From Parasphingorhabdus sp. (GTDB lineage Bacteria; Pseudomonadota; Alphaproteobacteria; Sphingomonadales; Sphingomonadaceae): DNA of 64,000 nucleotides. Shown piece by piece: positions 1-64,000 of this stretch. The DNA is taken from the NCBI RefSeq assembly GCF_036963705.1, contig NZ_JBALUT010000003.1, forward strand, positions 4,595 to 68,594. Direction: 5' to 3'. Below the pieces are notes generated by a model. That model was not told the DNA's origin. It did no database searches and saw nothing but the letters and a program-made list of their open reading frames with translations. Position 1 is the first letter of the stretch. The number at the start of each line of letters is the position of its first letter. Made by a program: the position numbers and the translations under genes.

Positions 1-1
1 C

Positions 2-76
2 GTGCTCGGCAAAGACGGGATGCTATTCAGCCTTCCGGCCAATCAGGACAATATCGAACGGGGCGATCTGCTTTAG
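2..76 (+). CDS. 3' end of an unidentified upstream gene (partial, runs off the window)
   Basis: Frame 2 is open from the window edge and reads ...VLGKDGMLFSLPANQDNIERGDLL before TAG at 74-76. Too short to assign. Confidence 0.25.
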   Translation: MLGKDGMLFSLPANQDNIERGDLL

Positions 77-131
77 CGCTTTGGATGATGCTCCTGCGCA
101 GCGGATCATGGAGGCTAAGATTGAAAATAAT

Positions 132-1346
132 CTAAGTCCTGACTTGCCTGAAACGCAGACCCCATAGTGACAGGCCCATGATCGCCAGCGCATAGCTGAT
201 TGCCATAATTGAAATGCCCGACCATCCGGAAAATTCATAAGTCGCGGCGCCAAGCCAGCTCGATATGCCGCCGCCGATAAACATGATGACGATATAGATG
301 GTCATCAGCCGGGTCCGGATGTCCGGCGCGCGACTGAACAAGATCGTGCGGCTGCAGATATCGACCGATGCGCCGCCGATGCTGTTGAAAATAACCGCGA
401 CCACCAACAGCCAGAGATTATTGCCCGCAAAGGGGAGCAGGCAGACACCGGCGAGCTGCACCATGCAGAAATAGACGCGCGCGCGTTCCGCCCCGATATA
501 GTCCGCGAACCGGCCAGCATAAGGCGAGCCGAGGACGTTGACGATAGCGATGATCGCCAGATATCCGACGGTATCGACGCCATAGCCGTTGCGGGGCAGA
601 TGCAGCCCGATCGCCAGCCAGAGCGCCAGAAAAAGTCCGAAGGAAAGCGCCTGAATCAGTCCGCCCAACGCCACCTCTGGAAAAGACCTCATGATCGGCC
701 ACAATGATCGGAGCAATTCGCTGTAACGTGGTGGCTCGACGCCCGAGGGCTTCTCGTCCTGCTTGCGCTCCATGATCGAAGGCAGCAGAACTACCAGCAA
801 CGCCATACATGCCACCCCGACCCAATAGGCCGAGCGCCAGCCGAAATAATGGCCGAGCAAACCGCCGCCGACCCGGCTGCCCAATATGCCAAGCGTCACG
901 CCAGCGGTCATTATTCCGGTGACATGTCCTATCCGTCCGGGGGCAACACGCTGGGTCACATAAGAGGGTAACAGATAGGGCGCGATGGTGACAAAGCCGA
1001 GCAGCGAAGAAGCGGCGGCAAATAGCAGGAAGCTACCGGATAGCGCCATTGCCAGCATCGCGAGAAACTGGCCGACGACAAATATCGTTATCAGCTTGCG
1101 GTTGTTGATCCGGTCGCCGAGCGGCAGCAGCAATAATATCCCCAGCGCCAGAGCGATCTGGTTGAGCGCAGGAACCAGTCCGATCGTCGCGCCGCTTACC
1201 CCGAATTCTTCTGCAACCGGCGTGACCAGAGGGTGAATATAATAGCCATTGGCCACCACCGCCGCCGACGACAGGGCGAAGAGGAAAAGTTTGAGCTCGC
1301 TGATCCGTGCGGGTGCGTTTTTTTCGGTTGGTGCGGGATTGTTCAT
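132..1346 (-). CDS. MFS transporter
   Basis: 404-aa ORF with about 12 hydrophobic segments and an MFS loop motif LPLGDRINNRKL (GxLxDRxGRR-like). Confidence 0.85.
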   Translation of the reverse strand: MNNPAPTEKNAPARISELKLFLFALSSAAVVANGYYIHPLVTPVAEEFGVSGATIGLVPALNQIALALGILLLLPLGDRINNRKLITIFVVGQFLAMLAMALSGSFLLFAAASSLLGFVTIAPYLLPSYVTQRVAPGRIGHVTGIMTAGVTLGILGSRVGGGLLGHYFGWRSAYWVGVACMALLVVLLPSIMERKQDEKPSGVEPPRYSELLRSLWPIMRSFPEVALGGLIQALSFGLFLALWLAIGLHLPRNGYGVDTVGYLAIIAIVNVLGSPYAGRFADYIGAERARVYFCMVQLAGVCLLPFAGNNLWLLVVAVIFNSIGGASVDICSRTILFSRAPDIRTRLMTIYIVIMFIGGGISSWLGAATYEFSGWSGISIMAISYALAIMGLSLWGLRFRQVRT

Positions 1347-1398
1347 TTCCGTCCTCGCCTACGCGATAACGCCCTGAGCGGAAATCAAAATTCCGAAA

Positions 1399-2082
1399 TT
1401 ATCGCCGATCAATAATGTCAGCCAGATCAGAAGCCTGCTTTCTGTAGATCCGATCCTGTAGCATCGCGATCAATTTGGGATCGGCAAGGTCGGGGTGCCC
1501 GCTATTGAATGGCGGACGCGGATCATATTCCAGTCCCAGCTGGACGAATTCGGCAAATTGCTGTCCGGCAATTTCGGCGATGACGGTCAGCGCGAAATCA
1601 ATGCCCGATGTCACCCCGCCTGCAGTGATGACATTGCCATCTTTGACCACCCGTGCCTTTTCAAAAGTTGCGCCGAATTTTTCCAGCAACCTGGTATAGG
1701 CCCAATGGCTGGTCGCCCGTTTGCCTTTGAGCAATCCCGCCGCTCCGAGCGCTAGCGAACCGGTGCAAACCGACGTAATATATTGCGCTCCGGCGGCCTG
1801 ATCGCGGAGAAATTGCAGGGTTTCGTCGTCGCTGATCACGCCTTTTGTACCGAAACCGCCGGGTACGCAGAGCAAGTCGGCCTGCGGGCAGTCAGCGAAA
1901 TCTCTATTCGGCAAAATGGCAAAGCCGCTGTCGGTTTCTATCGGTTTGAGTTGCTTGGCGGCGGTATGGACAATTGCTCCCGGCATCCGAGCGAGAAATT
2001 GTGCGGGGCCGGTGAAATCCAGCTGGGTGATGCCGTCGAACAGCAGGAAGACAATGTGGAAGGGTTTAGGGCTGTCGGTCAT
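1399..2082 (-). CDS. DJ-1/PfpI family (class I glutamine amidotransferase-like) protein
   Basis: Has FHIVFLLFDGITQLDFTGP and a nucleophile-elbow Cys in ITSVCTGSLALGAAGLL. Start moved to internal ATG 2082 (MTDSPKPFHIV); the upstream extension looks non-coding. Confidence 0.85.
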   Translation of the reverse strand: MTDSPKPFHIVFLLFDGITQLDFTGPAQFLARMPGAIVHTAAKQLKPIETDSGFAILPNRDFADCPQADLLCVPGGFGTKGVISDDETLQFLRDQAAGAQYITSVCTGSLALGAAGLLKGKRATSHWAYTRLLEKFGATFEKARVVKDGNVITAGGVTSGIDFALTVIAEIAGQQFAEFVQLGLEYDPRPPFNSGHPDLADPKLIAMLQDRIYRKQASDLADIIDRR

Positions 2083-2270
2083 GGGGTGGCTCCAGGTTAG
2101 AGAAACGCCCAGGCGATCGGCTGCATAAATATGCCCGCTCCCCGATGGTATCCCATCTTGATCTCGCCAGTTACGGACAGATGGTGGTCTAATCCCGTTT
2201 ATGTGCGAGATCAATCAGGACTTGCCAGTCCGCCAGCGAATATTCATCGACCCGCTGCTAGGATGTAAGC

Positions 2271-2993
2271 ATGGAATATGTAACGGAATATGACCGGAAG
2301 GATCGCGCCAAGTCGCTCGTAGCGGTGATCATTGTTCACGCCACCATCGGCTATGCGCTGGTGAGCGGTCTGGGAATGGATATGGCGAAGACCGTGACCG
2401 CAGGATTCAAGGTCATCAATGTTACCGCTCCGCCGCTGCCACCGGAACCTGTGCGGGACGAGGAGCCGACCAAAGCCGTGGAACAGGCCGCCTCGCCAGA
2501 GAATTTGAAGGCTCAGGCAACCCAGATTGTCGCGCCTGAACCGGTGGTCAAACTCGAGATTATATCGCCGGTGGTTGCGGCGCCGGTTGCTGGCCAGGGA
2601 AATGACAATGACGCCGGTGCTTCTGACCGGCCGGGTTCCGGCTTCGGCAGCGGTGGGCAGGGCGACGGTTTCGGGAGTGGCGGGATCGTTTCCGGGCCGC
2701 GCCACCTGTCCGGCGCGATTACCCGCAAGGATATCCCGCGCGCGGTGTGGAAAGCCGGGAATCGCGGCAATGTCGTGGCTCATTTTACGGTCGGGATCGA
2801 TGGTCGCGCAAGCGATTGCACCGTCCGGCAGTCTAGCGGCCATCCGGCACTGGATGCCGCTACCTGTCGCCTGATAGAACAGCGTTTCCGGTTCGAGCCG
2901 GCGCGGGACGCGCGTGGCCAATCGGTCGCGCGGCCCTATGGCTGGCTACAGGAATGGTGGCAGGATGGCCGTGGCCCGCAGCAGGCCGACTGA
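2271..2993 (+). CDS. TonB family energy transducer
   Basis: N-terminal membrane anchor, Pro/Glu-rich spacer (PPLPPEPVRDEEP), and a C-terminal TonB-type domain (GNVVAHFTVGIDGRASDCTV...FEPARD). Confidence 0.8.
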   Translation: MEYVTEYDRKDRAKSLVAVIIVHATIGYALVSGLGMDMAKTVTAGFKVINVTAPPLPPEPVRDEEPTKAVEQAASPENLKAQATQIVAPEPVVKLEIISPVVAAPVAGQGNDNDAGASDRPGSGFGSGGQGDGFGSGGIVSGPRHLSGAITRKDIPRAVWKAGNRGNVVAHFTVGIDGRASDCTVRQSSGHPALDAATCRLIEQRFRFEPARDARGQSVARPYGWLQEWWQDGRGPQQAD

Positions 2994-3000
2994 TGCCGGC

Positions 3001-3516
3001 TTACATCCCCATATAATCGCGTTTGCCGATCGCTACGCCCTGCATGCGGAGCAAATTATAGGCCGTGGTAACATGGAAAAACAGGTTGGGCAGGAAGAAG
3101 CTGAGGACATAAGTCTGGCCGTCCAGTTCCATGGTCTGTTCCGGACCGACCGGCATCGAAATTTTGAGATCGGCGTTGCCGTCAATAGCGGCATCGTCCG
3201 TGGCCGCGATTTTTTCAGCACATTCGGCGATGCGCGCGATCAGGGCGTCAAATGTATCGCCTTCCATCGGCATATTCGGCAGCGCATCCGGCGCAGTGCC
3301 GCTCATTCGGGCAGCGCCGCGGACAGCGAATTCGGTGATCATCTGGACCTGCCATTTCAGGTCGCTCATATCGGGGAACAGGCGCGCGCCGAGATAGGCT
3401 TCTTCTGCGGTGCCGGCGGCTTCTGCCGTCGCCTTGGCCTTCGTGAGGATGTTGGTCAGGCCGCGAAAGGCCTGGGCGGCCGAGCCTTTGAGAATGAGGG
3501 AGAGGTTGGTGGTCAT
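3001..3516 (-). CDS. DUF1993 domain protein
   Basis: 171 aa. C-terminal FFLPNLFFHVTTAYNLLRMQGVAIGKRDYMG is typical of DUF1993. Confidence 0.8.
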   Translation of the reverse strand: MTTNLSLILKGSAAQAFRGLTNILTKAKATAEAAGTAEEAYLGARLFPDMSDLKWQVQMITEFAVRGAARMSGTAPDALPNMPMEGDTFDALIARIAECAEKIAATDDAAIDGNADLKISMPVGPEQTMELDGQTYVLSFFLPNLFFHVTTAYNLLRMQGVAIGKRDYMGM

Positions 3517-3554
3517 ATATTTTTCTTTCCAAGATCGGGGTTGAGGGTGAGAAT

Positions 3555-3971
3555 CTAGAATATGCCGAACAGCAGATAACCACCGAGCGCGATAAAGCAG
3601 CCGAAGGTGGTGAGCGCGCCAATGGCTCGGAAGCCAGCGAAAATCTTGCCGGACTCGGCACCGTGCGAACCGGCTACGGTCGACAAGGCGATTGCGTGAA
3701 ATATGCGGCCAATAATGAAGACAAGAGCGATAATCCGGACGATATTATTTGGTACTACGGTCATTTCCGCCAATGCCAAAACGACGATGAACAGCGCTGC
3801 ATTTTCCGCCAGATTACCATGACGGCGGATTTTGCGCTCCAGCGCCGGATCGTCACCTGTGCCGAGGTTGACCCGGTTGCGGATGCGGTGGGTGCCGACA
3901 AGGATCATCAATATTGCCTGCAATATGATGAGCACGGCCCCTGCGACCGCAGCAATAATCGGTATGGTCAT
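3555..3971 (-). CDS. MAPEG family membrane protein
   Basis: 138 aa with 4 hydrophobic helices and an ...RRHGNLAENAALFIVV... motif. Confidence 0.75.
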   Translation of the reverse strand: MTIPIIAAVAGAVLIILQAILMILVGTHRIRNRVNLGTGDDPALERKIRRHGNLAENAALFIVVLALAEMTVVPNNIVRIIALVFIIGRIFHAIALSTVAGSHGAESGKIFAGFRAIGALTTFGCFIALGGYLLFGIF

Positions 3972-4272
3972 TCGGCATTCTCCTAAGTCGATTATCTGTG
4001 GGCGACTTGCGGCAGTTGATCAATGAACGCAAGGCTATTGGCAATAGAGAAATCGCGGGGCGGATATGATGGTGGAAGCTCGTTATACATACTGGCGCGC
4101 CCTGCCGCGGCATTTTTTCGCGTTGCAAGCTGTTACATAGCCCCAGGTTCGAAAAGGTTGAATTTTAACCGCAATTTGGCAAATTTCAGCTAGTTTGAGC
4201 GGCTTGTTACGGAGGTGCGTTAACCATGTGGATGCACAGGCGCTCAACCTGTTTCCGCTACAGCAAGGGATC

Positions 4273-5124
4273 ATGAACGAATTAGTGCACAGCATCTCGC
4301 CGATCCGGCAGACTGCCATCATCTCGGCGATCGCTGTGCTACTGTCTTTCACCCTCACCGGAATTTGTTATTTGCTATTCTACGGGATGGACGACCGGTT
4401 CTGGCCCGCGATGACCATGGCGATAGTGGTTCCGTGGGGGATCAGTATTCCGCTCGGTCTGTACATGTCCAAACAGCGGTTCAAGCTCATTGGGCTGACG
4501 AACCGGCTCAAGGAAGCGCAAGGAAACTTGCGCAAGGCCAACAAGGCGCTTGAATTGCGGGCGAATTACGACGGGATGACCGGTTTGCTCAATCGCGACA
4601 GCTTCCTGAGCCAGCTCAACAAATTGCGCACAGATCAGGACAATAATGTGCTGATGATCGTCGACGTCGACCATTTCAAGGACATCAACGACAGTTTCGG
4701 TCATCCCGTTGGGGATCAGGCGCTGAACCTGCTCGGTAAGGTTTTTCACAAAATTCTGCGAAAAAATGATATTGCCGGACGCATTGGCGGTGAAGAATTT
4801 GGTATCTTCCTGCCCGACACCAGTGCGCCCGAGGGCCAGATTATCGGCGAGATGGTCCGGCACGAGATCGAAAATATGATTTTCGAGCCCTGTCAAAATA
4901 TGCGCCATGTCATCACCGTCAGCATTGGCGTGACCGATATGGCCCTGCACCACCAGCGTTCTGCGCTGATGGAAAATGCCGACGCGGCTCTGTTCGCCGC
5001 TAAACGGCGCGGGCGAAATCAGGTGGTATTGTTCGAACCCGGCATGCGCGCCAGTCCGTCCCCTCCGGGTCGTGAACAGCCGCGTGATTTGAATCTGGTC
5101 GTGCCGGATTCAAAATTCGGTTAA
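4273..5124 (+). CDS. Diguanylate cyclase (GGDEF domain) with two N-terminal TM helices
   Basis: Has RIGGEEFGIFL (GGEEF active site) and DHFKDINDSFGHPVGD. ATG 4273 is preceded by AAGGGA; the ORF track starts at TTG 4195. Confidence 0.85.
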   Translation: MNELVHSISPIRQTAIISAIAVLLSFTLTGICYLLFYGMDDRFWPAMTMAIVVPWGISIPLGLYMSKQRFKLIGLTNRLKEAQGNLRKANKALELRANYDGMTGLLNRDSFLSQLNKLRTDQDNNVLMIVDVDHFKDINDSFGHPVGDQALNLLGKVFHKILRKNDIAGRIGGEEFGIFLPDTSAPEGQIIGEMVRHEIENMIFEPCQNMRHVITVSIGVTDMALHHQRSALMENADAALFAAKRRGRNQVVLFEPGMRASPSPPGREQPRDLNLVVPDSKFG

Positions 5125-5162
5125 GACAGAATTTGAAATGACGAAGGCCGCAGGCGCTGCTA

Positions 5163-7979
5163 ATGCTCGCGACTATGACCAACTCTCCAGACAGCAAACC
5201 CAATCATCTCTATCTCGTTGACGGCTCGGCCTATATATTCCGCGCCTATCATCGTCTCCCGCCGCTGACCAATGTCCATGGCGAGCCGGTCGGGGCGGTC
5301 TATGGCTATACCACAATGTTGTGGAAGCTTGCCGACCAACTCAACAAGGCTGATGGTCCGACCCATATGGCGGTGGTGCTGGACAAGTCGGGGACCAGCT
5401 TCCGCAATGATCTCTATGATCAATATAAGGCCAATCGTCCGGAGGCGCCGGAGGATCTCAGGCCGCAATTTCCGATGATCCGCGATGCCACGCGTGCGTT
5501 CTCGTTGCCATTGATCGAGGAAGAAAATGTCGAGGCCGATGATATGATCGCCTCTTATACCAAGGCGGCGCTGGCAGAGGGCTGGCATGTCACGATCGTT
5601 TCGTCCGACAAGGATTTGATGCAGCTGATCGAACCGAGTGATGACAGCCGCGTCGATATGCTCGACACGATGAAAAATGCCCGGATGAACCGAGCGACCG
5701 TCGAGGAGAAATTCGGCGTCGGACCCGAGAAACTGGGTGATGTGCTTGGGCTGATGGGTGACAGTTCGGACAATATTCCGGGTGTCCCGGGCATCGGGCC
5801 GAAGACCGCGTCGAAGCTGATCAACGAATTTGGCGATATTGAAAGCGTGCTGGCCGCGGCACCGGAAATGAAAAAATCCAAGATGCGCGACAATCTGATC
5901 GAATTTGCCGAACAGGCCCGACTGTCGCGGATATTGGTTACATTGCGGGAAGATTGTCCGCTGCCGGACACGTTGGAGAGTTTCCTGATCCAGGATATTC
6001 CCCACGATCCATTGCACGAATTCCTGTCGCATCATGGTTTCAACAGCTTGCTCAAAAAGCTCGGCGGTAACGGCCAGACGGAGCCCCAGGACCCCGATGT
6101 CGATGACAAGGCCTCTGCGAAGTCTGTGGTGAAGACGCCCGATGCGCCAGCCATCGACCGGACAAAATATGAGTGCGTGCAGACGATCGCAGCGCTTGAT
6201 AAGTGGATCGAGCGCGCCACCACACAGGGCGTCTGCGCTGTTGATCTCGAGACCGACAGCCTCGAAAGTGTGACCGCGCGCGTCGTCGGAGTCTGCCTTG
6301 CCACCGGCCCCAACGAGGCCTGCTATGTCCCGCTTGGCCACGGCAGCGGCGATATGTTTGGCGAGACGCCCGAGCAGATCGGGCTTCAGGACGCGCTGGC
6401 CAAGCTGAAGCCGTTGCTCGAGGATGACGCGGTGCTCAAAGTCGGGCAGAATCTGAAATATGACATGGGCGTACTGGCCCAGCATGACATTAAAATCGCG
6501 CCGTTTGACGATACATTGGTGATGAGCTTCAATCTCGACGCTGGTCTGCACGGGCATGGCATGGATGAACTTTCCAAGCTGCATCTCGGGCACGAGTGCA
6601 TCAGCTTCAAATCGATCACGGGGACCGGAAAGAAGGCGATTGGTTTCGCTGAAGTGCCGCTTGAAAAAGCGACCGAATATGGAGCGGAAGACGCCGATGT
6701 CACGCTCCGGCTTTGGGAAATCCTTCGTCTGCGGATGGCTCCGCAACGGGCGACGCGGGTCTATCAGATGGTTGACCGTCCGTTGGTTCCGGTGATCGCC
6801 AAAATGGAGGGGACTGGCGTCCTTGTCGACCGCGAGGAACTAGCGCGACTGTCAAAGACATTCGCCGAAGAAATGGTGAAGCTGGAACTGGAAATCCACG
6901 AGTTTGCCGGCGAACCTTTTTCCATCGGCAGCCCCAAGCAATTGGGTGAAATCCTGTTCGGCAAGCTTGGCCTCAAGGGCGGCAAGAAGGGCAAATCGGG
7001 GCAGTATTCAACCGATGTCACAGTGCTCGAACGGCTGGCCGGTGATGGCGAGCCAATTGCCCAGAAGGTTGTCGACTGGCGCCAGCTGGCGAAGCTGAAA
7101 TCCACCTACACCGATGCGCTGCAGGAGCAGATCAATCCGAAGACCGGGCGCGTCCACACCTCCTACAGCCTGAGCGGCGCGCAAACGGGACGGCTGTCCT
7201 CGACCGAACCGAACCTGCAGAATATCCCGATCCGTACCGAGATCGGGCGGCAGATAAGGCAGGCCTTTGTCGCCGCTCCCGGCAACGTCATTCTCGCAGC
7301 CGATTATAGCCAGATCGAGCTCCGGCTGGCGGCGCATATCGCCGACGTAGCGAGCCTGAAAGAAGCCTTTGCCAATGGCGAGGACATCCATAACCGCACC
7401 GCGCGAGAACTATTCGGTGCCGAAGACCGCGATGCCCGTGCTCGTGCCAAGACAATCAATTTCGCGATTCTCTACGGTATCTCCCGCTGGGGTCTGGCCA
7501 AGCGCCTCGAGGTGGACCCGGATGAAGCGCAGGCGATGATCGATACTTATTTCGAGCGCTTTCCAGGCATCAATCAATATATCTCGAACACTCTGCAATC
7601 GGTTCGCGAAGCAGGCTATACCGAGACCTTGTTCGGCCGCAAGACCTGGTTCGAGCGGATCAAGTCTCCCAATCAGGCCGAACGCCAGGGCAGCGAACGC
7701 GCGGCGATCAATGCGCCAATCCAGGGAACCAGCGCGGATATTATCAAGCGCGCGATGGCAAGAATGCTGCCTGCCTTGGCCGAGGCGGGACTGGGTAAAG
7801 TTCAGATGCTGATGCAGGTCCACGATGAACTGGTCTTCGAATTGCCCGAAGGTGATGTGGATGCCGCTAGCACGGTCATTCGATCGGTCATGTCCGGCGC
7901 AGCGGAACCGGCGGTGAAATTATCGGTGCCGCTGGACGTCGATATCGGGACCGGTAAGAATTGGGATGAAGCGCACTAA
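5163..7979 (+). CDS. polA: DNA polymerase I
   Basis: 938 aa with a 5'-nuclease N-terminus (LYLVDGSAYIFRAYH), a 3'-5' exonuclease, and polymerase motifs (DYSQIELR, QVHDELVFE). Confidence 0.97.
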   Translation: MLATMTNSPDSKPNHLYLVDGSAYIFRAYHRLPPLTNVHGEPVGAVYGYTTMLWKLADQLNKADGPTHMAVVLDKSGTSFRNDLYDQYKANRPEAPEDLRPQFPMIRDATRAFSLPLIEEENVEADDMIASYTKAALAEGWHVTIVSSDKDLMQLIEPSDDSRVDMLDTMKNARMNRATVEEKFGVGPEKLGDVLGLMGDSSDNIPGVPGIGPKTASKLINEFGDIESVLAAAPEMKKSKMRDNLIEFAEQARLSRILVTLREDCPLPDTLESFLIQDIPHDPLHEFLSHHGFNSLLKKLGGNGQTEPQDPDVDDKASAKSVVKTPDAPAIDRTKYECVQTIAALDKWIERATTQGVCAVDLETDSLESVTARVVGVCLATGPNEACYVPLGHGSGDMFGETPEQIGLQDALAKLKPLLEDDAVLKVGQNLKYDMGVLAQHDIKIAPFDDTLVMSFNLDAGLHGHGMDELSKLHLGHECISFKSITGTGKKAIGFAEVPLEKATEYGAEDADVTLRLWEILRLRMAPQRATRVYQMVDRPLVPVIAKMEGTGVLVDREELARLSKTFAEEMVKLELEIHEFAGEPFSIGSPKQLGEILFGKLGLKGGKKGKSGQYSTDVTVLERLAGDGEPIAQKVVDWRQLAKLKSTYTDALQEQINPKTGRVHTSYSLSGAQTGRLSSTEPNLQNIPIRTEIGRQIRQAFVAAPGNVILAADYSQIELRLAAHIADVASLKEAFANGEDIHNRTARELFGAEDRDARARAKTINFAILYGISRWGLAKRLEVDPDEAQAMIDTYFERFPGINQYISNTLQSVREAGYTETLFGRKTWFERIKSPNQAERQGSERAAINAPIQGTSADIIKRAMARMLPALAEAGLGKVQMLMQVHDELVFELPEGDVDAASTVIRSVMSGAAEPAVKLSVPLDVDIGTGKNWDEAH

Positions 7980-8002
7980 GCGGATTGCGCTGCGGTCCGG
8001 CG

Positions 8003-8152
8003 TCAGGTCTTGATCCAGAAGCGGATGAAATAGCCGACCGTGCCAACGACCGCCACTCCCATCGCCCAATAAGCCAGCATCCAGAGCAGGCGCTTGGGCA
8101 AGGGCGCGCCATCTGCGGTTTTGCCTTTCGACGAGAGCGGATCAAAAGCCAT
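8003..8152 (-). CDS. Small membrane protein (DUF2474-like) coupled to the bd oxidase
   Basis: 49 aa with one TM (LLWMLAYWAMGVAVVGTVGYFI). Its ATG at 8152 overlaps the cydB stop by 1 nt (TAATG arrangement). Confidence 0.6.
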   Translation of the reverse strand: MAFDPLSSKGKTADGAPLPKRLLWMLAYWAMGVAVVGTVGYFIRFWIKT

Positions 8153-9156
8153 TAGTGGTAGCCGTCCGATCCTACCTTGCCGCGGAACACCCAATAAGCC
8201 CATGCGGTATAAGCGAGAATGACCGGCACCATGATGCCCGCGCCGATCAGCATGAACATCTGGCTCTCATAGGGTGCTGCCGCTTCCCAGATCGTGATCC
8301 GGCCGGGGATGACGTCAGGCCACATCGAGACGGCAAGGCCGATCAGACACAGACCGAACAGGCCGAGCGCATAGAAAAAGGGTGCGGCTTCCTGGCGTTT
8401 GGACAGGCTGCGGAAGAACAGCACCGAGATGACCAGAGTCGCGAGCGGAATCTGGGCCGTGGCGATGACGCCGGGATAGGCGAGCCAGCGGCTATAATAT
8501 TCTTCCTCGAGGAAGGGTGTTGCGATGCTGACAACAGCGATGGCGAGCAGCAGCAAGATACCGAGGCGGCCGGCATAGCTGTAGCACTGGCGCTGTAGCG
8601 GACCTTCGGTTTTCCAGATCAGCCAGCAGCAGCCGAGCAAGGCGTAGCCGGCCAGCAAGGCAAAGCCGGTCAGCAGGCTGAAAGGTGTCAGCCATTCCCA
8701 CCAGCCACCGGCATAAGCGCGGCCTTCGACGGTGATGCCCTGCAGCAATGCGCCGAGCGTAATGCCTTGGGCAAAGGTCGCGATGACCGATCCGGCGGTA
8801 AAGGCGAAATCCCAGCGGGCGCGGTGGGCAGGGTCGCGCCAGCGAAATTCAAAGGCCACGCCGCGCAGGACCAGTCCCAGTAACATGGCAATCAGCGGGG
8901 CGTAGAGCGCCGGCAAGATGATCGCATAAGCGAGCGGGAAAGCGGCCAGTAAACCACCGCCGCCGAGCACCAGCCAGGTTTCATTGCCATCCCATACCGG
9001 CGCGATGCTGTTCATCGCGGTGTCGCGGTCCTGCCCGACCTTGAAATTGGGGAACAAGATGCCGATGCCAAGATCAAAGCCGTCCATGATCACGTATACG
9101 ACGACAGCAAAGGCGATGATGCCCGCCCAGATGACGGTTAGTTCGGTGCCGCTCAT
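8152..9156 (-). CDS. cydB: Cytochrome bd-type ubiquinol oxidase subunit II
   Basis: 334 aa, polytopic, with CydB-like N-terminus (VIWAGIIAFAVVVYVIMDGFDLGIG). Overlaps cydA by 4 nt. Confidence 0.93.
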   Translation of the reverse strand: MSGTELTVIWAGIIAFAVVVYVIMDGFDLGIGILFPNFKVGQDRDTAMNSIAPVWDGNETWLVLGGGGLLAAFPLAYAIILPALYAPLIAMLLGLVLRGVAFEFRWRDPAHRARWDFAFTAGSVIATFAQGITLGALLQGITVEGRAYAGGWWEWLTPFSLLTGFALLAGYALLGCCWLIWKTEGPLQRQCYSYAGRLGILLLLAIAVVSIATPFLEEEYYSRWLAYPGVIATAQIPLATLVISVLFFRSLSKRQEAAPFFYALGLFGLCLIGLAVSMWPDVIPGRITIWEAAAPYESQMFMLIGAGIMVPVILAYTAWAYWVFRGKVGSDGYH

Positions 9157-10574
9157 GTCGCTGCTCCTTCTTCATGATCCCCTTCGAGCACTGCCGCTGC
9201 AGGCGTGATACCTGCCGAGCGGATCGGGGCGTCGTCTGGCGTCGGTTCGTGGGCTTCGGGCGGTTTCGCGGCGAGCTTGAAGATATAGACTATGCCGGCG
9301 CCGAAGACGATGAAATAGACGACAACAAACGCCAGTAACGAAGCTGCAACCGCAGGTGCATCCAGCGGTGCTGCGCTCTCGCTGGTGCGCAGCAAGCCGT
9401 AGATGGTGAACGGCTGGCGTCCGACCTCGGTCGTTACCCAGCCGGCCAGTACGGCAATGAAGCCGGATGGCCCCATCACCAGAGCCGCGCGGTGCAACAA
9501 GGGCCAGTCATAGAGTTTCTTGCGCGATCGGGCGAACAGGCTCCACAGGCCGATGCCGAGCATCGCAAAGCCGAGGCCGACCATGATCCGGAACGACCAG
9601 AAGACGATGCCAACCGGCGGTTCGTCTGCATCGGGGATGGTATCAAGTCCGGCCAGTGGCGCATTGAGATCATGTTTGAGGATTAGCGAGGATGCCTTGG
9701 TTATTTCAATGGCATAGTCGACACGCTTTTCCTTGCTGTTGGGAATACCGAACAGGATCAGCGGCGCGCCATCGGGATGGCTGTCATAATGACCTTCCAT
9801 CGCCATCACCTTTGCCGGCTGATGCTCGAGCGTGTTGAGCCCGTGCAGATCGCCCATGAATATCTGTGCCGGAGCAACCAGCGCTGCCATCCACATCGCC
9901 ATCGAGAACATTTTGCGCGCGCCGGGGTTGGTCTTGTCTTTCAGCAGATGCCAGGCGCCGACGGCACCGACAGCAAAGGCCGTGGTCAGATAGGCCGCGA
10001 GCACCGTGTGCACCAGACGATAGGGGAAGCTGGGGTTCCAGATGATCTCCCACCAGCCGGCTGCGGGCACATATTGCCCGACTTCATTGATCGCAAAACC
10101 GACCGGCGTCTGCATCCAGCTGTTCACCGACAGGATCCAGAAGGCAGAGATGAAAGTTCCAATAGCGACGGCCAGTGTCGCAACGAAATGCAGTTTGCGG
10201 CCGACCTTGTTGATGCCGAACAACATCACACCAAGGAAACCGGCTTCGAGGAAAAAGGCGGTCAGTACTTCATAGGCCATGAGCGGCCCGATAATCGGTC
10301 CCGCCTTGTCGGAAAATACCGACCAGTTGGTCCCGAACTGATAAGACATGACGATACCGGAAACGACGCCCATGGCGAAGACGACTGCAAAGATCTTCAG
10401 CCAATAGCGGTACAGGTTCGCGTAAACGCCATTGTCGGTTTTCAGCCAGAGACCTTCCAATACGGCGAGATAGCTGGCGATGCCAATTGTGAAGGCGGGG
10501 AACAGGAAGTGGAAGCTGATGGTGAACGCGAACTGCACCCGGGCCAGATTGATGGCGAGATCATTTTCTATCAT
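9153..10574 (-). CDS. cydA: Cytochrome bd-type ubiquinol oxidase subunit I
   Basis: Has LARVQFAFTISFHFLFPAFTIG and GWVTTEVGRQPF motifs. ATG 10574 overlaps the sulP stop (ATGA). About 473 aa, which suggests a short Q-loop (CIO-like). Confidence 0.93.
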   Translation of the reverse strand: MIENDLAINLARVQFAFTISFHFLFPAFTIGIASYLAVLEGLWLKTDNGVYANLYRYWLKIFAVVFAMGVVSGIVMSYQFGTNWSVFSDKAGPIIGPLMAYEVLTAFFLEAGFLGVMLFGINKVGRKLHFVATLAVAIGTFISAFWILSVNSWMQTPVGFAINEVGQYVPAAGWWEIIWNPSFPYRLVHTVLAAYLTTAFAVGAVGAWHLLKDKTNPGARKMFSMAMWMAALVAPAQIFMGDLHGLNTLEHQPAKVMAMEGHYDSHPDGAPLILFGIPNSKEKRVDYAIEITKASSLILKHDLNAPLAGLDTIPDADEPPVGIVFWSFRIMVGLGFAMLGIGLWSLFARSRKKLYDWPLLHRAALVMGPSGFIAVLAGWVTTEVGRQPFTIYGLLRTSESAAPLDAPAVAASLLAFVVVYFIVFGAGIVYIFKLAAKPPEAHEPTPDDAPIRSAGITPAAAVLEGDHEEGAAT

Positions 10575-12340
10575 ATCATGCCTCTTGCATTCCAAATATC
10601 AACAGGAGTGTCGGCTTTGTCTTCGCTGTCCGCAATTGCAATTAGCGCCGAATAAGCTTCGTTTTGCGAAAGATAGACCTTCCCCGACAACTGTTCGAGA
10701 AAATGCGATCGATGCAACCGGTCCATCACCGGACCTTTGACTTCGGACAGATGCAGCGAAATGCCGCCATCCTCGAGCCGGTGGTTGATCGCCTCGATAC
10801 TTTCCAGCGCCGAGGCATCGATCGCGTTCACCGCCGAGCACATCAGCACGACGTGGCGGACGGTCTTCTGTTCGGCGACTTGCTCGAGAATGAATTCCTC
10901 CAGCCAGCGCGCGTTGAGATAGGTCAGGCTTTCGTCGATACGAATGGTCAGTATACGGGGATCGGTGAAAACCTTGTGGCGGTTGACGTTGCGGAAATGC
11001 TCGGTTTCGGGAACCCGACCGACAATCGCGGCATGGGGCCGCGAACTGCGCCACAGGAACAGCGCGAGACTGAGGGCTACACCGGCGATCACACCCGGTT
11101 CTACCCCGGCGAGCAAGGTAACGCCGATGGTCGCTGCCATGGCGGCAAAATCCATTTTCGAATAGCGCCAGATCGTTCGCGGGGTTTTGAAGTCGACGAG
11201 GCTCAGCACGGCGACGATGATGGTCGCGGCCAGGGTGGCGATTGGAAGCGAAGCGAGCAGCGGCGTCAGAAAAAGCGCCGCCAGGGCGATGCCCACTGCG
11301 GTGAAGGCTCCGGCAGCGGGAGTCTCTGCTCCAGCGTCAAAATTCACCACCGAACGGGCAAATCCGCCGGTCACCGGATAGCCACCGGAAAAAGCCGCCG
11401 AGATATTGGCTGCGCCGAGGCCGATCAGTTCCTGATCCGGGTCGATCCGCTGACGGCGCTTGGCCGCCAAAGTCTGGCCGACAGAAACGGATTCTACAAA
11501 TCCGATGATGCTGAGCAGCAGCGCCGGTATCGCAAGCGTTTTCCAAAGCTCCAGATCGATCAGCGGAACGGAAAAGGGTGGCAGACTCTGCGGAATGTCG
11601 CCGACTACGCTGACTCCCTTTGCCTCGAGTCCGAACACAATGGTCGCAATGGTCGAAACGGCGACTGCGGCAATCGGTCCGGCCTTGGCGATCAGTTCGG
11701 CCGGGCGTGCAGGAAGACCGAAGCGCATAAGCAATGGCTTCAGGCCTTTGCGCACCCAGAAGAGAAAGGCAGTTGCGGAGACGCCGATGATCAGCGTCGG
11801 AACATTGGTGGTGCCAATTGTTGCGGCGATGCTTGAAACCAGTTCGGGCATGGCCGCTCCACTGGCCTTGATACCGAAGATCGATTTCAGCTGGCTCGTC
11901 GCGATGATGATCCCGCTGGCGGTGATGAAGCCCGACACCACCGGATGGGACAGTAGATTGGCGAGAAAGCCGAGCTTGAATATGCCAAGCAGCAGAAGGA
12001 ACAGTCCGGAGAGCAGTGCCAATACCAATGCAGCAGCGATAAATTCGGCACTACCGGGCGCGGCAATGGCGCTCGCGGCGGTCAGTGTCATTAGCGACAC
12101 CACCGCAACCGGTCCGACCGCCAATGTCCGGCTGGTGCCGAATACCGCATAGGCAATCAGTGGCAGGATCGAGGCGTAAAGCCCTATCTCCGGCGGCAAC
12201 CCTGCCAGCATCGCATAAGCCAGACTCTGTGGGATCAGCATGATCGTGACAATGATCGCGGCGACACCGTCGTTGGTCAGCGTGGTGCTGTTATAGCGGC
12301 TGCCCCAATCGAGGATCGGCAGATAGCGGGATATTTTCAC
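10571..12340 (-). CDS. SulP family anion transporter with C-terminal STAS domain
   Basis: 589 aa with a SulP membrane core and a STAS tail (VRHVVLMCSAVNAIDASALESIEAINHRL). Confidence 0.92.
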   Translation of the reverse strand: MKISRYLPILDWGSRYNSTTLTNDGVAAIIVTIMLIPQSLAYAMLAGLPPEIGLYASILPLIAYAVFGTSRTLAVGPVAVVSLMTLTAASAIAAPGSAEFIAAALVLALLSGLFLLLLGIFKLGFLANLLSHPVVSGFITASGIIIATSQLKSIFGIKASGAAMPELVSSIAATIGTTNVPTLIIGVSATAFLFWVRKGLKPLLMRFGLPARPAELIAKAGPIAAVAVSTIATIVFGLEAKGVSVVGDIPQSLPPFSVPLIDLELWKTLAIPALLLSIIGFVESVSVGQTLAAKRRQRIDPDQELIGLGAANISAAFSGGYPVTGGFARSVVNFDAGAETPAAGAFTAVGIALAALFLTPLLASLPIATLAATIIVAVLSLVDFKTPRTIWRYSKMDFAAMAATIGVTLLAGVEPGVIAGVALSLALFLWRSSRPHAAIVGRVPETEHFRNVNRHKVFTDPRILTIRIDESLTYLNARWLEEFILEQVAEQKTVRHVVLMCSAVNAIDASALESIEAINHRLEDGGISLHLSEVKGPVMDRLHRSHFLEQLSGKVYLSQNEAYSALIAIADSEDKADTPVDIWNARGMI

Positions 12341-12348
12341 GGGCTATC

Positions 12349-13944
12349 TTATTCCGAGCCGATGCGGTGCGGCTTGACCATCCATTCACGGCCCTTGAGC
12401 ATGCCGTGCCAGTAGACCGGCGGCAGGATCGTGTCCTTGAGCAGCCACGACAGCCGCGATGGCCTTGTGCCGTCGATCAGCCAGTTCGGGAAGCTCGGCA
12501 ACAGCTTTCCGCCATAGCCGAATTCGGCGAGCACAACCTTGCCGCGTTCAACAGTCAGTGGGCAGCTGCCATAGCCGTCGTAATCGGCGACCGGTGGCTT
12601 GCCATCGAGGGCGGCGAGCGCGTTGACGGCAACGATCGGGGCCTGTTTACGAACGGCCGCCATCGTTTTGGCATTGGGCGCGCTACAGGCATCGCCGAGC
12701 GCAAATATATTGGCATATTTCATGTGGCGTAGAGTATCAGGATCGACATCAACGAAGCCGCTTTCGGCGGCCAGCGGGCTGGAGCGGACAAAATCGGGAG
12801 CGACTTGCGGCGGGACAACATGGATCATGTCGAACTTCACTTCGACTCTTTTGGTCTCTTCGCCATATTTCTGTTCAAAGGTGGCAATTTGCGCCGGACC
12901 GTCGATTGCAACCAGTCTGGATTCCAGCTTGAGATGGATGTCATAGCGATCAACATATTCCATCAGGGCGGGCACATATTCCTTGATACCAAACAGCACT
13001 GCACCGGTGTTGTGGAACTGTACGTCGATGTTGCCCAGAACGCCCTGTTTTTCCCACTTGCTGCAGGACAGATACATCGCCTTTTGCGGTGCGCCAGCGC
13101 ATTTGATCGGCATCGGTGGCTGGGTGAACAAGGCGGTCCCACTGGTCAGGTCTTTCACCAGACGATATGTATAGGGCGCGAGATCGAAGCGGTAATTGGA
13201 CGTGACGCCATTTTTGCCCAGCGTCTCCGGCAGGCCGTCAATGGCTGCCCAGTCAAGCTTGATGCCCGGACAAACGATCAGCACATCGTAGCCGACTTCC
13301 TGTCCGTCAGCGGTGAGCACGGAGTTATTTTCGGGATCGAATGAGCTGACCGCAGACTTTATCCATTGCGCCCGCGCAGGGATCAGGTCCTTTTCCTTGC
13401 GGTGCGTGAATTCCGCAGAAAAGGCTCCGCCACCGACCATGGTCCAGCCGGGCTGGTAATAATGGTCTTCCGACGGGTCGATAATCGCGAGCGAGATATT
13501 CCTGTCGCGCTTGAGCATGCTGGCAGCGGTCGCGATGCCAGCGGAGCCGCCACCGACGATGACGACATTGAAGCGGCTGGATGTTGATGGTGTTTTCGCT
13601 GATTTAACCTGTGCCATGTCCGTCAATTTGGTCGACCGGGCACCGGACCGGCAATAGGCGAGGACCGGAGCGGGAAGATCCGCCAGCGCTGCGGCCATTC
13701 TTTCGCCGTCCTGATCGGTGATCGCACCGGACACTGCCGGGACATATGCGAACTTAAGGCCGGATTCTTTCGCTGCTTTGGCCACTGCAGCGGAACGGGG
13801 ATGGGCGCCTGCCTCGTCGTCGGGACGGTTGCAGATGATCGATTTGAAGCCGGCTTTCGCCAGTTCCGTGACACTGCCAAGCTCCAGTTGCGGCGATACG
13901 CTAACAGCGTCGGTCAACTTCGTAATTTGTAGCTTGCTCGTCAT
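12349..13944 (-). CDS. Fusion of a DUF442 (PTP-like sulfur-transferase) domain and type II sulfide:quinone oxidoreductase
   Basis: The N-terminal ~120 aa are DUF442-like (ITKLTDAVSVSPQL...SIICNRPDDE...AYCRSGARS). This is followed by FNVVIVGGGSAGIATA (FAD fold), PIKCAGAPQKAMY and LGDACSAPNAKTMAAV (type II SQR redox Cys motifs). Confidence 0.85.
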   Translation of the reverse strand: MTSKLQITKLTDAVSVSPQLELGSVTELAKAGFKSIICNRPDDEAGAHPRSAAVAKAAKESGLKFAYVPAVSGAITDQDGERMAAALADLPAPVLAYCRSGARSTKLTDMAQVKSAKTPSTSSRFNVVIVGGGSAGIATAASMLKRDRNISLAIIDPSEDHYYQPGWTMVGGGAFSAEFTHRKEKDLIPARAQWIKSAVSSFDPENNSVLTADGQEVGYDVLIVCPGIKLDWAAIDGLPETLGKNGVTSNYRFDLAPYTYRLVKDLTSGTALFTQPPMPIKCAGAPQKAMYLSCSKWEKQGVLGNIDVQFHNTGAVLFGIKEYVPALMEYVDRYDIHLKLESRLVAIDGPAQIATFEQKYGEETKRVEVKFDMIHVVPPQVAPDFVRSSPLAAESGFVDVDPDTLRHMKYANIFALGDACSAPNAKTMAAVRKQAPIVAVNALAALDGKPPVADYDGYGSCPLTVERGKVVLAEFGYGGKLLPSFPNWLIDGTRPSRLSWLLKDTILPPVYWHGMLKGREWMVKPHRIGSE

Positions 13945-13972
13945 TGGACATCCTTCATTATCGTGTCTCTAC

Positions 13973-14380
13973 TTAACTTGTCACCCGATGCGCGATCATA
14001 CCGGCCAGCAATGCGCCGACGAATGCTAACGCGGGCAGGGGATTGATCGCCAGGTCGGCCAGACCAGGGCCCGGGCAGAGGCCACTAATGCCCCAGCCGG
14101 CTCCGAAAAGGACCGCACCGATTGTGAGTTTGCGATCAATCAGCGTGGTGCCGGGAAGCGAGAAATGCGCATCGGCAAATGGCTTGTCCAGACGCCGCTG
14201 GATGATCCAGGCGAAAGCCATAGGAATCATCGCTCCGCCCATCACAAAGGCGAGGGTCGGGTCCCAATGGCCGAAGAGATCGAGAAAGCCCTGCACCCGG
14301 GCAGGATCGGCCATGCCTGAAAAGGCTAAGCCTGCGCCGAACAGGGCTCCGGCGAAAAGAGCGACCAATATCTGTCTCAC
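13973..14380 (-). CDS. YeeE/YedE family (sulfur-compound transport-like) membrane protein
   Basis: 135 aa, 4 TM, GxGLxxSGM-type motif. Overlaps the next gene by 4 nt. Confidence 0.8.
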   Translation of the reverse strand: MRQILVALFAGALFGAGLAFSGMADPARVQGFLDLFGHWDPTLAFVMGGAMIPMAFAWIIQRRLDKPFADAHFSLPGTTLIDRKLTIGAVLFGAGWGISGLCPGPGLADLAINPLPALAFVGALLAGMIAHRVTS

Positions 14381-14817
14381 AAGAAACCTCCTGCGCGCAT
14401 CAGCGCCACGGTGACAAAGCCGCTGGCCATGAAGATGGCCGTGGCAATCAACGAACGGGGGGACAGTCTCGACATGCCGCAGACGCCGTGACCGCTGGTG
14501 CAGCCGGAGCCGAGACGCGTGCCGTAGCCGACCAGCAAACCGCCGATGACCAGCGGAATGACCGATGCCGGAAAGCGGGTTTCGATACCGCCGGTGACCA
14601 GGGAAATTATCAGGGCGCCCAGTGGTAGTCCGATGACAAATGCGGTGGCTATGCCGCGCGGCGCTCCGCTATCGGCGATGCCGGTGGCGCGCGCCGCCAG
14701 GCCGCTGACTCCGGCGATGCGACCGAGGCCGAGCAACATCACTGCTGCAGCTAGCCCGATCATCAAACCGCCGATCAGGCCTTCCAGCGGCATGGCATGG
14801 GGAAAAGCGGTGAGCAT
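14377..14817 (-). CDS. YeeE/YedE family membrane protein
   Basis: 146 aa with a GSGCTSGHGVCG motif typical of the family. Confidence 0.8.
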   Translation of the reverse strand: MLTAFPHAMPLEGLIGGLMIGLAAAVMLLGLGRIAGVSGLAARATGIADSGAPRGIATAFVIGLPLGALIISLVTGGIETRFPASVIPLVIGGLLVGYGTRLGSGCTSGHGVCGMSRLSPRSLIATAIFMASGFVTVALMRAGGFL

Positions 14818-15734
14818 CAGACGCCGTTCAACGGAACTTTGAGGTAGCGCACTCCATTATCTTCCTCGGGCGGCAAATGTCCGGCCCGCATATTGACCTG
14901 CACGGACGGCAGGATCAGCCGCGGCATATCCAGCGTCTTGTCACGCTCGGTCCGCATTTTGACAAATTCGTCCTCGGTCACGCCGTCATGCGCATGGATA
15001 TTGTTCTTCCGCTGCTCGGCGACGGTGGTTTCCCAGACATATTCGGTCCGGCCGGCCGGCAGATAATCATGGCACATGAACAGGCGGGTGCTGTCGGGCA
15101 GCGATAACAGGCGCCGCATTGACTGGTAGAGTTTGCGCGCGTCGCCGCCGGGGAAATCGGCCCGGGCTGTTCCGTAATCCGGCATGAACATCGTGTCGCC
15201 GACGAAGACCGCATCGCCGATGACATAGGCGATATCGGCCGGCGTATGGCCGGGCACGTGCATCACCGTCACATCAAGATCGCCGATCTTGAACGTATCG
15301 CCGTCGGCGAACAGGCGATCGAAATCCGATCCGTCGCGCTGGAATTCGGTTCCGGCGTTGAACAATTTGCCGAATACGTCCTGAACCGTCACGATATGCT
15401 CGCCAATGGCAATTTTGCCGCCAAGCTTTTCCTGCAGATAGGGCGCAGCCGACAGGTGATCGGCATGGGCGTGGGTTTCGAGCAGCCACTGGACCGTCAG
15501 ACCCTGTTCCTTGACATAGGCAATCACCTCGTCGGCGGAATCGAAGGAGGTTCGACCGGAAGCCGGATCAAAATCGAACACGCTGTCGATGATGGCGGCG
15601 CATTTGGTCTCCTTGTCATGCACCACATAGGTCACCGTATAGGTTGGCTGGTCAAAAAAAGCCTTGATAACGGGGAGATGCTGCTGCGCGCGGGAGATTT
15701 GTTCCGTTGCATGAATCAGTGCCGAATCAGTCAT
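14817..15734 (-). CDS. MBL-fold persulfide dioxygenase (ETHE1/Blh-like)
   Basis: Has THAHADHLSAA (HxHxDH), VMHVPGHTPADIAYV and FMCHDY. Context with SQR supports the call. Confidence 0.8.
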   Translation of the reverse strand: MTDSALIHATEQISRAQQHLPVIKAFFDQPTYTVTYVVHDKETKCAAIIDSVFDFDPASGRTSFDSADEVIAYVKEQGLTVQWLLETHAHADHLSAAPYLQEKLGGKIAIGEHIVTVQDVFGKLFNAGTEFQRDGSDFDRLFADGDTFKIGDLDVTVMHVPGHTPADIAYVIGDAVFVGDTMFMPDYGTARADFPGGDARKLYQSMRRLLSLPDSTRLFMCHDYLPAGRTEYVWETTVAEQRKNNIHAHDGVTEDEFVKMRTERDKTLDMPRLILPSVQVNMRAGHLPPEEDNGVRYLKVPLNGV

Positions 15735-15757
15735 AGATAATTCCTCAAATTCATATT

Positions 15758-15785
15758 TACATAAACTATGTAATACATTATATGT
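15758..15785. promoter_or_regulatory. Two adjacent AT-rich palindromes in the divergent promoter region (candidate ArsR-family operator)
   Basis: TACATAaacTATGTA (15758-15772) and ACATtatATGT (15775-15785) lie in the 100-bp gap between the dioxygenase operon and prx-arsR. Confidence 0.4.
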
Positions 15786-15834
15786 GTTGCGTCAATATGC
15801 CAACACTGCCAATTCTCGGGAGAGGTGAAAATTA

Positions 15835-16467
15835 ATGTCAGACGCGTTGCAGGTAAAGTCAGGGTCATTGCGTATAGGGGACGTCGCCCCGGACTTTGAG
15901 GCGCGTACAACCCGTGGTCCGGTCAAGCTGTCCGACTATCGCGGGCGGTGGCTGATCTTCTTCTCGCATCCCGCCGACTTCACCCCGGTCTGCACCACCG
16001 AATTTGTCGCCCTTGCGCGCCATCAGGACCGGTTCGAAGCGATGGACTGCGCCTTGCTCGGCCTGTCAGTGGACAGCCTCTATTCCCATCTTGCCTGGGC
16101 GCGGGCCATCGAGAAAAAGTTCGACGTCAAAATCCCCTTTCCGATCGTTGAGGACCCGAGCATGGCGGTCGGCCGTGCCTTTGGCATGATCGACGAAAAT
16201 GCCGCCGATTCTGCAGCGATGCGGACCAGCTATTTTATCGATCCGGAAGGGATTGTCCGCGCGACCACCTGCTATCCGCACAATGTCGGACGGTCGGTCG
16301 ACGAGATTCTCCGCATGCTGGCGGCGCTGCAACTCACCGACAAGGAAAACGTGCTGACTCCCGAAGGGTGGCAACCCGGTGACGATGTGCTGGCGATACC
16401 GTCGCTATCGGCAAAGGATATCAGTCAGGACGAAGACTGGTTCTGCCATGTAGTGAGAGCCCCGTGA
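15835..16467 (+). CDS. Peroxiredoxin (Prx6/1-Cys-like)
   Basis: Has FSHPADFTPVCTTE, the peroxidatic Cys motif. 210 aa. Confidence 0.9.
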   Translation: MSDALQVKSGSLRIGDVAPDFEARTTRGPVKLSDYRGRWLIFFSHPADFTPVCTTEFVALARHQDRFEAMDCALLGLSVDSLYSHLAWARAIEKKFDVKIPFPIVEDPSMAVGRAFGMIDENAADSAAMRTSYFIDPEGIVRATTCYPHNVGRSVDEILRMLAALQLTDKENVLTPEGWQPGDDVLAIPSLSAKDISQDEDWFCHVVRAP

Positions 16468-16862
16468 CTGCAATATTCGAAAGCCGAGTCCGGGCTGATG
16501 CGGCCAGCGAGAAGCTGAAAATCTTCGCTCAGCCGCAGCGGTTGATGATCTTGTCCTTTCTGCTCCGCGGCGAAAGCAGCGTGAGCGATATCGATGCCGC
16601 AACAAGAATCGGCCAGCCGGCACTCAGTCAGCAACTTGCGGCTCTGAGGCAGGCAGACGTCGTGAAAACACGCAGGGAAGGAAAGCAAATCTGGTATGAT
16701 CTTGCCGATGACGCCTCGCGTCTTTGCGTCAGAACGATGGAGGCCTTGTTGACCGAGGAACCTGATCCGCAGCGCATCGTGGCGGCAGCGACAACGGTCG
16801 CCGCTCCAGCGAAAAAACCGGTGACCGGAACAGGAACGGCCGGCTTCGCGAAAATATTATAG
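16464..16862 (+). CDS. ArsR/SmtB family transcriptional regulator
   Basis: wHTH sequence FAQPQRLMILSFLL...SVSDIDAATRIGQPALSQQLAALRQADVVKTRREGKQIWY. GTG start overlaps the prx stop (GTGA). Confidence 0.85.
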   Translation: MTAIFESRVRADAASEKLKIFAQPQRLMILSFLLRGESSVSDIDAATRIGQPALSQQLAALRQADVVKTRREGKQIWYDLADDASRLCVRTMEALLTEEPDPQRIVAAATTVAAPAKKPVTGTGTAGFAKIL

Positions 16863-16878
16863 GATAGGAACACCAACG

Positions 16879-17754
16879 ATGAGCAATGATAATGCCGATC
16901 AAGGCCAGCAGCCCGAAGAGATAAAACCCGAAGACTGGGCTGGTGAAATGGGTCTGAAATGGCTCGCCAACCTCTCCTTGTTCGAAGAAATGATCGCCCC
17001 GATCGGCGACGCATTGCTGGCTCGCGCTGATTTTCAGCCGGGCGAAACCGTGATTGATCTGGGTTGTGGTGGCGCTGCTACAACGCTTGCGATTGCCGAT
17101 GCGGTGGCGCCTTCGGGTAAGGTCATGGGCGTCGATATTTCACCCGACCTTGTCGCTTCCGCTCAGGAACGTGCGTCAAGAAGTGGCGCTGAGAATATAG
17201 AATTTACCTGCGCCGACGCCTCCACCGTCACCTTGTCCGACGCGCCTTATGACCGCCTGTTTTCCCGCTTCGGCAGCATGTTCTTCGAAGACCCCAAGAG
17301 CGCCTTTGCAAATCTGCACGGCTTGGTCCGCAAAGGCGGCCGCATCGATCTGGCGGTATGGGGCCCTCCGCGAGACAATCTCTGGATGATGGAGATGATG
17401 GGTGTCGTCAGAAATCACGTTGAGGTTCCTCCAGCGGTACCGCGCGCGCCGGGGCCGTTTGCTTTTGAAGATCTGGACTATCTTGGCGAGATATTGAGCA
17501 GCGGTGGTTTTTCCGATGTTGATGTTGCTGCCTATGTAGCCTTGCAACCTGTCGGTGGTGTCGGCGCGACGCCGGAGCAGGCCGCCGATTTTGCGTCAGC
17601 CGCAATGGCGACCGGTCGCTTGTTGCGTGATCAAGGGGATGCGGTTGTCAACGCTGCTCGCAAGGAGCTTATCGATCTATTTGCCCGGCACCACGTTCCC
17701 GGAAAAGGTGTGATGATGCAGGGCAAGGTCTGGTTGGTCTCCGCTGTCGCTTGA
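16879..17754 (+). CDS. Class I SAM-dependent methyltransferase
   Basis: Motif I VIDLGCGGAATT and motif post-I VMGVDIS. Confidence 0.85.
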   Translation: MSNDNADQGQQPEEIKPEDWAGEMGLKWLANLSLFEEMIAPIGDALLARADFQPGETVIDLGCGGAATTLAIADAVAPSGKVMGVDISPDLVASAQERASRSGAENIEFTCADASTVTLSDAPYDRLFSRFGSMFFEDPKSAFANLHGLVRKGGRIDLAVWGPPRDNLWMMEMMGVVRNHVEVPPAVPRAPGPFAFEDLDYLGEILSSGGFSDVDVAAYVALQPVGGVGATPEQAADFASAAMATGRLLRDQGDAVVNAARKELIDLFARHHVPGKGVMMQGKVWLVSAVA

Positions 17755-17823
17755 GATGTCGGGCCGGCGCCGGGTTGATCCAACAGGGTCTCCTTGCGCT
17801 ACGCAATGATGAACGGGGAGCGA

Positions 17824-18339
17824 TTACTCGGATATTTTAATGATCTTCTCGTCCAGCACTGCAACTCTGATACCGAGCTTGTGGACCAGCATGATGTTTT
17901 TTGCCGAACGCCCGTCGGCCGCAAGAAAAATATACTGATCAACCGGAAAGCCTCCATCCATGGTGAAGGATATGTGCATCCGGTTTCCTTCCACCGAGAT
18001 TTTAACCGGACCACTGGCATCGCTCAATGAACCAGCATATATATTCTGGCCAATAAGACGAATGTGCCAGCTGCGTTTGCGGAGCGGCTTTTCTCCCTCC
18101 AGCACCTCCTGTTCCAAGACAAGAGTTCCACTCTGGTCCACCGAACCGCTGCCATGAACGATGACCGGAGTTGGCGAAGAAAGAATTTTCCTCAAATTTC
18201 CGCGGCCTTCTGTTCGGCCGGCAAAGAATATCAGCGGATCGAAAACCGGCGATGACGCCGCCAGCCCTTGCGGCACAGAAATCGAGGCGCAGCCGGCCAG
18301 GGACTGAATCAGGACGCACATAATACCAAAGCGAGACAT
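17824..18339 (-). CDS. DUF3833-like lipoprotein
   Basis: Lipobox LAGC after MSRFGIMCVLIQS, then FDPLIFFAGRTEGRG typical of DUF3833. Start moved to ATG 18339. Confidence 0.7.
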   Translation of the reverse strand: MSRFGIMCVLIQSLAGCASISVPQGLAASSPVFDPLIFFAGRTEGRGNLRKILSSPTPVIVHGSGSVDQSGTLVLEQEVLEGEKPLRKRSWHIRLIGQNIYAGSLSDASGPVKISVEGNRMHISFTMDGGFPVDQYIFLAADGRSAKNIMLVHKLGIRVAVLDEKIIKISE

Positions 18340-18551
18340 GTGGTGGATGGATTTGGCAAAATCAGAAGGCTTGGCTCTGGCCACGCGGACGTATTTATCC
18401 GCGAGCCAGAACCAGACGATCAGCAAATGTGACATAGGCGGCGATGGATAGACGCGGCGGCAAGCGCCATGCTCCTGTAAAGATATCGAAGCCATTGGTA
18501 GTTCGGGTGGCAAATGACAGCGCTCATCGTGCTACATCGACCATCGCTCTT

Positions 18552-18800
18552 TCAAACCGCCTTGGCTTTGCTGATCATGGTGGCGACCTCGTCCAATAGA
18601 CTCAGTCGTTGCTTTTTTAGCTCTTCGTTCCGATCGTCAGACGCGGGTTCCACTTCAGCTTCTATGCGGTGAATTTCCTTGTTTACGTCGTGATAACGAT
18701 CCGAGACGGTCCGGAAATGTCCATCGGACAGCTTCAACGCATGTAGAATATCGTTGTCGTTTGGAAATTCGGCATGGAGATCGTGCAATACGTGGCTCAT
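18552..18800 (-). CDS. YdcH/DUF465 family protein
   Basis: 82 aa with HALKLSDGHFRTVSDRYHDVNKEIHRIE. Confidence 0.8.
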   Translation of the reverse strand: MSHVLHDLHAEFPNDNDILHALKLSDGHFRTVSDRYHDVNKEIHRIEAEVEPASDDRNEELKKQRLSLLDEVATMISKAKAV

Positions 18801-19082
18801 TTATATTCCTTTGCTGCAATGGATGCATTTTCGCGAACGGGAGCGGGGCAAAGCTCGGCTTTGCGAACCTGACCCAGCGCCGGATCGATCCAGCAAATAT
18901 TGGTTCGCGCCACTCTCTCATATCAGGAGTTCTACTTACTGCTGCTTTGGCGCGTTAAAGCCTGATTCGCGAATGAATTGGATTATCCCTATTAAGACAC
19001 GGATATAATTACATTTACTTTGGCGGGATTTCCGATCATTCTGCGTCTTGGGTTGTAACCAGTTAATTTATGAGGTGGTTAT

Positions 19083-20261
19083 ATGAACGAAGAACAATTC
19101 GGAGCATCATTGCTACAACGGGCCAAGGCTATATTATTAAAGCCGCGTGAAGAATGGCCGGTTATTGAAGGTGAAGCAGCGAGCATCGCTTCAATCTACA
19201 AATCCTACATTATTCCGCTGGCGGCGATCGGACCTGTGGCCGGGTTCATTCATGCTATCCTGTTTGGCAACAGCTTTTTCGGTATTACACACCGGCCGTC
19301 TTTCCTGTCCGCTCTGTCGACCGCAGTGGTCAGCTATATATTCACCCTGATCGGTGTTTTCCTGATGGCATTGGTGATCGACTTTCTGGCGCCCCGTTTC
19401 GGTGGCACCGCGAACCGGACCAATGCGTTCAAGCTGGCCGCCTATAGCGCAACCGCTGCGTGGGTGGCGGGAGCATTCCAGCTTGTGCCAGGCCTTGGAA
19501 TGCTCACCATTCTAGGATTATATGGATTATATCTGCTTTATGTAGGCATTCCGGTCATGATGAAGGCGCCGGACGACAAAGCGGTAATCTACACCGTAGC
19601 AATCGTGGTTGTCGGCGCGATCGCAGGGATGATTTTCAGTTTGATTCTGGCCCCGCTGATGCTCATGACCAGCAGCGTACCAGACGCCAGCGATGGCAGC
19701 CTGTCCGGTAGCTTCAACGTGCCCGGCGTGGGTTCGCTAGATTTGGGCGAGTTGGAAAAAGCCGGCGAGAAAATGGCGGCCGCAAACGAACGGGCGCAAA
19801 ACGGCCAGGCCACTACATTGCCGTCAAAACAACTCGCTGCAATGCTTCCGGCCAGTCTGCCCGGCGGGTTGGTCCAGACCAGAACACAGTCTAGCGGCAC
19901 GTCGGTTGGCGGTGTCGGAGCGTCCAGCGCGTCGGCCAGCTATGGCAATGACGAGAAGAGCATAGATCTCGTCATCACCGATCTGGGGATTGCAGGGAGC
20001 CTCGCTACATTGGGCGGTGCAATGAATATGGAATCCGAAAGCCAGAACGGTACGGTGATCGAAAAAATGGGTAAGATCGACGGTCGTCTCACCACAATCC
20101 GTTATGACAGCGCCAGCAAGGATGGCCGCTACGGGATGATCGTGGGTGACCGTTTCAACGTCCAGGCCGATGGATATGCCAATTCGATCGGAGATCTGCG
20201 AGCGGTGCTCGATCAGATCGATCTGGGGGCGTTGGAAGCGATCGCAAGATCCGGCGAGTGA
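19083..20261 (+). CDS. Yip1-domain membrane protein with a long soluble C-terminal extension
   Basis: N-terminal ~200 aa have 5 TM in a Yip1-like layout (YKSYIIPLAAIGPVAGFI). The C-terminal ~190 aa are unassigned. Confidence 0.7.
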   Translation: MNEEQFGASLLQRAKAILLKPREEWPVIEGEAASIASIYKSYIIPLAAIGPVAGFIHAILFGNSFFGITHRPSFLSALSTAVVSYIFTLIGVFLMALVIDFLAPRFGGTANRTNAFKLAAYSATAAWVAGAFQLVPGLGMLTILGLYGLYLLYVGIPVMMKAPDDKAVIYTVAIVVVGAIAGMIFSLILAPLMLMTSSVPDASDGSLSGSFNVPGVGSLDLGELEKAGEKMAAANERAQNGQATTLPSKQLAAMLPASLPGGLVQTRTQSSGTSVGGVGASSASASYGNDEKSIDLVITDLGIAGSLATLGGAMNMESESQNGTVIEKMGKIDGRLTTIRYDSASKDGRYGMIVGDRFNVQADGYANSIGDLRAVLDQIDLGALEAIARSGE

Positions 20262-20707
20262 AAATAGTCTCGCGAAAGGGCCTGCGCTTTTATCTTGGTT
20301 GGTCGCTGGTCTCTTCGCTACTTCTAGTCACGAGTTGTTCGACAATGGATGGCATTGCAAAGGCTGCCTGCCCCGAGTCACAAGCGATGCAGATAGAAAA
20401 TTACCCATCTTCGATCCTGTTTCCGGACGATGCTATTATCGAACAGCAGACCGCAGGCCATCCGCCGGAATATGCCAGCGATAATTACGCCGTTGTAGCG
20501 CAGACGCCGGGAACGGTTGACACTGTATCGGCTTTTTATCGCTGCATGCTGCCCCGCCAGAATCTGTCGATCATCAGCGAAGAGCAAGGCAATGTCCTGC
20601 TCATTCGCTTCGCGGGAGAGGCGGTTGATGATGGCTCGATCACGCTCAGCGACGACGTTGAAGGCGGCGGAACCCGCATTGAAATTTTCGTGATCGAGAA
20701 AGAATAA
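20258..20707 (+). CDS. Hypothetical lipoprotein
   Basis: GTG overlaps the upstream stop (GTGA). Signal peptide with LLLVTSC lipobox. Confidence 0.55.
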   Translation: MKIVSRKGLRFYLGWSLVSSLLLVTSCSTMDGIAKAACPESQAMQIENYPSSILFPDDAIIEQQTAGHPPEYASDNYAVVAQTPGTVDTVSAFYRCMLPRQNLSIISEEQGNVLLIRFAGEAVDDGSITLSDDVEGGGTRIEIFVIEKE

Positions 20708-20830
20708 CAGGATCCTTTGATCCGGTAAAATCGAGGAAATATAGAAAAACCCTTGCTATACCAGCCACATGCACGAGAAGAGAATTTCCTTCCGGCGACC
20801 AGCGCCCGGAATATTGCATGGGAATATGGG

Positions 20831-21394
20831 ATGGGGAGCAATAGCGTTGAACGTGGAGCGGAAAGCCGCAGCCTGAACCTGTCCGAAGAACTGATCGCCG
20901 AAACCTATGATGCCCTGCGCCGGATAGCATCCCGGCAACTGAGCAGGCAGGCGAACGGTCCATCGCTTAACACTACGATGATCGTTCACGAGGCCTGGCT
21001 AAAATTATCAGCATCCGAAGGCTCTTCCTACACCGACCGCAACCATTATCTGGCAACGGCATCCCGGGCCATGCGGCAGATATTGGTCGATCACGCCCGC
21101 CGCAAGACCGCTGGCAAGCGCGGCGGGGGTGCAGCTCATGTCCAGCTGGACGAAAATCTTGTGGCAGACACTGCCCCTTCGGAGGCGATAGTGACAATTG
21201 ATGAAGCGCTTGCGGCGCTATCTGACCGGGTTCCGGAATTGGAGGCAGTGGTCGAATGCCGGTTCTTCGCCGGTCTGTCCGTCGAGGAAACCGCACAGGC
21301 TCTGGATCGCTCTACGCGGACTGTCGAACGGCAGTGGACGCGGGCGCGGATCTATCTCGCGGAACATTTCGTGGCGGATGATGGCGCTGTTTGA
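20831..21394 (+). CDS. ECF-type sigma-70 factor (kinase-associated ECF subgroup)
   Basis: TTMIVHEAWLKLS...RNHYLATASRAMRQILVDHARRKTAGKRGGG matches the TIGR02999-like ECF family, with a region 4 HTH (SVEETAQALDRSTRTVERQW). Start at ATG 20831; the ORF track starts at 20753. Confidence 0.85.
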   Translation: MGSNSVERGAESRSLNLSEELIAETYDALRRIASRQLSRQANGPSLNTTMIVHEAWLKLSASEGSSYTDRNHYLATASRAMRQILVDHARRKTAGKRGGGAAHVQLDENLVADTAPSEAIVTIDEALAALSDRVPELEAVVECRFFAGLSVEETAQALDRSTRTVERQWTRARIYLAEHFVADDGAV

Positions 21395-21503
21395 CGTTAT
21401 CAGACCGACAAGGAAATTCATGGTCGCTTATGAATTCTCATGGAAACAGGATCGCAAACCAGTCCTCCCAATCTAGTGGGTCGCATATGACAACGGACGC
21501 AAA

Positions 21504-23990
21504 ATGAAACAGGATATCAGCATGTCTGATTGGGAAAGGGTCGATTACGCTCTCGACCACGTCTTGTCATTGGCGTCCGGCAAGCGTGCTTCATGGATCA
21601 AGAAACATTTCGCCGCTGAACCCGCACTCGGTTTGCGGACGAAAATATTGCTCGATAAGGCATCCAAAAATGATGCGCTGTTCACCGTGCTGGAACAACA
21701 GCGCGACATGTTTCTCGATATGGTCGTGCCCGAATTTGCCAGTGATTCCGATGATCTGCGGATAGGGGCACATTATGGACCATGGAAGGTTGTCTCCCAT
21801 ATCGGATCGGGAGGGCTCGCCGAGGTCTACGAGGTCGAACGGGATGATGATCGCTACCGGCAGAAAGCGGCGCTGAAAATCATGCGCGCGTCGATCCTGA
21901 GCGATGATCTGATCAAATTATTCCATCGCGAACGCAATGTGCTGGCCAGTCTGGATCATCACGGGCTGGTGAGGATCATTGATGGTGGCGAGACGGCCAC
22001 CGGATCACCCTGGCTGGTCATGGAATATGTCGATGGTCTGGCGATTACCGAATATTGTGCTACAAATGATCTGCCTCTGGCGGAGCGGCTCGCGCTCGTC
22101 GCACAAGCGGCGGATGCGTTGCAGGCCGCCCATAACCGATTGGTCCTGCACGGCGATATCAAGCCCGAACATGTCGTGGTTCAGGAAGACGGGTCGATCA
22201 AGCTGCTGGACTTCGGCATCGCCCAGTTGCTCGACGAGGACGGGCTGGGTGGTCCGGCCATCGCCGTGTCTCCCGCTATCGCCTCGCCCGAACATCGTGC
22301 CGGTCAGGCCCTGACCATCAGCAGCGATGTCTATCAGCTGGGGCTGGTCCTGAAGCAGCTGATTTCCGATTTTGACCTTGATGCCGACCATATAGCGGTG
22401 GCGGAGATGGCAACGGCTTCCGATCCGGCGGCAAGATATCCGTCCGCTGCGCAATTGGCGATGGACCTGAGAAAGCTGGTCGACGGCCAGGCAGTCATGG
22501 CTGCGCCGGATAGCAAAGCGGCAGGGATTTGGCGCCTGATCAAGCGCAATCCATGGACAGCAGTCTTGGCGGCAGCCTTGTTACTGGGCTTTGCTGGCTG
22601 GGGATTGACCGCCTCGATCTATGCGAGCCAGATTCGCGAACAGAGGAATATCGCGGTCGCGGCTCTCGACCGGGTCGAACGGGGCAAGGATATGCTGCTC
22701 AATCTGTTTCGGCGGTTCGATCCGCTGGAAATGGACGCGGTCGGCCCGCAATCGGCGACGACCCTCAGGATGCTGGAAGCTTCTCTGGCGGATGCACGCG
22801 AGAATCTGGCGGATGATCCGGCTTTGATAGCGGACTTGCTGGGCTGGACCGCGCGCAGTCACCAACGGGCCGACGATCTGCCAGCCGCGCAGAAACTGGC
22901 GGCAGAAGCGGTGGCTTTGCTGGACAGAGCCAATGCACCGCAAGACAACGCCTATGCCGCTGCTCTTGCCTATCTGGGCTATCTGCAAAACCTGGGTGGT
23001 GACCGGAAGGCAGGTGAGGAGAAGCTGGACAGAGCGCTGGCCCTGCTTGGACGGAACAAGAGCGAAGATATTCATGCGCTCGACATATTGTTGTTGGCGG
23101 CCTGGAATCAGGAAGGGAACTGGTCGGAGCAGAAAGAGCTGTTCGAACGGGTGGAGACCCTGGCAGGGAAGCTCGATCAAATCCCCGCTGCTGTTGAAGC
23201 GGGTTCTGGGCTGGGCCGGTCCCTGGTCGGTCTGGGAGAGGGCGCCGCCGCAGAAGCCCAGCTGGACAAGACCCTTGTCGTCGCCCGCAAATATTATGGC
23301 GATGATCACCCGCGCCTGTCGATCATCTATTCCGATCTCGGCCGGCTGGCAGCAACGCAAGGCAAGCCGGAACCAGCGATAGAATATCATCGCAAGGCTC
23401 TGGAATTGTCGATCGCCGCCTTTGGCCCCGATTATTCGTCCAACCTGTCACATCGCAACAATCTGGCTCTGGCTCTGGTCGAGGCAGGTCAGGTCGAAGA
23501 GGCGATATCCCAGTTTCGGCAGGTCCTGGTGCAGACCCGATCCCTACATGGGAAGCGGTCTTTGGAAGCGGGAGAGGTGAAGCAGAATCTGGCAGCAGCC
23601 CTCGTCCAGTCAGGGCAATTTGCCCAAGCCGAAAAGGATTTGCGGGATGTCGACAATATTTTCGCGCGCCATCTTCCGGACGATCACCCGCGCCGCGCCT
23701 TTCCATCGCTAACCCGCGCCGAAATGCGTATCGCGCAAGGCCGTTTTGTCGAAGCGCAGGTTGACGCGCAGCGCGCATTCGATTTGCTCTCGCGGGTATT
23801 ACCTGCCGGCCATTTCGCGACCGAGGTGGCCCGGTGCCGGATCGGGATATCGATAATGGGACAGGGAAAGAAGAGGGAAGCGAAGCCGTTTATTCAGTCC
23901 GCCTATAGCGGCCTGAAGGCGTCGAAAATACCGCTGCCGGATCGGTATCTGCTTCCTTGCAAGGCAGCCGCAGCGAAATTCTCTAGCTAG
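21504..23990 (+). CDS. Membrane Ser/Thr protein kinase with C-terminal TPR repeats
   Basis: Kinase motifs GSGGLAEVY, AALKIM, HGDIKPEHV and DFGIA. One TM (WTAVLAAALLLGFAGWGLTASIY), then ~430 aa of TPR-like helices. Confidence 0.9.
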   Translation: MKQDISMSDWERVDYALDHVLSLASGKRASWIKKHFAAEPALGLRTKILLDKASKNDALFTVLEQQRDMFLDMVVPEFASDSDDLRIGAHYGPWKVVSHIGSGGLAEVYEVERDDDRYRQKAALKIMRASILSDDLIKLFHRERNVLASLDHHGLVRIIDGGETATGSPWLVMEYVDGLAITEYCATNDLPLAERLALVAQAADALQAAHNRLVLHGDIKPEHVVVQEDGSIKLLDFGIAQLLDEDGLGGPAIAVSPAIASPEHRAGQALTISSDVYQLGLVLKQLISDFDLDADHIAVAEMATASDPAARYPSAAQLAMDLRKLVDGQAVMAAPDSKAAGIWRLIKRNPWTAVLAAALLLGFAGWGLTASIYASQIREQRNIAVAALDRVERGKDMLLNLFRRFDPLEMDAVGPQSATTLRMLEASLADARENLADDPALIADLLGWTARSHQRADDLPAAQKLAAEAVALLDRANAPQDNAYAAALAYLGYLQNLGGDRKAGEEKLDRALALLGRNKSEDIHALDILLLAAWNQEGNWSEQKELFERVETLAGKLDQIPAAVEAGSGLGRSLVGLGEGAAAEAQLDKTLVVARKYYGDDHPRLSIIYSDLGRLAATQGKPEPAIEYHRKALELSIAAFGPDYSSNLSHRNNLALALVEAGQVEEAISQFRQVLVQTRSLHGKRSLEAGEVKQNLAAALVQSGQFAQAEKDLRDVDNIFARHLPDDHPRRAFPSLTRAEMRIAQGRFVEAQVDAQRAFDLLSRVLPAGHFATEVARCRIGISIMGQGKKREAKPFIQSAYSGLKASKIPLPDRYLLPCKAAAAKFSS

Positions 23991-24106
23991 TTTCTTCTGA
24001 AAATTGGCGGTATTTTTCATTGCTTTGCGTTGGAGGGGTGATTGGCAATGATCTTGAGGATCATCCTGCCAATCATTCGATGTTTCAACGGCAAAGGATT
24101 GCTGAA

Positions 24107-24967
24107 ATGCCAGTATCAAGCTTCAGATCGATATTAACCGCCATCGCATTCGTTTCAGCTTCTCTGTCTTCGTCGGCAATGGCGGCGCCGGCAAGTCAAC
24201 CCGGCCCGGGGCACGATGCGCAGGATATCGGAATCTGTGCTGCTCCAACCAGCTGGGTGGGGACGGACAAGGTTCTGACCTGTACATGCCCGGCGAATTT
24301 CGACATTTCGACTTCGCTGTGGGGCACCGATATTTATACGGCGGATTCCTATATCTGTTCCACAGCACTCCACGCCTCGGTTCTGGATCGCAGCGGCGGA
24401 CGCGTGACAATCGAAATGCTGCCCGGTCAGAATAGCTACACCGGTTCGAAACGGCATGGCGTATCGACCCGGAGTTACGGGAAATATCGCGCCAGCTACC
24501 GCTTTGTTGATGCGGTCGAAGTCAATTCAAGCGGAGCTTCGGCCAGTGGTCGCAATCGGGCCAATGGCAATGGACGGAAATCAAGATCTGGGAGTTCTTT
24601 TGAACGCGATGCCGCAGCCATATTGGGCAGTCTTGGTTTGGGCAATTTGGGTCAGGTGGAAAATCAACTGACCGGCGAAGATATCGGGGAATGCCGCGCG
24701 GCATCCAAATGGCGAGGCACCGGCAAAGCGCTGAGTTGCTCATGCCCTGCAAATATCTCGAACACGGGGTCAGTATGGGGAACCGACATTTACACGGATG
24801 ATTCCTATATCTGCAAAGCAGCGCTCCATGCCGGACGGATCGACCGTTCCGGCGGGCAGGTGTCGATCCAGATGCTCCCCGGGCAATCCTCTTATGCAGG
24901 AACCAGGCGCAATGGCGTCACGACAATGTCCTACCGCAGCTATGCAGGCAGCTACCGGTTCAATTGA
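24107..24967 (+). CDS. Secreted protein with two LCCL domains
   Basis: Signal peptide (MPVSSFRSILTAIAFVSASLSSSAMA). Two copies of C.CP....S.WGTDIYT.DSYIC..ALHA...DRSGG.V.I.MLPGQ.SY.G..R.GV. Confidence 0.8.
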   Translation: MPVSSFRSILTAIAFVSASLSSSAMAAPASQPGPGHDAQDIGICAAPTSWVGTDKVLTCTCPANFDISTSLWGTDIYTADSYICSTALHASVLDRSGGRVTIEMLPGQNSYTGSKRHGVSTRSYGKYRASYRFVDAVEVNSSGASASGRNRANGNGRKSRSGSSFERDAAAILGSLGLGNLGQVENQLTGEDIGECRAASKWRGTGKALSCSCPANISNTGSVWGTDIYTDDSYICKAALHAGRIDRSGGQVSIQMLPGQSSYAGTRRNGVTTMSYRSYAGSYRFN

Positions 24968-25053
24968 TGTGAACCGGTGGGCCCCGAGCAGGGCTGGAGG
25001 CCGGCCCCGCATCTATCAGATTAACATTTGGCATGGCGCAACGGAGAGAAGAT

Positions 25054-25512
25054 ATGAAAAATAGCAGAGTAATTTGGACGATGGCAGCACCGATATTACT
25101 GGTGACGGCATGTTCCGATGATCCGAAGCAGCCAGAGGCTGTTGCCAATGGCCCGCTGGAGATCAGCAAGGTGGAGTCACCACCACCCGCCTTTTTGCCC
25201 AAGGATATGGACTGGATGCCAAAGGATATCTGGCTTCCCGCCGACTTTGAACCGACGCAAAGCCAGAAGATGAATCCGATGGCAGAAACTTATCTCCTGC
25301 GCGGCAATACACAGACCAGCGCCGCTGACCTGCTGGCGGCCTATAATGACCGCATGATTGCAGCCGGATATGAGCTGTTTCCTGTGGAAGAACCAAAACC
25401 GGGGATGATGATGTTTCGTGGAAACGGCCATGGTATGGTCATCATCGATGTCAAAGACGACGGCATTAAACGGGTGCTGGTCGTTAGCGTCGAAAATGCG
25501 ACCGGCAATTAG
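25054..25512 (+). CDS. Hypothetical lipoprotein
   Basis: MKNSRVIWTMAAPILLVTAC lipobox. No recognisable domain. Confidence 0.6.
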   Translation: MKNSRVIWTMAAPILLVTACSDDPKQPEAVANGPLEISKVESPPPAFLPKDMDWMPKDIWLPADFEPTQSQKMNPMAETYLLRGNTQTSAADLLAAYNDRMIAAGYELFPVEEPKPGMMMFRGNGHGMVIIDVKDDGIKRVLVVSVENATGN

Positions 25513-25593
25513 CACCGGTTTCAATATCCCGTGATGACGCGGCTACCGATCACGGCTCCAATTATCTTTCGGTAATATTATCAGGAAATACTC

Positions 25594-26025
25594 ATGAAAT
25601 TTCACACCGCTCTGCTGCTTCCTTTGCTCCTTTCCGCCTGTGGTCAGTCAGAAGATCAGGCGGCATCATCTGCCGGGATATGGAACGCCGCTGGCGCTTC
25701 GGAGGTGGCGGTTGCTGGTCTGACTCCGGCCCATCTCGAAGGCCCGTGGTGCTATTCCCATAATATGATCAGCGACGAGCGGAGCGATGAAATGCTCGGC
25801 TTCGTTTTCGCGCAGGACGGAACATTATTATACCAGACCAATTCAGCAACCGAGATTGAAAAGCCGGGAAGCTATGTCATCGATGGCAGCAGTATCAAGA
25901 TCAAACCGACCCTGGCTTTCTTCAACATGCAGCTGGAAAGCCTGTCAAAAGACGAAATGGTGTTCAAGATGGCATATGGATTGATGTACTGGACTCGCGG
26001 GGCTTGTAAAGCGCAGGCTATGTAG
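25594..26025 (+). CDS. Hypothetical lipoprotein
   Basis: MKFHTALLLPLLLSAC lipobox. 143 aa. Confidence 0.6.
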   Translation: MKFHTALLLPLLLSACGQSEDQAASSAGIWNAAGASEVAVAGLTPAHLEGPWCYSHNMISDERSDEMLGFVFAQDGTLLYQTNSATEIEKPGSYVIDGSSIKIKPTLAFFNMQLESLSKDEMVFKMAYGLMYWTRGACKAQAM

Positions 26026-26367
26026 TTGCTCGTGCGTTGGGCAAGGGTGTGCCAGCGCCCGGACGCTTTTCGAACATAGATGTCCTCGAATTAGTGCATT
26101 GGGAACTCGGGCCGCTGCTTTCAGACCGCTGCATGCGGGTTGAAACACGCTGAATTACAGCCATCTGCCGCCGGCCCGAGAAGATATATTTTTCCGCTGG
26201 ACCAGAGGGAACGTCCTGCTGTCCGCAGATCTCCGCCGCATTCAACCACAAACACACGCTTCGTCCAATTGCGGATATCTTGACAAGGTTTCAAATAATC
26301 TTAGGCCGTCATGTTCAAATGCAATTCAATCAAAGCGTTACCTTTGAACATCAACTGGAGAAATTAA

Positions 26368-27540
26368 ATGCGTGAAGCAGTCATCGTATCCTATGCCCGT
26401 ACCGGGCTCGCCAAAGCAGGTCGCGGTGGCTTCAATATCACGCCCCCGATGACGATGGCGGCTCATGCGATCAAACATGCGGTATCCAAGTCGGGCGTTG
26501 AAAGCGATTTTGTCGATGATTGCATACTCGGCAATGTCGCGCACGCGGCTCCCAATATCGGACGCAACGCGGCGCTTCTCGCTGGTCTTCCAAAAACAAC
26601 GGCTGGCGCAACGGTCAATCGCTTCTGTTCGTCCGGCATGCAGTCGATCGCGATTGCGGCGAACCATATCCGGGGTGATGGCGCGGACTGCGTTGTAGCT
26701 GGCGGCGTCGAGAGCATTTCGATGCAGGGGACAAGAGCACCGGAAGGCAGCATCGACAATGAAATTCTGAAAATTGCTCCGGCGATCTTCATGCCGATGA
26801 TCGAGACTGCCGATATCGTGGCAGAGCGCTATAATATCAGCCGCGAATATCAGGATGAATATTCCCTGCAATCGCAACAGCGGATCGCAGCAGCGCAGGA
26901 AGCCGGGCTATTTGACGATGAAATCGTCCCCATGCAGACCAAGATGAAAATGGTCGACCGGGAAACCAAGGAAGAAACCATTGTCGACTACACCGTCGAC
27001 CGCGACGAGTGCAATCGTCCGACAACAACATTGGAAGGCCTGTCCAGTCTGAAGCCGATCATGGGCGAAGATAAATTTATCACGGCCGGCAACGCCAGCC
27101 AGCTGTCGGACGGAGCGGCCGCTCTCGTGCTGATGGAAGCCAAGGAAGCGGAGCGCCGCGGATTGAAGCCACTGGGCCGTTTTGTGTCCTGGGCGGTGGC
27201 CGGCTGCGAGCCTGATGAAATGGGCATTGGCCCTGTATTTGCGGTTCCCAAGCTGCTTGAACGGCAAGGGCTGACTGTTGACGATATCGACATCTGGGAA
27301 CTGAACGAAGCGTTCGCCAGCCAGTGTCTCTACAGCCGCGACCGTCTGGGAATTGACCCGGCGAAATATAATGTCAACGGCGGCTCGATTTCGATCGGTC
27401 ATCCGTTCGGCATGACCGGTGCGCGCTGTGCCGGCCATCTGTTGCAGGAAGGCCGTCGTCGTGGCGCGAAATGGGGCGTGGTGACCATGTGCATTGGCGG
27501 CGGACAGGGTGGTGCCGGCCTGTTCGAAATTTATCCCTGA
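26368..27540 (+). CDS. Acetyl-CoA C-acyltransferase (thiolase)
   Basis: Has VNRFCSSGMQSI (active Cys), NGGSISIGHPFGMTGAR and CIGGGQG. Confidence 0.95.
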   Translation: MREAVIVSYARTGLAKAGRGGFNITPPMTMAAHAIKHAVSKSGVESDFVDDCILGNVAHAAPNIGRNAALLAGLPKTTAGATVNRFCSSGMQSIAIAANHIRGDGADCVVAGGVESISMQGTRAPEGSIDNEILKIAPAIFMPMIETADIVAERYNISREYQDEYSLQSQQRIAAAQEAGLFDDEIVPMQTKMKMVDRETKEETIVDYTVDRDECNRPTTTLEGLSSLKPIMGEDKFITAGNASQLSDGAAALVLMEAKEAERRGLKPLGRFVSWAVAGCEPDEMGIGPVFAVPKLLERQGLTVDDIDIWELNEAFASQCLYSRDRLGIDPAKYNVNGGSISIGHPFGMTGARCAGHLLQEGRRRGAKWGVVTMCIGGGQGGAGLFEIYP

Positions 27541-27587
27541 ACGCGCATTACTTTAAGCTTGGCGCATATTAAGGAATAGAAGCAGTT

Positions 27588-28514
27588 TTGGAAAAATTGA
27601 CAGACGCACAAGTCGAGCGCCGGTTGTCGGACGCTTTGGCCCATCGATCCTCCGTGCCCGCGGAAAAGCTGATAGCGGGATTGCTCCGTACCTTTGATTT
27701 GACGGCGGAAGAGGATGACGAGTTCATCTTTCCGGCGCTCAATTCAACGGCGCGGGAGCGGATTTTCGGCGGTCAGGTGATTGCCCAGGCGATTGTTGCG
27801 GCGGATCGTACGGTGGATGGCGAAAAGAATATCCATTCGCTCCATTCCTATTTCCTGCGGGCGGGGGATGAAACCAAACCGCTGCATTTCCGGGTGCATC
27901 GCGACTTCGACGGACGCAGTATATCCAACCGCAGGGTTGTCGTCCGGCAGGATGAAAAGGTCATCTTCAACCTGACCGCTTCTTTCCAGAAACCCGCCGA
28001 GGGACTCGAGCATCAGATCACTATGCCCGACGTCTTGCCGCCCGAGCAATGTATGAGCGCGATGGAGCAAATTGCCCGCAATCCGCTGATATCGGACGAG
28101 CATGTCGAGCGGATGAGTATGCCGCGCCCCTTTGAAGTGCGGAGCTTTCGCCCCGAAGGGAAGAATCCGGAAGCGCGCCAATATCAGTGGTTCAAGACGG
28201 TTGCGCCGCTGCCCGATGATCCGTTGACCCACCGCGCCACTCTGGCCTTCGCATCCGATATGGGACTGCTCTCGACGTCGATGATCCCTCACGGGCTGCA
28301 CTGGACCACGCCGGGCCTATTCTCGACCAGCCTCGACCACGCCATGTGGTTCCATGACGACTTCAGGGTCGATCAGTGGATCTGCTATGTCATGGACAGC
28401 GACTGGACCGGCCATACGCGCGGTCTCAATCGCGGGTCACTGTTCACAGAGGACGGGCTTCTGGTGGCGACGGCCGTGCAAGAGGGTATGATCCGCCTGA
28501 CACCAAAAGCCTAA
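27588..28514 (+). CDS. tesB: Acyl-CoA thioesterase II
   Basis: Double hot-dog TesB pattern (RIFGGQVIAQA...HSLHSYFLRAGD...MASDMGLL-like FASDMGLLSTS). TTG start. Confidence 0.88.
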   Translation: MEKLTDAQVERRLSDALAHRSSVPAEKLIAGLLRTFDLTAEEDDEFIFPALNSTARERIFGGQVIAQAIVAADRTVDGEKNIHSLHSYFLRAGDETKPLHFRVHRDFDGRSISNRRVVVRQDEKVIFNLTASFQKPAEGLEHQITMPDVLPPEQCMSAMEQIARNPLISDEHVERMSMPRPFEVRSFRPEGKNPEARQYQWFKTVAPLPDDPLTHRATLAFASDMGLLSTSMIPHGLHWTTPGLFSTSLDHAMWFHDDFRVDQWICYVMDSDWTGHTRGLNRGSLFTEDGLLVATAVQEGMIRLTPKA

Positions 28515-28520
28515 TTGGTC

Positions 28521-30263
28521 TCAGAAAAGCGACTTGAGGTCCTTCTTCAGAATCTTGCCGTTTGCGTTGCGCGGCAGGCTTTCCGTTCTGAACAGGATTT
28601 TCACCGGCACTTTGAAGTTGGCGAGCCGTCCGCGTACCCATGCCTGCAATTCCGCCTCGGTGGCCTGTTGTCCGGGAACCAGCTGCACAATGGCGGCCGG
28701 TTCTTCGCCCAGCATCTTGTGATCGATACCGACAAGAGCGGCGTCCATCACCGCAGGGTGATCGTAGAGGACATTCTCGACCTCGGATGAGTAGATATTC
28801 TCGCCGCCGCGGATGATCATGTCTTTCGCACGGTCGACAATATAGCAGAAGCCTTCGTCATCCAGCCGCGCCAGATCACCGGTACGGACCCAGCCATCGA
28901 CAAAGGTTTCGGCGGTCGCGTCGGGGCGTCTCCAATAGCCTTTGACGACCATCGGTCCGCGCGCCCAAAGTTCACCGACCTCGCCAATCGGCATTTCCTC
29001 GCTGGCATCCTCGCTCATGACTTTCAGGTCGGCAGCCGCCACCGGCGGGCCGCAACTGGTCGGGCGATTGAGATAATCTTCGGCGCTATGGCCTGTAACC
29101 GTCGCCGTTGTTTCGGTCATACCCCAGCCGTTGCCGGGCAGCGCGCCAAAGACTTCAAAGATCTTCCGGGCCAGTTCGGGAGCTGAGGGCGCCCCACCAT
29201 AGCTGATTGAATCGATCGAGCTCAGATCATATTTCTCGCGGTCCGGATGTTCGATCAATTGCCACGCGATAAACGGCACACCGCCGGTCGCGTTGACCTT
29301 TTCCCGTTCGATGATTTCCATTGCCTTTATCGTGTCCCACTTATGCAGGAATATCATCTTGTGACCGCCATGTACGGTGGGCATCATGGTTGCGGAACAT
29401 GCGGTACAATGGAACATCGGTATAACCGTCAAGCCAACACGCACGGTCGGTTCGGGCAGTTCATTTCCCCGACGCAAGGCTCCGACTGTTGCGGCATAGC
29501 CGGAGGAAATCGCGTTGGTTGTCAGGTTGCGATGGCTGCCGAGCGCGCCTTTGGGTTGTCCGGTCGTGCCACTGGTATAGAAAATCGTCGCCGCGTCATC
29601 CGGTGCAATATCGACCGCGGGCAGGTCCTGATCCGGAAGATTGCCATAGTCATTGGGCCGCCCGATAATCGCTTCCAGCGGCCGGGCCGCCGGTGCCAAT
29701 TCGCTTTGGCTGCGAGCCACTATGACATGTTTGAGGTCGGGCAGGTCCGCCAGATGCGGCGAAATCCGGTCCCATCTTTCGGCGTCGCAGAGCAAGACGC
29801 TGGTCTGTGAATTTTCCAGTCCGAAGACCAGTTCCTGATCCGTCCACCAAGCATTGAGCGGCACGACAATGGCGCCGATAGAGGCGGCAGCAAAGAAGAT
29901 CACCGGCCATTCGGGCAGATTGCGCATCGCCAGCGATACCCGGTCACCCTTGGTGACGCCGATGTTCTGCAGCTCCACTGCGAGAGCGGTGACGGCACGA
30001 TACCAGTTGGCATAGGTGACGCGCTCATCTTCGAATATCAGAAATTCGCTATCACCATGACCGCGGGCATGTTCGGCGAGAGCCGCCAGACTGGGATGGG
30101 CGTTTTTCCACACGCGGGTGGCGACACCTTCAATATCGACCATCTCCATTTCAAATGGTTCACCCGGTGCGCATAACAAGGCTTCGATTTCATCACGCGA
30201 CCGCAGCGGCCATCCATTGCTCGGCGTCCACTTTTCCAGTGGATCTATAGCTTGAGTTGCCAA
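28521..30263 (-). CDS. AMP-dependent acyl-CoA synthetase/ligase
   Basis: AMP-binding motifs IFYTSGTTGQPKG, GWGMTE, TGDLARLDDEGFCYIVDRAKDMI and PRNANGKILK. Confidence 0.93.
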   Translation of the reverse strand: MATQAIDPLEKWTPSNGWPLRSRDEIEALLCAPGEPFEMEMVDIEGVATRVWKNAHPSLAALAEHARGHGDSEFLIFEDERVTYANWYRAVTALAVELQNIGVTKGDRVSLAMRNLPEWPVIFFAAASIGAIVVPLNAWWTDQELVFGLENSQTSVLLCDAERWDRISPHLADLPDLKHVIVARSQSELAPAARPLEAIIGRPNDYGNLPDQDLPAVDIAPDDAATIFYTSGTTGQPKGALGSHRNLTTNAISSGYAATVGALRRGNELPEPTVRVGLTVIPMFHCTACSATMMPTVHGGHKMIFLHKWDTIKAMEIIEREKVNATGGVPFIAWQLIEHPDREKYDLSSIDSISYGGAPSAPELARKIFEVFGALPGNGWGMTETTATVTGHSAEDYLNRPTSCGPPVAAADLKVMSEDASEEMPIGEVGELWARGPMVVKGYWRRPDATAETFVDGWVRTGDLARLDDEGFCYIVDRAKDMIIRGGENIYSSEVENVLYDHPAVMDAALVGIDHKMLGEEPAAIVQLVPGQQATEAELQAWVRGRLANFKVPVKILFRTESLPRNANGKILKKDLKSLF

Positions 30264-30283
30264 TTTATTCTCTCCTATTCGAT

Positions 30284-30327
30284 AAACCTAAACCTACCCG
30301 TTTTCGAAAAACCTAAACCTACCCGTT
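30284..30327. repeat. Tandem direct duplication (19-bp identical core, 25-bp period) spanning the stop codon of the hydratase/dehydrogenase gene
   Basis: aaacctaaacctacccgtt occurs at 30284-30302 and again at 30309-30327. The second copy contains the TAG stop (30319-30321, minus strand). Confidence 0.85.
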
Positions 30328-32355
30328 GAACTTTTCGCCTTTGCTCGCCTTGTCCCGGAGCATATCGGCGACCGGCAGGTTGTGCTTCTCGAGTCCGGCA
30401 ACGACCTTGTCGAGTCCGACGGTATCGGCCCAGAACATCGGGCCACCGGTGTAAAGCGGCCAGCCATAACCGTTGATCCAGACGACATCGATGTCGCTCG
30501 CGCGCTGTGCCATGCCTTCTTCCAGGATCTTGGCTCCTTCATTGACCATCGGGTAAAGAAGCCGCTCGCGAATCTCGTCCTTTGAAATCTCACGCTGTTC
30601 CTTGCCCGCCTTGGCCGCAAATTCGGCGATGATCTGTTTGACTTCGTCAGCAGGCGTCCGTTGACGCGCCTGATCATAATCATAAAATCCCTTGCCGACC
30701 TTCTGGCCCCAGCGTCCGACCGCACAAAGCGCATCGCGCATTGTTTCGATGCGGGCCGGGTCACGATGCCACCCGATATCGACACCGGCCAGATCGGACA
30801 TCTGGAACGGTCCCATCGGGAATCCGAATTCGAGCAGGACGTCGTCGACTTCCCAGTAATTGGCGCCTTCCATAAGCATCGCATTGGCCTGTTCCTGACG
30901 CGGGCTGAGCATCCGGTTGCCGATAAAGCCAGGGCAGACACCCGAAACTGCCGCAACTTTGCCGATTTTCTTCGACAGTTTCATCGCCGTCATCAGGACA
31001 TCATCTGCAGTCTTCTCGCCGCGAACGATTTCCAGCAATTTCATCACATTGGCCGGAGAGAAAAAGTGCAGACCCAGAACATATTCGGGTCGCTTGGTCA
31101 TCGCCGCAATCTCGTTGATATTGAGGTAGCTGGTGTTGCTGGCGAGGATCGCGCCCTGTTTGACGATAGCGTCAAGCTTGGTGAACACTTCCTTTTTGAC
31201 ATCCATATTCTCAAACACCGCTTCGATCACTAGGTCACAATCGGCGAGGTCGTCGTAAGACAGACTAGGCGTCAATATGCTCATCGCATCTTCGACCTGC
31301 TGCTCTGTCATGCGTCCGCGCTTGGCGGTATTTTCATAATTTTTGCGGATCACGCCAACACCGCGATCCAGCGCTTCTTCTTTGAGCTCGACAATTGTCA
31401 CCGGAATGCCAGCAGACAAAAAGTTCATGCCGATGCCGCCGCCCATGGTGCCGGCACCCAAAATACCGACTTTCTTGATCGGGATCAGGTCGATTTTCGG
31501 ATCAATGCCATCAATCTTGTTGGCAGCCCGTTCGGCAAAGAAATAATGCTGCATGGCAGCCGCCTGGGTGCCTGACATCAATTTGGCGAACAGCTCGCGC
31601 TCTTTCGCCACGCCATCGGCATAGGAAAGTTCGCCCGCCGCTTTGACCGCCTGGATGCCTGCTTCGGGCGCATCGAAGCCACGAATCTTGCGCCCGTTTT
31701 GCTGACGGAACTCGTCGAATATGGCCGGGTTCTTGATGCCGTCTTGGTTGGCGGTACCTTCGGACGAACGCGGCGGTGCCTTGCCAATTTGTTCGCGGGC
31801 AAAGGCTATCGCTTCATCAGCCAGACTGTCCTCACCAACGATCTTGTCGATCAGGCCGATGCCATGGGCCTTTGTCGCCGAAATCGGGTTGCCGATCACG
31901 ACCATCGGCAGGGCGGCTTCTGCGCCAACCACCCGCGGCAAACGCTGGGTTCCGGCGGCGCCGGGGATCAATCCCAATTTGACTTCCGGCAAGCCTATTT
32001 TTGCTGACGGAACCGCAACCCGGTAATGACAAGCCAAAGCGACTTCGCAACCTCCGCCTAGTGCGGTGCCGTGGATCGCCGCAACAACCGGCTTGCTGCT
32101 GGCCTCCAGCTGGTCAAGCGCTTCGCCCAGATTCGGACCCTTCATCGGCTTGCCGAATTCGGTGATATCGGCACCTGCAAAAAAAGTCCGTCCGTCACAG
32201 CGGATAACCACGGCCTCGACGCTATCGTCTGAAAGCGCCTCGCTGATGCCGTCCACCAATCCCTGGCGTACCGCAGCACCGAGCGCATTTACCGGAGGAT
32301 TATTGGAAATAATGACCAGAATATTGCCATGTTTTTCAGTGGTAACGACAGACAT
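30319..32355 (-). CDS. Bifunctional enoyl-CoA hydratase / 3-hydroxyacyl-CoA dehydrogenase (FadB/FadJ-like)
   Basis: 678 aa with an N-terminal crotonase fold ([10 protein letters not shown]) and a central NAD-binding motif [13 protein letters not shown]. Confidence 0.95.
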
Positions 32356-32595
32356 TTTTTTCTCCTAAAGGACCATGCTTTCGTGGCGAAGCATTGTGAC
32401 TCAGCATGATGATAAACCGCGATTATCGGGTAAACGGACGGGATATCACAAAGGCTAAGGATTTGAAAACAGGCTTTTGCCGCAACCCGGCCCGAGAGGG
32501 TATTTTTATGCGTTTTACCTTTAGATGGCTATCTCGATAAATTGCAGACTACGTTACGGCATCATCGGTTTGCGCATCGACAGCCATGTTCCCCG

Positions 32596-32886
32596 TCAGC
32601 TTGATTGTCTGTTGACACCGACATTCCCAGACGATTTTCTCTGCCCATCGTTGCCCAGCGGTTTCAGGAGCGTCTTATCCACAATCATGCCAGCCTTGAA
32701 TCTGACATTTTCGATCTCAGCTTCCACCTCCGAAGCGACGAGTGAAAATCGCCTTAATGCTGATCTCAAACTGTCAGTCTTCAAAGATCACCAAATCTCA
32801 TTCCTGCCAATCAGCTTGCGAACATCAGTTGGAACCCGTCGTCGATAATAGAACTGACTGCCCCTCAACGCCATTCCTGAAGGCAT
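32596..32886 (-). pseudogene. Remnant of a tyrosine integrase (N-terminal part only, with an in-frame stop)
   Basis: MPSGMALRGSQFYYRRRVPTDVRKLIGRNEIW-TGA-SLKTDSLRSALRRF... is the typical integrase N-terminal motif (Y.RRRVP.D....G..EI..SL.T). The reading frame continues in phase after TGA 32788-32790, and no catalytic domain follows. Confidence 0.65.
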
Positions 32887-32888
32887 TT

Positions 32889-32923
32889 TGTGTAGCAGGT
32901 TTGTGTAGCAGTTCTGTGTAGCA
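32889..32923. repeat. Three direct copies of TGTGTAGCA at 13-bp spacing
   Basis: Copies at 32889-32897, 32902-32910 and 32915-32923, between the tRNA fragment and the integrase-remnant ATG. A near copy (tgtgtagcg) sits at 33284-33292. Confidence 0.85.
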
Positions 32924-32985
32924 AACGCTGTTTTGGGACCGTTTCTCCAACGATTGGATAGATATTTCAAGGGATTGGGAAAAAG

Positions 32986-33030
32986 TGGTGCCGCTTAGAG
33001 GATTCGAACCTCTGACCCCCGCATTACGAA
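32986..33030 (-). repeat. 45-bp copy of the 3' end of tRNA-Thr(CGU) (distal att repeat of the island)
   Basis: tggtgccgcttagaggattcgaacctctgacccccgcattacgaa is identical to 49736-49780 (CCA end back into the anticodon loop). The sequences diverge immediately outside. Confidence 0.92.
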
Positions 33031-33356
33031 ATCTTCTCAATCAAGTGCAGCTTATAAGGATTACGATACATTACTCCAATAAGCTGGCTGGCGTGTTCGC
33101 TTTTACCCACGAAATTCCCATAGTGCGTAATCGGCCGGTGTGGGTGCTTTCGGTTGAAAACGCTTTTGGCTCATTAGATTCCCGAATTTGGCCCACGGTG
33201 GGCCGACACTGCGATGACAATGGGTGGCGAGTAGTCATTTGAAGAGTCATTTTCAGATGACTGCTCTTGGGCCGGTCCAGTGCTGTGTAGCGGGTCCAAC
33301 TTGCGGACGTAGAATGATCGCATTGGAGGCTTTGCGCAATCTGTTTGGACTGAGCT

Positions 33357-34667
33357 TCAGGAAGGATGCAAGATAGCAGCAATCTCTCCGTCGATCCAAT
33401 CAGCTGCAGCATTATAGCCTGTCCGCAAATATATCGCCTTGGATTTTTCGAGAAGATCGATGGCTTGATCAAAATGTTCTTTATCCGTTGCTTCGGCGGC
33501 GATTATTAGCCCTTCAACGCGCGCCATCAATGCCTCATCAGCACGCAATCCGCTCTGCTCAATAATAACTTTCGCCATCTTAAGATACTTCTTCGCCTTG
33601 GTTAAATCTCTACGCTCATAGTAAAGATATGCCAATAAAAGCTCACTTTGCGCGCTGTCTCTCCCAAATCCATATTTTGTCCTTATCTCTGCATCAAATT
33701 CCAATAGACTGGCTATAACTTCAAAATTGACGGCTTTAGGTTTTAGCCGATGAATTTCAGATGCAATGTTTGCGAGATTGAACGCAATATTTTGGATCAA
33801 AATAATGTCACCGGAAAAAATGCCAAACTTAGCCGCATCCGATATTTGCCCTAAAGCCTCATCCACTTTACCAAGGCGACGAAGCAAAATCCCAAGAGCA
33901 TTTTTCAAGATAGCGATTGATAAAAAGTCACCCGAACCCGCCAAAGTGGCTAGATATTGGCGGAAAATATTTTCTAACTTATTCCATTCGTTTGAATTGG
34001 CATGAAGGGCATAAGCTGCAACTCGGCGAAATTCTATAGCACGGACGAATGGATCAATCGGTAATTTACTGGAAGGAAATATGGGTATTGTGGATTCTGC
34101 GATACGTTGTTCAAGCCTAGTGAGCAAAACGTTGCTTATCGCGAGTTGCTCATCATCATGCACATGCAACAAGTCGTCACGAAGCTTTGTATAGCCGTTT
34201 CGTGCGTCTCCGCTGGTTAACGCCACCAACGCCTTAAAGTTAACGGCATACCAAAACAGCAGTTCATTTTGTTCTTCAGTTGTCCGTTTGCCGGATTTAA
34301 GCTGTTTCGCATTCAATAGTTCTTTTGCTCTCTGGATATCTGTTTCTAAAATAGATGCGCGGAATTCATCGCTCAGACCCCAACCATCTGTCTTTCGGCT
34401 CGTGCTTAGCAATGAAATCCCTTTTTGGTTCAGTGATTCTAGGAATCGTGCAATCTGCTTTCCAGCGGATAACGGCTTGTTCGCCGACCAACTTTCGAGT
34501 GCTACTAAATCGTGACGTGTTACCAACGTATCGGGCGACCTACAAATCAGCAAACATAAAAAGTCTACGAATTTTGATTTCACCCTTACATTTACTCCGC
34601 CCTGAGACAGAACAAACTCTTCACCAAAAAGACCAATGATTGGCTTATTCTCATTCAATAAGTTCAT
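33357..34667 (-). CDS. Putative transcriptional regulator: N-terminal OmpR/CadC-like winged helix plus helical-repeat (TPR-like) region
   Basis: The N-terminus LFGEEFVLSQGGVNVRVKSKFVDFLCLLICRSPDTLVTRHDLVALESW fits the wHTH pattern (L..ke..lL.lL..n.g.vvsr..L....W). The remainder is helical-repeat-like. AGGAG lies 12 nt upstream of ATG 34667. Assignment is by eye. Confidence 0.5.
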   Translation of the reverse strand: MNLLNENKPIIGLFGEEFVLSQGGVNVRVKSKFVDFLCLLICRSPDTLVTRHDLVALESWSANKPLSAGKQIARFLESLNQKGISLLSTSRKTDGWGLSDEFRASILETDIQRAKELLNAKQLKSGKRTTEEQNELLFWYAVNFKALVALTSGDARNGYTKLRDDLLHVHDDEQLAISNVLLTRLEQRIAESTIPIFPSSKLPIDPFVRAIEFRRVAAYALHANSNEWNKLENIFRQYLATLAGSGDFLSIAILKNALGILLRRLGKVDEALGQISDAAKFGIFSGDIILIQNIAFNLANIASEIHRLKPKAVNFEVIASLLEFDAEIRTKYGFGRDSAQSELLLAYLYYERRDLTKAKKYLKMAKVIIEQSGLRADEALMARVEGLIIAAEATDKEHFDQAIDLLEKSKAIYLRTGYNAAADWIDGEIAAILHPS

Positions 34668-34699
34668 TGGTTTGGCATTCTCCTAAATCTGATGTTACT

Positions 34700-34715
34700 G
34701 TGAATTATAGTGAAT
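34700..34715. promoter_or_regulatory. Direct repeat GTGAAT-N4-GTGAAT in the divergent regulator/TPS intergenic region
   Basis: gtgaatTATAgtgaat has a 10-bp period. A perfect 12-bp palindrome GGTTAGCTAACC lies at 34771-34782. Confidence 0.3.
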
Positions 34716-34807
34716 ATCAATAACTAGGTTAACTCTACTTGCTTAGGCTGGGGGCTCACAAAAATTGTTCGGTTAGCTAACCCCCCGCAAATATCTGCCG
34801 AGCAAAA

Positions 34808-35230
34808 ATGGGGGTATCTATGCGTATACTTATAGCTTTTATTACGATGTTGTCGCTAACCGCTTGCTCATCGGTTGGCATGATTGCCAGTCCCCAGCGA
34901 GAGTTCAATACCACCGAAACCTTGCAGTTAGCATCCAGGCCAGCCAATTTCGTCGATACGGTAGTTGAGGTTGGAAAGTCCCTGAACTACGAATACGCAG
35001 GCGGAGATCGCTCCAAGAACATCATTAACTTTACGGATAACACTGGACTTGGAATGGGCGTGTTAATTGGAAAAGTTTCCCAAAACAGGTTGACGGTTTC
35101 CCTTGCCCCCGACGGACGGTCAGTGAAATTCGATCTAAATTCGTTTGGCAATTTCTCAACTGCCAATGAAGAAAAAATTTCGGAACGCATAGGTGAGTTT
35201 AAAAACGCACTGCAAACCAATCTCCGGTAG
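34808..35230 (+). CDS. Hypothetical lipoprotein, first gene of the TPS locus
   Basis: MRILIAFITMLSLTAC lipobox (alternative start ATG 34820). No recognisable domain. Confidence 0.6.
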   Translation: MGVSMRILIAFITMLSLTACSSVGMIASPQREFNTTETLQLASRPANFVDTVVEVGKSLNYEYAGGDRSKNIINFTDNTGLGMGVLIGKVSQNRLTVSLAPDGRSVKFDLNSFGNFSTANEEKISERIGEFKNALQTNLR

Positions 35231-35267
35231 CGGGCCGCAATTGTTGATGCGGTCATATGAATAATTC

Positions 35268-37007
35268 GTGATTTTTAGGGGGTATAGCGTGCATCGAAGA
35301 TATCTAGTGCCTTTATTTTTGATATGCGGCGTCTCGACACCTGCTTATGCGCAGGATGCCGGGTCACTTTTAAAAGATCGAGAACAAGGTCTATCCCCGA
35401 ATTTACCGAAATCGCTGCCCGAAGATCAGAGCGAAGTCCTACAAGCTCAACCATCGTCAGTGCAACAATCGGAAGAAATGGTCACAATCCGGACGGTGCG
35501 ATTTACGGGCAAGAAAGAGCTCCTGAGCGACGGACAGCGTGCTCAACTTGCAGCACTTGTCGAAGATAAAAAGGTCGGTTTTTCTCAACTTCGGTCGCTC
35601 GCGGAGGCGACTAGTACTGCATTACGGCAGAATGGATATATTCTTGCTCGGGCTGTCCTCCCGCCACAAGAAGCCACCGATGGAGTGCTTACCATCGACA
35701 TCGTCGAGGGGCAGTTAGGTGACATCAGCTTTAATTATGGGGAACAAGTGCGCATCCGCCATGGCTTGATAGAGAGCATCATCGATCAGCATTTGGATCG
35801 TCAGCGACTTAACAAAGCCGATCTTGAATCAGCGCTTTTGCGTGTCGGTGATTTGCCGGGCGTCACTGCTCGATCGCGATTAGCGCCCGGCACGACTAAC
35901 GGAACGAGTAATCTTGTCATCGACGTTACAGAACAGCCAGTTTTTGCGGGATCATTTTTTGGTGATAATTTCGGCAGTCCCAGCACAGGACGGGCGCAAG
36001 GTCACGCGCAACTAGCCTTTTCCGATATCGCCGGAATCGGTGATTACTCAAGGCTCGGTCTTTCAATTTCCGAAGGTCAACGCTTTCTGTCAGCATCATT
36101 ATCTGCGCCAATTTCTTCGAGCGGCCTCAGCGCCACCATTGACTATGCTTATCTGACATACAAAAATCAGGATGTGTTGGGCAAAGCCGCTGGTTTGGAC
36201 GGAAATGCCCATTATGGTGGTGTGAGTTTGGACTATCAAGCCATCAGAACTCGCAACGCGAATCTTCGATTTTCTGCTGCCTTAGATGGTAAAACGCTTG
36301 TGGACGATTCAACCGGAGGGAGACTCTCTGACAAACGAGTTTTGTCGGGCACATTGGGCATGTCGGGTGATGTCAGTGATTCCTTTCTGGGGGGCAGTGT
36401 TACTCAGCTTTCGTTGTCATGGACTATGGGTGATCTCGACCTTTCCCGGGTACCTTTTTCAGAGCTCGTCGATTTCTTAACCCTGCAAACGCAGGGCCGA
36501 TTTAACCGGATCAATGTGGACATGGTCCGCCTACAAAAGCTTTACGGTAATTTTTCGCTTCTCACCCGAATGTCTGGTCAGTGGGCCAGCAAAAATCTGG
36601 ATTCCTCAGAGTCCATCTCGCTGGGTGGACCATACGGCGTGCGTGGCTGGCCCGTCGGAGAAGGACGAGGCGATATGGGGCTGCAAGGAACTATGGAATT
36701 GCGTTACGATTTGCCATCCCCCCCCAAATTAGGCGCATTTCAACTCTCTGCCTTTGTCGATGCAGGCCGGCTACGGATTAATGAAAATACCAATGGTATT
36801 CCGTTCGTAAATGCCTGTTCATGCAATAGCTACTCTCTCAGTAGTGCGGGTGTTGGCATGTCCTGGCAGCACAAGAACTTTGGTCTTTCGGCCAGTTGGG
36901 CGCACGGCCTTGGCTCCAATCCCGGACGCAATGCGTTCAATGGCTCAAACGTCGATGGCGATAGCGACCGCCAGCAATTTTGGCTCTCTGGCTCGATCAA
37001 ATTTTAA
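35268..37007 (+). CDS. TpsB: ShlB/FhaC/HecB family outer-membrane secretion/activation protein
   Basis: Signal peptide (...STPAYAQD), POTRA region (VRFTGKKELLS...GVLTIDIVEGQLGDISF), beta-barrel ending in ...WLSGSIKF. GTG start at 35268 or 35289. Confidence 0.9.
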   Translation: MIFRGYSVHRRYLVPLFLICGVSTPAYAQDAGSLLKDREQGLSPNLPKSLPEDQSEVLQAQPSSVQQSEEMVTIRTVRFTGKKELLSDGQRAQLAALVEDKKVGFSQLRSLAEATSTALRQNGYILARAVLPPQEATDGVLTIDIVEGQLGDISFNYGEQVRIRHGLIESIIDQHLDRQRLNKADLESALLRVGDLPGVTARSRLAPGTTNGTSNLVIDVTEQPVFAGSFFGDNFGSPSTGRAQGHAQLAFSDIAGIGDYSRLGLSISEGQRFLSASLSAPISSSGLSATIDYAYLTYKNQDVLGKAAGLDGNAHYGGVSLDYQAIRTRNANLRFSAALDGKTLVDDSTGGRLSDKRVLSGTLGMSGDVSDSFLGGSVTQLSLSWTMGDLDLSRVPFSELVDFLTLQTQGRFNRINVDMVRLQKLYGNFSLLTRMSGQWASKNLDSSESISLGGPYGVRGWPVGEGRGDMGLQGTMELRYDLPSPPKLGAFQLSAFVDAGRLRINENTNGIPFVNACSCNSYSLSSAGVGMSWQHKNFGLSASWAHGLGSNPGRNAFNGSNVDGDSDRQQFWLSGSIKF

Positions 37008-37018
37008 AGGTGGGTATA

Positions 37019-40000
37019 ATGAACACATCCTCTCTCATCGCAAAAGTCGGTATCCGCTCCTTGAGAGTAGCCCTCTTTTCAACCGCGATACTGGCCGCTC
37101 CTGGATTTGCAAAGGAGACGCTCCCCACCGGCGGCGGCGTTGTGTACGGTAGCGCCACGATCAAGACCAATGGCCGGTCGATGGAAATCAACCAATCCAG
37201 CGATAAAATGATCGCCATCTGGGAAAGTTTTTCGATTGGAAAAGACAATTCCGTTATTTTCAATCAACCGAATGCGCAATCTATCGCTCTCAATCGGGTA
37301 ATAGGGCAAGATCCCTCTCGAATATTGGGACGCCTTACCGCTAACGGCCAAGTCTTTTTGCTCAATCCTAACGGCATCATGATTGGCAAAAACGGCGTTG
37401 TTCAAACTGGCGGCTTTGTCGCTTCGACACTCGGCATCGCTGATGATGATTTTCTGAGCGGCCATTACAAATTTTCCGGCACTGGCGGCGCAATTCTCAA
37501 TTACGGCGCTTTGAAAGGCGGTGTCGTTGCTCTGATCGCACCGTATGTTGTGAACAAGGGCTCTATCATAGGCAGTACGGCTCTTGCGGCCGGGACCGGT
37601 GTCACGCTCGACTTTGATGGCGACGGTTTGGTTTCTGTTGAAGTCAGCGCAGCTACCCTAGGCACATTGGTCGAAAACAGCGGATTGATAAGGGCCGATG
37701 GGGGTTTGGTAATCCTGACCGCCAAAGGTGCTAATGACGCCATGAAAGGCGTTGTGAACAATACCGGTATCATTGAAGCCAACTCGCTCGAAAATCGCGA
37801 TGGACGGATCTTTCTACTCGGAGATATGAGCCATGGCCAAGTCAATGCTGCGGGTACTTTGGCGGCATCTTTTGTGGAAACTTCCGCTGCTCGAGTCGAT
37901 ATCGACGATAGGCTTCAGGTTAAAACCAATGGCGGCACATGGTTGATTGATCCCAACGACTTTACGATTGCAGCCAGCGGCGGCAATATTTCTGGTACTG
38001 CGCTTTCGAACAATCTGGTCAACGGTAATGTTGTTATTTCAACTGCTACGCAGGGTACACCGAATGGCAATGGGGACATTTTTGTTAACGACATTGTTAC
38101 TTGGTCTGCAAATACACTTACGCTGAATGCAGATCGCAACATTGAGATTAACACCGAGATGTTTGGTAGCGGTACCGCAGGATTGGCGCTGGAATATGCG
38201 CAATCTGATCCTGATGGCGACTATTTTGTGAACGCTCCGGTCAACCTTGCCTCCACCGGAAGCTTTTCGACGAAGCGCGGTGCTGAGGGTCGGATTGACT
38301 ATACAATCATTACTGAACTCGGGAATGCCGAAAGTTCCGGTGATGGCACCTTACAGGGAATGCGCGGTGATTTGACTGGCAACTACATCTTAGGTGCAAA
38401 CGTTGATGCGTCGGACACGCAAAGTTGGAATGGTGGATTGGGATTTACGCCAATCTCCAGTGAAGTTGTAGCTATCCAAAGCGGGACTAAGTTTGAATAT
38501 CGCGGTTCGTTCGCTGGAAGATTTGACGGTCTAGGACATCAAATAAATCAGCTAACCATCAATCGACCCGATCATAGATACGTTGGATTATTCGCAGCCA
38601 TCGGATCCGGGAATGGCATTGCTGGTGATTTCGAGAGCGAGGTCAGGAATTTAAGCCTCACTGAAGTTAATATAATTGGCTGGCGTGACATTGGCTCCAT
38701 AACAGGAAACCTTGCCAATTCTTACTTACACAATCTCACTGTTCAAGGTGCGATTGAAGGAATTTTGCCGTTATCAAGCTCAAGTATCGCGGGCGATGTG
38801 GTAGGCGGAGCCGTCGGAGGCGCCGATTCTAACTCTCTACTTAGTTCAATTAAGACAGATGTCATAGTGTCCGGTAGCAACGCTGTTGGAGGAATTGTGG
38901 GGGTACTTGGGGGCACAATACTCAAGTCCCACGCAATGGGTATCGTAACCGGCAATGAGAATACAATTGGCGGGTTGATCGGTTATGTGTTGGGCGGCAG
39001 TGTCTTAAGCAGTTCTTCTGAGGCTGAGGTGACTGGACAGAATCAAGTCGGAGGACTGGTCGGTAACTTAGAACAGGGACGTATTATTGATTCATGGTCT
39101 GTAGGTGAGGTTAGCGGTGGTTTGAACATTGGAGGGCTGGTCGGGACGACCAATAGCTCAGAGGTCAAGTCTTCGTTTTCATCGGCTTCTATCTTTGGCG
39201 TCAGTGAAGTTGGCGGCTTGGTAGGTCGAATGATTGACGGCCAAATTTCCAACAGTTTCGCCGAGGGGGCTGTAATCGGCACTGGCCTCTACGCTGGCGG
39301 GCTGGTTGGATATCTTGATGGCGACGTAAGTGACAGCTTCGCAACAGGCGACGTGTCTGGAAACTTTGGCGTCGGCGGACTTATAGGCCACAGCAGCTTG
39401 GATAATGAGATTACTAATACCTATGCTGCTGGTCGGGTCTCTGGATCTACCACGGTAGGCGGCCTCATCGGAGAAGTCTTTGATAGCATCATAACCAATA
39501 GCTTCTTTGATGCTGAATCAACGGGACAGTCAGTGGCTTTCGGTTTCTTTGGGTCGGGCACGCGTGGCGACGCCACTGGTCTAACCACAGCCCAAATGAA
39601 AGACCCGACCAACTTCATCGCAGCAGGTTGGGATTTCGACAATGTTTGGGCAATCGATCCCGACATCAACAATGGTTACCCCCATTTACGCGCGACGGTG
39701 AAAACCGAAGTTACGCCACCACCTCCACCTCCACCTCCACCTCCACCTCCTCCACCAAGCACCTTGACGCTTGATGATTTTGGTGATTTCTCGACAATGG
39801 TATTGCCGTTCCAGCCGACAATCAATCTGACCGGTGGCGGTTTCTCCGATGTGACCGAAATCGTCTTCACCTTCACCGGTCCGAATGGTCAGGCCGGCAC
39901 AGTCACATGGAACGCCGCGAACGGCTTCGGCAATGGCCGCTTTGTGGTCGGAGCCGATGGGAATTCCGCCACGATTGCGCCTGTGCTGGTCGCCAATGGC

Positions 40001-40939
40001 GATCCGTCCGGTGCATATCAATGGACGGTGACGTTGAAAGCCGGTGACCAAACCGTTTCAGACAGCTTCACTGTGACCTACACTGCCATGGCGACGCCAC
40101 CACCCTCGCCAACTCCTGCGCCGACACCCACTCCAACACCAACACCAACACCAACTCCAACACCAACTCCAACACCTACACCGGAACCAACACCGATTTC
40201 CGAAGAACCGATATTGAACGTCAATCCAGACAATCCCCCCGGACAAATAATATGGGGTTTGCCTGTTGAAGGCGGTGGTCCTGTGCTTTTTGATCCGATA
40301 TTCCCAGTGTCAACTCCTCCGGTCATCGGTATATTTAAAATTAATACCGAGAATTATGTCGTGTCGCCGCGTCAGCAGGCGCAGCTTGAAAGGTACAAGC
40401 AAATCGATGGAGATAGAATTGTAGGGATTCTTAAGCGTGAGGATGTTTGGCAACAAATACCGCTGATGAGTGGTCTTTCGTTGAGTCGCGATATCGTGAT
40501 GAGAAATCTGATCGATACAATGATCAAGCTGGCTGATGCAGCGGGAATATCGATGGATGAGCTGCGAACAGTCCATTGGGCCAGAAACAGCAAGCAAGAT
40601 AGCGAAATTGATCGTTCCACCATATTAGCAAATGCAGACAAAGGCTGGAAATTAGCCCCCGACTCGAAAAAGGCCTTTCATGTTATTGGCCTGAACCCGG
40701 ACAGAGTGGAAAAATGGGTTCATGACGATGGGCGCGAGTATGTTTTCCTCAGGCAAGATGATGGTTCGTACAAGCAAGTAATTGATGGAAGGAATGATGG
40801 GACTTTCAACTTCAAAACCGATGACAGCAGTACGAAAGGACATATTTTGCTAGATGTTTATCCTTGGCTTCTTTGGGGTACTAGCATGGATGATGAAACC
40901 ACTTTTGAGCAAAGACTGGAGCTCCTTCGTCCAATTTAA
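37019..40939 (+). CDS. TpsA exoprotein: TPS domain, beta-helix, GLUG repeats, P14 run, Ig-like module, (PT)n linker, unassigned C-terminal module
   Basis: Signal peptide. TPS domain with FNQPN and LLNPNGIMIG motifs. About nine GLUG-type repeats (VGGLVG/IGGLIG). ATG 37019 is preceded by AAAGGTGGG. 1306 aa. Confidence 0.9.
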   Translation: MNTSSLIAKVGIRSLRVALFSTAILAAPGFAKETLPTGGGVVYGSATIKTNGRSMEINQSSDKMIAIWESFSIGKDNSVIFNQPNAQSIALNRVIGQDPSRILGRLTANGQVFLLNPNGIMIGKNGVVQTGGFVASTLGIADDDFLSGHYKFSGTGGAILNYGALKGGVVALIAPYVVNKGSIIGSTALAAGTGVTLDFDGDGLVSVEVSAATLGTLVENSGLIRADGGLVILTAKGANDAMKGVVNNTGIIEANSLENRDGRIFLLGDMSHGQVNAAGTLAASFVETSAARVDIDDRLQVKTNGGTWLIDPNDFTIAASGGNISGTALSNNLVNGNVVISTATQGTPNGNGDIFVNDIVTWSANTLTLNADRNIEINTEMFGSGTAGLALEYAQSDPDGDYFVNAPVNLASTGSFSTKRGAEGRIDYTIITELGNAESSGDGTLQGMRGDLTGNYILGANVDASDTQSWNGGLGFTPISSEVVAIQSGTKFEYRGSFAGRFDGLGHQINQLTINRPDHRYVGLFAAIGSGNGIAGDFESEVRNLSLTEVNIIGWRDIGSITGNLANSYLHNLTVQGAIEGILPLSSSSIAGDVVGGAVGGADSNSLLSSIKTDVIVSGSNAVGGIVGVLGGTILKSHAMGIVTGNENTIGGLIGYVLGGSVLSSSSEAEVTGQNQVGGLVGNLEQGRIIDSWSVGEVSGGLNIGGLVGTTNSSEVKSSFSSASIFGVSEVGGLVGRMIDGQISNSFAEGAVIGTGLYAGGLVGYLDGDVSDSFATGDVSGNFGVGGLIGHSSLDNEITNTYAAGRVSGSTTVGGLIGEVFDSIITNSFFDAESTGQSVAFGFFGSGTRGDATGLTTAQMKDPTNFIAAGWDFDNVWAIDPDINNGYPHLRATVKTEVTPPPPPPPPPPPPPPSTLTLDDFGDFSTMVLPFQPTINLTGGGFSDVTEIVFTFTGPNGQAGTVTWNAANGFGNGRFVVGADGNSATIAPVLVANGDPSGAYQWTVTLKAGDQTVSDSFTVTYTAMATPPPSPTPAPTPTPTPTPTPTPTPTPTPTPEPTPISEEPILNVNPDNPPGQIIWGLPVEGGGPVLFDPIFPVSTPPVIGIFKINTENYVVSPRQQAQLERYKQIDGDRIVGILKREDVWQQIPLMSGLSLSRDIVMRNLIDTMIKLADAAGISMDELRTVHWARNSKQDSEIDRSTILANADKGWKLAPDSKKAFHVIGLNPDRVEKWVHDDGREYVFLRQDDGSYKQVIDGRNDGTFNFKTDDSSTKGHILLDVYPWLLWGTSMDDETTFEQRLELLRPI
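39716..39757 (+). repeat. Coding microsatellite (CCACCT-type) encoding a 14-proline run
   Basis: The sequence is cca cca cct cca cct cca cct cca cct cca cct cct cca cca. Confidence 0.9.
40091..40195 (+). repeat. Coding (ACN CCN)n repeat encoding a Pro-Thr linker
   Basis: Translates to ATPPPSPTPAPTPTPTPTPTPTPTPTPTPTPEPTP. Confidence 0.9.
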
Positions 40940-41189
40940 AAAGATTGTTCTCGGCAGGCCTTTCATCATGACGGGTCTTACTTGAATCTGCGCACAGTCG
41001 GCGTCTGAGAAAACACCACCAGATCGAGCAGGATTTTCAAATCTTTGGCCCTGTGATCGATCCCCAACGCCGGGAAAAGCGTGACAGCTCGGAGAGACGG
41101 CATTATTTCAAATTTAGGGAAAAAATGGGAATGGAAAAATATCCCCGACCTCACACAGCTTCCGCCATGCAAAAATCGGGGTTGATAAG

Positions 41190-41441
41190 TTAGTCTTTGA
41201 CCAGGCTGTAGAGCCCGTCGTTGTCACGGATCCAAAGCTTGTCGACCGTCCCTTGTCGATTGTGTTTCAGCAATAGTGCAATGTGGCCCTTGTCATAACC
41301 CAGGTCGCTTAGACGGGAGATTATCTCAGAGCCGCGCCGAATACCCAAGTCGATACAGGCGGCAATCAAGACGATGACCTTTTCATGTTTGTCAGCTTTA
41401 GTCCCATTCAGTGTGTCATTCAAAACGTTCAAGCTATTCAT
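41190..41441 (-). CDS. Hypothetical 83-aa protein coupled to the integrase
   Basis: ATG overlaps the integrase stop (ATGA, 41438-41441). No recognisable family. Confidence 0.5.
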   Translation of the reverse strand: MNSLNVLNDTLNGTKADKHEKVIVLIAACIDLGIRRGSEIISRLSDLGYDKGHIALLLKHNRQGTVDKLWIRDNDGLYSLVKD

Positions 41442-42601
41442 AGTGTTTTTCCTTTCATTCCTGCGGCGCCTGCCTCGACGGCCGCAAGCAGTGTGTCATT
41501 GGCGAGATGGGCGTAGCGCATCGTGGATTGGTGATCGGCATGACCGAGCACCCTGCCGACTGCGAACAAATCGATGCCAGCATTGATCATGAAGCTCGCG
41601 GCGGAATGCCGTAAGTCATGGATCCTGACATCGCCAAGCCCAGCCGCCGTTCTTGCGGTGTCCCAAGCCCTTTTCATTTCTGTGAAGGGTAGTCGTGTTT
41701 TTGGATTGGGCACCAGATATGGACAATCATCGAACCGAGGCAGTTCTTCGATTATGTCCAGTGCCGCCTGTGAGAGCGGCACGTGACGATGCTTGCCGGT
41801 TTTCGACATTGGTATTAGCCAATGCTTTCTATCCACATCAACGTGCCGCCATTCCGCATTGAGCAGCTCAGACACCCTTGCTCCGGTCAGTAGCAATAAG
41901 CTGATGATGGAACGTAGCTGGGTGTTCTTCGATGCCCCGCAAGCGAGCAGCAACCCTTTTACCTCTTCCGGCGACAGGAAGCGGTTGCGAGAGTTGTTGA
42001 ATTTTGCCCGCTTGATACCGCGCACTGGATTGACGGTGACCCCGGCAAGTTGCCATTGCAGAGCAAGCTCGAAGGACCGGCTAAAGATCGCCTTGATCTT
42101 TTCAACCGTCGCGGGAGCAAGCCCCTCGCGGTCCTTTTCCGACAACCATTTGGCGATGTCCCGTTGCCCTATGTCGGACAGCCGCATTTTGCCCCAGCGA
42201 GGAACGATGTGCCGCCGAACATACATGCGGGTCGTGTCATAGGCCCTCTGATAGGTCTTGGCTTGAGCAAGATGCTGTATGGCCAACTCGCCGTAGGTTA
42301 TGACCGCCTTGGCTTCAGCCTTCGCTTGAGAGGGATCGCCGACTCCGAGGACAATGGCGGCTTTCAACTCCCTGGCCTTCTTGCGGGCCTGGTCGAAGCT
42401 GATATCACCGTAGCGGCCTATCCTATACTGCTTCTGCTTTCCGCTCTGATCGGTGTAGCGGAGATAGAATGTCCGATTTCCAGACGGCCGAACCTCGACG
42501 GTGAAGCCTTTGATCTCTGTGTCGAAAAACTCTTCCTTCGACTTGCGCGGATCGCAGTAAATCAGGTTTACGAACTGGCTAGTTAGCTTTTCTCTAGGCA
42601 T
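41438..42601 (-). CDS. int: P4-type (DUF4102 N-terminus) tyrosine integrase
   Basis: Has FFDTEIKGFTVEVRPSGNRTFYLRY...YRIGRYGDISFDQARKKA and catalytic TGARVSELL, HDLRHSAAS and LGHADHQSTMRYAHL. Start at ATG 42601 (MPREKLTSQF). Confidence 0.9.
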   Translation of the reverse strand: MPREKLTSQFVNLIYCDPRKSKEEFFDTEIKGFTVEVRPSGNRTFYLRYTDQSGKQKQYRIGRYGDISFDQARKKARELKAAIVLGVGDPSQAKAEAKAVITYGELAIQHLAQAKTYQRAYDTTRMYVRRHIVPRWGKMRLSDIGQRDIAKWLSEKDREGLAPATVEKIKAIFSRSFELALQWQLAGVTVNPVRGIKRAKFNNSRNRFLSPEEVKGLLLACGASKNTQLRSIISLLLLTGARVSELLNAEWRHVDVDRKHWLIPMSKTGKHRHVPLSQAALDIIEELPRFDDCPYLVPNPKTRLPFTEMKRAWDTARTAAGLGDVRIHDLRHSAASFMINAGIDLFAVGRVLGHADHQSTMRYAHLANDTLLAAVEAGAAGMKGKTL

Positions 42602-42805
42602 AATTTTTCCTTTCTTGATTGTGATAAATCCGAACCGCAGAGGGCGGTCGGACACGCGTAGGGGTTGAGGTGCAGGGCTGGCCGCCTGCGGCTCCTCTGG
42701 TTGAATTTTAGGCAAATGCGGGTGAGTTGCGGGTTGTCTGCGCCGCTTCGAGGCATCCGATGGGTGAACATCTTGCGATGAAGCGGCGCAAACTCGGCCG
42801 GATAG

Positions 42806-45427
42806 CTATCCGTGCGGTCCCGGCTCGAGGTCATCGGGCGAAAGCGGCGAAACCGGTGTTTCCGCAGACTCCGCTTTCACCACTTTTTCCGCCATCCAGG
42901 CGCGGCGACCGTCGGCCCGCCCCTCGATAAAACGCAGCCCGCCGACAATTCGCTTGGCATGTTTGGAAATGTACCAACCAAGCTTGCCGTTGTTGATCTT
43001 TTCACCGTTCATGATCGGTAGATCCTCCAACGTTTCCCGTAATTCCGGATTTTGGTAGTCCGCCGCTTCCGCAACCTGGCGAACGGTCTTCGGCGTACTA
43101 CCGAACACCTTGTGCCAAGCCTCGAGAAGGAACCCGAGCTTCTCCCCGTCACTATCATCTTCCACTTGATCAAAGAGGGGTTGTGCCGGATCCGGCTCGC
43201 CGAGCCAAATCAAAGGATGGCGGCAACAGTCAGCCCATTCGCCGTTATAGCTGGCGATCGGCGGAACATTCGACTTTGGGCTTCCGGCCGCCTTCCAGGC
43301 TTCGATGATAGTGAGCACCGCACTGACCATTTCCATGCGTTTCTCCCGCACCAATGCAGCCGGGTTACCGGTAAAGCTGCTGCTGATCCGTTCCGCCGGT
43401 CGGGAAGCCAGCCGGATGGTGATCACTCTTCTTTTCGTGTCCCGTTCCGGTTCTACGTTGATCCCCGATCCGATGAAAAGCACTCGGGTGGAGACAGTGG
43501 CGGTTTTACTCATCCCAAGAATACGGTCGGTAATGGTCTCGCTCGTCAGCGCGCGATTCAAGATTGCATGCGGCTTGAAGTTGCAAACCATATCATCATA
43601 TTCAATGCAGGACGGTGACGATATCAGCAGAGAAAGCACCGATTTAGTCGCTTCAGCGGCATCCATTGGAAAGCTCGCTTTCGCCGGTTCACCGCCAGCA
43701 AAAGCCGTGATCACGCTATTGAGATAACTTTTCCCAACTCCGCTTTCAGGCGCCGTCGTTAGATAGGCAGGAGCAACCGGTAGATATGGCCTGACCGTGG
43801 CGGTCATGACTGCAGAAAGTGCAGCAGCGTAGTCCGTGGGGGTTTCAAACTCAAATTCACAGAACAGATCTTTAAGCTTCGCGAGAGCAGCTTCGGCATC
43901 TTCACGGGAAGTGCCGGGAATAACAACCTGATCTCCTTCGAAAGCCCCGTAGATGCCGGACTTTTCATCATATCCCGGTGTCGTGACCAAAGACCCATCA
44001 TTCGGCCGGTAAAAAGGTTGCCGGGCTATGGCCACAATGTTTCGCAAAAAGCTATATTTGGAAGCGCCTGAGAGGGTGCGAACGACGCGCTCGGTTGGAT
44101 CGCAAGGACGCCACTCTTTGCCTTTGCGGTCATAACTTGCAAATGAACATGCGCTCGCCAGTGCCATTGTCAGCTCGGCTGCGGAGGCCGGTTCCATCCG
44201 GTAATCACCGCCTTCACCCGATTGGCGCAGTATAGTGATCACGCCTCCAGACTGGAATATCTTGCCAGTACCCGCCAGCACGTAGTCGCATGCGTTCACA
44301 ATCTGATCGATCGCTCCCACCTCGTTGCGAATTTGCGGCCGGTTGCGAGCAGATGCGGCATCAATTTTGAGAAAGGACAGAAGATCGCTGATACTCAAAC
44401 TTTCGCCATGCGAATGATGACATTTGAAGCCGCCCAAGGGAAAAGCCTTGCTCGGTTCAAAATAGGCCGAACCGCTGTCGATTTGATCCGTATGACCCTC
44501 TATCCAAGGACACTTAACGTCGTGGATCCCCGGACTTACTTCGCACTTATAGTGGCCGCGCTCTATCAATGCGGTCACCACAGGATTTTCATCCAGGGCC
44601 GGTAGGAAAACACCGTGGGATAGCCCAGCGGGTTGCCGCCTTGGTACCGCTGGAGCCGAGACCACATGCCCCGGCGTTGCAGGAACGTTCAGCAATCCGA
44701 GCCCTTCGTAGAGTGCGTCCAAGCTAAATCGCTTTTCTGGTGACCATTGATCCAACTGGCATTGGAAAGGACCTTCACCATCGCTCTGATATTTAGCCTT
44801 CCCGTTCACGGCAAAAGGTAACCTTGCCCATCTGGCCAGCCCAAAGGCTCCTGGATCACTATGGCCAGCCGCAGACACAGCTTTCTGCAGAGCGGCAACC
44901 ACGTTTTCATCGTCGATCGGCTGGTCGAAAACGTAGCCGTATTGAAAGTTTCCCGGACTGGTTTCTATAGAATAGGTCGGCGGGAAGCCCTTCAAGGCAT
45001 CGATTGCTACCTTCGTGCCCACGTCATCCAGAACGAGCACGCGATATTTCTCAAAAAACTCGTTTTTCGCTTGTAGTCTGCCATCTTCAGCCTCGCGAAA
45101 TGTCGAGCAGTTGAAGTAGTTGTTGGCCGTCGGCGGGCAGGCCTGATTGACGTTATCGGCCGGTTTTGCTGTCCAGCCACCGTCCGTTGGATCTCCCGTT
45201 TTCGAGCAAACTGCCAGCAGTTCACCATCGTCGAGAGAAGGGCAAAGCGCGGAAATGAACTGCGCGTTTGTCACCGGCCGCGCAGTGTCGCTGGACGGGT
45301 CGGACAAAGGTGGTGAAAGCGGTGGTGTGGCGGATTTTTCACCACTTTCGCCGCTTTTCTTCGGGTAGTTTTTGAGGCGGATGGATGCGGCGGAAATTTT
45401 GCCGGGATTCGATTGATAGGTGTTCAT
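42806..45427 (-). CDS. Replication protein: RepB-like primase domain plus Cys/His motif plus P-loop NTPase
   Basis: SIETSPGNFQYGYVF resembles the RepB' primase signature. Has C-x..H...C-H-x-H (KCPWIEGH...FKCHHSHG), Walker A APESGVGKSY and Walker-B-like CIEYDD. 873 aa. Confidence 0.65.
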   Translation of the reverse strand: MNTYQSNPGKISAASIRLKNYPKKSGESGEKSATPPLSPPLSDPSSDTARPVTNAQFISALCPSLDDGELLAVCSKTGDPTDGGWTAKPADNVNQACPPTANNYFNCSTFREAEDGRLQAKNEFFEKYRVLVLDDVGTKVAIDALKGFPPTYSIETSPGNFQYGYVFDQPIDDENVVAALQKAVSAAGHSDPGAFGLARWARLPFAVNGKAKYQSDGEGPFQCQLDQWSPEKRFSLDALYEGLGLLNVPATPGHVVSAPAVPRRQPAGLSHGVFLPALDENPVVTALIERGHYKCEVSPGIHDVKCPWIEGHTDQIDSGSAYFEPSKAFPLGGFKCHHSHGESLSISDLLSFLKIDAASARNRPQIRNEVGAIDQIVNACDYVLAGTGKIFQSGGVITILRQSGEGGDYRMEPASAAELTMALASACSFASYDRKGKEWRPCDPTERVVRTLSGASKYSFLRNIVAIARQPFYRPNDGSLVTTPGYDEKSGIYGAFEGDQVVIPGTSREDAEAALAKLKDLFCEFEFETPTDYAAALSAVMTATVRPYLPVAPAYLTTAPESGVGKSYLNSVITAFAGGEPAKASFPMDAAEATKSVLSLLISSPSCIEYDDMVCNFKPHAILNRALTSETITDRILGMSKTATVSTRVLFIGSGINVEPERDTKRRVITIRLASRPAERISSSFTGNPAALVREKRMEMVSAVLTIIEAWKAAGSPKSNVPPIASYNGEWADCCRHPLIWLGEPDPAQPLFDQVEDDSDGEKLGFLLEAWHKVFGSTPKTVRQVAEAADYQNPELRETLEDLPIMNGEKINNGKLGWYISKHAKRIVGGLRFIEGRADGRRAWMAEKVVKAESAETPVSPLSPDDLEPGPHG

Positions 45428-46086
45428 ATTCTACGGTCCTTAATTAAAAGGCTGCCGCCTGAGATCGTTTGTGGGAATTACGCCTCAGACAACAACTGTT
45501 GTTTGCTATCGCTGAGAAGTTGCTCGCACGGCGAAGGAGACATGTGTAAATCTGCAATGAAAACGGGTCGTTTTGCTAACCAGATCGAATTGAATGATTA
45601 CACCGTGGAGGTGCCCGATTTTGCTCGTGAGCGTTATTGAGCGGATGCTAATGCTAGCTTTCCGCGTCGATATGAACGCAGTGCACGAACGACTCAAAGT
45701 TTTATCGTGGAAGTAACGAGTGCGGGTCTTGCCGCTCGGTTTTATGGTTGTGTGGCTCGTGGTCTCAGCCCTTGTAGACGTCTCATTATGGGGGGTTTTG
45801 CTTTCCCATTCAGATTTAGTGTTTTTCATTCCCTAGTTTCTTTCGTTTCGACGCACTTGGTTCTTTCGAAGCAAACTCGTCTTTAAAAAGAGACGCCGGA
45901 AGCATCTCTGTCCTAGGGTTTAGGGATCGGTTGTCTGCGGCTGCGAAAAACTTCTGCTGCTGCAAGTTCCTATTTTATGTGCCTTTATCCTTTAACGTGC
46001 AGTATCTGCATGGAATAATTGCGTTCATGAGCGTAGTTCGAGAGCGAATCATCGGCCCGAATCACCGGGCGTAGGAGTGAGGGATT

Positions 46087-46437
46087 ATGTCGGACAAAGC
46101 TCTGGGGGATTTTCGGTTTTGTTGGATCGAAGCTTTTTTGTCGGTTATTGACAACGAGGGCGTAGAGAAGCGTGCTGCTGAGAAATTAGGTTTGGATGCC
46201 TCGACGGTGAATCGCTATCTGGGAGACCTCGAGGCCTGGCTAAGCAAGTCTCTGTTCAGCAGGAATTCTCCGAAGGAGCTAAACAATCTGGGGGTGATGT
46301 TTGAAGGCACAGCTCGCGAAATTGTTAGCGCGTTGTCCGCCGCGCAAAAAGAACTACCGGTTCCACCGCCGCGCGCCCCAACGTCTGCGATTGGTATAAA
46401 GATAACGCCTCGCCAACCAGATAAAGCGGCTGATTGA
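46087..46437 (+). CDS. Small HTH protein resembling an isolated LysR-type N-terminal domain
   Basis: FCWIEAFLSVIDNEGVEKRAAEKLGLDASTVNRYLGDLEAWLSKSLFSR fits the LysR HTH pattern. No effector domain. Confidence 0.5.
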   Translation: MSDKALGDFRFCWIEAFLSVIDNEGVEKRAAEKLGLDASTVNRYLGDLEAWLSKSLFSRNSPKELNNLGVMFEGTAREIVSALSAAQKELPVPPPRAPTSAIGIKITPRQPDKAAD

Positions 46438-46470
46438 GGCAGTTAGCTGGGGTCTATAAAGCAAGATTAT

Positions 46471-46500
46471 AAGCGCCCCAGAGTTTCCCCTTGGGCGCTT
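46471..46500. terminator. Hairpin between convergent genes (possible bidirectional terminator)
   Basis: AAGCGCCC-14 nt-GGGCGCTT. The loop is long and there is no clear U-run. Confidence 0.35.
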
Positions 46501-46505
46501 AATCG

Positions 46506-47117
46506 TTAGTCGAACTGGGCCACGACCTTCACCTCCGGTTGCCCTGCCGCTCGCAGCGGGTATTCAAAGAGCCGTTCGATATTCTCGATTGCCCTGCTTT
46601 TGGCTACGGCCACCATCGCTGCTTGCTGCGCTTGTTTCACAATACCTTTGCGGGCGGCGCGGTAGGAGAGTTTGCTCAGGGCTTGCACGGTGTCGTCACT
46701 ATAACTCAGCGATCCGCCGTTGATGGTCGTGGCTTCCTCCGGCTGGAAAGCGACATCGGACAGAACCAGTTTCGGCAACCGCACCGTGACCAGCTTTGTC
46801 TCCTCATTGTATGTCGGTGAGAGATCGCTGAGGTCCAGCCGATAGTCGACGACGGCGGGCACGATCAGTTCCTGCGTTCCGTTCAACACCCAGTAGCGTT
46901 CCCGGTGGGCCCGCACTCTCACGGTACCCTTGTACGACCACACCACAAGGCTGTTCTTCGCCCGCAAGCTTTCGACTGTGGCGGCGAGGATCTTTGTTGC
47001 GTCAACCTGCAGGAAGCCGGTGTGCTTGACCTCTTCGTCCAGCAGTTCCTTGGGTGCTACCCAGTACCCGATACCGAATACGGTCAGGGCCAGTGCCGCG
47101 ATGATTGGTTTGTCCAT
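46506..47117 (-). CDS. DUF4230-like membrane-anchored protein
   Basis: N-terminal TM (IIAALALTVFGIGYWV), then ...SLVVWSYKGTVRV...VVDYRLDLSDL... as in DUF4230. Start at ATG 47117. Confidence 0.65.
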   Translation of the reverse strand: MDKPIIAALALTVFGIGYWVAPKELLDEEVKHTGFLQVDATKILAATVESLRAKNSLVVWSYKGTVRVRAHRERYWVLNGTQELIVPAVVDYRLDLSDLSPTYNEETKLVTVRLPKLVLSDVAFQPEEATTINGGSLSYSDDTVQALSKLSYRAARKGIVKQAQQAAMVAVAKSRAIENIERLFEYPLRAAGQPEVKVVAQFD

Positions 47118-47141
47118 GTTGAATTCCTTTTGATTGGGCAT

Positions 47142-47166
47142 AAAAAAAGCGCCTCAGGGGCGCCGC
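47142..47166 (-). terminator. Rho-independent terminator candidate
   Basis: The minus strand reads GCGCC-CCTGA-GGCGC followed by TTTTTTT, 26 nt after the stop of the 47192-47584 gene. Confidence 0.5.
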
Positions 47167-47191
47167 GATTTGTGGTTGTGATTGGTTGTGG

Positions 47192-47584
47192 TCAGCTACG
47201 GCACATCGCCAAGATGTTCGCATCCGTCTCGGGATGATCCTGGACGAACAGACTTATGCCGAAGCCGTCATCGCTGAGGATGTAGACAGCTTCGAACCAG
47301 CCGCCGTGATCCTCGATCCACTCCCATGACGGGGTGAAGGCAGGATCACCGAAGCGGGCACCGTCCACAGGATTGACCAACAGTGACCAGCCGAGTTCGT
47401 GTTCTGCATCCGCTGCGGTGTCCCCCGGCTGGATGATCAAGAAGTGCGTCAGGTCGGAAAGGTCGATGCCTTCCCAGGCAGTGGTTAGTTGGTCGAGGTG
47501 TTCGGTGAGGAGGGATCGCAGTTGGTTGTCGGCGAGCAGATTGAGGGTGCTGTGGATGGCGGTGCTTGTTCTTAATGAGATCAT
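47192..47584 (-). CDS. Hypothetical acidic 130-aa protein
   Basis: ATG 47584 is preceded by AAAGGAA. No family recognised. Confidence 0.5.
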   Translation of the reverse strand: MISLRTSTAIHSTLNLLADNQLRSLLTEHLDQLTTAWEGIDLSDLTHFLIIQPGDTAADAEHELGWSLLVNPVDGARFGDPAFTPSWEWIEDHGGWFEAVYILSDDGFGISLFVQDHPETDANILAMCRS

Positions 47585-47860
47585 TGGGGTATTCCTTTCG
47601 GGCATGAAAAAGGCCCCCGGAAATTCATCCAGAGGCCTGATTTGGTGAAAGGAGCAGCAACTTAGCTTCTCCATATAAGGTACCCCGATTTGCTCATAAG
47701 AACCAACTCTGCACACCTAATTAGGACCGCAAACCGTAACATCGAAATACAGAATGTTGCGAAGGTTCACCGCGAACAGATTGGCTTTATTTAAATATAT
47801 AACTTATGCTGTTCGCTGAACGAACTACGTGGCCACTAACCAAATAAAAAGGGCGTCAGA

Positions 47861-48973
47861 ATGCTGCACGAAGAAATCGAAATAGCACAAAGACAGGTTA
47901 AAACCGATGCATATCAAATGTCTATCGGTGAAGTGGTCAACATGTACCGTGATAAGGAAATTATAATTGATCCTGAATTCCAGAGATTGTTTCGCTGGGA
48001 TCTTGGGCAAAAATCGCGGTTATTTGAATCGATGATTCTTGGAATACCACTACCTTCCATTTTTGTGTTTGAACGTGAAGACTCGAAGTGGGAGCTGATT
48101 GATGGGTTACAGCGCCTCTCAACAATTCTGGAATTTATGGGACTACTGAAAACGCCGGAAGGTGAAGACCATCCACCTTCATTCTTGCAAGAAACTCGAT
48201 ACCTTCCTTCGCTGAATAATACTGTTTGGGAAGTCTCGGCTGAAGTTGATGGGCTTGCAGAAGCTGATCAAGTCGGACTGACTAGCGATATAAAGTTAGC
48301 AATAAGAAGATCACGGATCGCTGTTGAAATTCTTAAAAGACCGAGCGACAATAATACCAAGTACGATCTGTTTCAAAGACTTAATGCAGGCGGTACACCC
48401 GCTAATGCGCAAGAACTGAGAAACTGCGTAATTATTATGGCTAATCGTAATTATTATGATCAACTTAAAAATCTGTCGGAGACGGAGGAATTTGGGCTCG
48501 TAACCGCAATGTCATCGGATCAACTCGAAAAGCAAAAGCCGATGGAGTATGTTAGCAGGTTTATGGTGCATTTGCGGTTGCCGTATCAGAACAATCTTGA
48601 TGTCGAAGAGTTTATAAACGAAGGTGTTATTGAACTCGCGGGCGGAGGAGTAACAAATGCGGATCAACGCGCATTTACGGAAACATTCCGATTACTAAAT
48701 GAAGCTTACGGACAAGGTGCGCTTCGCCGCTTTACAGATGGGAACCCTGGAGGACGAGTAAGTTTAGCGGCCTTTGAAATCATAGCGGTTGGTTTAGCCA
48801 AAAATATTGATTCTGTTTTGGCAAGAGCGAGCCCACTGGCATATGTAAAAAACAAAATTCAAACGCTTTGGGCCCATCCAGAAATTGAGCAGTTTTTTAC
48901 GGCGGGGATGAGGGGGACAACGAGAATCCAACGTACCGTTCCATTCGGAGCCGATTGGTTTGCGAATGACTAA
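47861..48973 (+). CDS. DUF262 (ParB/Srx-like, GmrSD N-terminal type) protein without a fused nuclease domain
   Basis: Has IIIDPEFQRLFRWDLGQKSRLFESMILGIPLPSIFVF and WELIDGLQRLSTI (DGQQR-type motif). The C-terminal ~200 aa lack DUF1524/HNH motifs. Confidence 0.85.
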   Translation: MLHEEIEIAQRQVKTDAYQMSIGEVVNMYRDKEIIIDPEFQRLFRWDLGQKSRLFESMILGIPLPSIFVFEREDSKWELIDGLQRLSTILEFMGLLKTPEGEDHPPSFLQETRYLPSLNNTVWEVSAEVDGLAEADQVGLTSDIKLAIRRSRIAVEILKRPSDNNTKYDLFQRLNAGGTPANAQELRNCVIIMANRNYYDQLKNLSETEEFGLVTAMSSDQLEKQKPMEYVSRFMVHLRLPYQNNLDVEEFINEGVIELAGGGVTNADQRAFTETFRLLNEAYGQGALRRFTDGNPGGRVSLAAFEIIAVGLAKNIDSVLARASPLAYVKNKIQTLWAHPEIEQFFTAGMRGTTRIQRTVPFGADWFAND

Positions 48974-49613
48974 ACCGCATTCCGCAGAGGAATTTGCAGC
49001 TTTAGTAACAACGGATTTTACATGGAGGCTGCGAGAGGTTTCAAATTTGAAACTCGCTATCGCGAACGCCAAATTGGAAGAGAAAAATGGATTTTTGAGA
49101 GCTTTGGTTGTGATGTGCTATGCTCATTGGGAGGGTCATGCAAAATTTTGTGGCGAACGTTATTTTCAGTTCCTGACGAAGAGGAGACTTCGTTTTTCGC
49201 AATTGAAGCCACATTTTTATAACATTAGATTTTTACGCGAATTGTCCGCGGCCAACGGCACCAGCCATGAGCAAAAAATGAACCTCGCTCACAAGATATG
49301 CTCGTCGCTGGAGGACAGGTTCTCACATTTTCCAAAAGAACTTTTTGATACAAAATCAAACTTGAATTCCGAGGTTCTCGCCGATTTATGCTTGGTCTGT
49401 GGAATAGAATTTGAGATTTTTGAAGACTATATCGATTTTATGGACCGAATGTTGTTGAAACGCCGAAATGAAGTCGCGCATGGGGAAGCAGTTTTTATAG
49501 ATGCAGTTGACGCTGACGATCTGGTTGACCGAACAACCAGCCTTATGCGAACTTTCAGAGATGAGATTGATAATCACGTAACCTTGCAAGGTTATCGTGC
49601 CGCACCTGAGTAG
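48966..49613 (+). CDS. HEPN-like protein (RiboL-PSP / MAE_28990-like) with an RX4H motif
   Basis: ATG 48966 lies inside the last 8 nt of the DUF262 ORF (ATGACTAA). Has KRRNEVAHGE (R-x4-H) about 50 aa from the C-terminus. Helical-looking. Confidence 0.75.
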   Translation: MTKPHSAEEFAALVTTDFTWRLREVSNLKLAIANAKLEEKNGFLRALVVMCYAHWEGHAKFCGERYFQFLTKRRLRFSQLKPHFYNIRFLRELSAANGTSHEQKMNLAHKICSSLEDRFSHFPKELFDTKSNLNSEVLADLCLVCGIEFEIFEDYIDFMDRMLLKRRNEVAHGEAVFIDAVDADDLVDRTTSLMRTFRDEIDNHVTLQGYRAAPE

Positions 49614-49735
49614 CTTTCGTTTGAACGGGTATTACAGATTGAGTAGGTCAAAAGCACCACCCACGCCATACCCACGAGCGCACCCCTGTTTGAGCACGTT
49701 CAGCAGTAAGCGTGATACTTCCAAGCTGAGAGTGA

Positions 49736-49811
49736 TGGTGCCGCTTAGAGGATTCGAACCTCTGACCCCCGCATTACGAATGCGATGCTCTACCAACTGA
49801 GCTAAAGCGGC
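49736..49811 (-). tRNA. tRNA-Thr (anticodon CGU), CCA encoded
   Basis: The reverse complement folds as acceptor GCCGCTT/AAGCGGC, D arm GCTC-AGTTGGTA-GAGC, anticodon arm TCGCA-TTCGTAA-TGCGG and T arm AGAGG-TTCGAAT-CCTCT, 76 nt in total. Confidence 0.95.
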
Positions 49812-50041
49812 ATCAGCGAAATGGATGAGCATTGGTCCCATGCATTTGCATTGATCGCGGGCCATTACCAGCAGAGCTGTGTCGTGACAAGTCTGCGCGG
49901 TCGATAATTCGCGCGGCCGCGCCCGTTTTGCCGATTTGTGACAAACAATCGGGCCCCGAGATCATTATCAGGAAATTTACCATATGTTTACCATAGGGGA
50001 TGCATACAAATGTGGAACTAATGGAATGACAGTGGGGAAGC

Positions 50042-51379
50042 ATGGAAAACCTACGAAATCACGGTGAACTCAACGATCAGGACGCAGCCTCGGCACCTGA
50101 TTACGCCGGCTATGAAGATGACGACGCCGCTATGGAAGCACCTCCTGCTATCGGTCAGGACGAGCGACGCATGCATGTGCGTGCTTATAATTTCTGGGCC
50201 GGTCTGTTGGGAGACAGACAATTTCCCAGCGTCGAAGATCTGGAGCCTGAATCCGATGAAGACTTCGGACCAAATAGTGTTTTGCTCGATTTTACCGACG
50301 GCGTTGAAAATCCGACGATCCAGTTTCTGGGCCGGGCGCTCCGCGAGGAATGCGAGATTGATGACTCGATCACCGCTATCGACGATGTACCGGCACGTTC
50401 GTTGCTGTCGCGGATCACAGACCATTATTTGCAGATTATCGCCAATCAGGCACCGATCGGTTTCGAAGCCGAATTCGTCAATCAGCGTGGCGTGACGATC
50501 ATGTATCGCGGTATATTGCTGCCCTTCTCGACCGACGATGACACCATCGATTTCATCTATGGCGTGATCAACTGGAAAGAAGTCGCCGCGGATGCCATCC
50601 GCGAAGAAATCGAAGATGAAGTGTCGGAAGCCATGCTCTCCGCGCCAGCGAAAATTGCGGCCGGACCGGTCTGGGAAGACGGACCACATTCTGCGAATCT
50701 CGATGAGCTGGAGCTCACCCAGGAATTGGAGATTGTCCCTGACTTTGCTGCGAGTGTAGTCGCCGAACCGCTCGACGAGGACGCGAGTCTGGCCGATTGG
50801 TTGTGCGCAGCCCGTGACAGCGCCGACAATGCAGCTGATTCGGTTGAGCGCAGTCGAGTAGCTCTCTATTCCGCGATCAGTCAGGCCTATGATTTCTACC
50901 TGATGTCCGAACAATATCCGGAAGATTACCAGATGCTGCTCGAGGATTCCGGACTGGTGGTCCAGGATCGCGCGCCGATGACGCCGATTGTAAAGCTGGT
51001 GTTTGGTGCCCAATATGACAAAACACGGCTGACCGAATATGCAACCGCACTAAAATATGCGCAGCGCAACGCGGTCGGAAAAGGAACGCTCGGCGATCTG
51101 CTCGTTCGCCATGACGGCGGCTTGAAAGCTATTGTCCATGCCGAACGCATGGCAAACCGGCCGGTCGGTCTTCTGTCCAAGGCCCAGGCAGTTGGCGAAA
51201 GCCTATTGGCGAAACTGCGCTCCGCGCCATCGCGGCAATTGCAGGAAATTGATGCCGGCGATTCCGAATTTGTTGTGCTCGTCGCTCGCAAGGACCTGAG
51301 CGGTGAACTAACCATAGTCGGACCGGTCGTTGGTAACGAAAAGCTGACCAGCCAGGCGCTCAAACACACCCAGTTCTGA
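50042..51379 (+). CDS. Hypothetical acidic protein (445 aa)
   Basis: Natural-looking composition, in contrast to the Arg/His-rich antisense ORF. No family confidently recognised. Confidence 0.6.
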   Translation: MENLRNHGELNDQDAASAPDYAGYEDDDAAMEAPPAIGQDERRMHVRAYNFWAGLLGDRQFPSVEDLEPESDEDFGPNSVLLDFTDGVENPTIQFLGRALREECEIDDSITAIDDVPARSLLSRITDHYLQIIANQAPIGFEAEFVNQRGVTIMYRGILLPFSTDDDTIDFIYGVINWKEVAADAIREEIEDEVSEAMLSAPAKIAAGPVWEDGPHSANLDELELTQELEIVPDFAASVVAEPLDEDASLADWLCAARDSADNAADSVERSRVALYSAISQAYDFYLMSEQYPEDYQMLLEDSGLVVQDRAPMTPIVKLVFGAQYDKTRLTEYATALKYAQRNAVGKGTLGDLLVRHDGGLKAIVHAERMANRPVGLLSKAQAVGESLLAKLRSAPSRQLQEIDAGDSEFVVLVARKDLSGELTIVGPVVGNEKLTSQALKHTQF

Positions 51380-51573
51380 TCGGGTCATCTCCAAGATCGA
51401 GCAGGCATTACACCGCCAATAGTAGCATATGTAACCAAAATATCACTGTTCTCGATATTCCCCGAACGGTGACCGGAAAGCATTGGCTAAACTCTTGAGC
51501 GGCTATGAGAATAGGCGCATAGCATAGCCATGCTGACGGGATTTTGACTCGTCCGGATCCACTTGGGGGAAAA

Positions 51574-54500
51574 ATGGCTGCCAATCTCAAACCGAAATCC
51601 ACACGATCGAGCAAGACGGCGGATGGCCTTGAACAGGCGTTGATAACAGCCTTCCGCGAAAGCGCATTGCCGGGCGAGAATATCGGTTTTGACAAAAAGG
51701 CCTGCCAGGAAGCGGCGCATTTCACGTTGCGATGCGCTCAGGAACGTCAGGGCAGTGAAGCCAGCTTGTCACTGGAAAGCGTCAGCGGCCATCAGAACCA
51801 CAGGCATTTGCGTCTGGCGATTGTTAACGACGATATGCCGTTTCTGGTCGATTCCGTTTGTGCCACCATCGCCGGTTTCGGACTGACCATAGAGCGGTTG
51901 ATCCATCCGGTGGTTGCGGTGCGGAGGGATGTTAAAGGCCAGTTGGTCGAGATTTCCGAACAGGCGACGAGCGGAGAAAAGCGCGAGTCGATAATCTATA
52001 TCGAACTGGAACGGACCGACGCCCGTATTCGTCGGGATTTGGTCAAGGCCTTGCGCTCTAACCTGAAAGACATCGCCGCCGCCGTTGCCGACTGGTTGAA
52101 GTTGCAGATCGTGCTGGGCGAAAATGCCGATGCGCTGCCGGAAGGCGAGGGTGCTACCCTGTTGCGCTGGTTCCTCGATCGGAACCTGACATTGCTCGGC
52201 CATGAGATCGTCAATGCCGACGGCGGACGTAGCAAACAGCTCGGCCTGGCGCGGATGCGTTCGCAGCCAATTCTATCCGAAGAAAGCCGCCGCCGTGCGT
52301 TCGAATGGTTCGAAAATGGTGGCACAGCACCGCTCATTATCAAATCCAATCAGCTTTCTACGGTCCATCGCCATGTCTTGATGGATTTGATCATTGTTCC
52401 GATCAGGGACAAGAGCAATGTCACCGAGCTGTCGATCATTTCCGGGATGTGGACCAGTGCGGCGCTTGCGGCGGCACCGGAAACAATTCCGGTCTTGCGA
52501 ACCCAGCTCACCCGGTTGTTCGACAAGTTTGAATTTTCCGAATCCGGGCATGCTGGCAAAAGCCTGACCCATGCGTTGACGGCTCTGCCACACGACATGC
52601 TGATAACCTTTGCTCAAGACGATCTCGAAAAGCTTGCGCTGATCTCGATGTCGCTGATCGATCGTCCGCGACCCAAATTACACAGCGTGATATCTCCGCT
52701 GGCCCGTCATCTGTTTGCTTTCGTGTGGCTTCCACGCGAACAGCTCTCAACCGAGCGCAGACAGAATGTCGAGAATATGCTGATCGATGCTACCGGGGCA
52801 AAAATATTGAGCTGGTCCAATACTCTGGAAGAAGGCGGAGTATCGTCCTTGCGCTACACGCTCGACATGGGCGCCGATGGCCGAATTCCCGATCCTGATC
52901 TGCTCGATCAGGAGTTGGAAAATATGGTCCGGGGCTGGAAACCGGAAGTCGAGCGTAACCTTAGGGAAGCGGGGCAGGACAGCCGGGCGGCGGTTCTCGC
53001 TCAGCGCTATGCCAATTGCTTTCCGGGCACCTATCAGACCACCTATGGTGCGTTGGAAGCTGCGAAAGATATCATGCGTCTGTTCAGGCTTGAGCGCGGC
53101 GGCCAGCGCTCGACCCGCCTCTACCGGCTCGCTAGCGATGCCGACCATCTATTGCGGCTGAAAATATATCATCTGGGTGGCGCATTGCCGCTGTCGGACG
53201 CTGTTCCGACGCTCGAAAATTTCGGTTTTACCGTGCTCGAATCGGTTCCCACACCGCTCGACGATGGACGGTTGGGCTATATACATGATTTCCTGCTCGA
53301 ACTGCGGTCGGAGGAACGGTGTGACAGTCTGATTGCCCGGTCGGATGAAATCGAAGAGGCGATCACCAGCGTTTTGGATGGCGAGGCGGAAAATGACGGC
53401 TTTAACCAGCTTATAACGACCGCAGGCATTGATGCCCGCTCCACCGTGTGGATGAGGGCCTGGTTCCGCTATTTGCGTCAGACCGGCTTAAGCTATGGCC
53501 TGATCACGGTTGTCGAAGCATTGGCCGAAGCGCCTGATGTGACCGCAGCAATGATCACGCTTTTCCGAGCCTTGCACGATCCGGATTTCCAAGGCGACCG
53601 CTCACATGCCGCGAAAATCGCGACACGCGAGGTTGATGCTGCTCTGGTCAGCGTCCACGCGATTGACGATGATCGTATTTTGCGTCTGGTTCGTGCGGTT
53701 ATTGAATCTATTTTGCGCACCAATGCGTTTGCCTATCAGGCCGGGGAAGCGCTTGCGTTCAAGATCGAGAGTGCGAAAATTCCCGAGCTACCGGCTCCGG
53801 TTCCGTGGCGTGAAATATTTGTTTATAGCCCGCGTGTTGAAGGCATACATTTGCGGGCTGGCCCGGTGGCTCGCGGCGGTCTCCGCTGGTCTGACAGGCG
53901 AGACGATTTCCGCACCGAAATATTAGGTTTGATGAAAGCCCAGCGGGTGAAAAATGCAGTGATCGTTCCGACCGGTGCGAAGGGCGGCTTTTTTGCCAAG
54001 CAATTGCCATCCGGCGATGACCGCGATGCATTCATTGCGGAAGGCATTGAAGCTTATAAAATTTTCATCAGCGCGCTTTTGTCGGTGACCGACAATATCG
54101 TCGAAGGCAAAGTCGTCCCTCCTTCAAGGGTAGAGCGGCTGGATGACGATGATCCATATTTTGTCGTGGCAGCCGACAAGGGCACCGCCAGCTTTTCCGA
54201 TATCGCCAATCAGATCGCTATCGATCGCGGTTTCTGGCTGGGCGATGCATTCGCCAGTGGCGGCAGTAATGGCTATGACCACAAGGCGATGGGGATCACT
54301 GCGCGCGGCGCCTGGGTCTCCGTGCAACGCCATTTTGCGGAAACCGGTGTTGATGTGCAGTCCACCCCGATTACCGTCGTCGGAGTTGGTGACATGTCGG
54401 GCGATGTGTTCGGCAATGGCATGCTGCTTTCGAAGACCCTGAAAATCGTGGCGGCTTTTGATCACCGTCATATTTTCATCGATCCCGATCCCGATTCAGA

Positions 54501-56250
54501 AAAAAGCTGGGTCGAGCGCAAAAGATTGTTCGACCTGCCGCGTTCCAGCTGGGATGACTATGACAAGAAACTGATATCCAAGGGTGGCGGTGTATTTTCA
54601 CGTAGCTCGAAGACGATCAAGATCTCGAAGCAGATCGCCAAACTGCTAGACCTGCCGGACGACGCGGAGACAACGCCGTCTAAACTGATGACAGCCATTT
54701 TGGCATGCGACGCGGATCTGCTGTGGTTTGGCGGAATTGGCACATATGTGAAGGCAGCCTCAGAAAATCATATAGAAGTGGGCGACCCGGCAAATGACAA
54801 GATCCGCATCAATGCGGAGCAACTGCGGGTCAAGGCCATTGGCGAAGGCGCCAATATGGGCATCACCCAGGCCGCACGCATCGCATTCGCTGCCAAAGGC
54901 GGCCGGACCAATACCGATTTTATCGACAATAGCGCCGGGGTCGATTGCTCGGATAATGAAGTCAATATCAAGATCGCGCTCAACCCGGAATTGGTCAATG
55001 GCACGCTAAAACCAGAAGCCAGGAATATCTTGCTTGAATCGATGACCCACGATGTCGGCGCGCTGGTTCTCGAAGACAACCGGCTGCAGGCACTGGGGCT
55101 TTCCATCGCTGAAATGGGCGGCACAAAAAACCTGCCGTCCTACGTCCGCCTGATCGATCAATTCGAAGAGCAGGGCCAGTTGAACCGGGCGGTTGAAGGG
55201 CTGGCCAGCAATGAAGATCTGATCCGCCGTGGTCAGGAAAACAAGGGACTCTACCGGCCTGAACTGGCGGTATTGATTTCCACTGCGAAGCTTGTGCTAC
55301 AGGATGCTATCGAAAATAGTGACCTGGGGGATGATCCCGGGTTGAACAAAGAGCTGCTTCAGGCATTTCCGGCCGCGATGCAGGAAGGTCATAAATCGGC
55401 CATCCTCAACCATCAATTGCGCCGCGAGATCATCGCTACCAAACTGGCGAACCGGATGATCAACCGCCTGGGTCTGATTGATCCCTTTGAATTGGCCGAA
55501 GAGGAAGGCTGTTCGCTGGGCGAAGTGGCGCGCGCATTTGTCATGGCGGAACGTCTGTTCCATGCCGACCATCTTTGGCATGCGCTGGAAGTCGCGGAGA
55601 TTAGCGAAGACATCAGGATAGTCCTATTTGACCGCCTTGCTTACGTCTTGCGCTCGCACATGGCGGATTTGATGCGGATAGGCGTCTCCGACGACCGTAT
55701 TGACGATACAGTCAATATGCTGGCGCCCGGTGTGAATACGCTTAATGACAATGTTGAAAACTTGATAACCGCAGAAGGGCGTTTGCAGGCTGCAATTCAG
55801 GTGAAGGCGCTGGTTGAGGCAGGGGCGACGGCAGATATCGCCGCGAAGATTGCCAATATTTACAAAAATGATGGCGCGGCAGGCATTGCCTATCTCGCGC
55901 ACAGCCGCGAAATTGATGCTTTGGAAGTGGCCGTTGCGTTTACCACGGTCGGTAGCCAGCTTGGGCTGGACTGGGCGCAGATGACCGCTACCCGGATCAA
56001 TCCATCGGATCCCTGGGACCGTTTGCTGGTGGCAGGGTTGGCGCGCGATTTTCAGCAGATGCGTCTTGATTTCCTGCGCCGGACTCGCGGAAAGGATATG
56101 CCGCAATTTGTCGAGAGCTGGGCCGAACGCAATATCGACCGTGTCGCCCAGTTCAGAAAGATCATGGATCGGGCACAACAAACGTCAAAACCCTCGATTG
56201 CCATGTTGGCACAAATTGCAGGGCAGGCGCGGCTGCTGCTCTCGCGCTAG
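51574..56250 (+). CDS. NAD-specific glutamate dehydrogenase, large (about 180 kDa) class
   Basis: About 1558 aa with the GGLRWSDR and VPTGAKGGF catalytic core and family-typical flanking regions. ATG 51574 follows GGGGGA; the ORF track starts at TTG 51544. Confidence 0.93.
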   Translation: MAANLKPKSTRSSKTADGLEQALITAFRESALPGENIGFDKKACQEAAHFTLRCAQERQGSEASLSLESVSGHQNHRHLRLAIVNDDMPFLVDSVCATIAGFGLTIERLIHPVVAVRRDVKGQLVEISEQATSGEKRESIIYIELERTDARIRRDLVKALRSNLKDIAAAVADWLKLQIVLGENADALPEGEGATLLRWFLDRNLTLLGHEIVNADGGRSKQLGLARMRSQPILSEESRRRAFEWFENGGTAPLIIKSNQLSTVHRHVLMDLIIVPIRDKSNVTELSIISGMWTSAALAAAPETIPVLRTQLTRLFDKFEFSESGHAGKSLTHALTALPHDMLITFAQDDLEKLALISMSLIDRPRPKLHSVISPLARHLFAFVWLPREQLSTERRQNVENMLIDATGAKILSWSNTLEEGGVSSLRYTLDMGADGRIPDPDLLDQELENMVRGWKPEVERNLREAGQDSRAAVLAQRYANCFPGTYQTTYGALEAAKDIMRLFRLERGGQRSTRLYRLASDADHLLRLKIYHLGGALPLSDAVPTLENFGFTVLESVPTPLDDGRLGYIHDFLLELRSEERCDSLIARSDEIEEAITSVLDGEAENDGFNQLITTAGIDARSTVWMRAWFRYLRQTGLSYGLITVVEALAEAPDVTAAMITLFRALHDPDFQGDRSHAAKIATREVDAALVSVHAIDDDRILRLVRAVIESILRTNAFAYQAGEALAFKIESAKIPELPAPVPWREIFVYSPRVEGIHLRAGPVARGGLRWSDRRDDFRTEILGLMKAQRVKNAVIVPTGAKGGFFAKQLPSGDDRDAFIAEGIEAYKIFISALLSVTDNIVEGKVVPPSRVERLDDDDPYFVVAADKGTASFSDIANQIAIDRGFWLGDAFASGGSNGYDHKAMGITARGAWVSVQRHFAETGVDVQSTPITVVGVGDMSGDVFGNGMLLSKTLKIVAAFDHRHIFIDPDPDSEKSWVERKRLFDLPRSSWDDYDKKLISKGGGVFSRSSKTIKISKQIAKLLDLPDDAETTPSKLMTAILACDADLLWFGGIGTYVKAASENHIEVGDPANDKIRINAEQLRVKAIGEGANMGITQAARIAFAAKGGRTNTDFIDNSAGVDCSDNEVNIKIALNPELVNGTLKPEARNILLESMTHDVGALVLEDNRLQALGLSIAEMGGTKNLPSYVRLIDQFEEQGQLNRAVEGLASNEDLIRRGQENKGLYRPELAVLISTAKLVLQDAIENSDLGDDPGLNKELLQAFPAAMQEGHKSAILNHQLRREIIATKLANRMINRLGLIDPFELAEEEGCSLGEVARAFVMAERLFHADHLWHALEVAEISEDIRIVLFDRLAYVLRSHMADLMRIGVSDDRIDDTVNMLAPGVNTLNDNVENLITAEGRLQAAIQVKALVEAGATADIAAKIANIYKNDGAAGIAYLAHSREIDALEVAVAFTTVGSQLGLDWAQMTATRINPSDPWDRLLVAGLARDFQQMRLDFLRRTRGKDMPQFVESWAERNIDRVAQFRKIMDRAQQTSKPSIAMLAQIAGQARLLLSR

Positions 56251-57530
56251 ATCCAGAACCCCAGCACATGAAGGGACACACCGACCAGTCCGCCCACCAG
56301 AGTGCCGTTCACCCTGATGAATTGCAGGTCGCGGCCAACGGCATTTTCGACGCGGTCAGTTATCGTCTGGGCATCCCAACCGCGGACGGTTTCGGACACT
56401 AGCTTGACGATATTGTCGCCATAGCTGGCGACGACTCCGATGACAGCACGCCGGCCGAAGCGGTTGATCTGCCGGTTGAGCAGCTTGTCTTGTTGCAGGC
56501 TGTTGCCGAGCTGGATCAGGGCGTCGCCAAACTGGCCGGCTAGCGCGGCATCAGGGTCGCGTGCGGCCCGGAGCAGGGCCTCTCTGGCTCGCTCCCAGAT
56601 TCCATCGAGCCATGACGCGATCGCCGGATTGTCGATCATTTCTAGCTTCCACTCGTTGACCTTCTGGCGAAGTTCCGGGTCGTTTTGCAATTCGGAAGCC
56701 ATTTGCCGGAGGCTGTCTTCGGTTTTGGCCCGTACCGGGTGATTGGGGTCGGCTGCCATGTCAGCGAGCAGCTTGTACAGTCCGTCGAGCACTTCATTGG
56801 CGACGCGGTCATCAAGGCCGGTCCAGCGCATCACCGCATTGGCGCGGTCGGTGACTATCTTGCGAATCACAAGTTCATTGGTGTCCAAAGTGCGATAGGC
56901 CCAGCGGATGGTAGAATCGATCAAGGGACCGTGGCGCTTTTCGGCCATCACCGCCTCGAGAATTTGCCCCATTGGTGTCGCGATGTCCAGGCCAACGGCC
57001 TGGGTTTTGACGGCACCTTTGAACATTGTCCCCAGACGGTCTTTGTTGAGCGAGGCAATCGCATCGCCCAAAAGCCGTGACGCGCCGAACTTGAGCCGCC
57101 CTTCGCCTCCGCTCGGTGATTTTAGAAATCGTCCGATGCCACTGGCAAGGTCAACATTGCGCATACGCTGCGCAACCAAGCGAGAAATCAGGAAATTGTC
57201 CTTCAGAAAATTGGCCAGCGTATCGCCGATCCGGTCTTTGTTGCGCGGAATAATAGCGGTGTGCGGTATCGGCAAGCCCATCGGATGACGGAATAAGGCG
57301 GTGACGGCGAACCAGTCCGCTAGACCGCCGACCATCGCGGCTTCGGCAAATGCACGGACAAACCCCAGTGCCGGATGTACCGCTTCATAGCTTTTCGAAG
57401 CAAAATAGATGATAGCCATGACCACCAGCATGCCGGTGGCGATAATTTTCATATCCCGGCCGGCATTCTGGTTTTTCTTGGCAGAGCTTGCTCCGCCTCC
57501 GCTGCTCATCTGTGAGGATATTGGCTTCAC
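56247..57530 (-). CDS. DUF445 family membrane protein
   Basis: Has AMVGGLADWFAVTALFRHPMGLPIPHTAIIPRNKDRIG. GTG 57530 overlaps the RND stop (GTGA); alternative ATG 57509. Confidence 0.8.
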   Translation of the reverse strand: MKPISSQMSSGGGASSAKKNQNAGRDMKIIATGMLVVMAIIYFASKSYEAVHPALGFVRAFAEAAMVGGLADWFAVTALFRHPMGLPIPHTAIIPRNKDRIGDTLANFLKDNFLISRLVAQRMRNVDLASGIGRFLKSPSGGEGRLKFGASRLLGDAIASLNKDRLGTMFKGAVKTQAVGLDIATPMGQILEAVMAEKRHGPLIDSTIRWAYRTLDTNELVIRKIVTDRANAVMRWTGLDDRVANEVLDGLYKLLADMAADPNHPVRAKTEDSLRQMASELQNDPELRQKVNEWKLEMIDNPAIASWLDGIWERAREALLRAARDPDAALAGQFGDALIQLGNSLQQDKLLNRQINRFGRRAVIGVVASYGDNIVKLVSETVRGWDAQTITDRVENAVGRDLQFIRVNGTLVGGLVGVSLHVLGFWI

Positions 57531-60500
57531 TCGGCTGGCTGGACCTCTGCACCGGGGCGATCATGGCGATCATCGCCCGGTTTGTAAGTCAACATCCTGT
57601 TGCGCAACCAAGGGCCGGCCCGGCGTTCGAATCCGTCTGCCAGACTGAAGCCTGCCGGCACGATGACCAATGTCAGCAAGGTTGACACGATCAGACCGCC
57701 GATCACGACTATTCCCATCGGCGCGCGCCATGCACCATCGCCAGTCAACGAAATTGCGGTCGGGACCATACCGGCGGTCATTGCCACGGTGGTCATGACA
57801 ATCGGCTGGGCACGCTTGTGCCCGGCATCCATGATCGCCTCGAATTTAGGCACGCCTTTCTGCATTTCCTCGATCGCAAAATCGATCAGAAGAATGGAGT
57901 TTTTACTGACAATTCCGAGCAGCATGAGCACACCAATCAAAACCGGCATCGACACTGATGTACCCGTGGCCCACACCAACAACATCCCGCCGAGCGGCGC
58001 CAGTGCCAGTGATCCCATGTTGACCAGCGGCGACATCAAACGTTTGTAGAGCAAGACCAGTGTCGCAAAGACCAGCAATATGCCAGCGATCAGTGCGATC
58101 ACGAAATTGACTGCCAGTTCCTGTTGCCACTCGTCTTCACCAAAGGCTTCGTTGGACACACCGGTGGGCAGGTTCTTCATGATGGGCAGGTCGAAGATTT
58201 TCTCCATCGCCTCGCCTTTGATGACGTCCGGAGCGAGATCGGCACCGATAAATGTCCGGCGATTCTGGTTGTAGCGCTGGATCGAAGTCGGCCCGGACCC
58301 GAAACTGACCGTGGCCACACGGCTGAGCGGAACCGTTCCGCCGGTCGCAATCGGGATTGGCAGGTTTTCGATAGTCGTCAGGTTGGCCCGCGATGCGAGC
58401 GGCAACATGACACGGATCGGAATCTGCCGGTCCGACAGCGAAAATTTTGCTGCATTCTGATCAATTTCACCCAATGTCGCGATCCGGATTGTCTGGCTCA
58501 GTGAGGCAGTTGTTACTCCCAGCTGGGATGCAAGATCCATATGGGGAGTAATGATAATCTCGGGGCGGCTAAGATCAGATGCGATCCGCGGTGCGCGCAC
58601 TTCAGTTACGGATTTCATCTGCTCCACCAGTTGGGCAGCGGTGGAATCAAGTAAATTGGGATCCGAACCGGTCAGCATGATGGAGATATCGCGTCCGGTT
58701 CCGCCGCCGCCATTTTGTGACTGGAAGGAAATCCGGGCATCCGGGATTTTCTGAAGCTCCGGTGACAGGCTGCGCTCAAATTCCATCGAGGTCTTTTTTC
58801 GATCTTCTTTCAGACTCACGAAGACCGTCGCGTTGGTTTCGCGAACCCGCGTCAGAGCACGGTCAACTTCGGGCTGGGCATACATGAGGTTTGACACCCG
58901 GTCGGCAATCTTTTCGGTCTGTTCAAGCGTTGTTCCAGGGACAACCTCAATCTGAATACGACTATTGTCCTGATTGGTTGTCGGCTGAAATTCGCTAGGC
59001 GTAATCGCAAACAATATGACCGTCAGGCCAAAGGCAACCACACCGGTCCCCATCATCCAAATGCGGTGATCATGGCCTCGGGCCCGAAAGCGGCCGGAAC
59101 GATAAGCATACCAGTCGGCGAAGCGGCTGCCCAAGACGCCGGCCGAACGTTTGATCATCAATGCCAACAAAGTTGCACCTGCAGCACCGGCGATAACGCC
59201 GACGATCAGGCCCAAAATGGCTCGCAAAAAGTCGCTCGGTATCAAAGTCATCAGCAGCCCGTGGACAAACATGCCGACAGCAAATGCGACGCCGCCGAAT
59301 GCAGCAAATATCAACGCGAACAATATAAAGCCGACCAGATATTGCCACCAAGCGGCTTTGGCAGGGACAAGTGTTTCCCGAATACGATCAGCTGTCGAGC
59401 GATCCAACACCCATTCCAGCAATCGCATATATCGGTCCATCCAAACCCCTTCGCCATGCTCGGCCTGGCCGTGAGACTTAAGAAAATAGGCTGCGATCAT
59501 CGGCGTTATCATACGTGCGACTGCCAGACTCATCAAAACCGAAACAACAACCGTTATCCCGAAATTTTTGAAAAACTGGCCGGATATGCCGGGCATCAGT
59601 CCGACCGGCAGGAATACGGCAACGATACAGAAGGAGGTGGCGACAACCGCGAGGCCAATCTCGTCCGCTGCATCAATCGACGCCTGATAGGCGCTTTTCC
59701 CCATGCGCATATGGCGCACGATATTCTCAATCTCGACAATGGCATCGTCGACCAGCACACCTGCAACCAGGCCCAGCGCGAGCAATGAGAGAAAGTTGAG
59801 ATTGAACCCGAGCAGGTCCATGAACCAGAATGTCGGTATCGCGGACAATGGTATGGCAATGGCCGAAATAACCGTCGCCCGCCAGTCGCGCAGGAAGATG
59901 AAAACGACGACGACGGCCAATATCGCGCCTTCGATCATCGCCAGCATCGAGCTTTTATATTGCGATTTTGTATAAATAACGCTGTTAAACAGCGGGATGA
60001 ATTCGATCCCTGGAACTTCCGCAGAAATCTTGTCCATGACGACAATCGCTTCGTCATAAACCGTGACGTCTGAAGCGCCGCGCGCGCGTGTCATGGAGAA
60101 GTTTACGACCTCTACGCCCTTCACCTTGCTGATCGAACTACGTTCGCCGAAGGAGTCGGTGACTTCTGCAACATCACTCAATTTAATTGTCTGGCCATTG
60201 CCCAAGGATATCTGCGTCTGGGACAAGTCATAGGCATCGTCGGCGTTGCCCAAGACGCGGACGGATTGACGGGTGCCGCCCACTTCTGCGCGGCCACCAG
60301 CAGCATTTATGTTGATCTGGCGCAGCGCGCTGTTGATCTGGCTCGCCGTCACGCCAAGCGCTTGCATCCGTTCTGGACGCAGGATTACCCTGATTTCTCT
60401 GTCAACGCCGCCAAATCGGTCAACTTCGGCCATTCCATCAACTGACAGCAGCCGTTTGGCGACGGTGTCGTCGACGAACCAGCTGAGCTGTTCGACGGTC

Positions 60501-60952
60501 ATGTCATCGGCTTTGACCGCAAAAAAGGCGATCGGGCCGCCTACTGCGTCGACTTTCGACACTTGCGGTTCCAATATACCTTCCGGCAGGGACCCGCGAA
60601 CCTGATCGACCGCATTTTTTACTTCGTTGACGCTGTTGTTTACGTCCGCGCCGATTTCGAATTCGACAAATGTGCTGCTGCTGCCTTCGCTTGCGGTCGA
60701 GCTGATATTCTTGACGCCACTAATCGAACGAACCGCTGCCTCGATACGTTGTGTGATCTGGCTTTCAATCTCGGTCGGTGCCGCGCCCGGCTGCGCAATC
60801 CGAACAGAAACCGCCGGAAAATCCACCTCAGGATTGTTGACGACGTCCATGCGATTGAAGCTCAGCAAGCCAGCAAACAGAAGCGCGGCAAAGAGCACCA
60901 AGGGGGCGACCGGATTGCGAGTGCTCCAGGCGGAGATATTGCGAAGATTCAT
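57527..60952 (-). CDS. RND efflux permease (AcrB-like) with about 100 aa inserted between the two halves
   Basis: 1141 aa with RND hallmarks ([18 protein letters not shown]). Has an extra hydrophobic region at aa ~519-626. Confidence 0.92.
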
Positions 60953-60978
60953 CGATCAGGCCCCAAATTGTGCACCAC

Positions 60979-62157
60979 TCACGCGCCGCCGGCTTTCTTC
61001 TGGACTTTAGGCTGAACCGTTTCACCAGGGCTCAGGAAACCGCCAGCGCGAAGCACGACTTTTTCGTTTCCGGTCAATCCGGACGTGATGGACAGGCCGG
61101 CAGCAGATACTGAGCCGATCACCACGTCGCGCCGCACTGCCTTGTTGTCCGGGCCGATAATATAGACAAAGCTTCCTTTGCTATCGTTTTGCAGGGCAGA
61201 TTCTGGAAGAACGGCCACCTCGGAGGTTCCGCTCTGGATTCGCGCGCTGGCGAATCCACCCGGGCGTAAAGCGCTGTCATATCCCAACGAAATTCTGGCG
61301 ATGCCCTGACGGGATTGCGGGTCAATCACGGGAGATATCTGCCAGACCTGTCCGGTTAGAACCTTGGTGGTTCCGACCGGGGTGACTTGCGTGGAAATGC
61401 CCACCGAAATATTGGCCAAATCGCTTTCGCCAAGCTGCGCCTGTAACTCCATTTCGCCATTTTGTGCGAGCAGGAAGAGAACGCCACTGCCTTGAGTCAC
61501 CGTCTGTCCGGGCTCGACATTGCGTTCTAGTACGAAACCGGCCTTGGGGGCCACGATATTCAAGCGGCTGTTGCGTGCCCGGGTTTCATTCAATTGGGCT
61601 TGTGACACCCGCAGCCGCGCGGCGGTGGAATCGCGGGTAGCCGTTAGCCGGTCAATATCGGCCTTGGATATAAATCCCCGATCCACCAGCTTTGCTGCGC
61701 GGTCGAGATTGGCCTGCGCCAGATTAAGATCGGCGCGAGCGACGCCAACCGATGCTTCGAGGCCCGCTGCTTGCTGGGATTGAACCGAACAGTCGATACT
61801 GGCCATGATCTGGCCCTGCTTCACCCAGTCGCCGGCGTCGACATAGACATTGGTTACCCGGCCGCCCTCGCCGACTACGCTGACCGGAATCTCCCGGCGC
61901 GCTGCCAGGGTTCCCGTCGCATTGATTGTCCGTGTAACTTGCTGTTTGCCGGGGGCCATGACAGTGACCATGGGCGCCTGACTCACAACTTCTTCATCGC
62001 CTTTGGCACCGAAAAAATAATTATAACCGATATACGCAAGCAAAAGCGCTACAACCACAGCCGCTGCGATAATTAGGGGGCGGCGATTAGCCGCACGCTG
62101 CACTGGGTCGTCCATAATCGAAATTTCGCTACTGGGGATGGTGGATTCATAGTTCAT
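60979..62157 (-). CDS. RND periplasmic adaptor (membrane fusion protein)
   Basis: N-terminal TM, coiled-coil hairpin (ARADLNLAQANLDRA...AQLNETRA), barrel-sandwich motifs. Confidence 0.9.
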   Translation of the reverse strand: MNYESTIPSSEISIMDDPVQRAANRRPLIIAAAVVVALLLAYIGYNYFFGAKGDEEVVSQAPMVTVMAPGKQQVTRTINATGTLAARREIPVSVVGEGGRVTNVYVDAGDWVKQGQIMASIDCSVQSQQAAGLEASVGVARADLNLAQANLDRAAKLVDRGFISKADIDRLTATRDSTAARLRVSQAQLNETRARNSRLNIVAPKAGFVLERNVEPGQTVTQGSGVLFLLAQNGEMELQAQLGESDLANISVGISTQVTPVGTTKVLTGQVWQISPVIDPQSRQGIARISLGYDSALRPGGFASARIQSGTSEVAVLPESALQNDSKGSFVYIIGPDNKAVRRDVVIGSVSAAGLSITSGLTGNEKVVLRAGGFLSPGETVQPKVQKKAGGA

Positions 62158-62346
62158 TTTTTTGCTCTTCGGTCAGGTCCATATCGCATTCTTGCGCTGC
62201 GATACATAAAAGAATCGCTGATTTTCCGGACAATTCGAATTTCATCAACTGTGTTACATCAATATGGCACTAGCGGCAAGCCGGAACAGTATTCAGCCGG
62301 TTTTGCAAGCCATGGTTCGACCAACGACCGATATTATCTTATCAAA

Positions 62347-62372
62347 GGGCCGGTTCGCGAACGGACCGGCCC
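62347..62372 (-). terminator. Strong hairpin downstream of the GlsB/YeaQ-like gene
   Basis: GGGCCGGT..CG-CGAA-CG..ACCGGCCC has an ~11-bp stem and a tetraloop. On the minus strand it is followed by TTTGATA, 35 nt after the stop. Confidence 0.55.
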
Positions 62373-62407
62373 TCAAAATCCTCGAATTTCATTCTGAAAA
62401 TCAGTCT

Positions 62408-62671
62408 CTAACGAACCCGTCCGCGTTGAATGAGGTTCAATATCAGCAACAGCACCACTGCACCGACAAAGGCGGTGAACAAGCCGGTGATCGAAAACTG
62501 CTGAATAGTGCCGCCAAAGCCGAAATATCCGCCCACAAAATTGCCGATTACCGATCCGATAATGCCGACAATGATGTTCCAGAAAACGCCCATGGAGGCA
62601 TCACGTCCCATCACCATACTGGCTAGCCAGCCTGCAACACCGCCGACGATCAATGCAATAATCCAACCCAT
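62408..62671 (-). CDS. GlsB/YeaQ/YmgE family stress-response membrane protein
   Basis: Has MGWIIALIVGGVAGWLASMVMG...IIVGIIGSVIGNFV. Confidence 0.85.
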   Translation of the reverse strand: MGWIIALIVGGVAGWLASMVMGRDASMGVFWNIIVGIIGSVIGNFVGGYFGFGGTIQQFSITGLFTAFVGAVVLLLILNLIQRGRVR

Positions 62672-62693
62672 ATATTCCTCCTGCTTATATGTA

Positions 62694-62713
62694 AGCGTGG
62701 ATTTTTATCCACG
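62694..62713. other. Perfect 8-bp-stem hairpin in the 5' region of the GlsB-like gene
   Basis: GCGTGGAT-TTTT-ATCCACGC, 23 nt upstream of ATG 62671. Role unknown (upstream terminator or leader structure). Confidence 0.4.
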
Positions 62714-62821
62714 CGTTATAGTGGGACATAGAGGATTTTTCAGATGACTTGAAGGAATAAAAAAGAACCGCCGGAGTTGCTCCGACGGTCCTATCAATGC
62801 TTTGAGTTTAAGAAGCGTCCA

Positions 62822-63121
62822 TTAGTATTTCTGCTGGCGCTCGTACAAGTCTCGGTAATGCTGAATTCGGGTGACTCGCAGTCCTGGCATTCCGGACCGG
62901 TCAACGGCCCGTTGCCAAGAAGCAAACTCTTCCAGTGAAAGATCATAGCGGTCGCAAACTTCATCAACGGTCAGCAGGCCGCCGTTGACCGCTGCAACAA
63001 CTTCCGCCTTCCGGCGAACCACCCAGCGAGTCGTGCCAGGTTTCGGCAAATCACCAATGGTGAGTGGCTCACCCAGTGGACCGACAACTTGCGCTGGTTT
63101 TATTTTTTGATTTTCAATCAT
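62822..63121 (-). CDS. DUF1153 domain protein
   Basis: Has TRWVVRRKAEVVAAVNGGLLTVDEVCDRYDLSLEEFASWQRAVDRSGMPGLR. Start at ATG 63121. Confidence 0.7.
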   Translation of the reverse strand: MIENQKIKPAQVVGPLGEPLTIGDLPKPGTTRWVVRRKAEVVAAVNGGLLTVDEVCDRYDLSLEEFASWQRAVDRSGMPGLRVTRIQHYRDLYERQQKY

Positions 63122-63243
63122 ACTAACCTCAAATTTTGCCTTTCGGCATTTGGCCCTGTTTTTCCGTTCCGTCTGGTCTTCGTAACAGCAGAGCTTTTCG
63201 ATTACCTGAATTGCCAAGGTAAACGCCGCGTTCATAATTTCGA

Positions 63244-63627
63244 TTATTCGAGCATGTCGTCGATCTTCCTATTTGCCAGATCCGGTCTAAAGCAGCCGGT
63301 TCCAAACAAAGTTGTTTTCTTGCGTCCGGTCATGTCCGACCGCACTCTTCCGGCAAAAAATGCCATTCGATTGTCCATAAAGGATTCAGGGGCTGCCGTC
63401 TGGTCACTTGGCAGGCCCTTTCTGGCCGCGTCATAATAGCGCGCCGACTGGCTGGAAGCCTGTCGCGCAATGGCGTGGGCAAACAAAGTCTGCCGGTCTG
63501 GGACTTTTGTGACAACAGCAGCGTTGTCATCAAAGGTTGCCTTTTCCAGGTCCTTATGGGGGAAGTTCATTTCCATAGACGCCGGTCTAACAGCGAAGGT
63601 ATAAACTTGTGTAAAAGGGATGTTCAC
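63244..63627 (-). CDS. Hypothetical protein
   Basis: 127-aa ORF with no family recognised. Start uncertain. Confidence 0.4.
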   Translation of the reverse strand: MNIPFTQVYTFAVRPASMEMNFPHKDLEKATFDDNAAVVTKVPDRQTLFAHAIARQASSQSARYYDAARKGLPSDQTAAPESFMDNRMAFFAGRVRSDMTGRKKTTLFGTGCFRPDLANRKIDDMLE

Positions 63628-63765
63628 ACCACCTTAGGACTGGTTAAGCAATCCTTCCTCTTATCGAGACCATTCGTGCCAAAATGGACCACATCAGGGC
63701 AAAAGAGGGGATAGGATCGCAGCGCTGGCGCAAACGGCAGGATTTCTTTAGGGACTGCAATTGTT

Positions 63766-64000
63766 ATGACAGATCGAATCAACGGAAATTTTCAGCTCGG
63801 TGACGACCTGACGGGCAAGCGCATAGTCGTAGCCATGTCGGGCGGTGTCGATTCGAGCGTTGTCGCGGCTCTTGCTGCCCGAACCGGCGCGGAAACCATT
63901 GGCATTACGTTACAACTATATGATCATGGTGAAGCTGTGGGTCGAGTCGGTAGCTGTTGTGCCGGACAGGATATCCGAGACGCGCGCGCCGTTGCTGACC
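63766..64000 (+). CDS. mnmA: tRNA 2-thiouridine(34) synthase MnmA (5' part, runs off the window)
   Basis: MTDRINGNF...[19 protein letters not shown] (PP-loop SGGVDSS) and ...[13 protein letters not shown]. Confidence 0.9.

Follow-up and report, generated by a model that had tools for sequence, protein, structure and literature searches.

The window analysed here, a stretch of 64,000 nt from Parasphingorhabdus sp., holds a pair of co-oriented genes, A and B, just inside the tRNA-proximal end of an island of ~16.8 kb (Table 1). Gene A encodes a DUF262 protein and gene B a small, putative HEPN RNase. The pair is assigned to the tRNA-proximal edge inside the island because the 3' part of the tRNA gene, which is the integration target, recurs as an exact repeat at the far island end. 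The tyrosine integrase of the island lies outside the two-gene system and is listed for context only. A third att copy that would account for its mid-island position was searched for and not found.

Table 1. Positions of the gene pair, its motifs and the surrounding island features in the window.
Feature	Position	Strand	Description
Gene A	47861..48973	+	370 aa; ORF with two domains, N-terminal DUF262 and C-terminal all-helical
FQRLFRW motif, gene A residues 40-46	47978..47998	+	F40-W46 invariant in alignment A2 (42 homologues)
DGLQR motif, gene A residues 81-85	48101..48115	+	D81, G82, L83, Q84 and R85 invariant in alignment A2
Overlap of genes A and B, ATGACTAA	48966..48973	+	8 nt; ATG of gene B (48966) within the end of gene A
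Gene B	48966..49613	+	215 aa; predicted all-helical HEPN protein of RiboL-PSP/MAE_28990 type
RRNEVAHG motif, gene B residues 166-173	49461..49484	+	R-N-x3-H HEPN catalytic motif, R167...H172
Gene upstream of A	47192-47716	-	174 aa, opposite strand; no Pfam matches; function unassigned
tRNA-Thr(CGT), island integration target	49736..49811	-	ARAGORN; Rfam tRNA, 73.3 bits
att repeat, tRNA-proximal copy	49736..49780		45 bp, exact; 3' part of the tRNA
att repeat, distal copy	32986..33030		45 bp, exact; far island end
Tyrosine integrase of the island (context)	41438..42715	-	Pfam Phage_integrase (1e-31) and Arm-DNA-bind_3 (3.4e-16)

The only Pfam family found in the gene A product is GmrSD_N/DUF262 (residues 23-190, E = 8.8e-25). 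The ~180 aa past residue 190 have no Pfam matches, and thus neither a DUF1524 domain nor any other recognisable nuclease domain. The protein is laid out as a ParB/Srx-fold DUF262 NTPase-like domain (~1-195) followed by an all-helical C-terminal domain (~196-370). The translated ORF contains the sequence LIDGLQRLSTI, and DGxQR is the phosphate-binding motif of DUF262/ParB NTPases (PMC12065111, PMC10952713). An AlphaFold2 (AF2) model of gene A (pLDDT 86.6) was searched with Foldseek, and the top matches were structures of BrxU, SspE and ParB-CTP (probability 0.9-0.99); a profile search of PDB sequences returned nothing. Among PADLOC models, NsnA is the top match (7.3e-57, residues 10-356), followed at a lower score by PD-T4-2_A (1e-31, residues 21-356, corresponding to profile positions 39-350 of 363). 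The full-length NsnA match suggests that the C-terminal helical domain is the ParBDB described in the Menshen paper. In PHROG, gene A matches phrog_2598 (7.9e-67), and its relatives run into the thousands.

Gene B is matched by the Pfam families HEPN_RiboL-PSP (PF18735, 7.9e-30) and HEPN_MAE_28990 (PF18737, 3.7e-29) and by phrog_22325 (1.4e-38). Its AF2 model consists entirely of helices (pLDDT 91.4), and the sequence KRRNEVAHGE is present in the translated ORF. Across 64 family members, no substitution occurs at R167, A171, H172 or G173, and R166 and N168 are conserved in ≥ 90%, whereas all six positions of the RRNxxAHG motif (R166, R167, N168, A171, H172 and G173) are invariant in a closer set of 24. 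On the basis of the model and the alignments, gene B thus displays the hallmarks of the HEPN superfamily, namely an all-helical fold and a conserved Rx4-6H motif, and is predicted to be an RNase. Other searches with gene B gave little: no PADLOC model matched it, a profile search of PDB sequences returned nothing, and Foldseek against the PDB yielded only meaningless helical-bundle matches such as 14-3-3 (TM ~0.15), so that no close relative of solved structure emerged either by fold or by sequence. PADLOC searches with its relatives (63 from genome loci, three from plasmids and 10 further ones, including seven from viral contigs) gave only marginal matches to Cas13a and PD-Lambda-5_A. Relatives of gene B that score E ≤ 1e-30 fall into ~392 clusters (50% identity).

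Judged from their overlap, genes A and B are translationally coupled. The GC content is ~0.44 over the pair and 0.54-0.57 in the flanks. A scan for sigma-70 promoters and terminators found nothing convincing 5' of gene A or 3' of gene B, and an Rfam scan of positions 47000-50100 matched the tRNA alone; NCBIfam was without matches. A sequence-only reading of this DNA had described a DUF262 protein without DUF1524 and an Rx4H HEPN protein, the latter starting within the last 8 nt of the former, as a coupled pair that is AT-richer than its surroundings and sits inside the att repeat of a tRNA island; this description holds in all its parts. The Pfam families it had led one to expect, DUF262 in gene A and a RiboL-PSP/MAE_28990-type HEPN in gene B, were both recovered.

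Recurrence of the pair and its genomic settings

In ~70 of the 75 genomes, which were retrieved through gene B alone, a homologue of gene A lies immediately 5' of gene B. Given this recurrence in independent genomes, the adjacency is far above chance. The taxa concerned comprise Alpha-, Beta- and Gammaproteobacteria, Acidobacteriota, Cyanobacteria, Actinomycetota, Bacteroidota, Verrucomicrobiota, Planctomycetota and Myxococcota. Where the two genes meet, 52 of 71 related loci show a 4-nt ATGA overlap and locus L001 an 8-nt overlap. In 61 of 66 loci, the AT content of the pair exceeds that of the flanks. The distance matrices of the two genes are strongly correlated (r = 0.95, Mantel p = 0.001), and by these sequence comparisons genes A and B are a true module that is inherited as a unit. 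Within it, gene A is the more conserved partner in 98% of locus pairs, which does not fit the usual picture of a sensor that evolves fast.

The pair also occurs on mobile elements. A plasmid copy in B. cereus adjoins a BsuBI restriction endonuclease, a GIY-YIG nuclease and an AAA ATPase, other copies are found on a 5.7-kb mobilizable Col-type plasmid and beside RelE/ParE modules, and 14 of 15 IMG/VR contigs bearing gene B carry the complete pair. In six distant sister loci (L063, L064, L069, L071, L072 and L074), a DNA methyltransferase (MTase) gene lies directly 5', resulting in MTase-DUF262-HEPN triads that hint at the sensing of DNA modification. The nearest neighbours of related loci are heterogeneous and often housekeeping genes, and the enrichment of the pair in defence islands appears only moderate. 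Gene-pair co-occurrence had been put forward as a check on the sequence-only reading, and its proposal of a self-contained, two-gene defence-type module is supported by this synteny and by the copies on plasmids and viral contigs.

Relation to described DUF262, ParB and HEPN systems

The same reading had taken the split DUF262-HEPN architecture to be uncharacterised and unnamed, which proved wrong. PD-T4-2, a two-gene system of E. coli ECOR65, is entered as 'DUF262, HEPN' (Vassallo et al. 2022, PMC9519451, Tables S1-S3), and RiboL-PSP-HEPN was entered as 'operon with ParB' already in 2013 (Anantharaman et al. 2013, PMC3710099). Because of these two precedents, the pair corresponds in its architecture to a system that had been described before. 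The activity of PD-T4-2 against T4 was validated both after cloning in K-12 and by deletion in the native ECOR65 (PMC9519451); the literature searched offers no mechanism for this class.

We compared the window pair with PD-T4-2 by means of the PADLOC PD-T4-2_A model and the common Pfam families. Both comprise a DUF262 protein of ~360-370 aa without DUF1524, followed by an adjacent, co-oriented gene for a small HEPN protein of RiboL-PSP/MAE_28990 type, and gene A is homologous to PD-T4-2A by sequence. PD-T4-2B has its best HHpred matches in HEPN_RiboL-PSP (PF18735) and HEPN_MAE_28990 (PF18737) (PMC9519451), the families that also match gene B best. Gene B is regarded as a putative homologue of PD-T4-2B because the same two Pfam families match both. 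The differences are in size, as gene B has 215 aa and PD-T4-2B ~165 aa (derived from HHpred coordinates and the 1540-bp locus), in the higher score of gene A with NsnA than with PD-T4-2_A, and in the lack of any PADLOC model matching gene B or its ~80 relatives. Among 5,426 complete E. coli genomes, neither the window pair nor a homologue from an Enterobacter plasmid had a blastn match, and tblastn matches on E. coli plasmids were confined to the DUF262 domain of other proteins. From this sequence evidence, we infer that the pair is a divergent new member of the PD-T4-2 architecture and not a new kind of system. Judging from the PADLOC v2 models, which miss gene B and assign gene A to NsnA, PADLOC annotation would probably leave such loci uncalled. 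The clade provides a large and well-conserved comparative set with invariant residues defined for mutagenesis.

Three further groups share part of this architecture. Menshen (NsnABC; Millman et al. 2022; PMC12065111) has the full-length homologue of gene A, NsnA, with its ParB-DUF262 domain and ParBDB, and is proposed to link a DNA sensor to an RNase effector (PMC12065111). However, the window pair has neither the ABC-ATPase transducer NsnB nor the effector NsnC (inPIN + BECR-type) and has a HEPN partner instead. GmrSD, BrxU and SspE contain the DUF262 ParB-fold NTPase module with DGxQR, and BrxU and SspE are among the best structural matches of gene A. These enzymes sense modified DNA, and their DNase activity resides in DUF1524, a His-Me domain, rather than in DUF262 (PMC10952713). 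They are single polypeptides with DUF1524, whereas the window pair lacks DUF1524 and has its putative effector in a separate HEPN protein. Finally, the MAE_28990/ParB/DNA-methylase operons (PMC3710099) and PD-lambda-5 ('ParB/HEPN, methyltransferase') combine a ParB-family protein with a HEPN protein of the same Pfam families as in the window pair, but the window clade has no methyltransferase.

Predicted function of the pair

With moderate confidence, we propose that genes A and B form a horizontally mobile module of the PD-T4-2 architecture, complete with two genes and directed against phages or other mobile genetic elements, in which a DNA-sensing NTPase switch licenses a HEPN RNase. By analogy with GmrSD, SspE and BrxU, gene A would act as the sensor, binding incoming non-self DNA, probably according to its modification state. 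As a putative NTPase, it would then bind or hydrolyse NTP and change conformation. Gene B, which presumably dimerises like other HEPN RNases, would thereby be licensed to cleave RNA, translation would halt and phage replication would fail, either through abortive infection or through growth arrest. In contrast to Menshen, a separate transducer ATPase would be unnecessary. Precedents are found in GmrSD and SspE, where DUF262 serves as the sensor, and in Menshen, for which a sensor acting on an RNase has been proposed (PMC10952713, PMC12065111). The sequence-only reading had likewise suggested a sensor plus RNase effector with an Abi-type outcome, which remains plausible.

An alternative that we regard as unlikely is a toxin-antitoxin (TA) or addiction module, in which gene B is a constitutive HEPN RNase toxin and gene A its antitoxin, so that the pair mainly stabilises an island or plasmid and any phage defence is secondary. 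The gene order, with the would-be toxin second and its start overlapping the end of the upstream gene, is reminiscent of type II TA operons, TA systems often contain HEPN toxins (PMC3710099), and the 5.7-kb mobilizable plasmid and the RelE/ParE neighbourhoods would suit such a role. Gene A, however, encodes a ParB-fold protein of 370 aa and two domains whose NTP-binding motifs are invariant, which is unlike known antitoxins, and PD-T4-2 was both selected and validated as phage defence (PMC9519451). In addition, gene A of Novosphingobium capsulatum (L002) is split by a 3.1-kb insertion next to an intact gene B with its catalytic motif, and in five further loci gene A is frameshifted and gene B intact, where assembly errors or polar loss of gene B expression are possible. 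Because some loci keep gene B despite a disrupted gene A, which is hard to fit to an essential antitoxin, a simple TA system is judged less likely, although this argument is weak.

Type IV-like restriction is an improbable reading as well. Here, gene A itself would be the DNA effector, as a ParB-like nickase or nuclease acting on modified DNA, with gene B as an accessory or second-line RNase, and the outcome would be direct immunity instead of abortive infection. Structurally, gene A is closest to the type IV enzymes BrxU and SspE, and the triads with a methyltransferase among the sister loci are in keeping with a role in restriction. The DNA of phage T4 is glucosyl-hmC-modified. T4 is the phage on which PD-T4-2 acts (PMC9519451), and the partner of such HEPN proteins, which occur in restriction-modification contexts, was named 'ParB nuclease' (Anantharaman et al., PMC3710099). 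On the other hand, the domain that confers DNase activity on GmrSD, BrxU and SspE is absent from gene A and no other nuclease domain is recognised in it, while the invariant catalytic HEPN motif argues for gene B as the effector.

That gene A is what remains of a Menshen system, an NsnA gene whose partners NsnB and NsnC were lost and which came to lie beside an unrelated HEPN gene by chance, is hardly credible and was rejected: NsnA is indeed its best PADLOC match, but the idea is contradicted by the synteny with overlapping codons in ~70 genomes and the co-divergence of A and B, gene A is followed only by gene B and then the tRNA, with no ABC-ATPase or inPIN-effector gene in the window, none of eight other island proteins matches a PADLOC model, and HEPN has 0 occurrences in the text of the Menshen survey (PMC12065111).

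A reading that goes beyond the DNA-sensing switch and RNase module favoured above is rather doubtful in our estimation. The clade with 370-aa and 215-aa proteins would then be a distinct, very widespread immune module unrecognised by the PADLOC models tested, in which a ParB-type NTP switch gates a HEPN RNase directly, without a transducer, and the triads with a methyltransferase would be restriction-modification-like. If this reading is true, the triads would distinguish self from non-self on DNA, through its methylation state, and execute the response on RNA.

A coupled gene pair in a tRNA-Thr island

The pair comprises gene A, encoding a DUF262/ParB-fold protein, and gene B, encoding a HEPN protein. 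The two are coupled, the ATG of B lying within the final 8 nt of A (ATGACTAA). Both proteins were searched against Pfam and returned the domains predicted by the sequence-only reading. GmrSD_N/DUF262 is the sole match in A (residues 23-190, E=8.8e-25), which carries the motifs FQRLFRW and LIDGLQRLSTI; its C-terminal half gives no Pfam match, in agreement with the claimed lack of DUF1524. B contains KRRNEVAHGE and matches HEPN_RiboL-PSP (7.9e-30) and HEPN_MAE_28990 (3.7e-29) over its whole length. The GC content is ~0.44 across the pair versus 0.54-0.57 in both flanks. The pair is real and was correctly described: all factual statements made about it, including its overlap, B length, AT-richness and position inside the att repeat of a tRNA island, are confirmed.

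Coordinates of the gene pair and the surrounding island (window positions)
Feature	Position	Strand	Remark
ORF A	47861..48973	+	370 aa
ORF B	48966-49613	+	215 aa; start ATG 48966
tRNA-Thr(CGT)	49736..49811	-	123 nt downstream of B
att repeat, tRNA 3' end	49736-49780		45 bp
att repeat, second copy	32986-33030		45 bp, exact
Tyrosine integrase	41438-42715	-	mid-island, adjoins neither att copy
TpsB	35268-37007		two-partner secretion, left half of island
TpsA	36980-40939		two-partner secretion, left half of island
TPR protein	33357-34667		left half of island
DUF4230 gene	46506-47141	-	beside 174-aa ORF
174-aa ORF	47192-47716	-	function unknown, just upstream of A

The repeats enclose an island of ~16.8 kb that also encodes a RepB-primase-like protein and an HTH protein. 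No island protein other than A matches a PADLOC model, and the 174-aa ORF lacks a Pfam, PADLOC or PHROG match. A DUF4230 gene is also present near the pair in its closest metagenomic relative (L076:1550-2179). The island (32986-49780) may represent two accreted elements; a third att copy was looked for and not found.

Conservation, transfer and neighborhood of the pair

An alignment of B homologues only was searched against 185,579 species-representative genomes, resulting in 75 loci. An A homologue is located directly upstream on the same strand in ~70 of these, which bears out the proposed co-occurrence. In 52/71 loci the two genes are joined through a 4-nt ATGA overlap; the 8-nt overlap is found in the window, in Sphingomonas horti (the nearest genomic relative) and in a metagenomic relative with an 84% identical B. 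A and B are co-inherited, with correlated pairwise identity matrices (58 loci, r=0.95, Mantel p=0.001). In 98% of the pairwise comparisons among these 58 loci, A is better conserved than its partner (mean identity 0.51, vs 0.42 for B), the reverse of what is frequently assumed for the sensor (putatively A) and effector (putatively B) of defence pairs.

Hosts belong to the Alpha-, Beta- and Gammaproteobacteria, Acidobacteriota, Cyanobacteria, Actinomycetota, Bacteroidota, Verrucomicrobiota, Planctomycetota and Myxococcota, and the GC content of the pair is below that of its flanks in 61/66 loci (mean 0.49 vs 0.61). An exhaustive profile search yielded 2,362 clusters of B relatives (50% identity), 392 of them with E≤1e-30; A relatives number thousands, the majority exactly 370 aa long. 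Plasmid-borne pairs occur in Psychrobacter, Corynebacterium, Bacillus, Leptospira, Roseomonas and Enterobacter. On B. cereus pBCK802, a BsuBI/PstI restriction enzyme and a GIY-YIG nuclease border one side of the pair, and an AAA ATPase borders the opposite side. Among IMG/VR contigs with B, 14/15 have A directly upstream, and A and B each have a PHROG family of unknown function. Based on this synteny, the overlaps, the correlated identities, the host spread and the plasmid and viral occurrence, the pair is a self-contained, widely transferred cassette. Apart from its mobilization genes and a RelE/HTH pair, a 5.7-kb mobilizable Col-type plasmid of Enterobacter cloacae (CP056768.1; loci L080/L098) carries essentially just the A-B pair; its A gene is unannotated and lies at the record end beside the origin.

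A tRNA gene lies within ~850 bp of the pair in 6/60 scanned loci (within ~500 bp in five). One of these six, in Variovorax paradoxus MEDvA23 (L043:8001-8831), repeats the window's layout: ~140 nt separate the end of the pair from a tRNA-Thr(CGT) gene on the minus strand. At another locus (L027:1-4738), two copies of a 30-nt sequence from the 3' part of tRNA-Val, one of them at the contig end, enclose the pair within at most 4.7 kb. The nearest genes on each side across loci (135 ORFs in total) include 7-8 DNA methyltransferases, three integrases, AbiEii, AAA_21/SMC-type ATPases and MADS genes, next to many housekeeping genes. These raw counts from a heterogeneous set suggest an insertion-prone cassette with some association with defence genes.

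Relation to PD-T4-2 and other DUF262 systems

The sequence-only reading knew of no characterised, named system with this split architecture, a claim that does not hold. The architecture is known, named and experimentally validated as PD-T4-2, which was obtained from E. coli ECOR65 by functional selection and is listed as 'DUF262, HEPN' in Table S1 (PMC9519451). An operon link between RiboL-PSP HEPN proteins and ParB had already been listed in 2013 (Anantharaman et al., PMC3710099). Its A protein matches DUF262 and its B protein, by HHpred, HEPN_RiboL-PSP (97.8%) and HEPN_MAE_28990 (96.9%), as in the window; it protects K-12 against T4, and its deletion in ECOR65 restores T4 plaquing (PMC9519451).

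In PADLOC, A matches Menshen NsnA (7.3e-57) and PD-T4-2_A (1e-31), both near full length, and NsnA is likewise the better match for every tested A relative, with 1e-50 to 1e-64 for NsnA and 1e-29 to 1e-44 for PD-T4-2_A. No PADLOC model matches B, nor its 63 genome-locus relatives, 3 plasmid-borne copies or 10 more relatives, of which 7 come from viral contigs. As, additionally, B exceeds the apparent length of PD-T4-2B by ~50 aa, we tentatively class the pair as a divergent PD-T4-2-type system, PD-T4-2B being compared through its published description. Membership of Menshen fails because the NsnB ATPase and NsnC effector are absent, and that of GmrSD because DUF1524 is absent.

In six distant loci (L063, L064, L069, L071, L072 and L074; identity with the proteins of the window 31-35% for A and 24-26% for B), an N6/N4 DNA methyltransferase (MTase) gene lies directly upstream of A. 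These triads are an R-M-like variant of the module and the counterpart of the MTase-ParB-HEPN operons described in 2013 (Anantharaman et al., PMC3710099). The MTase position suggests that modification state may be the input read by the DUF262 component. T4 is a phage with modified DNA. The roles of DUF262 in GmrSD and SspE fit such reading (PMC10952713), as likewise does PD-T4-2 activity against T4 (PMC9519451).

Protein anatomy and possible mode of action

Sequence searches of the PDB detected no solved structure related to A or B. In the AF2 model of A (pLDDT 86.6), an alpha/beta domain at the N-terminus is followed by a helical one at the C-terminus, and the top PDB fold matches of this model are BrxU (7p9k, 7p9m), SspE (6jiv), CTP-bound ParB (7bnr) and pNOB8 ParB (probabilities 0.9-0.99). 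Across 42 homologues, F40-W46 (FQRLFRW), D81-R85 (DGLQR), E56 and S57 are invariant. In DUF262/ParB NTPases, the DGxQR motif contacts phosphate (PMC10952713, PMC12065111). E56 and S57 lie within RLFES (residues 53-57), which by eye looks similar to RLFDS, a motif reported in BrxU. The B model (pLDDT 91.4) is helical throughout, and a structure search with it found no solved fold relative. Among 64 family members, no variation occurs at R167, A171, H172 or G173, and conservation is ≥90% at R166 and N168; YAHWEG (residues 52-57) is a further conserved patch.

We infer that A would sense DNA that is non-self and use an NTP-dependent switch to license the putative HEPN RNase B, leading to translational shutdown. 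A toxin-antitoxin or addiction module with A as antitoxin was also considered, but A is a large, enzyme-like protein. Moreover, B is intact where A is disrupted. In Novosphingobium capsulatum (L002:3725-8645), a 3.1-kb insertion with three minus-strand ORFs (543, 118 and 132 aa), possibly IS66-like in ORF layout, splits A at ~residue 119 and B retains RRNxxAHG; five other loci (L020, L023, L040, L046 and L056) have a frameshifted A. These disruptions argue only weakly against an antitoxin role, since polar effects or errors in assembly may be involved; some of the frameshifts may be such errors, as some of these loci are long-read MAGs. A type IV-like system in which A itself is the DNA effector is countered by the lack of a recognisable nuclease domain in A and the invariant catalytic motif in B. 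The A-B synteny is decisive against a Menshen remnant.

The DUF262-HEPN pair is very probably a defence cassette. It is of interest because the clade to which it belongs is large and not captured by the PADLOC profiles, and because MTase-linked variants exist.
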